DNA of 58,715 nucleotides, counting the filler, from Dugesia japonica (taxonomy: Eukaryota), in NCBI GenBank assembly GCA_001938525.1. It is 5 parts of 5 records of this genome, joined end to end, with 100 filler letters (N's around TTAATTAATTAA, not from the genome) between each part and the next. Parts side by side here need not be neighbours in the genome. Positions count along the whole stretch, not along the records: positions 12,625 to 21,666 come from MQRL01595132.1; 4 more parts are not named here. One strand, 5' to 3'. Below are positions 1-58,715 of this stretch, one piece after another. Under the pieces are notes generated by a model. It was not told the origin of the DNA. It worked only from the letters and a program-made list of their open reading frames with translations, and did not search any database. Both the position numbers and the translations under genes were made by a program. Within the stretch, counting starts at the first letter, position 1. Every line of letters starts with the position of its first letter.

Positions 1-447
1 TGACATCGGTGTCTTTGTTCTATTTTTATTTTCTGGCTGCTGATTGGTCAGATCTTAGAATCCTTATCATACCCTCCAGGAAGGTGGTATGTTTTTTCTT
101 TTTAGGGTCTTAGTTGCACTGGACTATTTTCTTCGCGATTTTTCTTGCTGGAATATTTTCTGACGTCCGGGGCCAGAGTTATCTGTAAAAAACAGATTTT
201 CNNNTAATTTTCGTTTATTTTTTGTTTAAAATTAATTAATTTTTTCTGTATTAATTAATTATTTTTTATTATTGTTTTTCTGGTTGATTCCTTTAAAATT
301 ATTATTAATTTTAATTGTTGATCAATAATGGGTTCATTTCTTCTACACCTTCTTCATTGCATGTTCATTTCTTTTTATTACCACCTTTATGCACTTTATT
401 TCTTTTCTTGATCTATTTTCTACTTTAGTGGGTGTTCCACCCCAACA
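1..447 (-). mobile_element. 5' part of the TGTTGGGG-family element (copy 0), cut by the window edge
   Basis: Ends in ...GTGTTCCACCCCAACA at 447, the reverse complement of the TGTTGGGG terminus. The body aligns by eye with 15150-15659 and with the reverse complement of 2757-3330. Confidence 0.75.
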
Positions 448-812
448 ATAATAATAATAACAATAATAATAATAATATTAATAAATTATAATGAAAATTA
501 ACAAAAATTTATAATTTTACAATATATTTGAATAAAATTAATTTAATTCATTAATTATCAGAACTTACAAATTGAATTGGTTTAGGTAAAAATACTTCTT
601 TGACGAATCCACTTCAAAGAACTTAATCATTATATTTATTTGTATTACCAATAGTAAAAGACCGATAATCTAACCAAACAACATAAATGTATTTAAAATA
701 CTCAAATATAATGAAGGATGGTAAATCAAAATTCATGTTAAATTGACCTTTGCCATTTATTGACTTAACAAATTTATATGGATCAATCATCATTGAAGGA
801 TCTGGAAAATTC

Positions 813-1490
813 ATGGCGATGAAAAATGGTGCTTATATATCAACATGAGGCTGCGTAAAGAATGGCTAAGCCCCAACAGAAAAGCAACTTTTCGAAGAAA
901 ACAAGACCTTCATACTCGAAAGATTATTATGTGCGTGAGGTGGGACTGGAAGGCATAATTTATCACGAACTGGTTGGGCGCAACCAAAAAGCTAATGCGG
1001 AGCTCTACGTTAAACAACTGCACCGAGTTAACAAAGCGATTCAGCCAAAAAAACCGAATCGGCAAAACAGTGATCTTCTGCAGCACGACAACGCTCGTTC
1101 TCACATCGTCAATATGACCAAAGAAGCGATTCAAAAACTCATTTGGGAAGTGTTGCCTCGTCCCCCATATTCTCTGGACTTGGCGCCGTCAGAATTTCAT
1201 CTCTTTCGATAGCTTTGAAATGCATTGAGCGGCGTATTATTCAATAATAGCGTGGAATTGAGCTATTGGTTGAACGAATTCTTTGAGTCAAAACCCAAGA
1301 AATTTTATTGCCGAGGCATTGAGAAACTAATTTAACCATGGGAGGCAGTCACCAACAACAACGGAGACTTTATTGTTGACTAATTCTTTGCAATTTCGTT
1401 AAAAATTCATATTAATTTGTGTACTATTCTTTTATATTGTATTCAAATAAAGTTATTTAAAAAACGCTCATGAATTATTACTCAACCAAA
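813..1490 (+). mobile_element. Mariner (DD34D) transposon, 5'-truncated, with disrupted transposase
   Basis: GDEKWCLY at 815, then LQHDNARSH and PPYSLDLAPSEFHLFR in ORF 862-1212. The frame continues past a TAG to ...NNGDFIVD* at 1383. The right TIR AAAAAACGCTCATGAATTATTACTCAACCAAA is followed by TA. Confidence 0.9.
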
Positions 1491-1780
1491 TAATTAAAAT
1501 TATTTTAAATTTGAATTATTTTATAAGATTTATATTGTTTAATTAATTATTATATCGTAAAATATTATCATTTGTTTTCAATTTTCAATAATAGGTAAAT
1601 AAGAATTGATTTTATGTTATAATCTAAATCGGTTACTATTTAGGAATTTATGACTGAATAAATTGGAAAATAATTCCTAATGTAGACTAATTCTACATTC
1701 CTAATAATTCCTAATCCAAAAATTTAAACAATAAAATTGATCTTCGCATTTTGAAAATAATATTTGAATAAACATGTTTG
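1491..1780 (+). repeat. Old local duplicated segment, uninterrupted copy
   Basis: Aligns with 2623-2756 joined to 6277-6385. Shared strings include AAAATATTATCATTT and CTATTTAGGAATTTATGACT. Confidence 0.75.
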
Positions 1781-1789
1781 AAAAGTAGT

Positions 1790-2610
1790 CAAAAACTAAT
1801 AGCTAAGAGAACATTGCAATCAATCACCAAATTAAATAAGATCTTGAGAAAGATTAATGGCAGAAGAATTGTATTTTATATAAAAGTTGAAATCAAATGA
1901 TTTACCTACAACAGTGAAATGTTTCAGAAAGGATAAAAAATGTTGTACCTGCTTGGGAGAAAAACAATCACCACATGCTATAAGCTGCAGTCAAAAGATT
2001 ATGAAATTAGTTATTACAAGACATAACAAGATTTTGGATATATTATATGTGAATTTAATGAAGAAGAAAAGGATATGATGATAATAAGAGAAGGCATCTC
2101 AGATTTTTATGATCATCATCTGTATCTGGATATTCAAATAATATTAACTCCATTTAGGAAATATATTGTTGATTTAAAAAGTCTATTCGATTCCAATTTA
2201 AGTTATGAAGTTGCAGATCCCAAGAATAAAGTGAAATATAATGAAAAATGAGAAAAACAGGAAAATTACTCGATAAAACATGACAATGCTTGCTGCACAA
2301 CTTTATCATTGAAAACTCTGGGTCTTAGTATATGGAAAATAGGAAATTGTTATAATCGATATGATTTAAGAATACTAGAGTAGATAAATTGCATGATTGT
2401 GAATTTGCAACGATTAAAAGCTTTCGGGATATATAGAAAATTTGCATAGCTTATGCAGAAATATATGAAATCAAAAAAGAAATATATGAGAAAATCGAAA
2501 GAATTAAGCTTGATGATCGTCAGTTGCATTCCAATATGCAGATAGCCAGTGCATACAAATGGGTCAATTTAAGATATTCTAGTACCTTAAGTTTTTTGTT
2601 TAATAAAACT
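1790..2610 (+). pseudogene. 3' end of a non-LTR retrotransposon with a restriction-like endonuclease (R2/R4/NeSL-like)
   Basis: A CxxC...H...C knuckle is followed by TRHNKILDIL, then a degenerate PD...VDLK endonuclease segment and KxxKY. AATAAA lies near 2602. Many stops. Confidence 0.7.
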
Positions 2611-3279
2611 TTGTATTTTTATATAATTAAAATTATTTTACATTGGAATTACATCGTTATTTGATTATTGTGTAGTAAAATATTATCATTTTTTAAATTT
2701 CTAATGATAAGCCAATAAAAGGGGATTTAATATATTAATTCTAAATTTGTTACGGTTGTTGGGGTGAAACTCCCAGTCTGAAGGGTCAAAAGGGAAGAAT
2801 TAATAAAGTAAAGGATTAAATGGAAAGTCAATCAGGAACAAAGCACCTATGATGAAAAAGAGATAGTACATACAGCAATCACAAGGAATTAGTTATGAAT
2901 AACCAGTATGACTAAATTAGAATAAAATTAATAATTAAATAAAAGATTAAAAATACCGAGAAGATGGATAAAAAGAACTTGGATGAATAAATCTAAACCA
3001 CATCGATAATAGTACTCAAAAGAAATTATGAAAATAATAATCAAAATAAAGAAAAATTACGAGTGAAAAACCATTAATTACCAAAAAAATATTAATTAAT
3101 TTTGCAAAAAAACAAAGCAAAATTAGTTACGAATTCGTTTTACACATATAACTGTGCTCAGAAGAATCGCAGAGACGCGTAGAAAGAAAATCTGAGAAGA
3201 ACTATAGACGAAGCATTAAGAGTTGAATATTAGAAAATCTTACCACCATCCAGAAGATTGCCACAGGGATTTGAAGATT

Positions 3280-3460
3280 GGGCCAATAAGAAATCTAAAA
3301 ATAAAAATAAAACAAAGAAATGACAATCACATGTCACACCAAAAATAGCCGCCAAAAGACGTGCCAAAAATCTAAAAAATTGGCATCAGAAAATTTAAAC
3401 TAAAAATAAAGACCCAATAACAAGAATGTCGAGTTGTATCCAAAAAGCTATATAAGCCCC
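3280..3460 (+). promoter_or_regulatory. Element-borne RNA pol II promoter (CCAAT boxes plus TATA)
   Basis: CCAAT at about 3284 and 3415. GTCGAGTTGTATCCAAAAAGCTATATAAG (TATA at 3449) is conserved in copy 2 (GTCGGGTTGCATCGGAAAAGCTATAAAA, TATA at 8625) and copy 3 (minus strand, GCCGAGTTGTATCAGAAAATCCTATAAAA, about 14990). Confidence 0.6.
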
Positions 3461-4679
3461 CCCCATTTTAGATGAAACAGACACAATTTTGAGCATAACT
3501 TGGTTAACACAGTTGATATTACTGACAAAATTGTTATCTATAATCAAAGCAGATTTCATTACTTATAAAGAATTTATAATTACGGACTACGGTGTACCAC
3601 GGAAACAACCCATCATAATTGGAACAGCGAAACTAAAGTGTTTTATTCCGATATTTGTTAAATAAAATAATTTCATATTTAACTCCAAGGAATAAATTTT
3701 CAATCTCTGTCAATTGATTCATCTGTTAGAAAACCCTGTTGCAGTTATTCAAAACCTAATAGTAAGTATAAATGTATAGATTTCGATTATTTATGTTATC
3801 ATTTAATTAATAACCATAATAAATGTGTTAATTCATTAAGTTTTGTTTAATTTATTTAAAGAAAAAATGTATTGAATATTTTCTATTAAAAGAAACCACC
3901 TTTCACTCCACTACTAATTTATATGCAAAAACCATGTCGACCAAGAGCATTCTTTTATCACAATCATAAAATTATGCTCGAGCCAGTATGTACATGCGAG
4001 ATGACGCTAATAGTCATGATGACCCGATCTAGATGAACAGCATGTGTGAATAGAGAAGTTGTATTTTTAATTCTTGTCTTTTAAGTACTCGTAATAGATG
4101 AACTAATAATGTAGCTAGACCCCACCGAGACACACAAACCCACAATTAATGTCATATATCACAGCGAAGGAGGCATGCCAGCAAAGCACATTACATCTAG
4201 ACCTCGATGACAAAACAGATAATTGATACAACTGTATTTTCAACACTTATTAGCAAGGGACACTCAGAAATATTAACGCAATAAAATTTGTGATTAACTC
4301 CTACTTGAAATAAGGTGATAATTCAACCCAGCAGGCCAAACAAATGTTTTTCGATAATTTGATCAGTAATTAATTTCAGAAGTTTACAAATGACTCATAA
4401 TTACTACTATAACATAATAGCATTGCTGAGAAAATGGAGACACGCCCCACTAACTCGTGAGTCGTTAAATAATTGTTCACTGTAAGCGGAGTTGTTACAG
4501 ACAAAGTAAAAATTTGTAAGGGTGTCAATCTCACATTATAATCCACCGGTTGTCATAGCCGTACAAATGAGTCTCATACTTAATAAATCTAAATTATAAA
4601 ATTAGGATTGTTAATAATCTTCAGATTACATCCACTATTATTAATCAGAATAATATTACTAGTGGTGCAATATTTATCC

Positions 4680-5040
4680 TTGTTATTTAATTAAATTCCT
4701 ACTATTCCTAATATTGCTATTAATATTATTTCTATTATTTTTATTATTATTACTGTTAGTACTAACATTGATATTATTATTCTTATTATTATTATCATGA
4801 TTAACATTGTTAGTATTGACGTCATAATTATTATTTTCATTATTTATATGAGTACTCTTCTTATTATTACAATTATTAAAATCATTACTATTATGTTTAT
4901 TAATATTATTATAATAATTATTATTATAATTATTAATATAATTATATACCCTAATAACCATCATTATATTATTATTATTATTACTATGGTTATTATGACC
5001 CTGACCATTAAGAGTATGGGTAATAATAGTACTATGACTA
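4680..5040. repeat. Degenerate (ATT)n/(AAT)n tract inside element copy 1
   Basis: Imperfect trinucleotide repeat. Equivalent tracts sit at the same relative position in copy 2 (about 9980-10225) and copy 3 (about 13380-13790). Confidence 0.9.
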
Positions 5041-5191
5041 GCAGCACCACGTTCATTTATATTAACAGTCTTATTTCGTAACCCCAATATTAAATATATC
5101 AGTACAGTTAACCATCCTAACGTTAACTTCCATATAAACTTCCATTATCAATTACATTTTTTTTAGTAAAATATAGTAATTGAATCATTGA

Positions 5192-5539
5192 ATGTCTCAC
5201 GCAGTTGCTCCGACCAAGAAGGTCCGCGAATTCAGTGAGGACTTGGATATGACCTGGGACGTTTATAAGCTGGCCAAACGTCGCATGGGAGACCGACATT
5301 GCGTTGCCGAAGCCAAAGTTAAGCGTTATAGGAATAAATGTTTGGAATTTAAGAATGAGGCCGAGGAATCTCACAACCAAGAAGAGGTTTGGAAAACCTA
5401 GTTAGCATCTCTCACTGCAATCATCTTGTCCTACCAAGACCGAGAGAAAAAACTGGTTGGTGATATTTTAAGATTACAGAAGGCGATGCCACTCGTACCC
5501 CTCATGGTGAATAAGGGAGTCCAGACATCACGGCCGTGA
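5192..5539 (+). pseudogene. Cargo ORF-A, a ~115-aa coiled-coil protein with a C-terminal KGVQT motif (one in-frame TAG)
   Basis: MSHAVAPTKKVREFSEDLDMTWDVYKLAKRR...VKRY...EEVWKT*LASLTAIILSYQDREKKLVGDILRL...NKGVQTSRP*. Homologous at protein level to 13113-12748. Confidence 0.75.
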
Positions 5540-5789
5540 ACTTTGTTCATTTCTTCACTGATAATAAATAATTTTCTTTTCGACTAATTTTTTAGATGAT
5601 TATTTTATTTATGTTCCTTAATTTACTTTAAGCATAAATAAAATAGAATTAATGTCCTCATATTTAGTGCCTCAAATTATCTTCCCTAACCGCTTGAGAC
5701 GTTGCACCGGATAATGCGTCGATTATTATTAGAGACACCTTAAGTGCCAATCAGATCGTGCACTCTTAAAACATCTTTCACAGTGCGTC

Positions 5790-6050
5790 TGATCGCACTG
5801 ATCTGATCGTTAAAAGGCAGAATGATCTAGCGATTCAAACCAAGGAGTTAGAAGAACAGACTAAACAACTACTTCTGAAGAAAATAGATTTCTTAAAACA
5901 GTACATCTCCGACCTATCGCGTCAAATGGGAACCCGACCTGGGTGCAGTGGGATGGTAATGACGACCAATCGAATTTTGACTTCTTAGTTACAGACCCAA
6001 CCCAGTGGTTAGACCCTGGTCGAAATGTAATTATTGCAATAAAATAGTTT
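5790..6050 (+). pseudogene. Cargo ORF-B remnant (coiled coil plus acidic FDF...PTQWLDPG tail)
   Basis: DLIVKRQNDLAIQTKELEEQTKQLLLKKIDFLKQYISDL, then after a frameshift DGNDDQSNFDFLVTDPTQWLDPG. The same tail occurs in copy 2 at about 11380-11465. Confidence 0.5.
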
Positions 6051-7719
6051 AATTTTATGTTTTGATAAGGTTATTTCTTAACATAATAAGGGAAAAAAAT
6101 GAACCCGAAATAAAGGTGTACGAGTGAGAACCTCCCGTAAAGGTAGAAGGTCAACCGCTCTGCACCAAAGATCTAACTTAGGAGCGTTAGATTAAATTCT
6201 TGAAAGGGGATCCTCTGAGGGCCGTTTTTACCAGGCCAACGTTCTTTTTACCATCAACTCAGGTGGAACCCCAACACTATTTAGGAATTTATGACTCAAT
6301 AAATTAAAATGTTTCTTATGTAGACCAATCCGAAAATTTGAATGAAAAATTGATGTGTAGAAAATATTTGAATAAAAATGTATAAAACTATTATTCTTAT
6401 CGATTTATTTGCTTATGTTTAATTGGATTTACCTTAGATTTTTGTTAAATAACGTTTACCTAAAGCCGGTTTTTTCAGTATTATGTCCTTTAATATAACA
6501 TACATCTTTTAGCATATTTCATAGATTCTCAATAACGAAATTCTCAGAATACAATCGCAAAAAACAAAAAAGGAGAAACGGAAGTTTAAGGAACAAATAT
6601 TCACACAAATGGAGTCTTAAGTTATAGTTTAAAAAATAAAGTACGCCTAAGTAGAAAACGGAAAAGTGAAATTTGAATTTGATTTAGATCTGTGATTTAA
6701 CCATTTGATTCGTAATTAAACGTTTTAAGGCAAAACTATTCTTGTATTTGACATTTATATTAAAAAAAAATTAAAAACGAAACTTAGTTAGTTAACAGTG
6801 AGGATTCTGGTTATCAAGTTAAAGTACGAGATAAGAACAAATCGATACTGTTTAGAAATTTAAATCTGTTTTTAAAAGACTATCTTATAATGAGAATACA
6901 TACAAATTTCCGTTATTTATTATAATATTTTAAAAATATGATGATATCATAATATTTTAGGAATATGTCTCAACCTTTAAACAAAGGCAAAAACATAATA
7001 TATAAAATATATTATCATACTATTTCTAGCAACAGGTATCAAAAGACACTTTTCAAATTTTAACTTAACATTATTCTCGAAGTTTAATAATTTCTCTAGA
7101 ATTATTTTATTGACTATTCATACAACAGTTGTTAAATTAATTCAGCGTTATTATTTTACTCCAGCTCATCATGGATCACAATATGTGAAAATAGTATACC
7201 TATTTCTACCATAAGGTGTCTTTTAACACCTTAAAGTTTTTAAAAATTTGTCTAATTTTAAACCGTTTTACATAAACATGTTAACACTATTTTACAGCAT
7301 CATATCAATTTTAATCTGATTAGAGAATCCCGATTTCAGTTGTAAAGGAAAATGTTTGCTTGTTTTTCGTCATGCTGCATTTCACTATAGATCATTACAG
7401 TGACTTTTTCTACGTGTTTTCTTGTCCAATTCTAATAGTGAATTCAGAACACGTGAATGTTGTTTTTATTCATAAAAATTTGAAAAATACATAGTTGAAA
7501 TTAGCATTGCAGGTAAATAAGCACTAATGAAGAGGAAAATAATTTGAATGTAAGTAGAGGACGAAAGAAAATGAGGTTGTTGGTGGATATTGAAGACGAT
7601 AGTGAAAAAATTAATGAACTGAAAAATATTGAAATTTCTGGTAATTGAACAGTTTGGAAAAAAGTGGAAACAGTTTTCTTTCTTGGTAGACAACCTCTTC
7701 ATACCATTTTTAAAGGTGT

Positions 7720-7825
7720 ATTAGATAATAGAGCAACGGGAACGTGCTTGCAGTGCGAAATGTACACGTGCGGAAAATGCACAGTGGATCAACCATTTAT
7801 TTGTAAAAACTGTGGTATCGATTGA
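7720..7825 (+). pseudogene. piggyBac-like C-terminal cysteine-rich domain remnant
   Basis: RATGTCLQCEMYTCGKCTVDQPFICKNC has the CxxC...CxxC...CxxC spacing of piggyBac cysteine-rich domains. Confidence 0.45.
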
Positions 7826-8992
7826 GGTAAAAAATTATAAAAATGCTGTATTATTGATTACTGTTTTTTTTGTTATAAAGATTGAATAATACAATTATAT
7901 TGGAAGTTCGTTAAGTTAGTAATTTTATAATATTTGATTATCTTTATAATAAAAAATGAAGAAGACAATATTTTGCAATTATTGTTCTCGTTATATTATT
8001 CAAATTATTTATATTTAACTAATATTCCGAAATCCCAAGGGTTTTGTCAGTTATTTGCATTTAAACGCGAAGGTGTCAATAGACACCATTTGATCGAAAT
8101 AGGTATACACCATATCGTGGTAGAAATAGTATTACCTGTTCTGTTGAATCTCTTATTTAAGACTCAATTGTTCTTAGTTGATCATGAAGATTTCTTGCAT
8201 ATTATGAGCGCATTATTGAATTATTAATCTAGGTTTACATAAATATTTTTGAAATATTCATGAAAAAGAAACTCTGATCTTTAATCATTTACTAACGATT
8301 GGTAGAGTGATTAATTTATAGCTGGGAACTTCCTTCTATAACTTGGCATAAGTAACTTGGTCAAAAATGCATAAAAAGATTAAAAACTTTTAAAATAGTT
8401 ATAGAAAAGTGTGATAATAAAATCAATAAACATAGAGAAGGGCAAAATTTGCTTCTCTGAAAAACCAAAACAGCACAAAGAAACGACAATCACGTCAAGT
8501 CAAAAATAGAAGCTCCAAAACGCTATGAAAAATCCAAAGAATTAGCACCTGAACCAATAAAACAGTGTTTTCAAACTAAAAATAACTGTCCAATAACAAC
8601 GATGTCGGGTTGCATCGGAAAAGCTATAAAAACCCTTCCGAAAATAAGAAAAATATTATAATAATCTTACCAATTTTCACAATTATCTCATAGGTGAGTG
8701 TGAATCAATAGCAGAACATTTTAATCACCCAGTATCAACATCTGTGTACTTAAATCATTAATTTTGTGAAATAACAAGTTAAGGAAAACAAGTGGTTTAT
8801 CAGTCAAAACGAAGTGAAAAATCAACGATCAATTTCAGTAGTCTACTAATTAATTAAATCTAGCAAATTAATAGAAACAATTTTTAGACGAAGAAATTAA
8901 CAGACCAGTAGGAGAAATTTAGCAATTCGATCCCGATATTCGTATTATTCCTGTTGCAGAAAAAGAAGATTATAGATAAGTAAGCATGCATT

Positions 8993-9842
8993 TGTTGAGG
9001 TACAGAGTACACAGCATGTACAACACGCAGACAGAGAACATAACATCACTGAAATCGTTCAAATCAAGCAATCCTCAAAGTCAATCCAAAATCAGTCAGG
9101 ACAGTTCAATTCAAATCAATTCATCATCAAACCTCGAGCAGATCCCCAAACATTCATATTGATATTGTTTATCTAAAGATCCCCAAACTTCATATTGATA
9201 TTGTTTATTTAATGATTTGACTCTAATTCATATTGATATTGTTTTAGTTTAATTTTGCGGTGTTTGATATTAATTTGATTCAGTTTATTTTGACTATGTA
9301 TTTTAGATTTAAATTTTATAATTTTCAATCTACTATATATTTTGAGAGTAGTTTTTAATTTGGGTTAAAAGAAAATGGAAATTAATTCGGTGTATTAAAA
9401 GAAATATTATTTTTACAGAAATTTATTTATAATGTAATCAATTTTAAAAAAGAATTAATCGAAAAAGGTAAATTTGTAAACAAATATTAAGTTTTATGTA
9501 ATTAATGTGAGTGTATGTGATTGGCAAATTCAGTATAAATACTGAACTAGTTCGTTGTAAATTCAGACATCAGATCTGCGGCACCAGTTCAGATAATTAA
9601 AATTTAGCGCTTTGTATTATACTTGTATACATAATAATATAAAGTTTTTACCAAAAAGTTGTTATTCATTTATTTAGATAAGAAAATCTACAATAAATAC
9701 CTATATTTATAGCATTGAATATTGATTATATAATATTGTATTTACATACACAACTAGTGCGGGTTTTTGTTTGTTATCTCTGTTTTGTAAGTCATTTTAC
9801 TAACGAGCACTTGCATCATACCCGGTTAAGGTTAGGGCTTAC
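8993..9842 (+). mobile_element. Probable nested solo LTR inside copy 2; right boundary uncertain
   Basis: Starts TGTTGAGG. Contains ~36-bp tandem repeats (GATCCCCAAA..TTCATATTGATATTGTTT, 9140-9245), GTATAAATA and AATAAA. The layout resembles 43675-44631. Confidence 0.4.
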
Positions 9843-10553
9843 GTAAAAATGATTAATAATGTACTTATGCCTAAATTAGTGTTTCAGTAACAGCTGTTTT
9901 ATCGGTCTAAATCGCAATATTGAAATTGATTCACTTTTACATTAACTGGTAGCATTATTTTTTGTGATATATGATTCCTATGAATATTATTATTGATATT
10001 ATTACTATTATTAGTATTATTATGTCTATTTATTTATACCATTATTATGATTATTATTACTATGACTATCATCATTATTAATATCTCTTAATATTATCAG
10101 CATCATATTGCATTATCACATTATTATGATTATTATTATTTTTATTTATTAATATCAGTACTTTTATTATTAGTATTGTCACTATTACTATCATTATTCT
10201 CATTATACTTATTAATATTCTAATACTTGGGTTCTCATGGCCACCACGACTTCAATTATTGGCAAGGACCGTGCTGAATTTTTAATAGGTGCCAATATAA
10301 GTTCGATACCTCTTCTAATATGAACTCCCATTTGCACGGTCTATTAATTTTAGTGTTGATACAACTCCCAATTTCTCTTGTTATATAACAACGACCGGAA
10401 TTACCGTGATTTCCCCTAGCATCCATATGGCTGGTGGCAATAGTTATGCGTAAAAATTAAAATCAACAATATTTTCATTGGTGAATTTGCCTCAAAAGAG
10501 TGACTTAGTAAGATTAATCAAAATTAGCTTTTAATCGCATTATTATTTAGATT

Positions 10554-10736
10554 ATGCCATTGGAGTTGAGCAATGCGTTACGCATGATTTGTAAACAGCG
10601 TAAGACCTCGCGATTGAGACAATTTGTAGCACATTTACTGTCTCATGGTAAGACAGAACATCCCGACGATACTGATCTCAAGTGTTTCATTGAGATGTTC
10701 CTACTAGAATCTCAGGTGGATCTTGATGAGGAATAA
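10554..10736 (+). CDS. Cargo ORF-C, 60-aa protein of unknown function in copy 2
   Basis: Intact ATG-to-TAA ORF with coding-like GC content and an acidic tail, preceded by TTTAG (possible acceptor). No homolog recognised. Confidence 0.35.
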   Translation: MPLELSNALRMICKQRKTSRLRQFVAHLLSHGKTEHPDDTDLKCFIEMFLLESQVDLDEE

Positions 10737-10922
10737 TAATGCATCCGCATACTGTAATCTCAATTACCACTATGGTTTGATTTAAATAAAGATAAAAAAA
10801 TATGGTTTAATCTTCACTCTAAATTCATTATATCATAACGTGTTATTCTTTCATTATTATATTATGAATCATCTCATCACAACTTAATATATTTAAAATA
10901 CTGTTAGAAATAATATTACTAG

Positions 10923-11317
10923 ATGGAATTCGTATGGGAGACATTATTCGATAAACGCACTAATAGAGTAGTTTTTCGCAGGTATTGGAATCCTTATGAT
11001 CAAATTATTACTCTAATTTGTAAAGTATAGATGCGGAGAACGAATGAGAGTGGGCTGTGGCAGGGCACCAGGCCTTTTACCAGTGGACTGGACCTGATCG
11101 TACGCGAAAGGTTCTTCACCGCAATACAATCATAGATCCGGTAACTAACAAGGTTACTAGTGTGTGGTGAGACGGTTCTGTGTTTATACCCGTGTCGACC
11201 GCACATTTACCACCGAATACTAGATTAGTTGCAGACCTAGGTAACACTCTATGGGACCTGAGAAACATTGCTGCAGGCGGTGAATCAGAAAATAACGCAC
11301 CAAACAATGTAGCTTAA
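10923..11317 (+). pseudogene. Cargo ORF-D remnant in copy 2
   Basis: MEFVWETLFDKRTNRVVFRRYWNPYDQII, then after a frameshift EWAVAGHQAFYQWTGPDRTRKVLHRNTIIDPVTNKVTSVW*DGSVFIPV...NNVA*. GC-enriched island. Confidence 0.4.
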
Positions 11318-12294
11318 AGACGATAATTAATTTTCTAAAACTTTACGGTTGTTAGGTAATGTGGCATGTCTCAGCTAAGATGATACTGACGATTCGGTGT
11401 TGTTCGACTTTATACCAGAAGGGCCTACCCAGTGGTTAGACCCGGGTAGTTTAGATGAATTGTAATTACAAACTAATATAATTATTATTAATATTTCGTT
11501 TATTTATTTGACAATTGAAGTAATAGGGAAATATATGATCACAAACCAAAGGTGTACGAGTGTGAACCTCCCGTAAAGATCGAAGATCAACCTCTCTGCA
11601 CTGAATATCTAATTTAGGGACATTAGATTAAATTCTTGATGGGGCCCCCGAGGGCCGTTTTTCCCCGGCCAGCGTTCTCTTTCATCATCAACTCAGGTGG
11701 AACCCAAACACAAATAATATTTCGTAGTTATTTAATTATAACATTTTATTTAAAAGGTAACTGAAACTAATATAACGTTAATAGAATATAAGCTTAATAT
11801 TAATAATGCGCCAATATAAACAAAAAATCGATTGAGAAAAACTTCACCGAAATTTATTGGAAAATGATATGAACATGGCCCTCCATATTTAGAGTACATA
11901 TCTCCTAGTTATTCGATATTGCCAGTGCAGCGATACATGGGAATAATTTTTGGATTTTTGCATCTTTTATGTTTTTCTTGTAGAGAATCATATTTTGGTT
12001 TTAATGATATTTTCATGATTTTCCGGAACATTTCAATGATGCATGTTGATATAAGTTGTTCGTTTTTTATTTGTTAGTTTTTAAAAACTTAATCTTAATA
12101 AAAATTTAAAAGGAAAGTATTTTTTGATGGAACTGTTAGATTTTTCACTGTCGACGGTAAAGTTGGATCTGTACTGAAGTTAGTTAAATTTGTTTTATTT
12201 AGTTTTTTGTTTTCAATGGTTCCAGTGAACCTTTCGTCTAGGAATGTTTCAAGCTTTTAACAAACTCAATAACATATTTTTTCAGATTTTCTAA

Positions 12295-12338
12295 GCTGTA
12301 TATATACTATATATGATACATCATGCGTTTAAGGGTTA
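12295..12338 (+). mobile_element. piggyBac-like right terminus
   Basis: ...GATACATCATGCGTTTAAGGG followed by a TTAA target site. Confidence 0.4.
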
Positions 12339-12446
12339 AAGTAGTCCGTTAAAGCGAAAAGATGTAAAAGAGTCTGTTTAGCAAGTTACGGGTATATTAA
12401 CATATATATAAAAAGTATTGTAATTGAATATAAATATTATATATAT

Positions 12447-15400
12447 TGTCGGGTAAACACGACACTTGAGCTCTATTCAATTTGAATATAACTAAATATC
12501 TGACTGAGTTCAATAAGGTGCGTCNNNNNNNNNNNNNNNNNNNNNNNNNNNNNNNNNNNNNNNNNNNNTTAATTAATTAANNNNNNNNNNNNNNNNNNNN
12601 NNNNNNNNNNNNNNNNNNNNNNNNATAAACAAACATCAACTAAGGAAATAATGAATGCTATCAGCATCGAAGTTATTAGAAGTTTAATGATAATAAAACA
12701 TAGACCAAGACTAAGGTACACAAAATTTTATTTAAAGGATAGAGGGTTTAACCACGAGAAGGGGACTGTGTTTGGGTGCCCTTAGCAATCATAAGAGACT
12801 CCAAGTATGATTTAGTCTTAAGAAGCAGGATATCTTTGACAAGTTTATTTTCACGGTCATGGCTGGACCGGATGATTTCAGCGAATGATTCTACTTGTGC
12901 CTTCCACGCTTTCTCTTGTTCCTGTACAATTTTCATCTCCTCGTGGACGTTCGTACACTAAGTCTTATATCGTTTCACCTTAGCGTTGGCCGTGGCGGTT
13001 TCTGCTTCCCATCGCCGCTTAGCTAATCTGTATAAATCCCAGGTAAGCTCTCTGTCTTTGCTATCCTCCCTTAATTTCTTAGTCGGGGCCTGTGGTCGAT
13101 TCAATGACGAATGCACTGAAATATAAACATTAAAAGGAATGGTTCATCTTACCAGATGTTTAGATCTATCGAAAAACCCCGTAGGATGTCGTACCACATC
13201 AATACCGAGCGGGGTTATCACATAGTTTAGTGCCCACGTTACTCCATGTTATTATTATTTTAATTTTTAGAAGAAAGCAACTAAAACAATAGCCAATTAT
13301 TACTACCAGAATTTGTTGGAAAGAATGACAATAGAATGACAAAAGAAAGACAATCTATGAATTTTGTCGATTGTATTGACTATAACTGATAATGCCAAGT
13401 GTGATAACGATAATTTTGATTTAGGATACTAATAATAAACCGATAATTATCAATATCAATGAGGATATTAATTACATTAAAGTGACAACAACGGTAACGA
13501 TAATACTGATTTTAATAATGTAGTTTTAATACTAATAATAATAATAACAATAGTATTACTAACAATGCCATCGATAATGAAAGTGATACTAATAGTAATA
13601 ACAATAACATTAATGGTACTATGGATATCACCACGAGTGATGTCACTAGCATGATAATAAGGGTAATGATTTTAACCGTTATAATTTCAGTAATTCTATC
13701 AATAATAGGACTACCATTAATAATAATAATGCGAGTACCATTAATGTTAAAAATAGTAATAATAACCATAGTACTCCTAATATCAGACTTGTAATGAACA
13801 AGTTAAGAAAGCCACAATCCTATCAATTATGAGGAATTTAAATTTCTACTGGGTTACATAATTCAATTTTCCGCGCCGTGTGGTTACTTAGGAACATTCC
13901 ATGGTGATATGATTATGGAAACTTTATTTGGGTTGGTGTGTGTGGACAGCGTTCCGTGGTAGGTGTGTTTGGCCGACGTGAACTCAACAGTCAGTATTAT
14001 ATAACAACTCACTTATCAGAGCATGCACACGCTAACTAATNNNNNNNNNNNNNNNNNNNNNNNNNNNNNNNNNNNNNNNNNNNNNNNNNNNNNNNNNNNN
14101 NNNNNNNNNNNNNNNNNNNNNNNNNNNNNNNNNNNNNNNNNNNNNNNNNNNNNNNNNNNNNNNNNNNNNNNNNNNNAATTGATGAAAAACATTAGACATC
14201 TCAATGGATTTTTTCTTTACGGATTTTCGGGTAATTTGTGGTTTTGGTTAAATAAATGATCATCATTACAGTGTTTTTCTCCTTTAATTGTTTTGAATGT
14301 TTGAATTACGGTCACAAAAATAAACCGATTTATTTTTCAGTTTTGGGTACAGATTTCTGTATTCTTAATTAAATAATGTCTAATTTAGATTAACACTCAA
14401 ATATCTCGCTACTACTTATTCAATTTACGGAGTGATAGAGTGGGAATCATCTCCATTTATTTTGAGTTAGAGAGCGAAATTTTGTTATTTAAAAGGTGAC
14501 GTTGCGTCTAAATTGATATGTTTATGTGAAAAGAAAATTAACATCAAAATCTTCATATATAAGAATTTATTACCATAAATAATATATAATTTTATCATAA
14601 TATAACATTTATCATAAACAAAATAATATTTGACTTTTTATTAGTGACTAAAAGATTTCTGCAACGGGTTTTGGTTTTGTTTTGAATAGTTAATTTACTT
14701 GGCAATTCCGGATTTGGTTCCTGGGATCTGATATTCCGTTATTTTCCTTTTTCTTTAAAGAAAACGAAATTAACCACACACAAATAGGAATTTAAATTAC
14801 TCTAGTTTTCCGATATATCACGACAAATTGGTGCGCGATAACTAGTTATTAAGTTTCGTTTGAGAATTGAACCGTTAATTTTCTTGACCATGAGTTAATT
14901 TGGACGATTCGCAATTAAGTTTTCACTAATTATTTTACGTACGTGGATATGCAAAAATTTGTAGTTGTTTCTGCTAAAATCATGGGTCCTTTTATAGGAT
15001 TTTCTGATACAACTCGGCAGCATTCTCATTGGCGAGTATTTTTATTTCAAAACTTTAGAGTTTCATTGGTGCCAGAGTTGTAATTTTGGAATTTTTGTAG
15101 AGTTTAAGAACTCTGATTGGTGAGTATTTTTAGAGGGCCATGTGATGGTTTCTTCTTTGTTTTATTTTTATTTTTAGGTATCTGATTGGTTCGATCTTGG
15201 AACCCCTACAGCACCTTTCCGGATGATGGTAAGTTTTTTCCTCTGAAAGTTCTTAATGACCCTTGTCTTTCTCTTCTGGAATTTTTTTGTGCCGTCGTTC
15301 TGTGATGTTTTGATACAAAGTTATTTGCATAAAACGGATTTTGACTTCATTTTTTTTTATTTTTGAAATTAAATTAATTAATATTCCTTGATAATTAAAT

Positions 15401-15659
15401 TGTTGATTAAATAATTTTCTTATTCATAAATAATCATTTGATAATTTTTTCTTAATTGGATATCTTGACGGGCTGGTCAATTTATTTGAATTTATTATTG
15501 TCAGCTTTCTTCATTTAATTCTTGGTTTACAACTTAATGGTTGTTTTTCTGTCTTCTTGCGTATTCCCTTGGTAGTAAATGTTTGGGTTTTTATTGTTTT
15601 TCTTGATGGATTTTGAGTTTGGCTTTGTTGCCTTTCTGGGCATGTGTTTTACCCCAACA
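12447..15659 (-). mobile_element. TGTTGGGG-family element, copy 3 (crosses a scaffold spacer at 12525-12624)
   Basis: CCCCAACA terminus at 15659, promoter at about 14990, TGCAAC at about 14660, AAT tract and an ORF-A homolog. The candidate far terminus TGTCGGGTAAACAC at 12447 has flanks TATAT/TATGT but lies across the spacer. Confidence 0.7.
12748..13113 (-). pseudogene. Cargo ORF-A homolog with KGTQT motif (one in-frame TAG)
   Basis: HSSLNRPQAPTKKLREDSKDRELTWDLYRLAKRRWEAETATANAKVKRYKT*CTNVHEEMKIVQEQEKAWKAQVESFAEIIRSSHDRENKLVKDILLLKTKSYLESLMIAKGTQTQSPSRG*. Preceded by TTTCAG (candidate acceptor). Confidence 0.75.
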
Positions 15660-15724
15660 TATGTATTGTGTGTTTTATAGTATATTCTTGATTTTAATTG
15701 TAATTTTATATATCAGGTTTCTCT

Positions 15725-15905
15725 TAACTGATATTACCGATCATATTTTCTCGAGCATTTCTTAATCCTTGAGAATCATTTTCTCGAATTTGAAATCTCT
15801 GTTCTTCACGCATTTTCACACGATAATTTTGCATATATTCTGCTCGTCTGCGTTTTCTTTCAGCATTATCTTTTGCTTCTAACTTTCTTTTTGGTGGATT
15901 TTTTT
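15725..15905 (-). pseudogene. Helitron-like RepHel N-terminal remnant
   Basis: PPKRKLEAKDNAERKRRRAEYMQNYRVKMREEQRFQIRENDSQGLRNARE resembles the charged N-terminal repeats of animal Helitron proteins. Confidence 0.35.
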
Positions 15906-16386
15906 CAAATATATTTCTTTTAAATGGTTTGACTGTCTTTTATAATCAATTATATTGTCCCTTAAACGGTCAAATTTTTAGGTAATTGATATGGATTAGT
16001 TCCAAGTAGTAAGGAGAGTAGGATGAGAAAGGGGAGAGTTATACTTGATGAAAAAAGTTAAAACAAAGAAGTATAGAAATTGAGAATGACTTTATTAAAT
16101 GAAAATTATTTTCATAATTAAAGAATTTAAGAACCACTGTAAGCAATAATTACAAAGTTTATTTAATTAATTAAAATAAAAAAATTTATGAAAATATTTT
16201 AAAAAAAACATTAAAAATTTCATTTAAAAATAAATAGTATTAAAAGAATCAAACAATTTTTATGATAAACAAATTAAGGATATTAATATCATTAATTAAA
16301 TTAAAAATATTTACAGTGATATATATTTTACAATTGCAATTATTGCGAGAATAATTGTTGTACGTAACCATTGATCGTTTTTCGAA

Positions 16387-16502
16387 ATTCATTAAAATAA
16401 AAGCTTCGATTAATATTTGTTTTTTTGGTTTTGATAATAATTCAGAATTATTATCAAAAAGAAAAAAAACAAATTTTGACTGAAGCTTTTATTTTAATGA
16501 AT
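16387..16502. repeat. ~116-bp fold-back palindrome
   Basis: Arms ATTCATTAAAATAAAAGCTTC / GAAGCTTTTATTTTAATGAAT around the centre TTTTGATAATAATTC-A-GAATTATTATCAAAA. One arm is similar to 54640-54690. Confidence 0.85.
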
Positions 16503-17842
16503 CACTATTCATTATATATATTATATATTATAAGTGATATATATTATAAATTAATATCATAAATCTAAAAATTAAAATTAATTAAAAAATAGTATTAATT
16601 GATCCAAAATATATAGTATTTTAAAATCATAATTTAATTAAATCCTCTTTGTTAATTAATATTCATCTTTGTAATCTAAATACTTCGCTAACTTGTGACT
16701 CAAGCTTCTATGACAAAAATGGTTTCGATTTTTTACATCAGTAAATCGTTGAGTAAGTATGCAAAATTCTATTAAAATCAATGTAGTCATATCAAAATTA
16801 TTTGGTTTTGAAAATATGTTTTGTTAGATTTCCTGTTGTCTATGTCAGTTCCCAAGGAAAAAATTATCATGGAAACAATATGGAATGACAAAATGAACTA
16901 ATATTTCGTCCAATTTGAATACACTTGATTCAATAGTATGATTAAAAACACTTGGATCAATATTAAAAGCTTAATTACATCGAGTTATAGATAGACAGAC
17001 TAAAGATTATATGAGTGGATTATTATTGTTATTAGTTTTTATCATTTAGATTGTTGCCATCATTAACTTAACTGTTAGTTAAAAACTAATCAAAGAATTG
17101 AAATTTTTCAGTTTCCTTCTTTTCTTTCTCTTTTATAATGGCTACCAGCTTTCAATAAATGTTCATTCACAGTTGTCTTATTGTTCATTTCTTGTTTAGC
17201 TATTCGTACTATATAGCGCGTTTATTAACCAGGTATCTGTTAGCCAAAGATCGAGACAAGGCGATAAAAGATGAACAATCACAACATGGTCCATTACTAT
17301 ATTATTCACCAATTATATTGATATGTATTGAAGCTTAGTGTATTGCATATTGTAATAATTTTTACTGATAGTTAACTGTGTCCTGTTTCAATTCTCAACA
17401 TATCGATAGGTGCAATTATATAACCATAATTTAAAAACAAACCGAGATAGAAGTAATTTTAATGATTGGAAATTTCAAGAACTTTTAAGTGAATGCATTA
17501 TTATTCACTTATGTCATGTTTTATATGAAAAGAATTCTCTGAAATTTCTAAAACAAAATTTATGTAAAATAGAAATTAATATCATTAGTTCAATATTATT
17601 TATAAAGATTCTCAAAATTTTCGTTTTAAATATATTTGCAGTATGAATTTTCTTTCAGATAAAATTGTATTAGAAACTCTTCCTATCACTTTTGTAGTCA
17701 ATGTCATTTTACCTCCAAATAATACAATTGATTCTTTTTCGCTTTATATTATTAAATTATCCAAACAAAGAAATTTTGTTTATATGAAGAATTAATTTAA
17801 AACATCAAAATTTTGTGCAATTTTTTGAATTAAACAAATTTA

Positions 17843-19036
17843 ATGAATAGATCCAGAAAAGAAAAGCCATCGAAACATTCGCCATTTGTTGAGAAACTTA
17901 AATGCAGGCGTAGTACGAGAATTCAAAATCAAAAGTTTGAAGTTTTTAGAAAATGATTGAAAAATATGAATTTATTGTAGTGAAATAGATGGCACTTTTC
18001 AATCTTCTAAATCTTTAGTTATGTCAACTCCTAAAAAGACAAATAGACACACCGGGCCATTGCATGATATCTCACATGAAACTGGGAGTGTTTTATCAGT
18101 ATTTAGGTTTATTTGTAAGTACTTATTAATCGATGAGTTTAGAATTCATCTCTAAAAAGATATCATAGAAATTATGATCCTGATATTGAAATTAGACAAG
18201 TAAATGAGCGTCTTAGTAAACGTTTAAGTAATAGTTGGGCTGATCAATCTATATTAAATGATGAGGAGGAGGAAGATTTTATTAAATATTCTGAAAAACT
18301 GCGGAAACATCAAGTGATAAATTAATACGTGCTCGTAATAATATTTGTTTCTAGAAAAATATTAAGCTTGAGGATGATGTTGATGTTTTGGCTCGTCGTC
18401 AAAACGATATAGATAAAGGAAAGTCTAAACAATGTTACAAAAATTATGTTTATGAAATTGCTAAGGAACGTCGAAAACCTTTTCAGCCTCGAACACCAAA
18501 TAAATTTCTGAAAATGAGCAGGCGAGGTTGGGATGGCTTAGTAAGAAAATGGAAAAAGCATATTCATGCATGGAATGAGCCGAAGTTTGTGTTTAATACC
18601 CAAACCTTAACTTTTTATTTTAATTTTTAGATTCGAGGAACTATATGCAGCAGGAATAGAAGTTGACTGTTGTAATAGTGATGTGGCATCCATCGCGTCT
18701 TTTAAGGAGAGTTTGATTGAGTTTGACGATAACAAAGATAGTATTAAAGAAGTATTTAGTGAAGAAGAAGAAACATTACAAGTAATGTTTTACAATCTAG
18801 GTATATTTTTATGTTTTAGGGAGCAAAAACTAGAAAAAGAATATTATCTCCTATTTTAAAAGAGGAATTGACAGATGACACTATTCAAAATTCATTGTAA
18901 GTCGTTCAAAAATATTGATATGTTATAATTAAATTTTAGACCTAAATTAGTTGATCTACATAGTGGATTGACAAATGATGCAGCAGCATTAAATATGAAT
19001 TCAAATAAGCGAATTAAATTATCCGAGTTCAAATAA
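17843..19036 (+). CDS. SLBP: Histone RNA hairpin (stem-loop) binding protein, 7 exons, 311 aa
   Basis: Exons 17843-17934, 17981-18098, 18143-18313, 18355-18584, 18631-18781, 18820-18896 and 18940-19036 splice at GT-AG introns into a stop-free 936-nt ORF. RNA-binding domain LARRQNDIDKGK..CYKNY...PRTPNKFLKMSRRGWDGLVRKWKKHIHAWNEP with TPNK; upstream SWAD motif; acidic segment after the domain. Confidence 0.92.
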
Positions 19037-19402
19037 TAATTATTAAATATTCGATGTCTATTTATATAATTGTATTATTTCGTCATTCTTATTCGTTTAT
19101 TTGTTTGAAAATTTTATTAAACTTTCGTTATTATTATTGTAATTAACCTAGATTTTAAGATGTCTTTATTTTGCAATTACTAATCAAGTAAAGTTAAAGT
19201 CATATGGATGATTGTTACATGTAAATTGTAAATTAAAATTGAAAATATAGTAACATTTAAGGTTATTATATTTTAACAGTAAAATTTTTATATTGCAATA
19301 TCGAAATTAAATTTTCATCAGAAAATGGTTATTAGCAATATTGCCAAAAATTAATTGAGAACTTTGTTTTAACCCTATCAAAGGTCAATTCAATTATTTT
19401 TA

Positions 19403-19927
19403 TCTACAAGAACTATAGAATTTCGAACTACACTTGGGATTTTCCACCATTCTACCGGATTCGACCCCGAATGGACCCTCATATTCGAGTAATTTTACTG
19501 TTTAGTCCTCAATGTCTACCCAATCGATAGTAGTATGCTGTCTTATTTTTGTATTTCCGGCACAATCTGCGTCGATGGGACCACCCATTGTTATGGCTTC
19601 TGCCAATGTCTTCCTGATTTCTGCCTTTAATGAAACTTGATTATTTATTTTTAACTTTCCTGTTCTAAAAGCATCTTGACGGTCTTCTGGTTACACATTG
19701 GCTGATCTTGGTATAAGTTTTGCTGACAACACTGTTGTACGACTATGAACATCACAATAGTATTCAAATATTGCTTTTTGTACTTGATACTCGGTTTCTT
19801 GATAAATATAATATTTAGCTAGTTGGGCAACCTGCAATCTTGTAGGATACGCTTCCCTACATTCCATTGCATCTATTAGCGAATAAATTCCTGCTGGGCT
19901 AGGATTATGACAATCGTAAGCAATCAA
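19403..19927 (-). pseudogene. Chuvirus-like / herpes gB-like (class III) envelope glycoprotein, N-terminal ectodomain, degraded
   Basis: Single frame with two internal stops: LIAYDCHNPSPAGIYSLIDAMEC...YIYQETEY...YYCDVHSRTTVL...QDAFRTGKLKI...DADCAG...DWVDIED*TVKLLEYEG...KCSS. Motif order matches chuviral G (LIxYDC, SLxDxxEC, YYCGMHSH, RxHxTG, CxG, WxxVxxQ). Confidence 0.7.
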
Positions 19928-21666
19928 CCTATTGGTTTGCCTTAATTTATCCATCATCATTAGTATTGTTTGAGTAGGATTCTCTAATCCTCTCATTGTC
20001 TGCTGTAATCTATTTGCTGGTTCGAAGACAAGTATTTCGTTATTTTTCATATTAATTTCATACCTTGGGGCTTCGCTATTTTGGCGTGTTTGTTCGTTCC
20101 ATTCGTTGGAATTAACTATCCATTATCAAATATCGTTGACAGCTTTGCAACTTTCTGTTTTAATTTTCTGGTACTATTTGCACTTAATAATGAATTCCGA
20201 ATAATCATTGCCAATGCTGTTAAAGCCCGTCCATTTGTAACGCATTTGGCAGCTAACGTATGTATTGTGTTCCTGGTATTTTCATCAGGCAATTTCCTTG
20301 GTAACTTTCTAATGATTTTTTGTGCTTGGATCCCATCGTCAAACTTTTTCAATTTTTAACTCAGGCTTTAGTGACCTGATTAATTGCAGAATTTTAAAGC
20401 ATGTGTCTGACATGGCTGGTTCATTCTATACATCACCTTGGTCGATTTCATCAATTATAGCATCTAATGCCCTATATCGGATTTTTCTGGCAACGGTTCC
20501 GCCCACCGAATCGACATTAGTATTCTTTTTTGGTCTACCTCTCTTTTGTCAACCATTTGTTATCTTCTCTCTGCTGGTTCTCTAGAAGTTGATTCTCCCA
20601 GATTGTTACCTTGTACGTTTCTGATATTACTTGTATCTCTAGAGAATATTTTTCGTGGTATATTCGGTAACTCGACCGGTTCTGCCTCATCCAAATCCCC
20701 GGGATTCCTTGATTTTGTTGAGGAATATTTATTTCCTCCTCATGCACTATTTGTAATTCTTTATTCTGTAAATCCTCAGATACTTCTGGCAATCACAACA
20801 TAGTCCAATGGCGATCCCATGGCTCCACCATCAACACATTGACTAGTGTAATTTTAGTTGGTAAACAGCCAACATCAACTTGGTTACCCCAAATTACTAT
20901 CCAAAATGTTTGCGGGTATGTTATTTCGATATCCGTTTTCAGCTTCAGTACCCTTGTAAAACAAGAGTATATCTTTATTTGTGGTACCACTTCACCTGGT
21001 ACTCTTATATCGACTATAAACGATGCCTGTCTGGCTGCATCATGCCTTATGGATTCTCCATTTTTATAATTATCATTCGAATTTCATTTTGATAACTGCT
21101 TGGTTTATCAACCAGTGATAATATCAATGGCATTACCTCTTTTAAAACTTCAGTTGAGATATGTAACGTCAACATCCAACTTAATATGCTTTTAATGTCT
21201 TCATCCCATCTTGGGACTGAAAATATCTCATTTCCTAATTTCTGTATAATAGAGTGAGCGTCTTGTAACTTCCATATGTCCCATAGCAAATGTGCTATCT
21301 GGGGTGATAGTAGCTACTTCCACTACTTTCTCTTTAGCTTGTATCTTGGTTTTTATCTCAAGTAATATTCCACATAACAACCGATATTTATCTATGTCTA
21401 ATTTTTTGTCATACAAATACAGATCAAATACTCTGCGTTTGATCTTTTTCAGATAAGCTATTATTTTAGCTACTGGCTCTTTTACATCTAATTCCAGAAG
21501 TACTCTGCCTCTTTTTGGTAATTGTATCTCCAACTGAGCCTTTTTAAAATCCCAGTCGCACTACATTTTTTAACCAATTTTTCTGCTTATTTCAGTAATT
21601 TCTTTATAATAAGTCTTCTTGGGTCTGACTTTAGATAATATCTGCATTATATTATCTAACTTTTCC
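19928..21666 (-). pseudogene. Degraded polyprotein of unknown domains preceding the env-like segment
   Basis: Chain of intron-free, frameshift-linked ORFs (21533-21228, 21289-21047, 20990-20793, 20792-20535, 20352-20116, 20050-). Includes an AT-hook-like KRGRPKK at about 20530-20548. Cut by the scaffold spacer at 21667. Confidence 0.55.
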
Positions 21667-21766
21667 NNNNNNNNNNNNNNNNNNNNNNNNNNNNNNNNNN
21701 NNNNNNNNNNTTAATTAATTAANNNNNNNNNNNNNNNNNNNNNNNNNNNNNNNNNNNNNNNNNNNN

Positions 21767-24700
21767 TCAAAATAAAATTTATTTGTAAAAAGGTTCAAAT
21801 TTTCAACAATAGTCTTCTTCAGATATTTACTTATCTATTAATCGTATCTTTTAATTATATCGATTTTAGAATCTTACATGGCGTCACGTAAGCAGCACGC
21901 AATCCTACAAAAGTTCATATTTAAAGAACGAGAATCTAAACTTTTCGTCTTCATTAAAAATAGAAAGAACCCTACAACCATCAAAGAGCACCTTTATGCA
22001 GTGAAAGAATTCGTAAAACTATTTGATTATTCTGGCATCACTGAAAGCGAAAAGAAGGTAATCTTCTTAAAATACTCTGACGACGATCTTATAAGAGAAA
22101 TTAGATGCGATCCAAATTTGGTGAATCTAAGCAAACCATTGAAAGATACGAAGAAGTTTTAATAAACTTATGCAAAGTCAAAAGTCAAAAACAAGCTTGA
22201 CAATGACTGTCTTTTAAATAAGACGGGAAAAGAGCGAATCTATAACGGATTACGCTAAGAGACATAAAATGCAATGTCTTAATATTAATGAAACGAAGGA
22301 AAAAATCCTAGTTAGGGCATTTATGAATGGGTTGATTAAATTTGTAAACTATTAAGGATGAGAAACCTAATGACGAAAAAGAAAAATTTTATATTTAATA
22401 TGAAGTTCCAGAAAGACACGATTAAAGCCTTAAAATTAGAAATAAAGAAACTCAGGAGAGAAATAGAAGAATTGAAGACAACTAAAAACACGAAAAAAGA
22501 TTATCCGAACAACAAATTTAACCAAGAACATAAACCAGAGTATAACCAATAGAAAAAAGAAGGGCAAGTCAATTAAAAATGTTTTGAATGTGAAAAAGAA
22601 GGATATATCGCGCGAGTTTGCGGAACCAAACAATGTTTTCAATGAAGATGAAGAGATCACATTGCCCAATTTTGTCAAGAAAACAATAAATTAAGGTTGT
22701 AAAGTGAAAATAATGGGAATACAAATGAATATAATTCAATCAAATTAACAGAACCAGAGGACAATGAAGATATTCAAAACAAAACAATTAGTATAACAGA
22801 AACAAAATGGAATAAAGAAAAATTGAAAGAGATTATAAAAAATCTAAACCCGTCAATAGAAGAAAAATACGTCAACTTCATAAACGGCCAAGGAGAAAAA
22901 CCAAACAACAGTTAAAAAGATACGAACCAACTGTCATCACTTACTCCAGGCCAGAAAAAGCAAGAAACAAACCGATTGTAGAATGCCAAGTAGCAGGTTA
23001 ACAATCAAAACTATGTTCGATACAGGTACTGTCAAAAATGTCATAAGCCAGGAGCTAGCGGAGCGTAGAAGAAAACAGAATCCAANNNNNNNNNNNNNNN
23101 NNNNNNNNNNNNNNNNNNNNNNNNNAAATGGTACTACTGAAAACTATCTCGGTAAAATTCAATTGAATGTAGGAATCGGGTAGGTAATAACAGCCCATGT
23201 CTTCAATATCATGCCAAATATTTCCCCCTATTTATTTATCGGGTAAAGAAGTATGAAATAATATGAAGTTTTAGTGGACAATGCCAAGGATGGAATAGAA
23301 ATACAGGGCGTCAAAATTCCTTTTCTGTACAAAACTATAGCAGCTGAATCAATAAAATACTAATTCCAACCGCATTGATGAGTCAAAATGCGGGAATCGG
23401 TAGAAATGAGACTCATGATAATAATTATAATGATCAAAATTATAAAAAGATTGTAGCAGAGAATGTCAGTATTAGAGATGAAGGAGAATATTTTGTGAAA
23501 GGTATGGTGATAAATGAAGCAAAGCAGAGAGTAAAAGATATGAATTAAGATTTTTTTTATTTACAAGTGATAAAAAATGAATGGAAGAAAGGAATCTTTT
23601 AATTTTTGAAGGCTTAGTAAAAAGCAACGATGGATAAATATGATCTAAAAGTTACATTCCTAAAAGAGGTAACAAAAGTATACATACAGGAACGACATTA
23701 GAATACGTAGAGATAATCCAGCTGAAAAATAAAGCAAACAATCAATTAATAGTTTGACAGAAAAGGAGATGAATAATGAGAAAAGTCTGGTTAACTAGAT
23801 TTTAAAAGAAATATAAGAAAAAATGATAAGAGAAAACAGCTCATAAAACGTGAAAAGCACAATGGAAATTTTAGAAAGAAACAAAGAGATATTCAGCAAA
23901 TACAAAATGGATATAGGGAAACGTATTTGGTATACCATCAAATTAAAACAACAGATAACTAGCCCATTGCGTTCAATCTTCGCAGAATCCCAAAAGGCTT
24001 AGAAGATGAAGTAGATCACATGATAGAGAATTTGAAAGAAGCAGGAATTGTGAAGCCTAGTACTTCACCGTGGAATTTTCCAATTGTTGTAGTAAAAAAG
24101 AAAAACAGGAATAATGGAATGTGCGTAAAATACAGAGCACTAAATGCTAAAACAAACAGACCTAAATTTCTAATACCATCAGCTGAAGAAATCTTCGACA
24201 GCACAGGAGGGGCTAGATATTTTTCATCTTTATATTTATAAAGTGGTTTCTACCAAGTGCCAATTGCGGAGGAATATAGAAAAATCAGCATTTAGCACAA
24301 AGTATGTGCAATATGAAATCACAGGAATGCCTTTCGAATTATGCTCAGCTCCCGCCACATTTCAAAAGTTAATAAATATCGTGCTGAAAAGTTAGAATTG
24401 AAAAAATGTGTCATATACCTGTATGATGTATTAATTTCTGGGAAAACATTAGAAGAGCACAATGAACAATTTAAACTACTTATAAAAAGAACCAAAGATG
24501 CTGGGCTCAAACTCTCACCATAAAAGTGTGCGTTCTTACGAAAAGAGGTAAAATATCTGGGACATGTCGTGACACAAGATGGAGTTGCAACAGATCCTGA
24601 AAAAATCGCTAGTATAAAAAATTGGAAATTACCAGGTTGTAAGAAAGAACTGCAAACATTTCTTGGATTCTGTAACTACTACAGNCGGTTTATTAAAGAG

Positions 24701-26783
24701 TATGCGTTAATATCAGAACCACTCAGTGGCATGCTGCGAAAGGAGAACAAATTTACATGATCAGATGACAATAAACAATGTTTCTACGAACTCAGAGAGA
24801 GACTTACAAAATCACATATATTAGGTTACCAATAAAAGATGGTAAATACATTTTGGATACCGACGCATCACATAATGCAATCGATGCTGTATTGTCACAA
24901 ATACAAAATGGAAAAGAAAAAGTTCCTAATTATAATTCAAAAACCTTATCAAAAAGCCAGAAACAATATTGTATTTTTCAAACATAGATATTAGAATAGA
25001 ATTATTAGCTATTTATACGTTTATTATGAAGTTCAAACCTTACCTAATTGGTAAGCCATTCGTGGTGTGAACAGACCATCATGCGTTAAAATGGATGCTC
25101 AATTGGGATAGTCCAAATACATCACAGTATTGTATTTGGAAAGCAGAGCCAGAAGTATTCGACATGATAGTAGAATTTCGAAAGGGTAAAGAACGCATAA
25201 ATGCGGATGTTCTATCTAGACTACAAGACTGCGAACAATGCATGATCAAACATTTTGAACCTAAAAAAAACTAAACGTCAAAGTAAATCTCATAAAATCA
25301 AATGGGGAACAAAATCATCTCAGAAAAGGTATTGAACAATATAAAAGATAATAATAACGAATGGCAACAGGAAAATGATCCCATTATCAAATTAATACTT
25401 AAAGCTTTAAATAAAATAAAGCTTTAAAGACTATTTTCTGGTAGTACCAAATCATAAAAGAGAAGAAATTATTTAAAAATACTTTAAATTGTTGAGTCAC
25501 ACTAGAATGAAAAAAACTGCAGAAGTTATACAAAGAGAATATTACTGGCTCTCATTATAAAAAGATGTGCAAAATATAATTGCTAAATGTAATCCATGTA
25601 ACCACAACAAGTATCTTAACGGAAGGATTAAAGCACCATTGCAAAACATCACTGGATACGAACCATTTCAGATTATAGGAATGGATATTACAGGATTATT
25701 TAAAGAAACAAAGAAAGGATACAAATATATACTGGCTGTAATAGACTATTTTTCAAAATATATCAGTTTGATTCCACTAAAGATAACAACTTCTTAAGTC
25801 ATTTGTGATGTTCTATGAGAACACTGGAAATCTAAATTTGGAATACTGGAGAAAATCCATTCAGATAGAGAAAGTAATGTTTGCTCTAGAATATTCCGTG
25901 AATATTGTAGAATATTAAAATACGGAAAACATTTACGTCACCGTACTACCCTCAATGCGACGGGTTGGTAGAAAGCCTATTTAGAACAGTGAAGCCCATG
26001 ATAAGCGCAGTTATGAAAGACAGAGAAATCATGGAATGGAGCTCGACATTACCTATAGTAGAATACGGCATTCAAAATAAAATACAGAAAACAATCAGAT
26101 ATTCACCATATCAAATCCTGTTTGGAGGAAGACCGAAATTGACCTATGGAATATCGCAAACACTAACAAAGACAAACCAAACTCAGAAGAATACGTAGAA
26201 AACATGGAGCAAAAAATAAAGATAATACATAATAAAGTGCAAGACACTATTGAATATCACAATATTAAGAAACAAGAAAATTATAACAGAAATTAATGGA
26301 GCAATGAAATCGTGTGTGGAGACAAGATAATGATCAAATTCTAAGAAAATAGAGCACTTAAACGAAGATACATTAGGCAGTTTGTACTTAAAGAAATAAA
26401 AGATAAATAAACTTTTATTTTACAAAACGGAAATAATACAATACAAAAAAACTAAAATCAAATCAAAAAGATTCTCTAAGACACAGAGCTATAAATCAAT
26501 CAGCGAAAAAACGTCAATAAGAAAACGAATTAACCCTAAACAAGAGGAAGAAGATCAAACAAAAAGGCGCTGCCCAATGCGAGCTACCAGGAATCCGAAC
26601 CCAAAGTACAGATGATCAAAGAGAGGGGTGTGATATAAATTGAAATTAAATTCAATTTATATTGAAATCAAAACATGAAAAAACCAAAAATATTAAAACT
26701 TTGTTTTAATATTGATTGTTATGAAATATATATGTTTACTTATCTATTAGTCGTATCTTTTATTTATATTGATTTTAGAATTT
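21767..26783 (+). mobile_element. Near full-length decayed Ty3/Gypsy LTR retrotransposon
   Basis: The 5' LTR ends CTTACA at 21878. PBS TGGCGTCACG (tRNA-Ser-like). Gag has CFECEKEGYIARVC, protease MFDTG, RT SPWNFPIVVVKKK and YLYD(D), RNase H DTDAS, integrase HHCC/GMDITG/HSDR/YYPQCDGLVE. PPT AAAGAGAGGGG. The 3' LTR 26629-~26783 shares TTTACTTATCTATTA.TCGTATCTTT with the 5' LTR. Confidence 0.92.
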
Positions 26784-29700
26784 AAAAAAGTCTAAATTTT
26801 CCACAAATCACATTCATTTTGCTACCTTCAAAAATTCTACCCCTATCAGATAAGATTGATTTTGGTTTTCCAAATCGGTAAATCCAATGGTTCTTTATTG
26901 CATCTGATATTGATGTTTCGTCTTTTTTACTAAGAGGTATCAGCCAAACTAGTTTGCTAAATCGATCAATAATAACAAGCAAGTACTTTTGAGTAGACTC
27001 ATACTCAGAAAATAGGCCACATCTATTACAAATTTTTCTAATGGTCCAAATTCCTCTCTAAGGAACAATAGTTCTTTTGTTCGACTAGAGAAAACCTTTC
27101 TTTTAACACATTTTTCACATTTTTGAATTTCGTGTTCGTTATTTCTACTCAAATCAGGCCAGAAGTATATCTCTCAAATATATTTCACTAACTTCTTGCA
27201 TGCAAAATCACAAAGTTCTTCGTACAAGTATTTTACTAATTTTGGTGCGTAATTTTCTGGTATAAAAATTAGTTTCTTCTTTTGAATTATTACAATATTC
27301 CTAAATAATCTCAATTTATCTATACTTCTAAAATAGAACATAAGGCAAAATAGTGCTACACTATTTAAAAATGAAAGGAACAAGTGACAAATTTATGACT
27401 GCCAAAAGATCAAGAAGCCAATATAATTGAGTACATGCAATTGAAGATGAAGATGTCAAGACAAACGATGGATATAAGGAAGTGAATGAAAGTGATTCTG
27501 AAAGGCAGTACCCAAAAGGCAGGGCTTCAAGAGTAGAGTAGTTGGTTGGAGCCATCCATTGTTAAATAAAGTTATTGATTATCCTCAAGAAGTCGAAAAT
27601 ACAATGATATCTGGAGAGTGACAGAAAAAGTATACAGGTTCTTAAAGAGGGAAAGCTTTGTTGATTGAGAAATAGAATGGGTTGGAACAATTGAAACAGA
27701 ACATAAAACAAATATTTCGTATTATAAATTGCAAGGCAGATCAAGTGTTACGGTATCAATTCAAAGAAATAAAGTCAAATGTTTATTAGATACAAGAGCT
27801 CAAATTAACGTTATAAGTTTGATTTCTTTTAATAAATTACAAGAACTACATTTAAAAATGAGTGATGAAAGATATAAAGCATTCCTTTAAAAATCAAATT
27901 CATTAAAATCTGAAAAGTTGCCAGTGCTGTACATAAACCGAAGGGCAACAGTTTAAAACAGAACTGTTTAATTTTAGTACTAAAAGTTGTTTGCATTTGT
28001 GAATCTTCGTCTAACACAACTTGATAATAAGCGTGTCCTAAGTCTATAGATGAACAAATAGTTGATCCATATAAAGTATCCAAAAGAGTATTTATATCAG
28101 GTACCGGGAAAGAATTTTTTAAGTTACTTCATTCAATCGTCGAAAATCCAAACACATACGGAAAGTATCATCTTTCTTTGGTAATATCACTAAAACAGAA
28201 TTCCATGGGCTTTGGATGCCATAAAAATTGATCCACATTTTTAATAAGGTTTTCAATAAATGGAGTTTTGTGAGCAACATAATTTAATGCCGTCTTAACA
28301 CAATCACAATCCGCATATGTTGTGTTTCAGAAGAATCAATCAATTTTCCTTCTGCCAAGAGTAATTCACATAATTTCATCATTTGATTCCACCCAATAAA
28401 ACCAGGAGAAATAATTTTAACAACTAAAGTTTCTTTTATCAAAGGTTTCTTTTTCCACACAATTTGTATAAACATCTTACCAAGACATGATTCATGCTTT
28501 GAAGAAAGATCTCCTGACAATTTAACTTCTGACACTAAGTGCACCAATTTGGATCCAATTTTCTTCATCCATCACTGTTATTGATGCTCCAGAATTCAAC
28601 AACATTTTAATATCATAGCTATTACAATTCACAATACTCCATTGCCGTCCATCTAACTTCTGAAACATTCTACATTCTTCATCATTCATCTCATTTTCCT
28701 CTTTTCTATATCTATTAATTATAGAATTTATTGACTTAACTCCACCGATGAGATATCTACATAGAGTTGGTAGTAGTTCATTTCCATTTCGCTCTCATCC
28801 ATACCATAAATTTCCATTAAATTATTCGTCTCTTCCACACTTTGCTCTTTGTCATGAATACACGATAGTCTTCCATTTTAATGACCGTTGGTAACCAAAT
28901 AACAGTTTTTGAAATAATGGCCATTTTTACTACAGATTAGGCATTTATTCTTAAGCAAACATTTATTTCGTCTATGATTCATATTACCACAACAAAAGCA
29001 TGAACATTTTTGCAAAGTTTCATCGCGTGGAGGTGCTTTATCCCTGTATTGATTATAGAATTTCATTGCAATCATCTTCATTGATCTTTGTAATCTAATA
29101 GCTTGATGAGAAAAATTCCCATTATTGCTCAATTGTTAAAAATTTTATCTGGATCCTTATATGCAGTTGATTTTAAAGATTGATTTCTATTTCCTGAAGA
29201 TTTAAAATATACTGAATTCCTTTGGGGCCAAAAATGTGTCTTCCCTTCTGAAAGTTGATTATAATATTAAGGTTTCATGACATGGATTACTAGATGCGGA
29301 ACCAATTTTTCTAAATTCGTTGCAAATTCTCTTCTTCTTTCGTCAGACATTGATGGATCAAAGGCACAGGATTCATGTAGTTTCTCACTCTGTAATCCTT
29401 GCAGAATAAATGCTCTTGCAATTTCTTCTATTGTTAATTTCTTTTGAAACACCCATGTGACTATTTTTTTAAACTAGAATCTCAAAATTTCTGTACTTCT
29501 CAACTGTTCTTTGTTTTATTAAAGTTAATTCCTTTACTTAATCATATATCGATTTCGTATTTGTAAAGGTTTCCTTAAACCATTTTTATACTTCCTCATA
29601 AGTAACAGAATCATTTAAATAGGAAAAAGTCTTCCCACAACTGTTTTGCATTATCTCTTAGAAGCTATATATAACGCGAAAGCAAATTCCGTTTGATTGA

Positions 29701-29835
29701 ATGTAGCAAAATCTTTCATTCTGTGCATCCAATCTTAGGCATCTTGACTGAGACCATCAAAGAAACTTGGTTTCGGAATTAACATTTCTTGCGTTTTCTG
29801 AGGCAAATTAGAAAAAATCTTCACTCTTGCTAACA
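26784..29835 (-). mobile_element. Second decayed Ty3/Gypsy element (gag-PR-RT...INT), truncated within the integrase
   Basis: Gag has two CCHC knuckles (28878-29132); protease LLNSGAS (about 28590); RT SSIDLGHAYYQV and LPFGL (27829-28083); integrase YFWPD, IIDRFSK, ILSDRG (26784-27340). Confidence 0.85.
27345..27850 (+). pseudogene. Opposite-strand Gypsy gag-protease fragment inside the second element
   Basis: VKCLLDTRAQINVISL protease motif at about 27775-27825 on the + strand. It sits where the RT C-terminus and RNase H of the minus-strand element should be. Confidence 0.6.
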
Positions 29836-30643
29836 ATTTAATTTCGGCGTGGTTTTCGGTAAAAAGACTTGTCATTAATATTAAGGATTTATTTAAGAAT
29901 AATATAATATGTATTATTCAATCAAAATTGACTGTTTAAATAATCACTATTTTCTAACTAATAATAATAATAATAATAATAATTATTATTATTATTATTA
30001 TTTATTGCTTAGGAAAATAGTTATATCAGGAATATAACATACTAATAAATTAACAGAATTTTATTCCCAAGTATAATTGCATTTTAATTGAAAGTAATTA
30101 ATTTCAATATGCAAATTTTTATAACATTCAATAAAATTTTCTTTAGTAAAATATTAATAAGAAATTTTTAGAATAACCNATATTTAATATATACTCGGTT
30201 TTACTGTATCAGTAAATTCAAATAAAAGCACTTAATTGATAATTTTTAAATATAATTTAACCACATGTAATGTGTAACATTGAATTCAACTTTAGATAAA
30301 AATAGAAAAACTTCAGTTTTCATTTATTGTTTCATTAAAATTCAAAACAATTTTCGTAATAATTCTATAAGGACCAAATTTATTTTACAGATGGATCTCA
30401 TTAGCGATATGTATTTTTCGAAAACACGCAAATTAAAAATATTTAAAAACTTTTCTATTTAATTAAAAAAAATTTTGAGAGTTAATTTAAAGATGAAAAT
30501 TCATAATTAAAATCAACCAATAAAATTTCGATAAAATTTAAAGAATTGCGCGAAAAAAATCATTTGCAAATTCTTTTGCATTAATTTTCATTTATGCATG
30601 ATTATATTTTTATAAAAGATAAGATAAGACTATATATGCTTAC

Positions 30644-30967
30644 CGTTGATGTTACATTTAAATGTGGTCTGCTAAAAAGGTTCCTACCAATCCAGCACCA
30701 TTTAGACATCTTATTTTTGTCTTATTCGTTTGTTTGCTCAGAACTAGCTCAAGAAATCTTATTTTGCTTAACAGGTGTGCAGTGCCTTCCGCCTATTCTG
30801 GTGTTTTCTAGTCACGTCAAATTGATTGATTCATTCCATGTTTTGTCTTTTAGCTTGCAGTTCCTAAATGTTTTTTGTGTCATTTTGGCGTTNTCAATTA
30901 TGTTCTTTTGCCTCACGGTGGAGACGTATTTTACGTTGTTCAGGAGTGTCTGAGTCCATTTTTTCAT
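30644..30967 (-). pseudogene. Degenerate exon-like segment, possibly Helitron N-terminal repeats
   Basis: Flanked by TTTCAG and GTAAG. Reads MDSDTPEQRKIRLHREAKEH... with several stops. Confidence 0.25.
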
Positions 30968-32319
30968 CTGAAATATTGACAACATTAGCTATTTTACAAA
31001 CAATATTTCTTCATTTTTTATTATTTTTAAAATTTGTAGATATTTTCTGCTCATTTTTATAATGATTTTATTAATCTTAAATATGTATCATTAGTTTTGA
31101 GATTTAAAATTAAAATTTTTATCATCAAACAAAAACAAACGTACACCATTAGGTTTTTAATTTATTATTATCTTTTCGATTTAAATAAACATTTATATTT
31201 GATTTTATCGATTTAAATAATCAAGCGTCAACGAGTGTTTCCTCTTAAAAATAGTAATAAAAATTATTTTACTATTTAGTTTTATTTGCATTCTAAAAAT
31301 AAGAAAAATTCCCTGCCATACATAAGATTTTCCATTTGAAAGATTTTAACTGATTATGTCCTATAAATCGTTTATGACTCAAATAAAATTTCCATTAATT
31401 ATTTATCCATCGCATCACTAACAATATACTTTCTTCATAATTATTAATCAAAAGATGAATAAATAATTAGAGATTTTCTTTTAAGTCATTTTCTATTTGT
31501 CTATTGTTTCAAATAATTTATTGTAATTGTTCCATTATAATAATGGATTTTAAAATATTGAAAATCTCAAAATATTTCAATAATAATTTCTAAATAATAA
31601 AATAAGATGAAAAGAAATTATTTAAAATTTTCCATTAAAATATTATATAAAAAAAACATTTTAATTGTTTAGATTTATATTGGATTTAAAGTAATTATGA
31701 TATGTTTTAAAAACTATTAAAATCAATATCCGTCTGGGTAATTTAGTTGCAAAACTTAGTATGAAGCTTTAAATCAAATCATTTTAATTCTAAATTGTTT
31801 ATGTATTTTTATAAATAAATTTATTTTTAAATTTTCTAATAAAGATTAATTTGTTAAAATAATAAACTGAAAATAGTTTTACAAAATAAATTTTTAAAAC
31901 TTACTTGGTCTTTGGTTTCTAATGCATCTCAGTGTAAAATACTATTATTCTCAATTCCAAGTTTGTGAGATAATAGCCAGTTTTGAATAGTATATTTACT
32001 CTTAGTCCATGTGCACTGTATTGCTTCTCACCTCATTCCTAATCTTTCAGCTTCTTCTCTTTTTGTTCTTGTTACAGTTTTTAGCTGGCTCCCAAAGACT
32101 TACAATCTTTGAATGGATTTTATGGTTTGAAAAGGCTTTTGTTAATCTCTGCGTACTAACACTTGTAGTACTTTTCATGTTTTCTTACAGAAAAATTAGT
32201 TATTAATTAAATTAATATTATTCTGTTTTTTCATAATATAAGCCCTACTAATTAAATAATCCCTAATTAACATATCATTAATAATTGATCTAGAATTTAA
32301 AGTTTTTAAAAAACTCATT

Positions 32320-32700
32320 GAAAATGGAAAAGGAAACTTTGTCAAGCCAGTATTATTAGAGGTCGTTACCTGGGTCAAGAAGTTTAAGGAGAAGATAGCT
32401 AACAATAATGTTAAGAATGTGCCTCAAGCAAGCTATCTTGATTAAAATTTTTCTTTTAAAGAAGAATTTATTTCAAAGCATGAAGGATTGGAAAGAACGA
32501 GGAGCTCAAATTATAGCCTGAATAACTTATCCTTTGATAATGTCCCTGAAGATGATTTGAATAAATGACTTTTTAAATTGTTTCTTCTTTTTAGTTTACT
32601 TGTTGCTTTTTAATAATGATTAAATGTAAGACTTACTCAAATATAAGACCTATTTTAGATTTCAGCTAAATTTCGAAAAATTTAATATAAGCCCGTCTTT
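32320..32700 (+). mobile_element. pogo/Tigger-like 3' remnant
   Basis: GNFVKPVLLEVVTWVKK..EKI resembles the pogo DDE C-terminus. TATAAGACC and TATAAGCCCGTCTT subterminal repeats follow. Confidence 0.45.
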
Positions 32701-32828
32701 AGGTTAAATAATATTAACAATGAATGCCNNNNNNNNNNNNNNNNNNNNNNNNNNNNNNNNNNNNNNNNNNNNTTAATTAATTAANNNNNNNNNNNNNNNN
32801 NNNNNNNNNNNNNNNNNNNNNNNNNNNN

Positions 32829-33226
32829 ATTGGCTTAATTCTGAAGGCTATGTTGAACTATTAGAACAGAACCTCCTTCCTTTCGTCGATCAAATGAACA
32901 ACTTAGAATTCTACCAGCAAGACAAAGCACCAATCCATACTGCCAAATTTACAATAGATTGGTTCGATGATCATGACTTACCTGTTCTGCTGTGGCCAGC
33001 AATCAGTCCCGATGCTAACCCCATCAAAAATGTGTGGGGNNNNNNNNNNNNNNNNNNNNNNNNNNNNNNNNNNNNNNNNNNNNNNNNNNNNNNCCTGTTC
33101 AGCACCTGTCAGGATTTGTGGAGCACTATCATGGGAGAAGAGAATTACCGGTACAGCCTTGTAGATTCTGTGGAGCGAAGGCTTTCCGCAATAATCCATG
33201 CAGCTGAAGGATATACCAAATATTAA
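32829..33226 (+). pseudogene. Tc1-family (DD34E) transposase, C-terminal part
   Basis: LNSEGYVELLE...YQQDKAPIHTAK...WPAISPDANPIKNVW...AIIHAAEGYTKY*. Confidence 0.9.
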
Positions 33227-33711
33227 CGATATATTGTTTTCTGTATAAATATATATAATATAAATGTTGTANNNNNNNNNNNNNNNNNNNNNNNNNNNNN
33301 NNNNNNNNNNNNNNNNNNNNNTTTCTGTATAAATATATATAATATAAATGTTGTAATTTTTTGTACTGGACAATTTAATGTAACAGACTGTAATTAAAAA
33401 AAACTTATAAGTAAATCTCTTTTTCATGAATATTCTGACGTCATACACAATGCGTGTTTGCGATATGTTTTTAAATGAATAAATAATAAGACAAACAATG
33501 AAATAACAACTTTTATTACAAATAAATACATCAATATACAATTTTTGGTACTAAATAGGACCGGTTATACGTTCAGAATATTTTTTTCTCTTTTCTCATT
33601 ATAATCTAAATATAAATAATTAAAAATAACATTTATAAACAAAATAAATACTTTTGTTTGAGGTTTTAGTCTTGACTAAGCTGGATCGAATGTGTGGTTT
33701 TATGGAAAAAT

Positions 33712-36700
33712 CTATTTAATACTATAGTGACCATATGGGACACTGTTATTTTTACCTACCAACACGCGTTTATCATCTCTTTTAGTAAGCGCTAATTTAT
33801 TTGACTTAATGCTGTATAATTGATGATTTTTGGTAGTTATCCTAAATTGTTCCACTGAGACCAATTTGTTCTCATTATAACAGTCAAGGTAAGACTGGTG
33901 AGAAATTTCAGTTTTCTTCAATGTTATGTCTTTTGCTTTCATGTTGTTTTATCTCCGAGCAGGCTATAGCATTTCGGTCTCAAAAATACCCATTCTTCAT
34001 ACTTCTTCCTTTTATTCTCCTCTTTGAATTTTCCTATAACTGAGTTCATACTGTTACTATAAATAGCATGATCTTTATCATAATTTGAAGTATCAAGTAG
34101 CTGATCTCTCACCATACTTGCTGTTATTTTTTCTAATTTNNNNNNNNNNNNNNNNNNNNNNNNNNNNNNNNNNNNNNNNNNNNNNNNNNNNNNNNNNNNN
34201 NNNNNNNNNNNNNNNNNNNNAACTCAATGTACTGAAGTTTGTACATTCTCAATTTTGATAGGTCAAGTACAGTTTGTCTTATGTAGCTCGGACGATTTAA
34301 ACAAACTATATCCTTATTGAGAAGAACAGCTGTTAAATCATCATCAATTTTTGTAGTTTTCTTAAATCCGGCTTTTGATGTATATGTAATCAGCTTCTTT
34401 GCCGAATTACATAAGCGCAGATTGATCCGGTTCTTAAGATTCTCCACTGATTTTCCATATAAACTGTTATTTAACAGTTTATAATAGTTTTTATCCAGTT
34501 TCGTAACACAATTTGATCTGAGAATTGTGTTGGTGTTGATATAATTCTCAAATATTGAAGCTTGGCTGAATTTAACTCCCCGATGAACCTCTGTTACTTT
34601 AACTCCTAAACTTAAATACATCTGCAGCAATCTCCAGCGCACTACGTAATTGTTCTTGGAGTAGTGCGTTAACATTAATTTATTCACTTTATAGCCTGGA
34701 GCGCTTCTATGTTCTACTGCAACAGGTAAATCATTCAAAAAATCATGAATTTCTGCTGGAATCACCATGCCCACCTCTAGTGTGTATCCATATGGCAATG
34801 AATCTAGGTTTGCATTCTCACACTCTTCCAAAACCCTATCTAATCCATCATAGACCCATTCAAAATTTGCAAAGGTCAACTTTTGACTCAGTGCCCAACC
34901 ATAAAGATTATTAATATCTATATACAAAAGGTCAACATTTTTACTGGTGGCAACATAGTGCTTGTTAACAAATGTTAACCTTCCTCTTATAACTCCTTCG
35001 AAAAAGGTATACATATCGTTATCTTGTAGCAACTCAATTGGTTTTTCCAATGACATCAACGCAAATGCCCATGACATTCCAGGTATTCCAAAGAAAATCA
35101 ACGGCTCCAAATTGTTGTGTGCTAAAGACTTTGCACGGAATTGCTGGAAAACATCAGTTAATAAATACACATCCAGCTTTAAATATAATATCATATAGTC
35201 CAGCAAATATCTACATAAAAATATTTCCCACATCTATAATGCTTTCTTATACTCTTCCCTACTAACATCCTCCCATTTTTGTGGCATTTGTTTTGTTTCT
35301 TCCAGAACCTGTAAGCTCGTTGCAAAACTGTACGGAACTTGTTAATACNNNNNTTGAGGATATGATGAAGATCATATCCTCGTAAATTATGAAAGACCAC
35401 TGGTAGTTGAATATGCAATTTTTTACTTAAATTGCATTGGTTATATGCTGCTCCTATATATTTCCCTGTGAAATGGTCATGGTCACGAACGGAATCTCTT
35501 ATTTCTTTCTTACATAAGTAAAAAATTTATCTTCTTTATTTATTTATTCTTTATCTTGATCCTTTGTTATTATAATTTTCTTTTTTCCCTCTGTTTCGTA
35601 ATAAGGAAACACAATGTTTTTGCTTATTTCCTCCACAGCCTTTAAGAAATTATACACACAGTCATCTTCAATAAACTGTATATATTTTGTTTCGTTATTA
35701 AAATTATTTACCAACAAAAGACCAGCCGAAACAGGTAAATGTTTCTGAAAATGCTTATCGTCTGGAGGTAAAACTGACTCAAAGTCCGCATATATAACAA
35801 AAGGTGATGTTATTGTTTTTGAATAATCCTTAAAAGTAAGGTTCTTCTTCGATAACATCATATACATTGTGATACCTGTCTGTATTTTTTTGCAAGTTGG
35901 TTCATCCTTCTCATAAGCTACTCCATTTTTGAATCCATTGAGACAGTTAGAACACTATGTTGATTGAATACGTACACCATGTCTTTTATTACCCCGGTTC
36001 ATTAGTCGATTTAGATTTATTACTGCAGTGTAATGAAATCTGTTGTTATTTTCCAGTAATAATAGATATATTTTCTCTCCATCTATCACTTTTGATCGGT
36101 GTATTATGTCTACATTTAGATGTTTTATGATTACTTCATCTTCTTCATCCTCCGCTGATTCTTGATTCCACGATAGGACATTGATGGATAGTCCTGGATT
36201 TTTTTTTTCGAACTTTGGTATATCATTCAGTTTCATCGGCATATCCTTTTCGTTGAATATAAGCTCCGACATGTATTTCTTAAATTTAATAGCTCGGTTT
36301 TTATTTATTTCTCCAACTTGCGCTTTTTTGGTAGCAGCAAGAATACTGTAAGTAAAGCAGTAATTATCATTGTTCTTGATGTTAAGAATAGCTTTTTCCT
36401 TTTCTAGATCTTTTAGTGTTGGAATATAGCTTTTTCCTGAAAATCGACAAATATCTGCAGTTTTTGTGATCTTGAAATTAATTTCTAGTATTCGATTCAA
36501 CATCCAACTATAGCCTAGTTCGCTTCTTATTGTTATTTTTTCATTTAATTGGTTGATGCCATCTTCAAAAAAGTTATCAGATAATGCAATGGCTCAATTT
36601 TACATTCTACAGGTTTTAAACTCCTTTTCTTCTCCATCAGCAGTTGTTGTTATTATTTTGAACTCGACATGTACCCCAAATTGTATTTTAACTTGCTTCA

Positions 36701-37164
36701 TTTCTTCTATTGTCTGAAATAATTTTACAACTATTCCATCTTGAGACATCTATTTTAAGTATTCTTTGGCAACGATATAAATCCGATTCTATAATAACTC
36801 CATCATCCACAGTATTCAATATTGATCCGCCAACTTGAATATTTTTCTCTTCTATTTCAATGAACTCTTGTAACACAATATCTTCTTCATTAAGTTCATC
36901 AATTATTTCGAAACTGTTCCAATCATCTTATTCAATATTGATTGCATCTTCTTATTGTACAATATTGGCTGTTTCCTCTTCTTTCGGTTCCAAATTGTTG
37001 ATTTCTTTATCGTCATCTTCAATTATTTCAACAGGTTCATCTTTGATTGTTATTTCTTCAACGTTATCTTCAATAGCAATTGTTTCAATGGGTTCATCCT
37101 TAACTGTTATTTCTTCCAACTTAATTCTCTTATTTACTGGTGTTTCNTAAAACTCATTATTCAT
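33712..37164 (-). pseudogene. Protein-primed family B DNA polymerase (Polinton/Maverick/adintovirus type), near full length, frameshifted
   Basis: Acidic N-terminus with IQVGG; SGKSYIPT...AILNIKNNDNYCF; PFVIYADFES (exonuclease I); RDHDHFTGKYIGAA (endoVII-like); FHNLRGYDLH; LYIDINNLYGWALSQ; KLLNNSLYGK; DDKR...PYGHY at the C-terminus. Confidence 0.93.
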
Positions 37165-37599
37165 CTGTCTATTTAATATTGATTTTAATATAAATTTCTT
37201 ATTTGTAGTAAAACATGACAAGTGTTTCTTATGTGTCCTATAAAAACTTAAGTAGTCACCTAAACCTTACAATTAGGACACACAAAATAATTTTTTCCAT
37301 AAAACCATTGGCCATAGTATCCTTTCATGATACTATGACAGTTACCATTGTGCCGCGCACTAGCGCAATGGTTGGTGTATAGTTGACACTGTACTAAAAT
37401 AATTATGCGATTTTAAAAAAAGCATAACAAAATAATGATGCGATTTTAATAATAGCATGATAAAATAATGATTTTAATAATAATTTTATTAATATTTTTT
37501 CTTTTAAAAAAAACATGAAAAGCATTTATCAAGACTACCCAAAGTATATATATTTAGACTTCAAAAAAACTTTAAATTTCCCCAACTCCAAAAAAAGCA

Positions 37600-38080
37600 T
37601 TAATTAAAACAAAAAAATCCATTAATTAAAACAAAAAAAACAATTCAACCCTTCAGGATCAAAAATTTCTGAACATGATCAAAAAAAATTTGATCCAATC
37701 AAACATTTCTGATCTGATCACCTCCCTTATATATTGAGTGACAACCAGTAAAAAATTGATAGATCACTGAAATTCATAGATCACTCAAACTTCGAGTGAT
37801 CTACTAAAAAATTAATAGATCACTCAAAAGTCGAGTGATCTACTAAAAAAATCATACATCACTCAAAGTCTACTCGATTTACTCGAAATATTTCATGGAT
37901 CCCCAAAAACTCGCAAAGAAATCACCAAAAATTCTCCAAAATCCCCAAATAAAAATCACAAAAAGAAAAGTAACCCAAATTCCGAGTGAAAAAAAATCAT
38001 AAATCACTCAAACCACGCTCAAAATTCATAAATCACCTACCCCCTTCCGGGTTGATCGAGTGTGCTACTATCTACTTACT
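37600..38080 (-). repeat. Probable Polinton terminal inverted repeat and terminus
   Basis: Repeated palindromic units TAGATCACTCAAA..TCGAGTGATCTA (37775-37845). Ends CTACTATCTACTTACT, whose reverse complement AGTAAGTAGATAGTAG resembles the AGT-repeat termini of Polintons. Lies directly upstream of pPolB. Confidence 0.55.
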
Positions 38081-38544
38081 AATAATTTCTAAATTTATGA
38101 TCAGCTACTCCTTGGAAATTCTCTATAATCGTTAGTCGACATTCCTTGCAGTAGAGAATCAAATTTAGAAAAGAAAATTTTGTTAGTCGTCCAAGTTAAA
38201 TTGCTGTAAGAAGGATAAATATACGGCAAGAAAATAATTTCAATTTATTGTTCAACAACTAAATTTAATCAAGCATCAATCCTATTTACAATCTAATTCC
38301 GATTTTAGCCAAATTGCCTCTATAAAATCAATTTCAAATTCGATTTTTTGCGTAGTCATCAATCAAGTATGTTTTTGTACATTTGTATTATTATCAATTA
38401 ATGATATGCATTTCTATAAAATGTCTCTTAGTTTTTCATTTTTATCAATATTCTTCAATTTACTACATCTTTTAATGCTTATACATAATGATCAATTATA
38501 ACGATTATAAACCTGTTTTTCCTGTTTGATAGAAAAATGTAACT

Positions 38545-39575
38545 AGATATCCGAAGCATGCAGAAACAGTGGCTAGAGAAATTTCTCATTTCTGTAAGGT
38601 AGGTATACCAACTGAGATTCTTACTGATGAGGGAACAAACCTTTTAAAGCTCAATAATGATGTAATTATAAAATTTTCTTGGCATCAAACAAATCAGAAC
38701 TTCCCCATTTCACCCTCAGACTAACGGTATATGTGAAAGATTCAATAGTTCTCTAAAGGCAATTATCAGTGGGTACCGATGGTAAAGATTGGGATGAATT
38801 CTTTTCATATTTATGCTATGCGTATCGTTCCTCAATTCATGAAAATTTTGGATTTAGTCCTTTTGAACTATTGTTTGGCCGTGATGATCAGGGCCCTTTA
38901 TCGTTAGCTTACATAGAGATGTTGGGTAAAGAAAAGGTTGAATCAAACATCTGCGAATTGATGTTAAACTTTAAAGATAAATTAATGCAGGGTACAGAAA
39001 TAAAGTTACAACAAGAAAATTTTAAAAAATCAAAAAAGAAGAAATGGTATGATAAAGAATCAAGAGATAGACAATTTGTTCCAATCAATGAAGTTTTAGT
39101 TTTATTACCGAAATCTGCTAATAAAATTATGCCAGGATGGTAGGGTCCCTATAAAATTTTAGAACGAATTAGAGACGTTAACTATAAAGTTGACACAGGA
39201 CGAACAAAGAAAAGATATTGAACATTTCACGTTAATTTACTGAGCTCATGGGTAAATCAGCAAGAAATAATCGTACAATCAGCTCTCAAATCTGAAACCA
39301 CAATAACAGATTGGAATACCGTACGAATCAATGAAGAACTTTCAGATAAATTAATTCAAACGTGTAGAAAACTGGTAGAACTCTACCAAGACATTTTTAA
39401 GTCGAAACCAGGGTTGATAAAGTCAACAAAATTCAGTATTCAATTACCTGATAATAAGCCAATAGCCCTCAAGTGGCATATTTGCTTTGAGATACCATGA
39501 AAAATGAAATCGCGATGTTACTTATGGAATATATAATTGAAGTATCATCAAGTCCGTATTCAACTTTATTTGATT
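38545..39575 (+). pseudogene. Gmr1-like Gypsy pol fragment (integrase followed in frame by the RT N-terminus)
   Basis: ILTDEG, FHPQTNGICERFN, SPFELLFGR, GPY, FHVNLL, then YQDIFKSKPG...IQLPDNKPI...IIEVSSSPYS. Confidence 0.8.
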
Positions 39576-39579
39576 NCAT

Positions 39580-40386
39580 TCCAACTACATTAACTGTTAC
39601 GTTTACATAACGTAAGATGGTGCAATCTGTTCATTCATCCACAGTAATAGCAAGTTTACGATTTGCTTTTTTAAATTTTTCAAATTTATTTCGCAGTTCA
39701 ATACATTTTTCTTTACAAAAGCTGATGATGCATTTTGAAGTAGTTGTTGGACTTTTTGCCATTTTATAACCTTTTGTTGCACGTATCCAGCTATTGCATC
39801 GGATTTGCTTATTGCTTGGATTGACATGCCATAAACTGTTGTGACTTTTGACAATATTTCATTTAAAGAATGTTTTTTACAAAGTTCAAAATAGTGCTTG
39901 TTTCAGTTTTTGCCTTTTCCGCGGAACATTATTTTTGTCATAATTTTCCCTTGATACCGATTTAGATATAAATATGTTGTTTCGTAACTTCAAATTATTA
40001 ATCATAGGAGTGATTGAACTTCTACACACTACGGTCGCGTTACAGGTACCACATGTGGATTAACCAATTTTTTTTCGTCTTTCTTAAAAAAACTTCCACG
40101 CCTCGGATTTTGTTGACATGGCTAAAAATCTAAATATGTAATGATGTAAAATAATTTAACAAACTTTAATTTACCTTTTAAATATAAGAAATGTCCAAAA
40201 AAATTAATGTAACAATTGATTACGATTTATTTTAATCATTAAAATTTTTAATGACAATAACAGTTATAATTTCGTATCGTTCAAAAATATTCGAATATTT
40301 TTCCAAATATTCGAATATCAAATAGTCAATTAACACACAAATATATTCGAATATTAAGTATTCGAATATTTAGTTTGGAATCTCTA
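39580..40386 (-). mobile_element. hAT transposon, 5' half
   Basis: Terminus reverse complement TAGAGATTCC; TATTCGAATA subterminal palindromes at 40288-40370; BED finger MSTKSEAWKFF...CGTC; FAITVDE catalytic motif at about 39635-39660. Confidence 0.75.
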
Positions 40387-40984
40387 AGTTACATAAAAAA
40401 TGAAATTTTTTTTCATACGCCGAGGGGTGGTTTAACTCCCTAACCTTGGCTACACTACTGGTACAAACTCCTACTTTACAGTGATGAAACTCGTATTTTC
40501 TATGATAAGACCAGTATTTCAATGATAAAGCTAGTACTTTGAATGATGAACTATTATTTTCTAATGTTGAAAGTCATATTTTCAATAACAAAACCATATA
40601 ATAATGTATAAGTTATAGTCAAAAGATTGATTTTATTGACTGATAATTAGGTATTTAAAAGGAAAAAAACCCATGTAAACCAAAGTGCACGCAGGGAACC
40701 AATGATCAAGCAGAGATGCAAACAGATGATGACAAATGATATATATTTTATTGAAAAGGATACATATAATTAAAACAGAATCTAAGTGACATGTGATCTA
40801 TTATGTAACAAATACACACATAGTTTATTATGTAATAATTGATTTTTAGTTGCTATGTTAAGTAAGAAAAAGTCCACCGGAGAAGAAGAGCAGATAAATT
40901 TAGAAAAACANNNNNNNNNNNNNNNNNNNNNNNNNNNNNNNNNNNNNNNNNNNNNNNNNNNAAATAGTATTTTTAACATTTTTC

Positions 40985-42000
40985 TCTACTACTCTTTATT
41001 GGTATTCTCTCAAACATACTCGTTTTATCCTGCTACAAATTGCTTGAATGGGTTTAGGAATAAGACTTCGTTTGAGAAACCTCTTTGTGAAAGAATTCCA
41101 ACTGGTACAACGTTATATAGAATGTCTGATGAGAAAGAATTATTATTTAGGGATTACTATAAGATGATCACTTCTTCTTTCGTAATTTACGCTGATTTCG
41201 AGTCAGTTTTGCCTAAAGATTCAAAATACTTTCAACTACATGAATTGATTTCTGTTGAACTTTTACTTGTAAATAATTTTACTAATGAAGTTAAGTATCA
41301 TTAGTTCGTCGGTTATGATTGCATTACCGATTTCTTGCAAATGATTGAGGATTTAATTAAAACTGTTGTCCAACTTTATTATGAGAAAAATAGTAGAAAG
41401 TTGATAATAATTACAGATGATGAGGAAATAAGTTTTAAAAGATATAAAATCTGTTATTTATGCAAAAAACAAATAATTAATTCAGTAAGACATCATAATC
41501 ATTTTACTGGTAAATATATAAGACTTGCTTATTCCAAATTTAATGTAAGTAGGAAAATAAGGTTTGATAATAATAATTTGATAATGATTATTTGAATGGG
41601 GTATGATCTCCATCATATATTGAAATACGGTCTTAGTAGATTTTCAAATTGGAATATTTCTTGCATTCCAATTACTAGTTAAAAGTATTTGAGTTTGACT
41701 GCACATATAGATAAAATTACTGTAAAATTTATAAATAGCTATCAATTTATTAATTCTTCTCTTGATGCTGCTGTTAGAACAATAGATTCAACTCCATTAA
41801 CATCAAAGGAGTTTAAGGATAGCCGACTTATTAACACTAAGAGGATATTTCCTTATAACTTTGCAACTAGTTTAGAAGTTTTAGAGGAAACTCAAGTGAT
41901 GCCACCTATTTAGGATGGAGTTACTGAGGAAAATTATTTGAAAGCTGTTGAGATGTGGAAATTTTCTGGTTGTAAGAATCGTTTAGACTATATGCTTGAC
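40985..42000 (+). pseudogene. Second pPolB fragment (exonuclease and endoVII region)
   Basis: CLNGF, SFVIYADFESVLP, RHHNHFTGKY, GYDLHHIL, FINSYQFINSSL, IFPY. Collinear with 35950-35200 but diverged. Confidence 0.88.
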
Positions 42001-42780
42001 AGAGGTCTGGGCACCAAAATTCCAAATTTGAGATTTTTCAACACAAAACCCTATTTATTTCATACCGGATAAACTTTGATTATTTAGGTTTATATATTTG
42101 GAATCAGCGGAAAATTCTCTATCTAATAGATCTGTTTATTTCCTGAAAAAACGAGATAAAAGTTTTTCAAAAAAATTTTATGTGTGAAGAATAATCTCTG
42201 TCGAATTCTGCATCAATTGATGTAAAAATTTCTACAAAGAAATTTTTCAAAAATTTTCAAAAGTTCGGAGGTTCCGGATTCTCTTAAAAAAATTTGATTT
42301 AATAAATTTTAAAATTTTCATATTATTTAAACAAATTGAGTTGTTCACCCGAATTTCCATAAAAAATCCTATAAAAATACATACTAAATACACTGTAAAA
42401 AATACTACCGTTTAAAAAGTCTAAAAAATTCTATGCTTAAAAAGCCTATAAAAATTTCCCAACTAAATACGCAAAAAAAATTCTACTGTTTAAAAAACCT
42501 AAAATTTGAAAATAATTCGGGAAACTTTTAAAAAATACGAGCAAAACTTATGTAATCGCACATAAATTTTGTTAGCCACCTAAATACACATGAAAAATAC
42601 TGCCTCAATTAAGTAATAATGTCGCGACGAAATTAATTACATTATGTAATGCACAAAAATGTGTGCTGCCGCCTATTTACATTGGAAAAATACTGCCTCA
42701 CTTATGTAATAATCCGATTACAAAAAGAGGAGGGTGGTACTGTATGTGTGCAGTGGTTCACCGCTACTATTTTTTTACTA
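42001..42780 (+). repeat. Possible Polinton-like terminal region
   Basis: Short repeated units (CTAAATACAC..AAAAATACTGCC). Ends GCTACTATTTTTTTACTA, similar to the terminus at 38064-38080. Confidence 0.35.
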
Positions 42781-43204
42781 ACAAATTTATAATTTTTAAT
42801 TAAAATCAACTTTTTTCAAAAAATTAATACGTCTCACCCAACTTACAGAAAAATTTCAATTAAATATTAAAATCACCCATAATTAATTCTCTTTTCATCC
42901 AAACCTTTTCCCTCAACGAAAAGAATTCTTAACACCTTTATACTACTTATGAACATCACCTAATCAAATTTGAGAACAAAAAAATCAGAAATCAAAGCAC
43001 AATCGACCACCATCATACTCCTCATCACATCACCTTTCCAGCAACACATCACCCACCTAAATCCATCAACTATCAACAACACTCCAAAAAATCAACGCTC
43101 AATAACTCATACGTTGTGCCAGTGCGCCACTAGCCCTTATAGACCAAACCATCTATCCCATCCAATAAGTACTTTAGGCAATGTATAGCTAATATTTTAA
43201 TTCC

Positions 43205-44870
43205 AACGTATTGGAGCTGGTACATTCTCAATTTTGATNNNNNNNNNNNNNNNNNNNNNNNNNNNNNNNNNNNNNNNNNNNNNNNNNNCTACTATTTGAG
43301 CTGAACAGCTATAAAATCGTTATCTATTATCATTGCTCTTCTAAAACTTGGTTTTGATGTGCAAGTAATCAGCTTTTTAGATGAATTACAGATACTCAGA
43401 GTAGTTCTTTTCTTTAAATTTTCAACAATTTTCCATGTTGACTATTATTTAATAACTTATAGTAGTTCTTCACCAATCCGGTTTTATTGTCTCATCTTAG
43501 CTCAGTGTTCATGTCAATATAATTTTTAAAGATATTTTCCTGTTTTAATTTCATTCCTCTATGTATTTTTTAATTTTAATTTCTAATTCTGAATACATAT
43601 GCAGCAACCTCCAGTACACTGCATGATTTTCTTTTGTAAAATGCGTCAACACTAGTTCTTTCATTTTACTATCTTGTTGAGATGCTTTGGGGATAGTTGC
43701 CAAATTAAATCAGCAATTGCGTGAGTTTAATAGTCTCTTTTAATATGTCCTAAAACAATTCGAATAAGATATATTATACTTATATGTTTTCCTTATTCAA
43801 CCTTAATATCGTTAATATATATGAAAAAATATGAATATAAATATACTATATAGTCAGCTGTTCAAATAATGAAAAAATTTATTTTTAAAATTTTATTGTT
43901 AACTCAAAATTGTACACGTTAAGATTTTAAATTAAAAAATACACGTCTAGATTTTGATCTCAGAATTGTTGGTTAGGTAAACCTCAACTTCACTTGAGAT
44001 ATAAAAATTTTAAGGGGGATTTGAATGAAAAATCACTCTCTATTTATACCAAAATTACATGCACATACATATCAGTAAAATAAATAAAATTCCATTAGAA
44101 ATAAATAAAACTACATTAAAATAAAATTACGTTATAGAAAAATTTACAAAATTTCTTGAAAATATTTACATTTCATTTACATTTCAAAATGTTTATTTTA
44201 TAAAACTATTTGAAAATGTTTACATTTTATATACATTTTAAAATGTATATTGATTTATTTCATTATTGAGATTGTGCACAATTAAATAAAAACAAAAATT
44301 GATTTATTGCCGTTGATAAAAAATAAATTGATAAAAATAAAAATTATAATAAAATTATAAGATCAACATTCGATTATACATGAACATTCGATATCACTAT
44401 AATAAATAAATGTTAAGTCAAATTAAATAACACAAAAATCAAATTAGATGACATAAAAAGTATAATTGGATCACTGATTAATGGTCTTGCATTGTCGATT
44501 GAAATGGTTAATTGAGGCATTTGATGATGAACTCTGATTGTGATTTGAGGATGAGCTTCTCTAGTTTTATGTTGGTGTATTTGTATCCTGCTATGTTTGC
44601 GTGTGATGTTTGTAGTTGATATGTACCAACAATTTGGAGGGTTTTGGTGTTCAGCTGCTACCGGAAGATCATTCAAATAATTATGGAGGTCATCGGAAAT
44701 TACAATTTCAATCTCTAATACATATCCATATGACAGTGAATCCAAGTCCATTCTTCTAAAATCTTCTAATTTTTCATCTCAACCCAAATGGACCCATTCA
44801 AAATATTTGTAAGGCAACTTTTGACTTAATGCCCAAACCATGTAGATTATTATTATTATATACAAAAAAT
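43205..44870 (-). pseudogene. Third pPolB fragment (polymerase core) split by a solo LTR
   Basis: WALSQKLPY...DLDSLSYGYVLEIEI...LNDLPVAAEH (44870-44632) resumes as SKMKELVLTH...KNYYKLLNNS..GK.VENL...SKLRMYQLQY (43670-43205). Confidence 0.88.
43675..44631 (-). mobile_element. 957-bp solo LTR
   Basis: TGTTG...CAACA termini with a 4-bp TSD ATCT/ATTT (one mismatch). Removing the LTR and one TSD restores the pPolB frame PPNSKMKEL. GTATAAATA lies on the minus strand. Confidence 0.8.
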
Positions 44871-45099
44871 GTTGAATTACTTAAAACTTATGAAAATATC
44901 AGAATCTTAAATTAATTTTAAATTAATGAAATGTTGCTAACATTCTTTAGAAATCATATTTTTAAAGAAATTAAATACTTTTCCTTTTAATTGATTTTTA
45001 ATAGAAAAAATAAAAAAGAAAATTTAATACCCAATATTTTCCTCAATAATTAATAATAATAAAAATATCACATTTGGGAAATCATGTAATGCGATAATT

Positions 45100-45789
45100 A
45101 TGTAAACAATATTTGATAGCTTTTTAAAAAGATGTTTTTCTTATTTCTTATTTTTCTTTTATATTTAATTCATAATTCCTGCTCATCATTATTTTATTCA
45201 CTTTACATATTTTTCTCTTTTGTCTCCGAAGACAATGCCATTCAAATACCCTTTTGTTTCAATTAACCGTTGTTGTTTTATAACTAAAAGAAACTACATA
45301 GAAAAAATTATATTTTAAAAAACTGCCGATTTCATATTAGTTCAACTAAACAACATCTATTTCTACATCCCCCTCTCGAATTTATTGTTTGTATTTAGGA
45401 TTTACTTTTCGCTCTCGAATTGGGTAGCGCCTGTCTTTACTTTCGGTTTTTTGCAACTCTAATGCATTAGGTCTCGTTGTTATACTGATGATAGTTTCAG
45501 AATTGTAATTAGTTGGACGAATCTCTAACCTTGAACCGTTTTACTTGGTGAATATTCTTTGTTATTTTGTTATTGTTCAGTAAAAGCTCTAAATTATTAT
45601 TAGGTAAAATATTATTAACTTTCCATGGTCCTGAGAATCTCCTCGTAAGCATACCCCTTTCGTTCGATTTTAACATAACCAAATCCCCTACTTTAGCTTT
45701 GTTTTGTTCTGTTCGTGGTTCTTCCGGTATTTTTAGCTGATTTCTTTTCTCCTTAATATTGTTTTCTGCAAACTCTTTCTTTGCCTGTT
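45100..45789 (-). mobile_element. Gypsy 3' end (integrase tail, PPT, start of 3' LTR)
   Basis: GPWKV, RRYPIRERKVNPKY*, PPT GAGAGGGGGA, then TGTAGAA at 45367. The tail style matches 26565-26630. The LTR left limit is approximate. Confidence 0.75.
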
Positions 45790-47819
45790 NNNNNNNNNNN
45801 NNNNNNNNNNNNNNNNNNNNNNNNNNNNNNNNNTTAATTAATTAANNNNNNNNNNNNNNNNNNNNNNNNNNNNNNNNNNNNNNNNNNNNCAATATAATAA
45901 TAAAATAATTGAGTTATAAGATACAAGAAATTAAATTAGGTAACCTTAGCTAAACCCAAAAGAATTCTCCCAATCTCTAAATACATAATATCATTTATAT
46001 TATTATCATTAAAAAAAATATTCAATATTTATAAACTAATCTTATCATTACAAATTCACAATCTTGTAAAAATATCAATCAAAAATCGAATAAATATTTA
46101 AAATTAATTTTTGACTTGTTTTTCTCCGGTCTTTTTTGTGCAATTATTTTTGTGCGATTCTTTTTGTGTGGTATATGAAAATTTCACATATTCATATACC
46201 GCAGAAAAACAGGTTTGAGTGTATTAATAGGATTTAAGACAAGGATTTGTAAATGGTTCTTCAAACTTAAGAAATCTCATGCTTTGGCTCAAAACTAAAA
46301 TAGTCTAGGCACCCTTGGTTTCAGGGGCGTAGCCAGGATATTTTAGATCAAATTTGTTTTGAATAATAAATAATTCTTATTATAAGGGTTATAATTATTA
46401 TAAGTATAATATTATAATTCTTATTATATTAGGTTGCAACGCCTCAACCTAATGCTCTGGTAAATTTCAAACTCAGGCAGTGACTCATACAATGTATGTA
46501 TAATGCAGTTGTACAACTGTCAGATATTATTTTAGCGACACCAGATTTTTTACCAGAATTAACCATAGTATTATAATATCCTTGATCAACAAAAAAAGAT
46601 TTTAAAAAATAATATAATTCATCACATAATTATAATTTATTTTCAAAATCAAAAACCTTACATGTGANNNNNNNNNNNNNNNNNNNNNNNNNNNNATTTT
46701 CATAATAAATTCAACTATTTGTATAATAGCAACTATTTTTAAAATGAATATATTTTAACAATATAATCAGTAAAGGATCAAGAAAAATAAATTAAATAAG
46801 CTATTTATTCGATATAAGATGGCTATAATTCTTAATTTTTAAATTTTTTAACAATTTTTCAATAAAAAATTAATTTATATAATAATATTTCATTATGTTA
46901 ACTATAAATTCAAAGACGTTTTTCCAAAAAATTTTTAAATTTTTTTAATTTTAGATTATATTAAAAAAATTTGAAAACCTATGAAAATTGAAATTTATTT
47001 CAAAAAATAAAATAGAAAAACTATTATTTAATAAAATTTTATTACTTCATAGGTTTATTTAAAAATGTTTTTGAATAAAGCAGTCGGAGCAAAATGACCA
47101 TTAAGTTAAAAAAAAAATACGAAAACGGTAAATTAAATCAAAAAATTAAAGATAGAAAAGAAAACCCTTAATAATAAAAAGAAGAAATATGAAAAATTTA
47201 AATGAATCAAAATGAAATAAAGAAATAAAATCAAATCCAAATAAAAAACAAAATAAGTAACAATAATTAAGAAGACTAATTTGATAGTTAAAACAAAACA
47301 AGAAAGTTTATGGGAAATGATTATGACATAATTAATTAGAAAATATGAAAATTAATGAAAGTATTCTATGGGAAGGGGTAAGAAAATAATGAGAAAATAA
47401 TATCCGAAATAAGTATGGTAAAATGAAATAATTCAAAAATATAGGATTATTATAATTATAATTACGAGTAGAATCATTGTTATTCAACAATTAACAAACA
47501 ATTTTAGTATAAAAAAAAGAATGAAAATCAATATTAGTATGAGGTATAATTGGAAAACCATATGAAATCCTATTTATATTTGTTTATTATGATTTGGAAA
47601 GAAATATTCAGAAAACAAATAATAGAATCATGTTAACATAAGGTGCTAACTATGGAANNNNNNNNNNNNNNNNNNNNNNNNNNNNNNNNNNNNNNNNNNN
47701 NNNNNNNNNNNNNNNNNNNNNNNNNNNNNNNNNNNNNNNNNNNNNNNNNNNNNNNNNNNNNNNNNNNNNNNNNNNNNNNNNNNNNNNNNNNNNNNNCAAA
47801 AACTATATAGCACTACAAA

Positions 47820-48320
47820 TCAAATAAACGTTTTAGTTCTGTATAATTTTAATTGCTTTAAAATAAAGAAACACAAAGCATCAATTGACTCATCGTTCAA
47901 GTTTGTTTGAAGTTTCAGACAGATTTGACCTGCAGCCGAAAATTTTCTTTCAGTTTCAACACTTGTAGGACGGATTGTCAATAAAACATCATTAATTTGC
48001 TGGATATATTTCCACCGTGTTCCTTCTTCTTCAAAAAACGCCATTCCCTTTTTCAAAAGATTAAAAATTGTCTTAGATTTATTTTTGCTTGTTTTCCGGA
48101 AACAATATAATTTACTTCTTTCGATATAGCCTGATGAAGTATTTCCTTTATACTAAGGTTTCCAAATTGGTTCTGCGGTTTCTTTTTTTTTTTAACTTCA
48201 TAATCATTATTGTCTTTATCACTATTTTTGATACTAACGTTCTATTTTACATTAAATAAATCGTAATTTNNNNNNNNNNNNNNNNNNNNNTTGAGTATTA
48301 CAGCTTTGGTGAGTTTTAGA
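47820..48320 (-). pseudogene. hAT transposase C-terminal dimerisation domain
   Basis: LLTIRPTSVETERKFSAAG...TNLNDESIDALCF. Confidence 0.85.
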
Positions 48321-48725
48321 AATGAAGACTTTTATTTAATTGTTTATTTTTAGTTATTTCGGTTATTAAATAATTTATTTTCATTTTATTTTATCTCATA
48401 TCAGATAACAACTACCCATCTATTTTTGAATAAATGCTACTTGGTGAATTTGATAAAAACTAAAGTTAATTGATATTTTTAACATGTTGTACTCAAAATA
48501 AAGACTCTAAATAGACGAGTGGATAGTTAAGAAATTTTACAGAGACCTCTGTAAGAGTGTGGACAAGGGATGATAACCGATAACAGCGGATACTTTCTCT
48601 GGTCCATACTCCAGTAGTGGGCAACAAGAACATATCAGGCCGTAGGTCAAAAATTTGTTGAATATGTTAGTTTTATTTTTTGATTTAATTGTCACCATTT
48701 GTTTATTGATAACTTGTAATAAATC

Positions 48726-49630
48726 AATGTTTCTTAACCTTTTTTGCAGTTTACCCCCAAATTGTTATTATTATTTGAGAACGCCACCATTACTTTAATA
48801 GAATGCTTTAATATAAAACAAAGTTGATATCATCCAAGCAGGTATGTCCTCTTAACTAGAATACANATATAGAAACATAGTGTTAATAANAATTGTCACT
48901 TACCAAAATAATTGTCGAAAACATGTTCCAATATGCAGTTTATAATATTCAATTACATTACGTTTAATTAAATCCTTGAATTTGGTAAGAGTGTGCTATT
49001 TCTGCTACGTTAGGTTGAAATTTTGTGAGATATAGGCGCAAATCACCCCGCTGTGTAATATCCAATCATTTTCTTTTAGTGGTGAGCAAATCGTTGACAG
49101 TAGAAAAAACAGACTTCACATGATAACTGGACGGAAACGAAAGCAAGCATTGCGTAACTTTCGTACATTATATTAGATATCTATTTATCAAGCTTTCGTC
49201 AAACCAAAACACTGAGTCTTTGTGCTTGAATAAAATTTTAGCATCAGAATCATTGAGTAGGTCTGAAATTTCATCTTGAAAACTATCTTCTACATCGGAG
49301 AGTTCAGTCAGAAATGGCTGGATGATCCAGTCAGGAAAATCCATTTGTCTCAAGTTTGTGAATCTCTCCTGGAATTCATCAAAATGCATTCTAATATGCT
49401 CACATATTATGACGGATTCACTAACAGAGATAAGAGAACATTTCTGATTATTATTATGTAAAGTTGTAATTTTGTTATGCGGCAGATTTTTGTTTTAGTG
49501 GAGACTAGTGGTGAATTTGATTCTTGAAGATCTTTATTTAAAATATTTAGTTTGTCGAATATATCTGCTAAATAAGATGCCAGGGATTTACTGTCTTCAG
49601 ATTCTAAAATTTTTGTATGAACTGATTTTT
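48726..49630 (-). mobile_element. hAT (Charlie/Buster-type) 3' remnant
   Basis: ASYLADIFDKLNILNKDLQ, FQERFTNL..MDFPDWIIQPF, FPSSY..KSVFS, RGDLRLYLT. TIR-like CAATGTTTCTTAACCTTTTTT at 48726. Confidence 0.8.
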
Positions 49631-50067
49631 AATGAACTGATAAATTTTGTACATTGATATCTTATATTTCTGTTCTTCTTTTCTAATCTGAAATCACGTT
49701 TTGATTAGTGCTAAAATTACCTTTCTTCTACAAAGAAATACAAATTATAAAAAATTTAACAAAACGAATATTTAAATTTTCAACAAAAATTTGTATTTTT
49801 ATATGAAAAAAGTAATCTTTTTATTTAGATTAAAATTAAAAGATAACACAATATTGTAGAAATTAAATCAAAATCACTCAATAAATTTAGGCCATTAGCA
49901 TTTTTTAATCTCATTTTAAACATTTTTGAAGGAATCGGAAAATAATTTAGTGTTCGTTAACCGAGTACTCACTGTATAGTGCAGATATAATAATTTTCAA
50001 TTCCAATTATTACATAACAGCAAACAATAATTATCTCTTGAGAAGAATAAATGTACTAACACAAATA

Positions 50068-51191
50068 TTGGGTCAAGTAATAATTAATTACGTTTATTAT
50101 TTATTAAAAGTCAATACTATAACAAGATTGTTGAACTTCAATCAATGATATATTCTCTATCGGATTGGACAACTTGAGCCCATTGTTGTGTATGAGCGCC
50201 CGTGCCTTTACTATAGAATTCCGTTATTTTAGTCGGAAAAGGCCGCAATCTCTATTTTGATGGTTTCTTTATCTTTGAATTCATGTTTACTCCAATGATT
50301 TTGAAGAGATTAAAATGAATAATAATTTAATGGTGCAATGTTAGGAAAGTATACTGGATGTGTTAAGACCATTCAAGTTTCTGTATCTCCTTCCGAGTCA
50401 ATCGAGCAGAATGTGGTTTTGCATTATTGTTGCACGACCACACTTTTTCTGTAAGTTAAAGCAAGCATGATATTTTGATATAGTCTCTCTAATTATTGAG
50501 CATACAGTTCGGCATTAATGGTATGATTCTCATCTAATAGTTCTCAAAAGACAATATCAAAGTTCATCATACAGATATTAACATCATTTATAGGGTGTCG
50601 ATTAGATCTGACAGTTGGTAGTGGTGTCTGGTTAAGATATAGCTATCACATATCACTATTATTGTTGACATACAGAACCCATCTCTCATCTTTGTTATTA
50701 AACAATCAATTGTATGCGGAAGAGTAGTGCAGCACAAGTAGTTTTTCTTTGAATTTTATTCTCATTTGTCAGTTTGCGTGGAACCTAAACACTAAGCTTA
50801 CAGGTTTTTTATGCTTTTCAAATGATTCCATATCGTTTTCTGATCGCAATCAAATGTGTGGATTAAATCATTAAATCCTATGTAAATTGATGAGTATTTG
50901 ATTCGATTTTTCGTTGACATGAGTATCAAAATTTCTTTTCCGAAACCTTTGGAACAAATTCTGACATTGACGAACTGTGATGGCATCTGGATAAACGACA
51001 CAAATATCATTACTAATATTACGTGAACACTGCTCTTAAACTGAAAGAGAATGTAGTGTGTTATATGCATTTTACTAAAATCCATGATTTTAAACTAGAA
51101 TTTTAAAAGTTAATCAACTTAATTTTATGAATAATTTGATTATTAAATTTAAATGCTCGCAAAAAACGCAATTATCTTTTCCTTGACCTAA
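50068..51191 (-). mobile_element. Full-span decayed mariner element
   Basis: TA-flanked TIRs TTGGGTCAAG...TAATTACGTTT and AAACGCAATTATC..CTTGACCTAA. Transposase MDFSKMHITHYILFQF, TIWNHLKSI, VPRKLT, KDERWVLYVN, QQ*CKTT (HDNARPH-like). Confidence 0.85.
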
Positions 51192-52059
51192 TATAAATAT
51201 AAATACATATTTTACTTAAATTATTTTAAGAAATTATTTAATAGATTATATCCCTAATAGTTATAATTTATCAACCAAAATAATTTTACATTTATTATCT
51301 TACTGAAATCGCTTTACGAAAACACTTATAACTCATTTTAATCAACTTTTAATTGAAAAATGATTATTCCAATATATTTGAATTTTTAGATAAATTTCTA
51401 CAAATTTTACCGAAAAACCCAGTTAAAAAAATTATAATAATCCTAATTAAATAAACAATAATTAAAAAACAATTGATAAAAAATTATTTGATGAAAAACT
51501 CAATGGAAAAACAACTGATTGTAACTTGTCACAATTGATAACGAATTAATATTAAAAAAAATTATTAAATTGACATTGAAAAACAATTTTTCTCTTAATT
51601 CAAATCATATTTAATTAGTTGGGAAATTTTAAAATAATTTAAAGAGAATATTTTTTAACTGATTTTTTTAATTTGGAATTAATGATTATTCTAAAATTTT
51701 ATATTAAATACATTAAGAACACGTTAATTACAAAACTAATTTAATATTGTTCGTCAATTAATCCAAAATAAAAAGGAAACAATAATTGAATTGAAGTTAA
51801 AAATTTCATTAAATTAAAAACTTTGATTAAAATGTTGTTTTGCTTCTTTTTCTTTTTTTGGTAGTTATCCAAATTTTCAACTATTATATTCTTCAGGAAT
51901 TTAACTTTTTAATTGATTTAATTAAAATGCTTTTCATTAATGAGAAATCTAGCCAAATCAAAATGCCAAATATAATTAAAAAAATCGAAACTCAAACATA
52001 ATCTATGAATTATATTCAAAACGTAAGCAACTTTGAATATCCAATTACAGAAACCAAGA

Positions 52060-52335
52060 CAAAACCTCTGTGGTCAAATGTATTTGTGATGGTAGTAATA
52101 TATACAATAATAAAAATATCACTTTTAATATAACATATACCTTATAAATATATAGAAGAAACATGCAGAATTATTTGAACAAGAATTAAGGAACACCTCA
52201 AACAAAAAGAAAGTGAAGTCTTCAAACACTTCCAACACAAACATAAAATTTCACCAGAAGAACATCATATAACAGGTTACATTTCCACACTTCATAGGAA
52301 AAAACTTGAAAAATTACTTATTATTAAAATCAATG
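52060..52335 (+). pseudogene. Penelope-like GIY-YIG endonuclease remnant
   Basis: KYIEETCRII*TRIKEHLKQKESEVFKHFQHKH...RKKLEKLLI matches the YIGET.R.L..R.KEH....S.V..H signature. Confidence 0.7.
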
Positions 52336-53427
52336 TAATTTATAATAATTAAATAATTAAAATTAAAAAAAAATTGTTGGATTTCTAGGATTCTGTTGTT
52401 AATTATTGTTGCACTCATTTTCTTCCGCATGCTTTTATCATTAATTATCCAATAGACAATCTAGGGGCATACATAAAAACCTCAAGTGTTTGTGTTACCT
52501 CTGTGATATGACAATCTTTTTCATGGGTCCAGTGTGACTTTGTGGTATCGCGTCTTACTCTATTGATGTTACTGTTTATCCACAACATTAGTTTGCTCAG
52601 TCATTCAGTTTATTAGTAATTAAATCAACTAATTTATCCAACTTTTTTAAACCGCAAAAATATGTATTCAGTAGGTTAAACATTATTTAAAGTATGTTGC
52701 TTTGGTTTGTGGCCTATCAGATTTTCGTTTCCACTCCTGTATTACAAACCAAGGAAGATATCAGATGTAAACTACTAACTATCTTCGTTCCTAATCGTTC
52801 GGAGCTCTTTCACAAATTTCTCTATTAATCTATTTTGTACGAGATGTTTAATTATAATTAATTCAATTAATTGCTTCACTGTACTAACATGACTTTCATC
52901 ACGGCATTATTCATTGAAATTTACCTCATAAAAATAAATAATTCAACAGAAATTAGGTAATCATAATATTTTTATTTTAAAGTACCGAATAATAAAATTG
53001 ATACTACAGTATTAATGAAAAGCATAAGAAAGCATTTTTCATTAACTCGCCCGTTCTCTCTGTTCATCAAATTTTAATTTTACTAAGATTCACCGACTAC
53101 CACTCGAACTTCATACGAAATCAGCTCCTTTCATTTCACTTGCTTCCATTTTTAAATTCATTAATTTTCCCAGTCTTATTGGGAGTCCATCAACTATATT
53201 ATTCTCGATTCCCTTGTCGTTAATTAGCTCTCGATCTCATTTTTTTAAATTCACTCTCGACTTCCCTTTCGATAATTAGCTCTCGATCTGATTTTGATAA
53301 GTAAATCTCGTTATTATTCTTATTTTGATATAATCGCATTTTATTCTTTTTCATTCGCATTCTGCAATTTGATTCAATAAACGTTAATTTTTTTCTCGAT
53401 CTAGTTCACATTTCGATTTATAGAATC

Positions 53428-53600
53428 GTGATAACATTTTTCTCGAATGCAATGTACAAAACGGTGATATCATTTTTCTCGGACGTAATTTACAAATTTA
53501 TGCAAACATTTTCTTCTCGATTTTGTCTCGATTTACAAATCTGTGATAACATTTTTCTTGAATGCAGTTTACAAATTCGTGGTATCATTTCTCTCGGGAC
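53428..53600. repeat. Degenerate ~36-bp tandem repeat
   Basis: GTGATAACATTTTTCTCGAATGCA..TACAAA units at about 53428, 53464, 53544 and 53579. Confidence 0.7.
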
Positions 53601-54608
53601 CCTGTTCATTCGATTCCTTAGGGTACACTCGAAGCATGTAGGTTATGGCATCATATTAATATTATACTAAATAAATTAAAATTTACTTTTTAAATATTTT
53701 ATGTTTCTCTACTTGTCCAAATGATTGTAAAAAATGACTGGAAGTTTTTTAAAAATTAAAATTATGGTATAAAATTATGGTTTGAAATTTTATGGTGGTT
53801 TTCGTTGTTGCTGAACAGATATATTGTTACTGGTGTCAAAGAAAATGAGCTTGTTGGTTAGTCAGCCAATCAGAATGGCATATTCTCATTTTATTGCCGC
53901 TGATTGGAGGCCAGCTCACGATTACTAAGTGTGCACCTCTTTTATCTGTTGTGTGCAACCGTTCTTGACACACACGCATTAGATTTTCTGTTGGTCATCT
54001 CCAATGACCTCTGATTTATCTGTCTTGTTGCCACGATAAGTCTTTGTCTGACTTAGAGTGAGTATCTTGTTTTGTTACTAATTTTGGATTTTATTCACCC
54101 TAAGCAGACAAAGCATTAGTGACTGGACCAGATTAATTAATGAATAATAATAATAATATCAAACGCTAATTAGTGTTATTATAATAAAGAAAAACAGGTA
54201 GTAGAGACTCTTCTAATATATTATTATAGTATTTCATATTATTTTTATTATTTAATTAATTATTTCCTTCTCAGATATCGAAGAAATTATTTTTTCTACG
54301 CCCAATTTTCATTTTTTCGAATTTATAATAATTTCATAATAATTATAACCATAATAATTACATAATAATAATGACAATAGTAATAATAATAATNAAATTT
54401 CTGGTCCATCACTGCTTATTTTTCATAGTGGTGCACTTCTTTTTCGCTCTTATTCTTCATGTTTCGAGAAATTGTAACAACTTTTATCATTCAAATTTTG
54501 GTGTTCTAGCCCAACAAATCTAATCAATTAAAATTCAGTAAATTAAATTAATTCAAAAACATATTTCTATTGTAAACATAAATTTTGAATAAATCAAAAA
54601 TGTCAATC

Positions 54609-54690
54609 CCTGACGAAGAATAAGTTGAAAATTCGAAATATTATCAAAAACAAAAGAAATTTGATCGAAGAGTTCATTATAATGAATTCT
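54609..54690 (+). ncRNA. Degenerate minimal hammerhead ribozyme of Penelope pseudo-LTR type
   Basis: CTGACGA-A-GAAT(loop)ATTC-GAAA-TATT-ATC. Helix I pairing is not evident. Confidence 0.3.
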
Positions 54691-56719
54691 GAAAAACGAC
54701 CAATGGTTAGGTCCAACAATTATTTTCGTAATAATTGTAATTGTAAAACATTTTTTAAAAAGTTGTTATGGAGACTATGAAAGAAAGAGGTACAATAAGT
54801 AATGAATTATCAAGTGAAATTTGTCAATATTGTGCTTAAGTTGGAACAAAGGATTACAAAATCGTTGTCATGATGAGCCAGTCGAAATGTAGAAGTAAAA
54901 ACAGAACCGAAGTCGGAGGTGACAAGTCTTGGAAAATGCTGTGTGAGATGAGATGATAAATCGGAGTGAATATATTATTTAATTATTTTATTTTCGATCC
55001 TACATTTTTTTCATTAGTTTAGTTTTACTTTTTTATACTGCCATAATAAGTTGTATTTAAATTTTTTATTTTATTTGAACGTTATTAAACACCCAATTAA
55101 CTCACTGGCTCACTCTGGAACGCTCGCATATAAAATCTATTTAATTTAAACTACTTAATAGTAAATAGTAAGCATATTTTAAATTTTTCATTCNNNNNNN
55201 NNNNNNNNNNNNNNNNNNNNNNNNNNNNNNNNNNNNNNNNNNNNNNNNNNNNNNNNNNNNNNNNNNNNNNNNNNNNNNNNNNNNNNNNNNNNNNNNNNNN
55301 NNNNNNNNNNNNNNNNNNNNNNNNNNNNNNNNNNNNNNNNNNNNNNNNNNNNNNNNNNNNNNNNNNNNNNATAGTTTGCATTTTTTTGTTTTTGTTTTGT
55401 TGGAATTAGCAAACTAAGATACCATAACGGTTAATGGATATTTGAATTAGTTTTGGTAGAGAATTTTCTGTAAAAAAATTCAAAAATTATGGGTGCATCC
55501 AGAATAAACGAATTAATAATGAAATTTCAAATAATTTAAGTTTCAAAGATTTTTGATTAAATGATTTTTTAAGCTTAATTAGTTAAGAAGTGTTATTAGA
55601 AATATTTGCTAAATATTAATTAAATGAATATCAGAATTGTGATGACAATTTTAAAACAAAATCTAGATATAAAAGTTTTGGAATTAATGTTGATGTAATA
55701 AACAAATTGTAGAAAATTTTTTAGATAATATAGTATTAATTAATACAAACATTTTAATAGTATTTCTGAATAAATATAAATTTGAAAAATTGAAATTGGA
55801 AAAATGTAAACAAAAATTAAAGAAAATGTATTACAATTATTAAATTTTATTTTTTTAAAATATAACAAATAAATAACTAGAATGTTACCATTTTGTTTTA
55901 ATTAGATCAAAAATGAAATTTCAATGGATTTTGTTTGAAACCTTTATTTCATAAATTTAATCTTTTAAAAAATTTAAAATTTTATTATTTTTCCAAAATA
56001 TTTTCTCAAGTGCACTCAAAATAATTTTTAATCAAAGAAAAATTTGAATTAATTCGACGATTTCATTTTATTAACATGAAAGTACTTAAAACTTTATCAA
56101 TAAATTCAAGAAAAATAAAAACCAGTTTAATTCATTTGAAAATCTGACACTTCATTTAGAATTGTTTATCAAAATTTTTGTTTGTATTTTTTTCCCTGAT
56201 AAAAAAATAAATGAGTTGAATAATTTAATCTTTTGTGATAAATTCATTGTTTTAGAGCTTTGGTGGAAATTTTTAAAAGAAATTTTGTTTGTCGATTATT
56301 TTTGTATTTTTTGATTAATTGATTTAATTAAATAATTAACAAAATTGACCAAAAATAAAAAAAAATTAATAAATTAAAATTTAATTTTAAAGATTTTTAC
56401 AGTTAAAAAATATTTGGAACTTTTCAGTAGAAAATTAATATTGTAGAATTATAAATTATCAATTCACTTTGTTTATTCTGGAGAGTATTGACGGTAATTG
56501 AAGCTTATTCTACCAGCCTGTTTTACTAATAAATTTCTAGAATTATGTTGTTAGATGAATCTGTAACATTCATCTTTGTATTAAAAAAAAAGAACACTTT
56601 TCATTCTAAGATTTATTCAAGACAACAACAATTATCAATTTGATTTTTTAAAAAAAATTTTTAAAACTAGCTAACCTTTTTATATAATTATGGCCGAAGT
56701 TATTTTAAAATATTCAAAA

Positions 56720-56965
56720 AACAATAAATTGAAAAAATTAATTATTTTACAAAATTTTATATTTAACAAAAATAATTACAATTAAATTTCGAAAATTAAT
56801 CACTTTAGAAAATTTAATTTTTAACAAAAGTATTTTCAATTAAATTTTGAAAATCATTCACTTTAGAAAATTAAATATTTAACAAAAATATTTCTAATTA
56901 AATTTCGAAAATTAATCACTTTACAAAATTTACAAATTGAAAAATATTTTCAATTAAATTTTCTA
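56720..56965. repeat. ~58-bp AT-rich tandem repeat, about 4 copies
   Basis: AATTAAATTTCGAAAATTAATCACTTTAGAAAATTTA..TTTAACAAAA repeated. Confidence 0.8.
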
Positions 56966-58069
56966 ACTTTATTACATGAAGTTAATTTAATTATTTATCA
57001 ACTATTTTTGTTAACAACTTCGGTCGAACTATCAAAAAATTTACTGAAACTATATTTACATAACATATTTATTAGAAATATGATTGTATCCAATTGTCTA
57101 TACAAACTCAATAACATATACCAAGGGTGGGCAATCTTTTACATCTTGTTAACCAAAATTGAGTCTATTTTTCACTGACGACTTTCAAAAAAAATTGGGT
57201 TTACATTTATTATATTAAATTTTAGTTAATGTTATTCATCTTGTTTATTATCTTATTTATTTGTTTTTATTTATTTATTTAATTATTTATTTAATTATCA
57301 AATCAACTTACACAAACACCTATATATTAAATCAAGTAGAAATATACGTCAGTATTTATATGAAAAATATTTATTATTCTCAATATATTATAAAATGTAA
57401 TTTGTTAAAAAAAAATAATTAGAAATTTAGAGACTTTGTGGACTGGAAGAAATTTCTAAGCAAGCTGTGGAATTTATCATGAAAAATAATTCGTAAATTA
57501 TAAACTGTTTTACGATGTATTTGAATAAAAAATTCTTAAAGTTGCCAAGACTCATTAAATTTTCGCCAAAAATTTATTTGTTAAAATTACTACTGATTTT
57601 TAAGCTGAATAAAGATTTTTCGAAAATATTTTATTTTAAATATTAATTTATTTCGAAAAAAAATGAAGTTAGCTAGTAATTTATATAAGTAACTTTAATA
57701 GAAACATTCTAAATTTTATTTGTTAAACTTTCGATTTAAATGTTATTTGTTATTTAACTAAGTTTACATGATTTTTTTGGTTGCCAAAATAATTGTTAAT
57801 AATCTAGTTGTTGTATAATATTTATATTATTATATTATTTATAAAAAAATTACATTTTAAAATACTATACATATGGTTGATGGATTTCGAGGTTTTTTCG
57901 TAATTAACTTTAGTATCAAATCAGTTAAGCTACAGATGAAATGATATAAATACACAAAATATTAAATATTTTAGGTAGTTTGGAATTTTAATGAATTTTA
58001 AATAANNNNNNNNNNNNNNNNNNNNNNNNNNNNNNNNNNNNNNNNNNNNNNNNNNTTACTGTTGTGGTC

Positions 58070-58500
58070 GCTATTATTGTCCTGTTCCGATGAATTCAGC
58101 AAATCTTCAGATACGTTCCTTTCCATAAGATAAAAGTATTGAAATGGTTTTGAAAGAAAAAGCATAAATGGTTGATAAAAATAATATTGTGTTTCGTTGA
58201 ACTGTTAAATTGAATGTAATTATTCCACTGCAAGATAATAAATATGCAACGACGAACAAAGGAACGACAAGACATCGTGTAAAATAAGCCGCAACTGATC
58301 TTAATCGATAGTAATCAAATAGTCGTCTTCCCTCGGACACATACAAACCCAAAATACAACAAATGCACATTTACACGAACTGTGTGTATGATTCAATTAT
58401 CATATTTATCATATCAAATCGACAATATCTTTCATATTTTTCAGTTTTTTAATGGATTGCATTTATTGCAGTATCTTTGTAAATTATAATAAATATCAGC
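58070..58500 (+). pseudogene. Possible highly degenerate piggyBac transposase fragment
   Basis: QRRTKERQDIV*NKPQLI resembles the segment before the YN...GGVD motif. Multiple frameshifts. Confidence 0.25.
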
Positions 58501-58715
58501 CAAATATCATCAGTATTTAACAAATAGTTGAAATAACAAGAATATTGCAATCACGATGTATCCTGCTCCGGAACCCAAAGGTTAACAACTTCAAAATCTT
58601 GTTTTAAAAAATATATTTGCTACTTCAATATCTCCTTACAAAAGGTTTCTTTATTTATACAAATTTATTTATATGAATATAAATATATATTATAATAAAT
58701 ATAATTTATAATATA

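Follow-up and report, generated by a model that had tools for sequence, protein, structure and literature searches.

A family of TG..CA units in Dugesia japonica: candidate giant solo LTRs with an apparently selected reading frame inside

The window analyzed here, a 58,715-nt stretch of the Dugesia japonica genome assembly (GCA_001938525.1) with 71.5% AT, contains four related pieces by self-BLAST, which we name c0 (447-1, minus strand), c1 (2757-6276, plus), c2 (8460-11710, plus), and c3 (15659-12447, minus). Pairwise matches connect 3074-3497 of c1 with 15398-14948 of c3 (68%), 3297-3459 of c1 with 8460-8635 of c2 (70%), 5997-6277 with 11424-11711 in the same two units (76.5%), and 12-243 of c0 with 15154-15385 of c3 (69%). 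A preliminary description had read these as four copies sharing one order, and although the four pieces are indeed related, c1 (3,520 bp; likely a solo LTR) is the sole unit with both family ends. Here, c0 (1-447), a member of the highest-copy subfamily, belongs to a fourth unit of which the window edge leaves the 5' 447 bp, c2 is 5'-truncated and lacks the reading frame that we call ORF A, and c3 extends from its 5' terminus at 15659 to 12625, where an N gap (12525-12624) separates it from a terminus of TG..CA type at 12447-12524 (minus). The latter may be c3's own 3' end, with TATAT/TATGT as flanks, or another element's start; the likeness of its 78 bp to the c1 and c2 ends is not significant (z 2.7 and 1.6). 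A fifth copy at 54516 (minus) was not accepted, as the best of 100 segment pairs gave only z 4.3 and a score of 37. Most of the unit middles do not align among c1-c3, while a promoter block does, and the homology is mosaic, with c1 having ORF A in common with c3 and a 3' block in common with c2, a pattern that likely reflects recombination between subfamilies. Inside c1, c2, and c3, no long direct repeat was found beyond a trinucleotide tract and a 36-bp tandem, and nested in c2 is an unrelated 260-bp TG..CA solo LTR (9433-9692, plus), bordered left and right by a perfect ATAA duplication. The end motifs had no matches in metagenome and viral contigs, and an Rfam search of 1-16000 returned one match only (E 0.22, far below its cutoff).

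On the plus strand, c1 opens with TGTTGGGGT (2757-2765) and closes with ACCCCAACA (6268-6276), which together form a perfect inverted repeat (9/9 bp); past these positions identity drops to 11/20, and the best local alignment of the 5' and 3' ends is no better than shuffles (z 1.8). In the window as a whole, TGTTGGGGT is found four times against 0.19 by chance, in every case at a terminus. The c1 unit sits inside a repeat, and a paralog of both its flanks without the insertion (1499-1691, plus) represents an empty site that is shorter by exactly 4 nt. The duplication judged by this length comprises CGGT on the left (2753-2756, plus) and CTAT on the right (6277-6280), two of the four letters being different, and the empty site itself, a single informative one, reads TACTAT/CTAT. 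For c3, the flanks TATAT/TATGT, compared across the scaffold gap, point to a duplication that looks 5 nt long. None of the family copies has a perfect target-site duplication (TSD). Moreover, a primer-binding site or polypurine tract adjoins none of the six termini examined in the window, so that no copy is demonstrably part of a full element. As for enzyme genes, their absence had been noted before, and we likewise obtained no Pfam match to a reverse transcriptase, integrase, or transposase in 15 of the 57 stop-free stretches (45+ codons) that were scanned; the longest of the 57 has 153 codons and is low-complexity.

The U3-like promoter block of c1 (3074-3497, plus) contains CCAAT boxes, a CGAGTTG motif, and a TATA box at 3449. 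This 0.7-kb CCAAT/TATA block is conserved in all three of c1-c3 (z 10-34). In c3, the block (15398-14948) has two CCAAT-bearing repeats placed 88 nt apart, and the TATA box of c2 is at 8625. Further downstream, the motif CYGTTGCAG, present four times in the window versus 0.15 by chance, has three of its occurrences within c1-c3, where it stands 288, 327, and 330 nt after TATA. Within 3736-3766 of c1 (plus), CTGTTGCAG is predicted to be acceptor-like and is position-conserved in c1-c3, and GTAAG at 3762 is donor-like, in c1 and c2 only. The corresponding putative splice sites of c2 are CTGTTGCAG at 8951-8959 and GTAAG at 8980, and those of c3 include CCGTTGCAG at 14667-14659. Both this TTGCAG-GTAAG arrangement in c1 and c2 and the AG/GTGAGT of c2, at 8694, are where they had been described, but the spliced leader with a micro-exon built upon them is not supported, given that the donor occurs in two of three copies, that GTRAG shows no excess over chance in the three units (6, 8, and 2 seen versus 5.0, 4.7, and 3.9 expected), and that no RNA junction is found among the 15 of 107 joints listed. 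None of nine tests for a self-regenerating intron in the LTR, together with a pre-spliced copy, rose above shuffles, and this idea was likewise rejected. AATAAA is present in the units, but is common in AT-rich DNA, and no RNA start or end was seen.

A degenerate (ATT)n tract is located at 4718-4996 in c1 (plus), 9985-10219 in c2, and about 13800-13420 in c3, with identical strand and order in each. We discarded the notion that it encodes a membrane protein or, in antisense, one rich in Asn, as six-frame stop counts equal the shuffled expectation; synonymous changes are not enriched. Tracts of (AAT)n are also present elsewhere in the window. The conserved, U5-like 3' block of c1 (5997-6276, plus) is 76.5% identical to its counterpart in c2 (11424-11710), and the ~285 bp common to both replaces the ~165 bp given originally. 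Compared with shuffled sequences, its folding is better in c1 (z -3.0), though not in c2 (z +0.95), and compensatory changes in the RNA structure affect 2 of 41 pairs, from two sequences only.

ORF A of c1 (5192-5539, plus) has ~115 codons with one internal TAG at codon 70, and is flanked by an acceptor-like site at 5166 and AATAAA at 5563. Its c3 copy (13115-12748, within 12748-13152, minus) has one internal TAG at a different codon, is preceded by a 37-nt intron-like stretch, GTAAG..TTTCAG (13152-13116), and is followed by AATAAA ~15 nt past the stop. Comparison of the two copies gave 110 codons aligned without a gap, with 48% protein identity at 54% DNA identity (pN 0.354, pS 0.85). In fact, 53 of the 110 residues are identical versus 28.6 +/- 3.3 expected, a value reached in 0 of 5000 permutations, and the differences by codon position are 48/32/73 (p 2e-4), as compared with 21/20/28 for the promoter block (p 0.44) and 5/3/4 for the 3' block. 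Such sequence patterns indicate that ORF A evolved under purifying selection as a protein while the subfamilies diverged; the c1 and c3 copies are now broken, with one stop each. Of the several small cargo genes originally envisaged, ORF A is what remains, the other short ORFs of the units being without coding evidence. ORF A is absent from c2, an ATG is found only in c1, and the c1 and c3 frames do not line up over their first codons. The distance from the 5' TG to ORF A is similar in these two units (2,435 and about 2,550 nt). Its predicted structure is a single long helix (pTM 0.41), in which one heptad position is hydrophobic in 92% and 85%. No homologs were identified in a set of 5.8 billion sequences at near or longer lengths, among 1.84 billion representatives, or in phage records; Pfam gave no match under E 0.04, and the best match in PDB sequences was only E 0.86.

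Summed DNA-contig depth relative to the single-copy level amounts to ~90-2,500x at the ends and 5-12x in the c1 middle, and though this is a rough measure, depth not being copy number, the contigs suggest that the family ends have hundreds to thousands of relatives. Variants without ORF A (5184-5838, skipped by a DNA contig) or without the tract (9884-10510) are also seen among the contigs. For RNA, we used about a quarter of each of two oligo-dT runs, X14 and X17 (poly(A) RNA), over a stretch without a positive control gene. At 3345-5016, X14 gave a depth of 0 and X17 one of no more than 0.05; over ORF A, depth was under 1 in X14 and 0 in X17, values that speak only for these copies and not for others in the genome. 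Only 4 of 539 reads and 2 of 79 reached 99% likeness. Run X8, with its DNA-like coverage of all 30 bins, was left out as RNA evidence.

Based on these sequence features, the units are probably solo LTRs that stem from giant Ty3/Gypsy elements of the Burro kind and have a coding exon within them. Their LTR status is something we infer rather than observe, since no copy was seen joined to a primer site or gag-pol. Arguing for it are the inverted repeat of TG..CA type that is only 9 bp, with no long terminal inverted repeat (TIR), the 4-nt difference from the empty-site paralog, and a promoter block that is conserved where most of the middle does not align; moreover, solo LTRs do form here, as the clean short one with a TSD nested in c2 makes plain. 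Against this reading stand the six termini lacking a primer-binding site or polypurine tract, the c1 duplication, matched in two of four letters, the seemingly 5-nt one of c3, the near lack of poly(A) reads and of any RNA joint among those listed, the absence of ORF A from c2, the contig that skips it, its unconserved start, and a 3' block whose folding beats shuffles in c1 but not in c2.

Recombination between the LTRs of one element leaves a solo LTR. Here, a full LTR-internal-LTR element would have been inserted by its own integrase with a 4-nt duplication, and recombination between its two long LTRs would then have removed gag-pol and left one LTR, which would account for the absent enzyme genes. 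As the first 0.7 kb, with its CCAAT and TATA boxes, would be U3, the transcript would begin near +720, leaving 2.8 kb for R+U5, which is unusually long and counts against the reading. ORF A was kept by purifying selection during subfamily divergence and would have been read from a short LTR-internal spliced mRNA, with the preceding acceptor and the following AATAAA as its signals, to yield an accessory protein of the element; the c1 and c3 copies, each with its stop and next to no reads in the two poly(A) runs, have decayed since. That the LTR is a complete spliced gene, with a U3 promoter, a 2-kb R holding introns as well as a coding exon, and a poly(A) signal past the stop, is a tentative and rather doubtful extension.

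Coding sequence within or overlapping an LTR is known from MMTV sag, HIV nef, and foamy virus bel/bet, all of which are located in U3 and thus ahead of the promoter of the LTR that holds them, their transcripts beginning in the other LTR or internally. In contrast, ORF A stands 1.7 kb downstream of the TATA box, and therefore a lone LTR could express it. LARDs are non-autonomous LTR elements with long LTRs and no enzymes, and in the TRIM element Cassandra a gene-derived piece is reported in the LTR (PMC10886601, in part). However, LARDs and TRIMs possess a pair of LTRs along with a primer site and a polypurine tract, whereas the units here are single and without direct repeats; such an identity was rejected, as no two direct LTRs with these sites are inside c1, c2, or c3. 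Burro/GYPSM1, a giant Ty3/Gypsy of dugesiid planarians, has an internal region of up to 25 kb in a total of over 30 kb, and resembles the units in its thousands of copies, accessory ORFs, tandem repeats, and LTRs that by subtraction would be ~2.5 kb or more, a size that the units fit (PMC6431247, in the sections consulted). It differs in that its extra domains lie outside the LTR, in the polyprotein or an upstream accessory ORF, those sections mentioning no LTR-internal ORF, and the likeness is by description, not by LTR sequence. The host would agree as well, since the 71.5% AT, short introns, (AAT)n, and fragments of PolB and a fusion protein suggest a dugesiid planarian. Ogre/Tat elements of plants similarly have very long LTRs (1.9-6.5 kb) and extra ORFs of unknown function, but with the ORFs in the internal region and in a plant lineage (PMC6431247, same sections). 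The papers listed in our literature search include none on an ORF-bearing planarian LTR, though Grohme 2018, Lee 2026, and Repbase/Dfam may already describe these LTRs.

Were each unit instead a whole non-autonomous element, a Gypsy- or Ginger-type integrase would act in trans on the TGTTGGGG ends, and the middle would be exchangeable cargo under its own promoter. Six of six termini without a primer site or polypurine tract, ends that are conserved and high-copy around middles that differ and are low-copy, and the contigs lacking ORF A or the tract all agree with this, as would the 2.6-7 kb lengths and 4-bp TSDs of Ginger1 and Ginger2/Tdd, which resemble the units also in TGT termini and, going by the putative splice sites, introns (PMC2836005, in part). 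Yet we consider it unlikely: that source gives these elements an integrase-like transposase and TIRs of 40-270 bp (Ginger1) and about 50-180 bp or more (Ginger2), versus 9 bp and no transposase match in the stretches scanned here, on which grounds a Ginger1/Ginger2 identity was rejected, and of their targets, CCGG/CCGT (Ginger1) and RTATAY (Ginger2), the former does not appear to be that of c1, judged on one informative site. Moreover, a transposase remnant is absent from the stretches scanned, and missing primer sites are also to be expected where solo copies far outnumber full ones and a short-read assembly has gaps. As to the preliminary description and its two readings, the giant solo LTR encoding a protein is the better fit, its coding part being supported by purifying selection on ORF A, and the Ginger-like one falters on TIR length.

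The mosaic homology, imperfect TSDs, and unconserved start of ORF A, along with the upstream accessory ORFs and tandem repeats that Burro elements carry (PMC6431247, as above), would also suit deletion or recombination hybrids of giant elements, in which a shorter true LTR start, pieces of the internal leader that include an accessory ORF, and the end of an LTR were fused after insertion, ORF A being an ordinary internal gene. This seems quite improbable, however, because the two ends of c1 share no direct repeat, and because the stretch between the 5' TG and ORF A is collinear in c1 and c3 and of similar length despite ~46% DNA difference in the ORF, a spacing that independent deletions would not give. 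Still another view is that the shared order is partly coincidence, with related LTR ends around unrelated insertions and microsatellites and no unit-level function; the middles do not align, a nested insertion is evident in c2, the window has (AAT)n tracts in other places, and the tract's open frames are at chance level. We give this very little credence, as the CYGTTGCAG position is conserved, the tract has the same strand and order in three of three copies, selected ORF A is present in two of three, and the c1 flanks join again once the full 3,520 bp is removed.

Solo LTRs are usually viewed as non-coding promoter relics. If a selected ORF follows the promoter within the same LTR, they would be mobile mini-genes outliving the element, and the end repeats described here would formerly have been genes themselves. 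If the LTR is a spliced gene, each solo LTR that recombination leaves would hold an orphan coiled-coil gene in expressible form, loss of the retrotransposon would not entail loss of its accessory protein, and hundreds of cassettes, some probably intact, would lie across the host genome. Should the units never pair around gag-pol, they would be a new kind of non-autonomous integrase substrate; should ORF A be the internal accessory ORF of a deletion hybrid, the finding would be ordinary. A selected ORF A would also add a protein to the giant planarian-type retroelements, among them Burro1, which reportedly aids stem cells by means of an accessory domain (cited in PMC13465017, in part).

Elsewhere in the window, an env-like fragment at 19.7-21.6 kb, not joined to any unit, gave a weak match to a Monjiviricetes fusion protein (E 0.0034, below cutoff). 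Fusion proteins of this mononegavirus type are the kind of env reported in Burro (PMC6431247, in the sections consulted), which is consistent with the LTR reading, but as proof of Burro the fragment was set aside, having no homolog in the databases searched, a language-model atlas, or the PDB. PolB fragments are present in the window, as are those of the fusion protein.

We compared the four related repeat units of the window, here termed c0 (447-1, minus strand), c1 (2757-6276, plus strand), c2 (8460-11710, plus strand), and c3 (15659-12447, minus strand), by self-BLAST and segment alignments, and these constitute a real family with three blocks of genuine homology. The first is a promoter block of ~420 bp (z of 34 for c1/c3, 23 for c1/c2, and 10 for c2/c3), the upstream half of which is also found in c0. 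A U5-like 3' block is shared by c1 and c2 only (76.5% identity), and is the conserved end noted in the preliminary description, though it spans ~285 bp by alignment rather than ~165 bp. The third block, ORF A, a frame of about 110 codons, aligns between c1 and c3 only (z 32). The remaining middles do not align, save for one weak c1/c2 match right before the 3' block (z 5.8). Moreover, TGTTGGGGT occurs four times in the window (0.19 expected), each time at a terminus, and CYGTTGCAG likewise four times (0.15 expected), with three of these located 288-330 nt past the TATA box in c1-c3, where a degenerate (ATT)n tract comes next, with the same strand in each unit. Since the homology blocks, the TGTTGGGGT termini, the CYGTTGCAG position, and the (ATT)n strand agree, the order originally claimed for the units (termini, promoter block, CYGTTGCAG, and (ATT)n tract) is real. 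Just before the 3' end, c1 and c2 also have in common a GC-richer block (5952-6020 and 11379-11447) with an exact CCCAGTGGTTAGACCC core; this block might be part of a coding region, as a short exon, or act as a signal in cis.

The completeness of the copies had been overstated, as both ends are present in c1 only. Here, the inverted repeat measures 9 bp and extends no further (11 of 20 matches beyond), while both flanks have a paralog at 1499-1691 that lacks the insertion. The filled site is exactly four letters longer than this empty one (CGGT on the left, CTAT on the right), which fixes the borders of c1 and suggests a 4-nt duplication imperfect in sequence. As for the others, c0 is cut off by the window edge and c2 lacks a 5' terminus. 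The right end claimed for c3 sits past an N gap and shows no significant likeness to the ends of c1 and c2 (z 2.7 and 1.6), though its TATAT/TATGT flanks and loose likeness to the 5' end of c3 make it a possible part of this unit. Nested inside c2 is an unrelated solo LTR (9433-9692, plus strand; 260 bp) with a TATA box and a perfect ATAA duplication, and with high depth in run X8. Upstream of c2, the stretch 7021-8138 is skipped by a DNA contig, contains a Cys-rich piece near 7740-7820, and is likely a separate DNA-transposon insertion.

ORF A (5192-5539, plus strand, in c1; 13115-12748, minus strand, in c3) aligns over 110 codons without a gap, with 48% protein and 54% DNA identity. Differences by codon position are 48/32/73 (p 2e-4), the corresponding counts being 21/20/28 for the promoter block and 5/3/4 for the 3' block; in the ORF A frame, pN is 0.354 and pS 0.85 (saturated). 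The 53 identical residues (28.6 +/- 3.3 expected) were matched in none of 5000 permutations. By these sequence measures, ORF A is under clear purifying selection; it is also an orphan, no homologs having been found in protein sequence sets, representatives, phage records, Pfam, or PDB sequences. In the two copies, hydrophobic residues make up 92% and 85% of one heptad position, and a long helix is predicted for residues 15-98 (mean pLDDT 79, pTM 0.41); a guess from this shape is that the coiled-coil product would most likely be an accessory factor dimerizing with a host or element protein. In both copies, an acceptor-like site stands just 5' of ORF A (5166 in c1; 13116 in c3, closing a 37-nt GTAAG..TTTCAG stretch) and AATAAA follows within 30 nt of the stop. 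Each copy is interrupted by a single internal stop, the codon differing between the two, and an ATG is found in c1 only, with the first codons out of register. Of the cargo genes first reported, ORF A has evidence of coding, the other short ORFs gain no support, and the open frames of the (ATT)n tract are what base composition gives. In MMTV, HIV, and foamy viruses, LTRs likewise contain coding sequence, but the ORF there lies upstream of the promoter, whereas ORF A lies downstream of it. No ORF inside a planarian LTR was found in the literature searched, though Grohme 2018, Lee 2026, supplements, or Repbase/Dfam may describe these LTRs.

The micro-exon donor (GTAAG after CYGTTGCAG) is indeed found in c1 and c2, but is absent from c3, and GTRAG is not enriched within the units, so that splicing had been overstated; two GTRAG matches within 30 nt of the motif (p 0.04 each) are nevertheless suggestive. 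None of nine tests for a pre-spliced copy rose above shuffles. Four runs were mapped on 1-12520 at 85% likeness, with c3 and the SLBP gene outside this stretch. In DNA run X1, where exact-match contigs have a depth of 8-13, the summed depth, which is not a copy number and reflects reads cut at the (ATT)n tract, was 26,141 for c0, 983 for the promoter block of c1, 57-125 along 3345-4598, 823-2,197 for ORF A and after, 4,646 and 1,980 for the ends of c1 and c2, and 2,092 in the bin that includes the terminus at 12447 (roughly 2,500, 90, 5-12, 80-210, 440, 190, and 200 single-copy equivalents, respectively). This is the pattern of a large family whose ends are conserved and whose middles vary. 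Contigs skipping 5184-5838 or 9884-10510, with skip ends that are not GT..AG, are variants without ORF A or without the (ATT)n tract. Roughly a quarter of each of the oligo-dT runs X14 and X17 was read; here, depth was 0-0.05 over 3345-5016, and 0.87 and 0, respectively, in the ORF A bin; none of the 15 joints listed, of 107 on 1-12520, was RNA-supported in these runs. The mapped copies are therefore quiet in these libraries, a verdict confined to these copies and not implying family-wide silence, because few reads are 99% alike (4 of 539 and 2 of 79) and the mapped stretch holds no control gene. The 22 loose ends listed, of 1,707, do not include the unit termini.

In contrast to the ordinary Gypsy at 26.6 kb, all six unit termini are without a primer site or polypurine tract next to them, and this absence is expected alike of solo LTRs and whole non-autonomous elements. 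We lean towards solo LTRs, because the ends are of LTR type, with a U3-like promoter leading into a long, presumably transcribed part and a conserved end, because the size fits that implied by Burro (giant planarian Ty3/Gypsy elements) and a Burro-type fusion fragment, a weak match, lies 4 kb away, and because solo LTRs demonstrably form here, as nested in c2. Such a unit would have been inserted by integration, would give a transcript from its U3 promoter, and would have become a solo LTR after insertion, whereas the borders, the motifs, and the selection on ORF A are shown by the sequence itself. In its workings it would resemble the long LTRs of Burro or Ogre elements, with Burro as a candidate affiliation; according to PMC6431247, Burro has an internal region of up to 25 kb, a total of over 30 kb, and thousands of copies. 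That a solo LTR here is also a self-contained spliced gene is less likely than not.

A whole non-autonomous element, for which the bare termini would be equally normal, is unlikely. Quite unlikely is a hybrid made by deletion or recombination, with ORF A as internal sequence. That this order is a coincidence is, given the agreement of blocks and motifs, highly improbable. Membership of LARD/TRIM fails, as paired LTRs were not found within units. The Ginger-like option raised initially fails on the inverted repeat length of c1 and the want of a transposase match in the stretches scanned, judged by the Ginger features in PMC2836005. Of the 57 stop-free stretches, 15 were scanned with Pfam, and none of these matched RT, integrase, or transposase.

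The window is eukaryotic (71.5% A+T), and decayed mobile elements crowd it around one host gene, SLBP (histone stem-loop binding protein; 17900-19030, plus strand; Pfam SLBP_RNA_bind E 9e-23), which has short introns. Base composition, the short introns, and the range of elements make a dugesiid planarian the probable host. Distances across the N-run joins are not real, because these are artificial scaffold joins, made of a TTAATTAATTAA spacer flanked by N runs of constant length, 44 N (12569-12580, 21711-21722, and others). At 19400-21650 (minus strand), broken frames end in a stretch like a Monjiviricetes fusion glycoprotein (E 0.0034, below the cutoff), which resembles the env region that Burro polyproteins are described as having; the frames upstream of it had no match in protein database, atlas, or PDB searches. 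The ordinary Gypsy (21800-26780, plus strand) is decayed, with pol fragments (rve E 2e-4), a short LTR, ends unrelated to the c0-c3 family, and a polypurine tract at ~26618-26628, and it continues into another pol, in inverted orientation, at 26780-29800. Two diverged copies of Polinton/Maverick-like protein-primed DNA polymerase fragments (DNA_pol_B_2 E 4e-12) lie at 34100-37300 (minus strand) and 40800-44800, and Mariner-type transposase fragments at 830-1380 (plus strand; Transposase_1 E 8e-6) and, by eye, ~50150-50830 (minus strand). A stretch starting with TGTTGGG (54516-52300, minus strand), in which CCAAT boxes and degenerate repeats accompany an (ATT)n tract, has no homology to the c0-c3 family by alignment and may be a different long LTR. 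Lastly, a MITE-like, 116-bp imperfect palindrome at 16387-16502 is partly repeated at 54630-54751.

What the first reader, a model, noticed from the sequence alone, without database searches (positions are those of the whole stretch)
5192..5539. Conserved element-encoded coiled-coil protein ending in a dynein light chain LC8-type TQT motif
Seen: copy 1 (5192-5539 +) and copy 3 (13113-12748 -) encode alignable proteins despite divergent DNA. APTKKVREFSEDLDMTWDVYKLAKRR aligns with APTKKLREDSKDRELTWDLYRLAKRR; AKVKRY is identical; DREKKLVGDILRL aligns with DRENKLVKDILLL; NKGVQT aligns with AKGTQT. Many differences are synonymous. Each copy has a different single nonsense codon that is a sense codon in the other, and copy 1 has a short compensated +1/-1 frameshift, so an ancestral ~115-aa ORF can be rebuilt. 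Established: KxTQT next to a coiled coil is the canonical LC8/DYNLL binding motif, used by viral proteins such as rabies virus P. Inference: this is a selected accessory protein that may recruit LC8 for dimerisation or transport.
Basis: partly seen in the sequence, partly recalled or inferred. Interest (0 to 1): 0.8.

Follow-up and report, generated by a model that had tools for sequence, protein, structure and literature searches.

The report
Transposon-end gene with dynein-light-chain docking motif
A decayed small gene that was once under selection sits inside a 3.5-kb, many-copy mobile element (likely the lone terminal repeat of a giant retrotransposon); its protein is predicted to form a paired coiled coil whose tails would likely grip the host hub protein LC8, which is untested.

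Summary
The two ORFs align without gaps at 53 of 110 residues. Synonymous sites are saturated (pN/pS 0.39), each copy has its own stop, and copy 1 has an eight-codon register shift. The stop in copy 1 is not shared by most other genomic copies.

New here is the setting. Copy 1 lies in a 3,520-bp element (2757-6276) with TG...CA ends, a 9-bp terminal inverted repeat, a CCAAT/TATA promoter block and an AAT tract. It interrupts another repeat with an imperfect 4-bp duplication. The window holds four copies or parts; 1,967 contigs of one DNA run lie on the stretch laid. This looks like a solo LTR of a giant Ty3/gypsy element, but gag-pol, PBS and PPT were not seen.

No homologue was found in any library. 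Models give a long helix that ends just before the motif, and a parallel homodimer (0.46 against best control 0.02). Both motifs fit published LC8 rules, but only copy 3 is strictly KxTQT. The start codon is not shared. LC8 could not be co-folded, so binding is inference (about 55%).

The parts
2757..6276 (+). Element copy 1, complete, 3,520 bp; TG...CA ends; likely solo LTR
   Evidence: sharp 3' end at 6276 in 53 contigs with heterogeneous flanks
2757..2765 (+). 5' terminus, 9-bp inverted repeat with 6268-6276; same 9-mer begins copies 3 and 4
   Evidence: 4 exact matches in the window, 0.19 expected; complementarity stops after 9 bp
2753..2756 (+). Candidate 4-bp target duplication, paired with 6277-6280; 2 of 4 letters differ
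   Evidence: both flanks align to an uninterrupted repeat at 1491-1788 (left score 129, best of 300 shuffles 95)
3066..3480 (+). Conserved promoter-like block: CCAAT boxes (3283, 3414) and TATA box (3448-3456); U3-like
   Evidence: aligned in copies 1, 2, 3 and partly 4; 293 of 452 columns identical between copies 1 and 3
4718..4996 (.). Degenerate AAT/TAT tract, also in copies 2 and 3; decays about equally at all three positions, so probably not coding
5192..5539 (+). ORF1, copy 1: basic N-terminal helix, long coiled coil, C-terminal motif; register shift at 5285-5308, stop at 5399-5401; likeness to copy 3 starts at 5207
5510..5527 (+). LC8-type motif NKGVQT (positions -4 to +1)
   Evidence: rules from PMC6607443
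5700..6047 (+). Decayed second ORF; acidic C-terminal block ending PTQWLDPG is shared with copy 2
   Evidence: 16 of 31 residues identical, E 5e-8; no Pfam match
6089..6276 (+). Conserved terminal block (U5-like), very high copy
   Evidence: 76.5% identity over 294 columns to copy 2; depth peak; no Rfam match
8460..11710 (+). Element copy 2: promoter block, AAT tract, second-ORF end and 3' terminus; lacks ORF1; 5' end not found
12625..15659 (-). Element copy 3: 5' terminus, CCAAT boxes, TATA (14997-14989), AAT tract, ORF1; 3' end lost at an assembly gap
12748..13113 (-). ORF1, copy 3; stop at 12960-12958; motif AKGTQT at 12786-12769; no ATG in frame
1..447 (-). Element copy 4, 5' end only; runs off the window

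Best explanation
This is a decayed, formerly selected accessory gene inside a 3.5-kb high-copy element that is likely the solo long terminal repeat of a giant Ty3/gypsy retrotransposon; its protein is predicted to form a parallel coiled-coil dimer whose two C-terminal tails would likely bind one host LC8 dimer. Shown: element ends, promoter-like block, many divergent copies, purifying selection, motif position. Predicted: helix and in-register dimer. Inferred: transcription from the element's own CCAAT/TATA promoter (possibly spliced, since no start codon is shared), LC8 binding, and LC8 acting as a clamp that stabilises the dimer so that the basic N-terminal helices can act on the element's RNA or DNA. 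My step odds: selected protein 0.95, solo LTR 0.7, dimer 0.75, LC8 binding 0.55.
For: Selection: pN/pS 0.39 with saturated synonymous sites. Element: 9-bp inverted termini at 4 of 4 exact window matches, insertion into another repeat, CCAAT/TATA block in three copies, ORF at a like offset from the 5' end (2,450 and 2,570 bp). Copies: 1,967 contigs of run X1 laid, 103 of them 99%+ alike and 754 under 90%; 14 contigs (depth 252 of 290) read another letter at the first base of copy 1's stop. Fold: helices 21-50 and 54-110, coil from 111 where the motif starts, mean pLDDT 84. Dimer of the stop-free C-terminal 69 residues of copy 3: score 0.46, best of 3 controls 0.02, runs agree in at least 94% of contacts, pLDDT at least 81; the mark was reached by 21 of 30 microbial homodimers and 0 of 23 single chains, on eukaryotes by 17 of 29 (animals 7 of 16) and 0 of 30; contacts are in register and end two residues before the motif. 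Motif: polar or Ala at -4, Lys at -3, VQT/TQT anchor, no Pro or aromatic inside (PMC6607443 passages); chance 0.6% and 1.3%. At the -4 codon 21 contigs (depth 268 of 307) differ from copy 1, and the variant belongs to the residue class that paper names as favoured there. Precedent: LC8 sites beside oligomer domains in Ebola VP35 and rabies P (PMC8615749 passages).
Against: No LC8 co-fold or binding test. Many anchor-bearing peptides do not bind. The motif was picked after the fact from many possible short motifs; the same pattern occurs 8 times in 117,426 six-frame residues of the window, 6 of them elsewhere. The tail is not more conserved than the body, and core positions are only modestly more conserved (7 of 12 against 11 of 28). 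The dimer mark was reached by only 1 of 7 eukaryote pairs with no solved relative, so a generic coiled coil may pass from memory; pTM of the monomer is 0.42. No paired LTR, gag-pol, PBS or PPT beside any end, and the duplication is only 2 of 4 identical. Copy 2 lacks ORF1, and a deletion form that removes it stands in runs X1 and X7, so the gene is dispensable or family-specific. RNA support is thin: 36 of 13.6 million and 2 of 11.6 million records, none 99% alike, no splice joint, no silent-stretch control.
Confidence: 0.42

Rival explanations
1. A selected basic coiled-coil regulator of the element (Rev/CERV-like RNA export factor, or a bZIP-like transactivator of the LTR promoter); the QT tail is incidental and binds nothing.
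For: The best conserved blocks are the basic N-terminal ones and the coiled-coil core, not the tail. A conserved AG 8 nt before the shared upstream 9-mer, behind a T-rich run, could be a splice acceptor; CERV of Cer1 is made from a spliced mRNA (PMC10309623 passages).
Against: No likeness to any family (weak Myc hit E 0.8 only). Both copies keep K, G, Q and T and stop within 3-6 residues of the motif, and the -1 change (V/T) stays within the allowed anchor set. This rival can also hold together with LC8 binding.
Confidence: 0.3
2. The 3.5-kb unit is not an LTR but a non-autonomous DNA transposon (Ginger-like or unknown) carrying a cargo gene; the protein's role is as above or unrelated to movement.
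For: TGTNR ends and 4-bp duplications are shared by Ginger and Gypsy (PMC2836005 passages). No retroelement internal region was seen next to any copy. ORFs inside an LTR are unusual (own knowledge).
Against: Ginger repeats are about 40-270 bp; here complementarity is 9 bp. No transposase-sized ORF (longest stop-free frames 153 and 128 aa, both in the AAT tract). The promoter position fits U3.
Confidence: 0.15
3. An LC8 decoy: the protein is made in quantity to soak up LC8 and weaken an LC8-dependent host silencing or antiviral complex.
For: In Drosophila, LC8/Cut-up dimerises the Panoramix silencing complex through TQT motifs (PMC7861614 passages). LTR elements are prime PIWI targets in planarians (PMC8532177 passages).
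Against: Panoramix has no clear homologue outside insects. The host is not identified. LC8 is abundant (own knowledge) and RNA support here is low.
Confidence: 0.08
4. A captured last exon of a host gene, or the end of a longer element protein, so the unit studied is a fragment.
For: No shared start codon; possible acceptor site.
Against: HMMER over 1.84 billion representatives with no length limit found no relative. Selection acted between two element lineages at matching positions in the element.
Confidence: 0.05

Closest known systems
Burro/GYPSM1 giant Ty3/gypsy retrotransposons of planarians (PMC6431247, section 7 read whole)
   Same: Thousands of copies, internal region up to 25 kb and total over 30 kb, which implies LTRs of several kb; accessory ORFs; AT-rich host; env related to mononegavirus fusion proteins, and a weak fragment of that kind lies elsewhere in this window (PF24664, E 0.0034, below cut-off).
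   Different: No sequence comparison was possible; host not identified; the text read names no ORF inside the LTR and no LC8 motif; the primary paper (Grohme 2018) was not held.
Viral LC8 clients: Ebola VP35, rabies P, HPIV3 P (PMC8615749 passages)
   Same: Short anchor motif in a disordered stretch; in VP35 it lies next to the multimerisation domain.
   Different: These are polymerase cofactors of RNA viruses with measured binding; no homology here; the motif here follows the coiled coil at the very C-terminus.
Prototype foamy virus Gag (PMC3705263 passages)
   Same: A reverse-transcribing element protein that binds LC8 in a coiled-coil-dependent way.
   Different: A structural Gag of a vertebrate retrovirus, not a small accessory ORF; no TQT motif in the passages read.
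CERV of C. elegans Cer1 (PMC10309623 passages)
   Same: Novel accessory protein of a Ty3/gypsy element from a spliced mRNA.
   Different: Function shown (RNA export); Cer1 LTRs are about 490 bp, too short to hold such a gene; no homology found.
Ginger1/Ginger2 DNA transposons (PMC2836005 passages)
   Same: TGTNR termini, 4-bp duplication, 2.6-7 kb.
   Different: 40-270 bp inverted repeats and an integrase-like transposase, both absent here.

Membership tests
LC8/DYNLL client | Anchor triplet (T/V/I)-Q-T | tested here: met
   VQT and TQT (rule from PMC6607443)
LC8/DYNLL client | Flanks: polar or at most Ala at -4, large residue at -3, no bulky aromatic at -2, no internal Pro, no hydrophobic at +2 | tested here: met
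   N/A, K, G, and S/Q at +2; the favoured P/D/E at +2 is absent
LC8/DYNLL client | Motif in a disordered, accessible stretch | tested here: met
   Model only: coil from residue 111, pLDDT 58 falling to 45; the hydrophobic -5 to -8 residues end the helix
LC8/DYNLL client | Anchor conserved across many copies | tested here: inconclusive
   Two copies keep Q and T; no variant row for the K, Q or T codons among 40 rows shown, but 194 rows were not shown
LC8/DYNLL client | Physical binding to LC8 | not testable with these tools
   No tool gave a eukaryotic LC8 sequence; LC8Pred not available
Ty3/gypsy LTR (solo) | TG...CA ends with a short inverted repeat (TGTNR) | tested here: met
   pattern from PMC2836005
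Ty3/gypsy LTR (solo) | 4-6 bp target site duplication | tested here: inconclusive
   4-bp length from the uninterrupted site, 2 of 4 letters match; only copy 1 has both ends
Ty3/gypsy LTR (solo) | U3 promoter near the 5' end | tested here: met
   CCAAT boxes and TATA at matching places in copies 1-3; activity not tested
Ty3/gypsy LTR (solo) | Occurs in direct pairs around gag-pol with PBS and PPT | not testable with these tools
   No genome held; none beside the five ends in the window, as expected for solo copies
Burro/GYPSM1 | Planarian host and sequence likeness to Burro LTRs | not testable with these tools
Ginger1/Ginger2 | 40-270 bp terminal inverted repeats | tested here: not met
   9 bp
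Ginger1/Ginger2 | Integrase-like transposase ORF | tested here: not met
   No long ORF in the element; no Pfam match in the pieces scanned
Penelope/Terminon-type element | Hammerhead ribozyme at the 3' end | tested here: not met
   Rfam scan of 3000-16000 to E 5: one chance match only

The most novel reading that the evidence does not exclude
Giant retrotransposon LTRs in this animal are self-contained gene cassettes: each solo LTR carries its own promoter and swappable accessory genes, one of which makes an LC8-clamped coiled-coil dimer that hijacks the same hub PIWI silencing uses in flies, a transposon-encoded counter-defence that survives loss of the element's body.
Probability: 0.1. Interest if true: 0.88.

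Novelty: new variant of a known kind. Interest (0 to 1): 0.55.

Why it matters
LC8 hijacking is known from viruses, and LC8 serves the host side of transposon silencing in Drosophila. My paper searches listed no LTR-retrotransposon accessory protein with an LC8 motif. A selected gene inside an LTR would also mean that solo LTRs, usually treated as inert promoters, can keep coding capacity in many copies. The claim is cheap to test with two short peptides. If binding fails, what remains is an orphan accessory ORF in a large LTR-like repeat, of interest mainly to transposon specialists.

Tried and rejected
Homologue searches all blank: 5.8-billion word search with copy 1 (2 candidates, none at E 0.01); HMMER profile of both copies over 1.84 billion representatives (0 at E 0.001); viral contigs (142 pattern hits, 0 confirmed); metagenome contigs (112, 0); PDB sequences (1 hit, E 0.8); Pfam (best E 0.04, far below cut-off); Foldseek viral (0 of 54 at E 0.001); terminal 20-mer in viral contigs (0). 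A two-sequence profile has limited reach. Earlier scan notes: nothing in 4 look-ups. No RNA holder listed among indexed runs. The language-model atlas was not searched for this protein. Element sequence motifs are in no held paper.

Rejected: the AAT tract as a coding Asn- or Ile-rich ORF (all three positions decay alike); a ribozyme in the terminal block (two-sequence folds show 2 compensated pairs of about 40 on either strand, too few to judge); the terminal 190 bp as a short LTR of its own (no direct repeat at the 5' end); copies 1 and 2 as the two LTRs of one element (24% apart, different ORF content, no gag-pol seen between). Host identity: the SLBP search gave an unnamed 92% relative and a beetle at 52%; 'planarian-like' is my recalled impression from base composition and repeat types, not a result.

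Full report
Observation. The two frames exist as described. Read with X at the stop they give 115 aa (5192-5539) and 121 aa (13113-12748) and align without gaps at 53 of 110 residues, E 2e-33; no other copy of the ORF is in the window. The stops are at different codons (5399-5401; 12960-12958). Eight codons of copy 1 (5285-5308) are out of register. Only copy 3 has strict KxTQT; copy 1 reads KGVQT. The ATG at 5192 has no counterpart in copy 3, so the start is open; an AG 8 nt before a shared 9-mer, behind a T-rich run in both copies, may be a splice acceptor (inference).

Selection. DNA identity is 177 of 330. Dropping the 8 shifted codons, identity by codon position is 59, 77 and 32 of 102, and 33 of 52 identical residues have different codons. 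pS is 0.85 (saturated, so dS is undefined), pN 0.33, pN/pS 0.39 with bootstrap 0.28-0.52; with all codons 0.44. This is purifying selection between two element lineages, followed by decay of these copies.

The element. Copy 1 runs from 2757 to 6276 (3,520 bp), begins TGTTGGGGT and ends with its reverse complement. That 9-mer occurs 4 times in the window against 0.19 expected, each time at an element end: 2757, 6276, 15659 (copy 3) and 447 (a fourth copy that leaves the window). Complementarity stops after 9 bp, and the two ends share no long direct or inverted repeat. Copy 1 interrupts another repeat whose uninterrupted form is at 1491-1788; the junction implies a 4-bp duplication with 2 letters changed. 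About 690 bp in, copies 1, 2 and 3 share CCAAT boxes and a TATA box. Then follow poorly conserved DNA, a degenerate AAT tract, ORF1 at 2,450 and 2,570 bp from the 5' end, a second decayed ORF whose end is shared by copies 1 and 2 (16 of 31, E 5e-8), and a conserved terminal block. Copy 2 has other sequence in place of ORF1. TGTNR ends are those of Gypsy LTRs and Ginger transposons, but Ginger has 40-270 bp repeats (PMC2836005 passages). I read the unit as a solo LTR (about 0.7). No PBS, PPT or gag-pol lies beside the five ends present, and no genome was held to look for paired copies.

Other copies and RNA. I laid 4 of the 24 listed runs on 5010-6400 at 80% likeness. Run X1 gave 1,967 contigs (103 at 99%+, 357 at 95-99, 753 at 90-95, 754 under 90), so many divergent copies exist; summed depth is no copy number, and X1 may be the source sample. 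53 contigs leave the window sequence behind 6276 with unlike flanks (agreement 0.47), confirming the end. Depth rises about eightfold at 5198, where protein likeness begins. Fourteen contigs (depth 252 of 290) read another letter at the first base of copy 1's stop; two contigs and six X17 reads part from copy 1 at 5284-5285, so the breaks look private. At the motif's -4 codon 21 contigs (268 of 307) differ, toward the residue class favoured in LC8 binders; no row for the K, Q or T codons is among the 40 shown, but 194 rows were hidden. A deletion form skipping 5185-5837 stands in X1 and X7. Raw RNA: 36 of 13.6 million records in X17 (30 under 90% alike, none 99%) and 2 of 11.6 million in X20; the first mate lies mostly on the minus strand, which would mean sense RNA in a usual stranded library. 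There is no splice joint and no silent-stretch control. This suggests low transcription of relatives, not of copy 1.

The protein. No relative was found by sequence or fold. AlphaFold2 on the two-row alignment gives helices 12-17, 21-50 and 54-110 and a coil tail from 111, where KGTQT begins (mean pLDDT 84, pTM 0.42). Two copies of the stop-free C-terminal 69 residues of copy 3 scored 0.46 against a best control of 0.02 (3 controls), with runs agreeing in at least 94% of contacts and pLDDT at least 81. The mark was reached by 21 of 30 microbial homodimers and 0 of 23 single chains; on eukaryotes by 17 of 29 (animals 7 of 16) and 0 of 30, but by only 1 of 7 without a solved relative. Contacts are like-with-like (18, 22, 25, 29, 39, 43, 46), so parallel and in register, and end at residue 57, two before the Lys. 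Of 12 core positions 7 are identical between copies, against 11 of 28 others.

The motif. By PMC6607443 (outline and passages) binders have a T/hydrophobic-Q-T anchor, a large residue at -3, a polar residue or at most Ala at -4, no bulky aromatic at -2 and no hydrophobic at +2. NKGVQTS and AKGTQTQ both comply, without the favoured P/D/E at +2. Such a pattern appears in 0.6% and 1.3% of 20,000 shuffles of each protein, and 8 times in the window's 117,426 six-frame residues. The same paper reports many non-binding TQT peptides and 7 of 19 matrix predictions confirmed. The last 20 residues are 8 of 20 identical, no more than the whole. Binding therefore stays an inference, about 0.55.

Mechanism. 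Most likely the element's promoter makes an RNA from which a small basic coiled-coil protein is translated; two chains pair in parallel, which would present two motifs side by side to an LC8 dimer, and LC8 would clamp the dimer rather than haul it along microtubules (hub role: PMC7861614 and PMC8615749 passages). The basic helices would then act on the element's nucleic acid. The chief rival is the same protein with an incidental tail, working like CERV of Cer1 (PMC10309623 passages).

Known systems and novelty. Burro elements of planarians are the closest setting: thousands of copies, over 30 kb with LTRs, accessory ORFs and an env-like region (PMC6431247, section 7 whole). Membership could not be tested: the host is unidentified and the primary paper was not held, so it or its supplements may already describe ORFs in these LTRs. 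For PMC8532177 I saw passages and the supplement list only; for PMC11410931, PMC12057147, PMC3705263 and PMC5408684 passages only. Searches for a retrotransposon accessory protein with an LC8 motif or an ORF inside a gypsy LTR listed none by title or abstract start; subscription papers are not covered. Foamy virus Gag binds LC8, so reverse-transcribing elements have a precedent.

Verdict. A real, selected orphan gene in a large LTR-like repeat, with a credible but unproven LC8 site. New variant of a known kind; interest 0.55.

Noticed in passing
window 5818-5850 (+): The second decayed ORF of copy 1 has another LC8-like anchor (DLAIQT) directly before a short coiled-coil-like stretch; copy 2 has no such anchor in its plus frames.
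   Followed up: partly
window 6089-6276 and 11525-11710: The terminal block holds a 7-bp hairpin with one compensated pair and a GC hairpin; two sequences cannot show structure; no Rfam match.
   Followed up: partly
window 18100-19030 (+): Host histone stem-loop-binding protein gene (PF15247, E 4e-23) with what look like very short introns; nearest relative P0003 at 92% over the domain.
   Followed up: partly
window 19694-20122 (-): Fragment with a weak match to Monjiviricetes-type fusion glycoprotein (PF24664, E 0.0034, below cut-off), within decayed ORFs at 19500-21700; may be an env-like retroelement piece. Not linked to the LTR-like copies.
   Followed up: partly
window 21823-26781 (+): Decayed element with a 50-bp direct repeat at both ends (92%) and gag/pol-like frames; the Ty3/gypsy label is my reading of the sequence, with no Pfam hit obtained.
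   Followed up: no
window 34133-36593 (-), 41146-41551, 43296-44867: Protein-primed polymerase B fragments (PF03175, E 3e-12) in at least two copies, Polinton/adintovirus-like by recall.
   Followed up: no
window 859-1212 (+) and 47820-48152 (-): Mariner-type (PF01359) and hAT (PF05699) transposase fragments.
   Followed up: no
window 10551-10733 and 10923-11314 (+): Copy 2 carries different decayed ORF pieces where copies 1 and 3 have ORF1; no Pfam match. Suggests swappable cargo.
   Followed up: partly
window 54325-54516 (-): A one-mismatch match to the element's 5' terminus with a short AAT tract about 110 bp downstream; no further likeness seen.
   Followed up: partly
window 12525-12624, 21667-21766, 32729-32828, 45790-45889: 100-bp gaps made of 44 N, a 12-bp spacer and 44 N; at the two gaps read, the spacer is a stop-in-all-frames linker. 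An assembly artefact that cuts copy 3.
   Followed up: no

Follow-up and report, generated by a model that had tools for sequence, protein, structure and literature searches.

A broken gB-type envelope fragment behind the SLBP gene of a likely planarian, probably a remnant of a Burro-type giant Ty3/gypsy retrotransposon

We analyzed a stretch of 58,715 nucleotides, here called the window, which contains a minus-strand envelope (env) sequence next to a host gene. The features of this locus are collected in Table 1. The host gene encodes the histone RNA hairpin-binding protein SLBP (Pfam PF15247, E 8.9e-23). It comprises 307 codons without an internal stop, has six GT..AG introns of 38 to 46 nt that were seen in RNA reads, and is expressed. 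It is 74% identical to P0002, and its RNA-binding exon reaches 92%, versus 48 to 51% for beetle proteins. P0002 is of the same source type as P0009, a protein with an env very close by eye to that of Smed_errantivirus_1; P0002 is therefore likely the Schmidtea mediterranea protein, and the host is likely a different dugesiid flatworm, for which Dugesia japonica would be a fitting candidate. The GC content is about 30%, which, together with very short introns, fits planarians. We also observed a second SLBP-like sequence, about 87 to 88% identical and of similar depth, in both contig runs; it is likely a duplicate gene or a very divergent allele. In the interval between SLBP and env, a 36-nt stretch (19348-19383) is common to an abundant, otherwise unrelated transcript, with 41 and 147 reads that continue into other sequence.

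Table 1. Features of the env locus and its neighbors (positions along the window)
Feature	Position	Strand	Remarks
SLBP (histone RNA hairpin-binding protein) host gene	17858..19037	+	tail to tail with env fragment; outside the element
Multi-copy retroelement fragment, extent	19400..21560	-	from summed DNA contig depth
Env frame	19403-20050	-	motif series all in one frame; stops read as X
gB-type (class III) env, N-terminal third	19403..19969	-	signal-peptide region, AYDC start, following beta-rich part
Likely Bcl-2-like domain remnant	20122..20322	-	directly upstream of env, other frame
110-codon open stretch, part of env-bearing element	21231..21560	-	ubiquitin-like by eye only
N44-TTAATTAATTAA-N44, likely scaffold gap	21667..21766	.	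pattern four times in window; probable gap linker; bounds the upstream view
Decayed Ty3/gypsy element	21786..26806	+	RT, RNase H, integrase; own terminal repeats

Several other decayed elements share the window. The terminal repeats of the plus-strand Ty3/gypsy element (21823-21872 and 26732-26781) are 92% identical. We rejected this element as the carrier of env: its strand is opposite to that of env, it has a separate pair of terminal repeats, and its pol shares only some 30% identity with the pol sequences of env-bearing relatives. A second decayed Ty3/gypsy element, with RT and integrase matches, lies on the minus strand at about 26800-29850, tail to tail with the first. The minus strand at 34133-36593 contains pieces of a family B DNA polymerase of the protein-primed type (DNA_pol_B_2, E 4e-12 for 34133-35233), and further family B fragments were seen by eye at about 40843-44778. 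We take both sets to be likely decayed Polinton/Maverick-like elements. A transposase fragment (Transposase_1, E 7.8e-6) is present at 859-1212 on the plus strand.

The env frame contains the whole motif series and the two stops for which it was singled out in a preliminary description of this DNA. Both internal stops, at 19691-19693 and at 19502-19504, are TAA, and one more stop follows at 19400-19402. That description had also noticed a short deletion. The deletion is real and removes eight codons near 19786, as judged from the aligned relatives, but it lies before QVQKA, between YQETEY and QVQKA, rather than after QVQKA. Related copies in both contig runs part from the window sequence at 19787, as would be expected if the window copy had lost these codons. 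Env is cut off at about 19403, a truncation missing from the preliminary description; the intact relative P0014 extends 417 residues further. Thus, some two thirds of env (about 420 residues) are absent, and the open frame holds no complete ectodomain with a membrane anchor. Compared with 27 aligned relatives, the window copy retains six of the eight conserved cysteine columns; one of the lost cysteines fell inside the eight-codon deletion, and the other was substituted. No second occurrence of the env fragment was found within the window. The window env is a pseudogene fragment that encodes no functional protein and no working fusogen. The preliminary description had raised a potentially infectious retroelement; this copy cannot be infectious, because it is broken and truncated.

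We then asked to which family of fusion proteins the fragment belongs. The read-through translation matched the Pfam family PF24664 (Monjiviricetes_fusion) over profile positions 9 to 155 of 653 with an E value of 2.5e-6; the score, 26.2 bits, is 0.8 bit below the family cut-off of 27 bits, for a query that is a broken fragment of 243 residues. A phmmer search of 1.84 billion proteins gave 37 matches at E <= 0.001 (best 5.9e-29, 25 to 50% identity), and PF24664 was present in all 15 of these relatives that were scanned, at 48 to 320 bits. These matches exceed what chance would give. A stretch of 189 residues was modeled with AlphaFold2 from 28 sequences; the model had long beta strands and a mean pLDDT of 76. 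Compared by Foldseek with models of viral proteins, it gave 15 matches at E <= 0.001 (best 4.9e-8, 8 to 19% identity). Where named, these were glycoproteins of chu-like or related negative-strand viruses; one was an uncharacterized protein of a chu-related virus. Against the PDB, herpesvirus gB held the top Foldseek ranks, with a best E value of 9.5e-3 and no match at or below 0.001. At about 12% identity and a TM-score of about 0.25, gB is distant kin at the level of the fold only. In VIA-align, the env model matched gB at Z 4.2 (rmsd 5.9, 104 aligned), and secretins tied with it. A PDB sequence search with the fragment returned no match below E 0.5, and a word-based comparison with longer proteins yielded none out of 700 candidates, which is weak evidence. 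Because the profile and Foldseek evidence combine, the predicted membership of env in the class III (gB-like, chuvirus-G-like) fusion protein family holds. The initial reading as a chuvirus-G-like class III env of an LTR element thus agrees with the Pfam match, with the Foldseek comparison that it had proposed, in which similarity to class III proteins was present, and with the polyproteins of env-bearing relatives.

The closest sequence was the ENV of Smed_errantivirus_4, with 67 of 128 aligned positions identical (52%) in a hand count against the supplement row of PMC13524379. The best relative from the library was less similar (46% over 129 columns). That about half of the residues differ from Smed_errantivirus_4 points to a separate family, whose host is likely a different planarian. 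We built an env tree from 24 of the 37 phmmer matches and the window sequence, with short and partial matches excluded. The tree has no viral outgroup, because P0014, used as a query to find named relatives among chuviruses or BEL elements, gave five unnamed proteins. The window env fell in a group of seven rows (92/67) that includes P0009, whose env is nearly identical by eye to that of Smed_errantivirus_1. Its terminal branch was long (0.95, versus 0.19 for its sister P0006), which fits decay. Among the database proteins, P0009 and P0033 join a host domain (MRP-L47 and Ion_trans, respectively) to env pieces and are likely chimeric gene models. The env-bearing polyproteins P0007 and P0042 each have a run of several consecutive aspartic-protease domains; in P0042 (4844 aa), up to seven stretches matched, and ankyrin and C2H2 domains are also present.

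The relatives also indicate what kind of element carried env. P0012, P0028, and P0042 encode, in a single frame, env and then protease, RT, RNase H, and integrase. A protease follows env in P0007, P0008, and P0013, and a CCHC knuckle precedes it in P0007 and P0017. The full pol of P0012, P0028, and P0042 matched RVT_1, RT_RNaseH, Integrase_H2C2, and rve and matched no BEL-specific Pfam family. Peptidase_A17 and DUF1759 are markers of BEL elements. Only relatives showed an env that continues in frame from gag and into a Ty3/gypsy pol; at the locus itself both ends are missing, through the truncation at 19403 and the gap at 21667. The preliminary description had proposed inspecting the flanks for pol and LTRs, and we found no gag, pol, or LTR belonging to the env element within the window. 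For this reason, we infer a Ty3/gypsy carrier from the relatives only.

Two further parts of the element were considered upstream of env. Fourteen long relatives include sequence upstream of env. By eye, 6 of them have a helical segment directly before the env signal peptide, and a Bcl-2-like segment was not apparent in the other 8. Pfam Bcl-2 matches to the pre-env segments were weak (P0014, E 9.6e-4; P0029, 0.012; P0017, 0.055). The pre-env segments of the relatives clearly match Bcl-xL: when the profile of alignment A2 (seven proteins) was compared with the PDB, the best 60 of 138 matches were all Bcl-2 family members, with a best E value of 8.7e-4. When six pre-env segments were made into a profile and the whole window was scanned with it, the top match was the minus-strand interval 20322-20122. 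Its domain E value of 0.044 is weak alone, but it lies directly upstream of env, where such a domain would be expected. The fold model of P0029 was poor (pLDDT 46), and VIA-align matched it to several Bcl-2 proteins at Z 6 to 7.3; we did not count this result because the Bcl-2 proteins rank under an unrelated top row. The open stretch at the far end of the element had no match in Pfam or the PDB and none usable in the Atlas. A ubiquitin-like profile from four relatives gave a domain E value of 5.9 at 21467-21372, which is not significant.

We examined DNA contigs and RNA reads for the copy number and expression of this sequence. Summed contig depth over 19429-21423 was 114 to 1443 in run X1 and 276 to 4864 in run X2, versus 10 to 43 over 17700-19295. 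A depth far above that of the flank in both contig runs indicates a multi-copy family, with depth not being equal to copy number. Single collapsed contigs of the env element family had depths of about 550 to 1000, versus 10 to 20 for single-copy contigs. RNA was drawn from two poly-A runs, one quarter of each. At 85% likeness, RNA depth over 19429-21660 did not exceed 2.7 in X9 and was 0 in X12, and depth over SLBP was 26 to 105 in X9. Thus, related copies are numerous, and the env locus is near-silent in the two RNA libraries. Contigs of two studies cover the junction between the element and SLBP, at 19044-19640 with eight differences and at 19035-19589 with six. One of the two contig runs may be the source of the window itself. 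Because contigs of two studies cross the junction, an assembly error does not account for the truncation.

Envelope-carrying elements have been described in planarians, and the earlier statement that they are little documented in flatworms did not stand. In section 7 of PMC6431247 (2019), the planarian Burro polyprotein is given as Gag, a Ubi/SUMO-like domain, BCL-2, Env, PR, RT, RH, and IN; its env matches mononegavirus fusion proteins, and Dugesia japonica is said there to have decaying Burro fragments with stops and frameshifts. Nine flatworm elements with a gB-type env were reported in PMC13524379 (2026), along with unannotated ENV matches, 5 in D. japonica and 20 in Girardia tigrina. Smed_errantivirus_4 and five other GAG-ENV-POL errantiviruses of Schmidtea mediterranea (PMC13524379) resemble the window element in their HSV/gB-type ENV and their multiple copies, whereas what the window has is limited to the N-terminal third of env, in broken form, and about 1.6 kb upstream. 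The giant LTR retrotransposons Burro and GYPSM1 of Dugesiidae have an env that follows a Bcl-2-like domain, to which the window has a weak match in the corresponding place, and like the window copy they occur as decaying fragments in D. japonica; in contrast, the window locus is without gag, pol, and LTR, and its candidate ubiquitin-like domain was seen by eye only. Troyka, as presented in the accessible part of PMC12440569, was considered for comparison and was not relevant.

The preliminary description had left room for a viral integration or a BEL/Pao carrier, but the nearest kin of the window env are env domains of planarian Ty3/gypsy polyproteins. That a chuvirus (Jingchuvirales) glycoprotein gene integrated directly, as a nonretroviral endogenous viral element, would fit the top Foldseek matches among viral models, which are chu-like G (best E 4.9e-8), the Pfam family name, which derives from Monjiviricetes, and the one chuvirus genome from a flatworm listed in Table 1 of PMC10084718, as far as that table goes. 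Chuvirus G and, presumably, the env of the mosquito BEL/Pao element Anakin belong to the same Pfam family as the window env and share its predicted fold. However, the viral models are 8 to 19% identical to the window env, compared with 25 to 50% for the phmmer relatives and 52% for Smed_errantivirus_4. The DNA upstream of env belongs to the same high-copy unit and resembles the Bcl-2-like domain of the retroelements, the neighboring frames scanned contained no N or L domain, and five pattern matches in viral contigs yielded no confirmed relative. These data largely refute a chuvirus integration, the chance of which we consider very low. An env from a BEL/Pao element of the Anakin type is highly improbable. 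Homologous gB-like env genes are known in BEL/Pao elements (PMC13524379, section 14); against this, the three relatives whose pol is full appear by their Pfam domains to be of the Ty3/gypsy type, with no BEL-specific family, and the Smed elements were assigned to Ty3/gypsy by HMM (PMC13524379).

It is also very unlikely that the host co-opted the fragment for an antiviral or regulatory role beside SLBP. In favor of such a role, the fragment lies about 370 nt past the end of the SLBP reading frame, and DNA contigs from two studies include the junction. However, stops, the deletion, the loss of two cysteines, and the truncation all speak against such a role, as does RNA at or below 2.7 (X9) and at 0 (X12) over 19429-21660 next to an SLBP at 26 to 105 (X9).

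In the best explanation, which we hold with high confidence, the fragment is what breakage and truncation have left of a gB-type env; its source was likely a giant Ty3/gypsy LTR retrotransposon of the Burro type, and its host is likely a dugesiid planarian. The parent polyprotein would have had the order Gag, Bcl-2-like domain (as in several relatives), env, protease, RT, RNase H, and integrase, and it was probably cleaved by its own protease. An internal signal peptide would have directed Env to the membrane. There, as its predicted fold suggests, Env may have trimerized as a class III fusogen, which could let particles enter other cells. Retrotransposition likely placed the window copy behind SLBP, after which both ends would have been lost and the rest decayed. 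Because envelope-carrying elements are already described in planarians, the window copy is an ordinary fossil of this kind. A bolder reading is that the host carries a young, high-copy subfamily of this element with Bcl-2 and a still intact env, whose particles pass between planarian cells while apoptosis is blocked; we consider this improbable. The infectivity of Burro is raised as a hypothesis in PMC6431247, and the broken window copy cannot test it for Burro-type elements. No infectious planarian particles were shown in the titles and opening abstracts of the literature searched, which is a weak negative.

Taken as a locus, the fragment has little importance, being one defunct piece of an element type already known. 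What it contributes is a further record of a lineage like Smed_errantivirus_4, present in many copies, from a host that is likely a second planarian species. If the young subfamily with an intact env did exist, it would be a true invertebrate retrovirus of flatworms.
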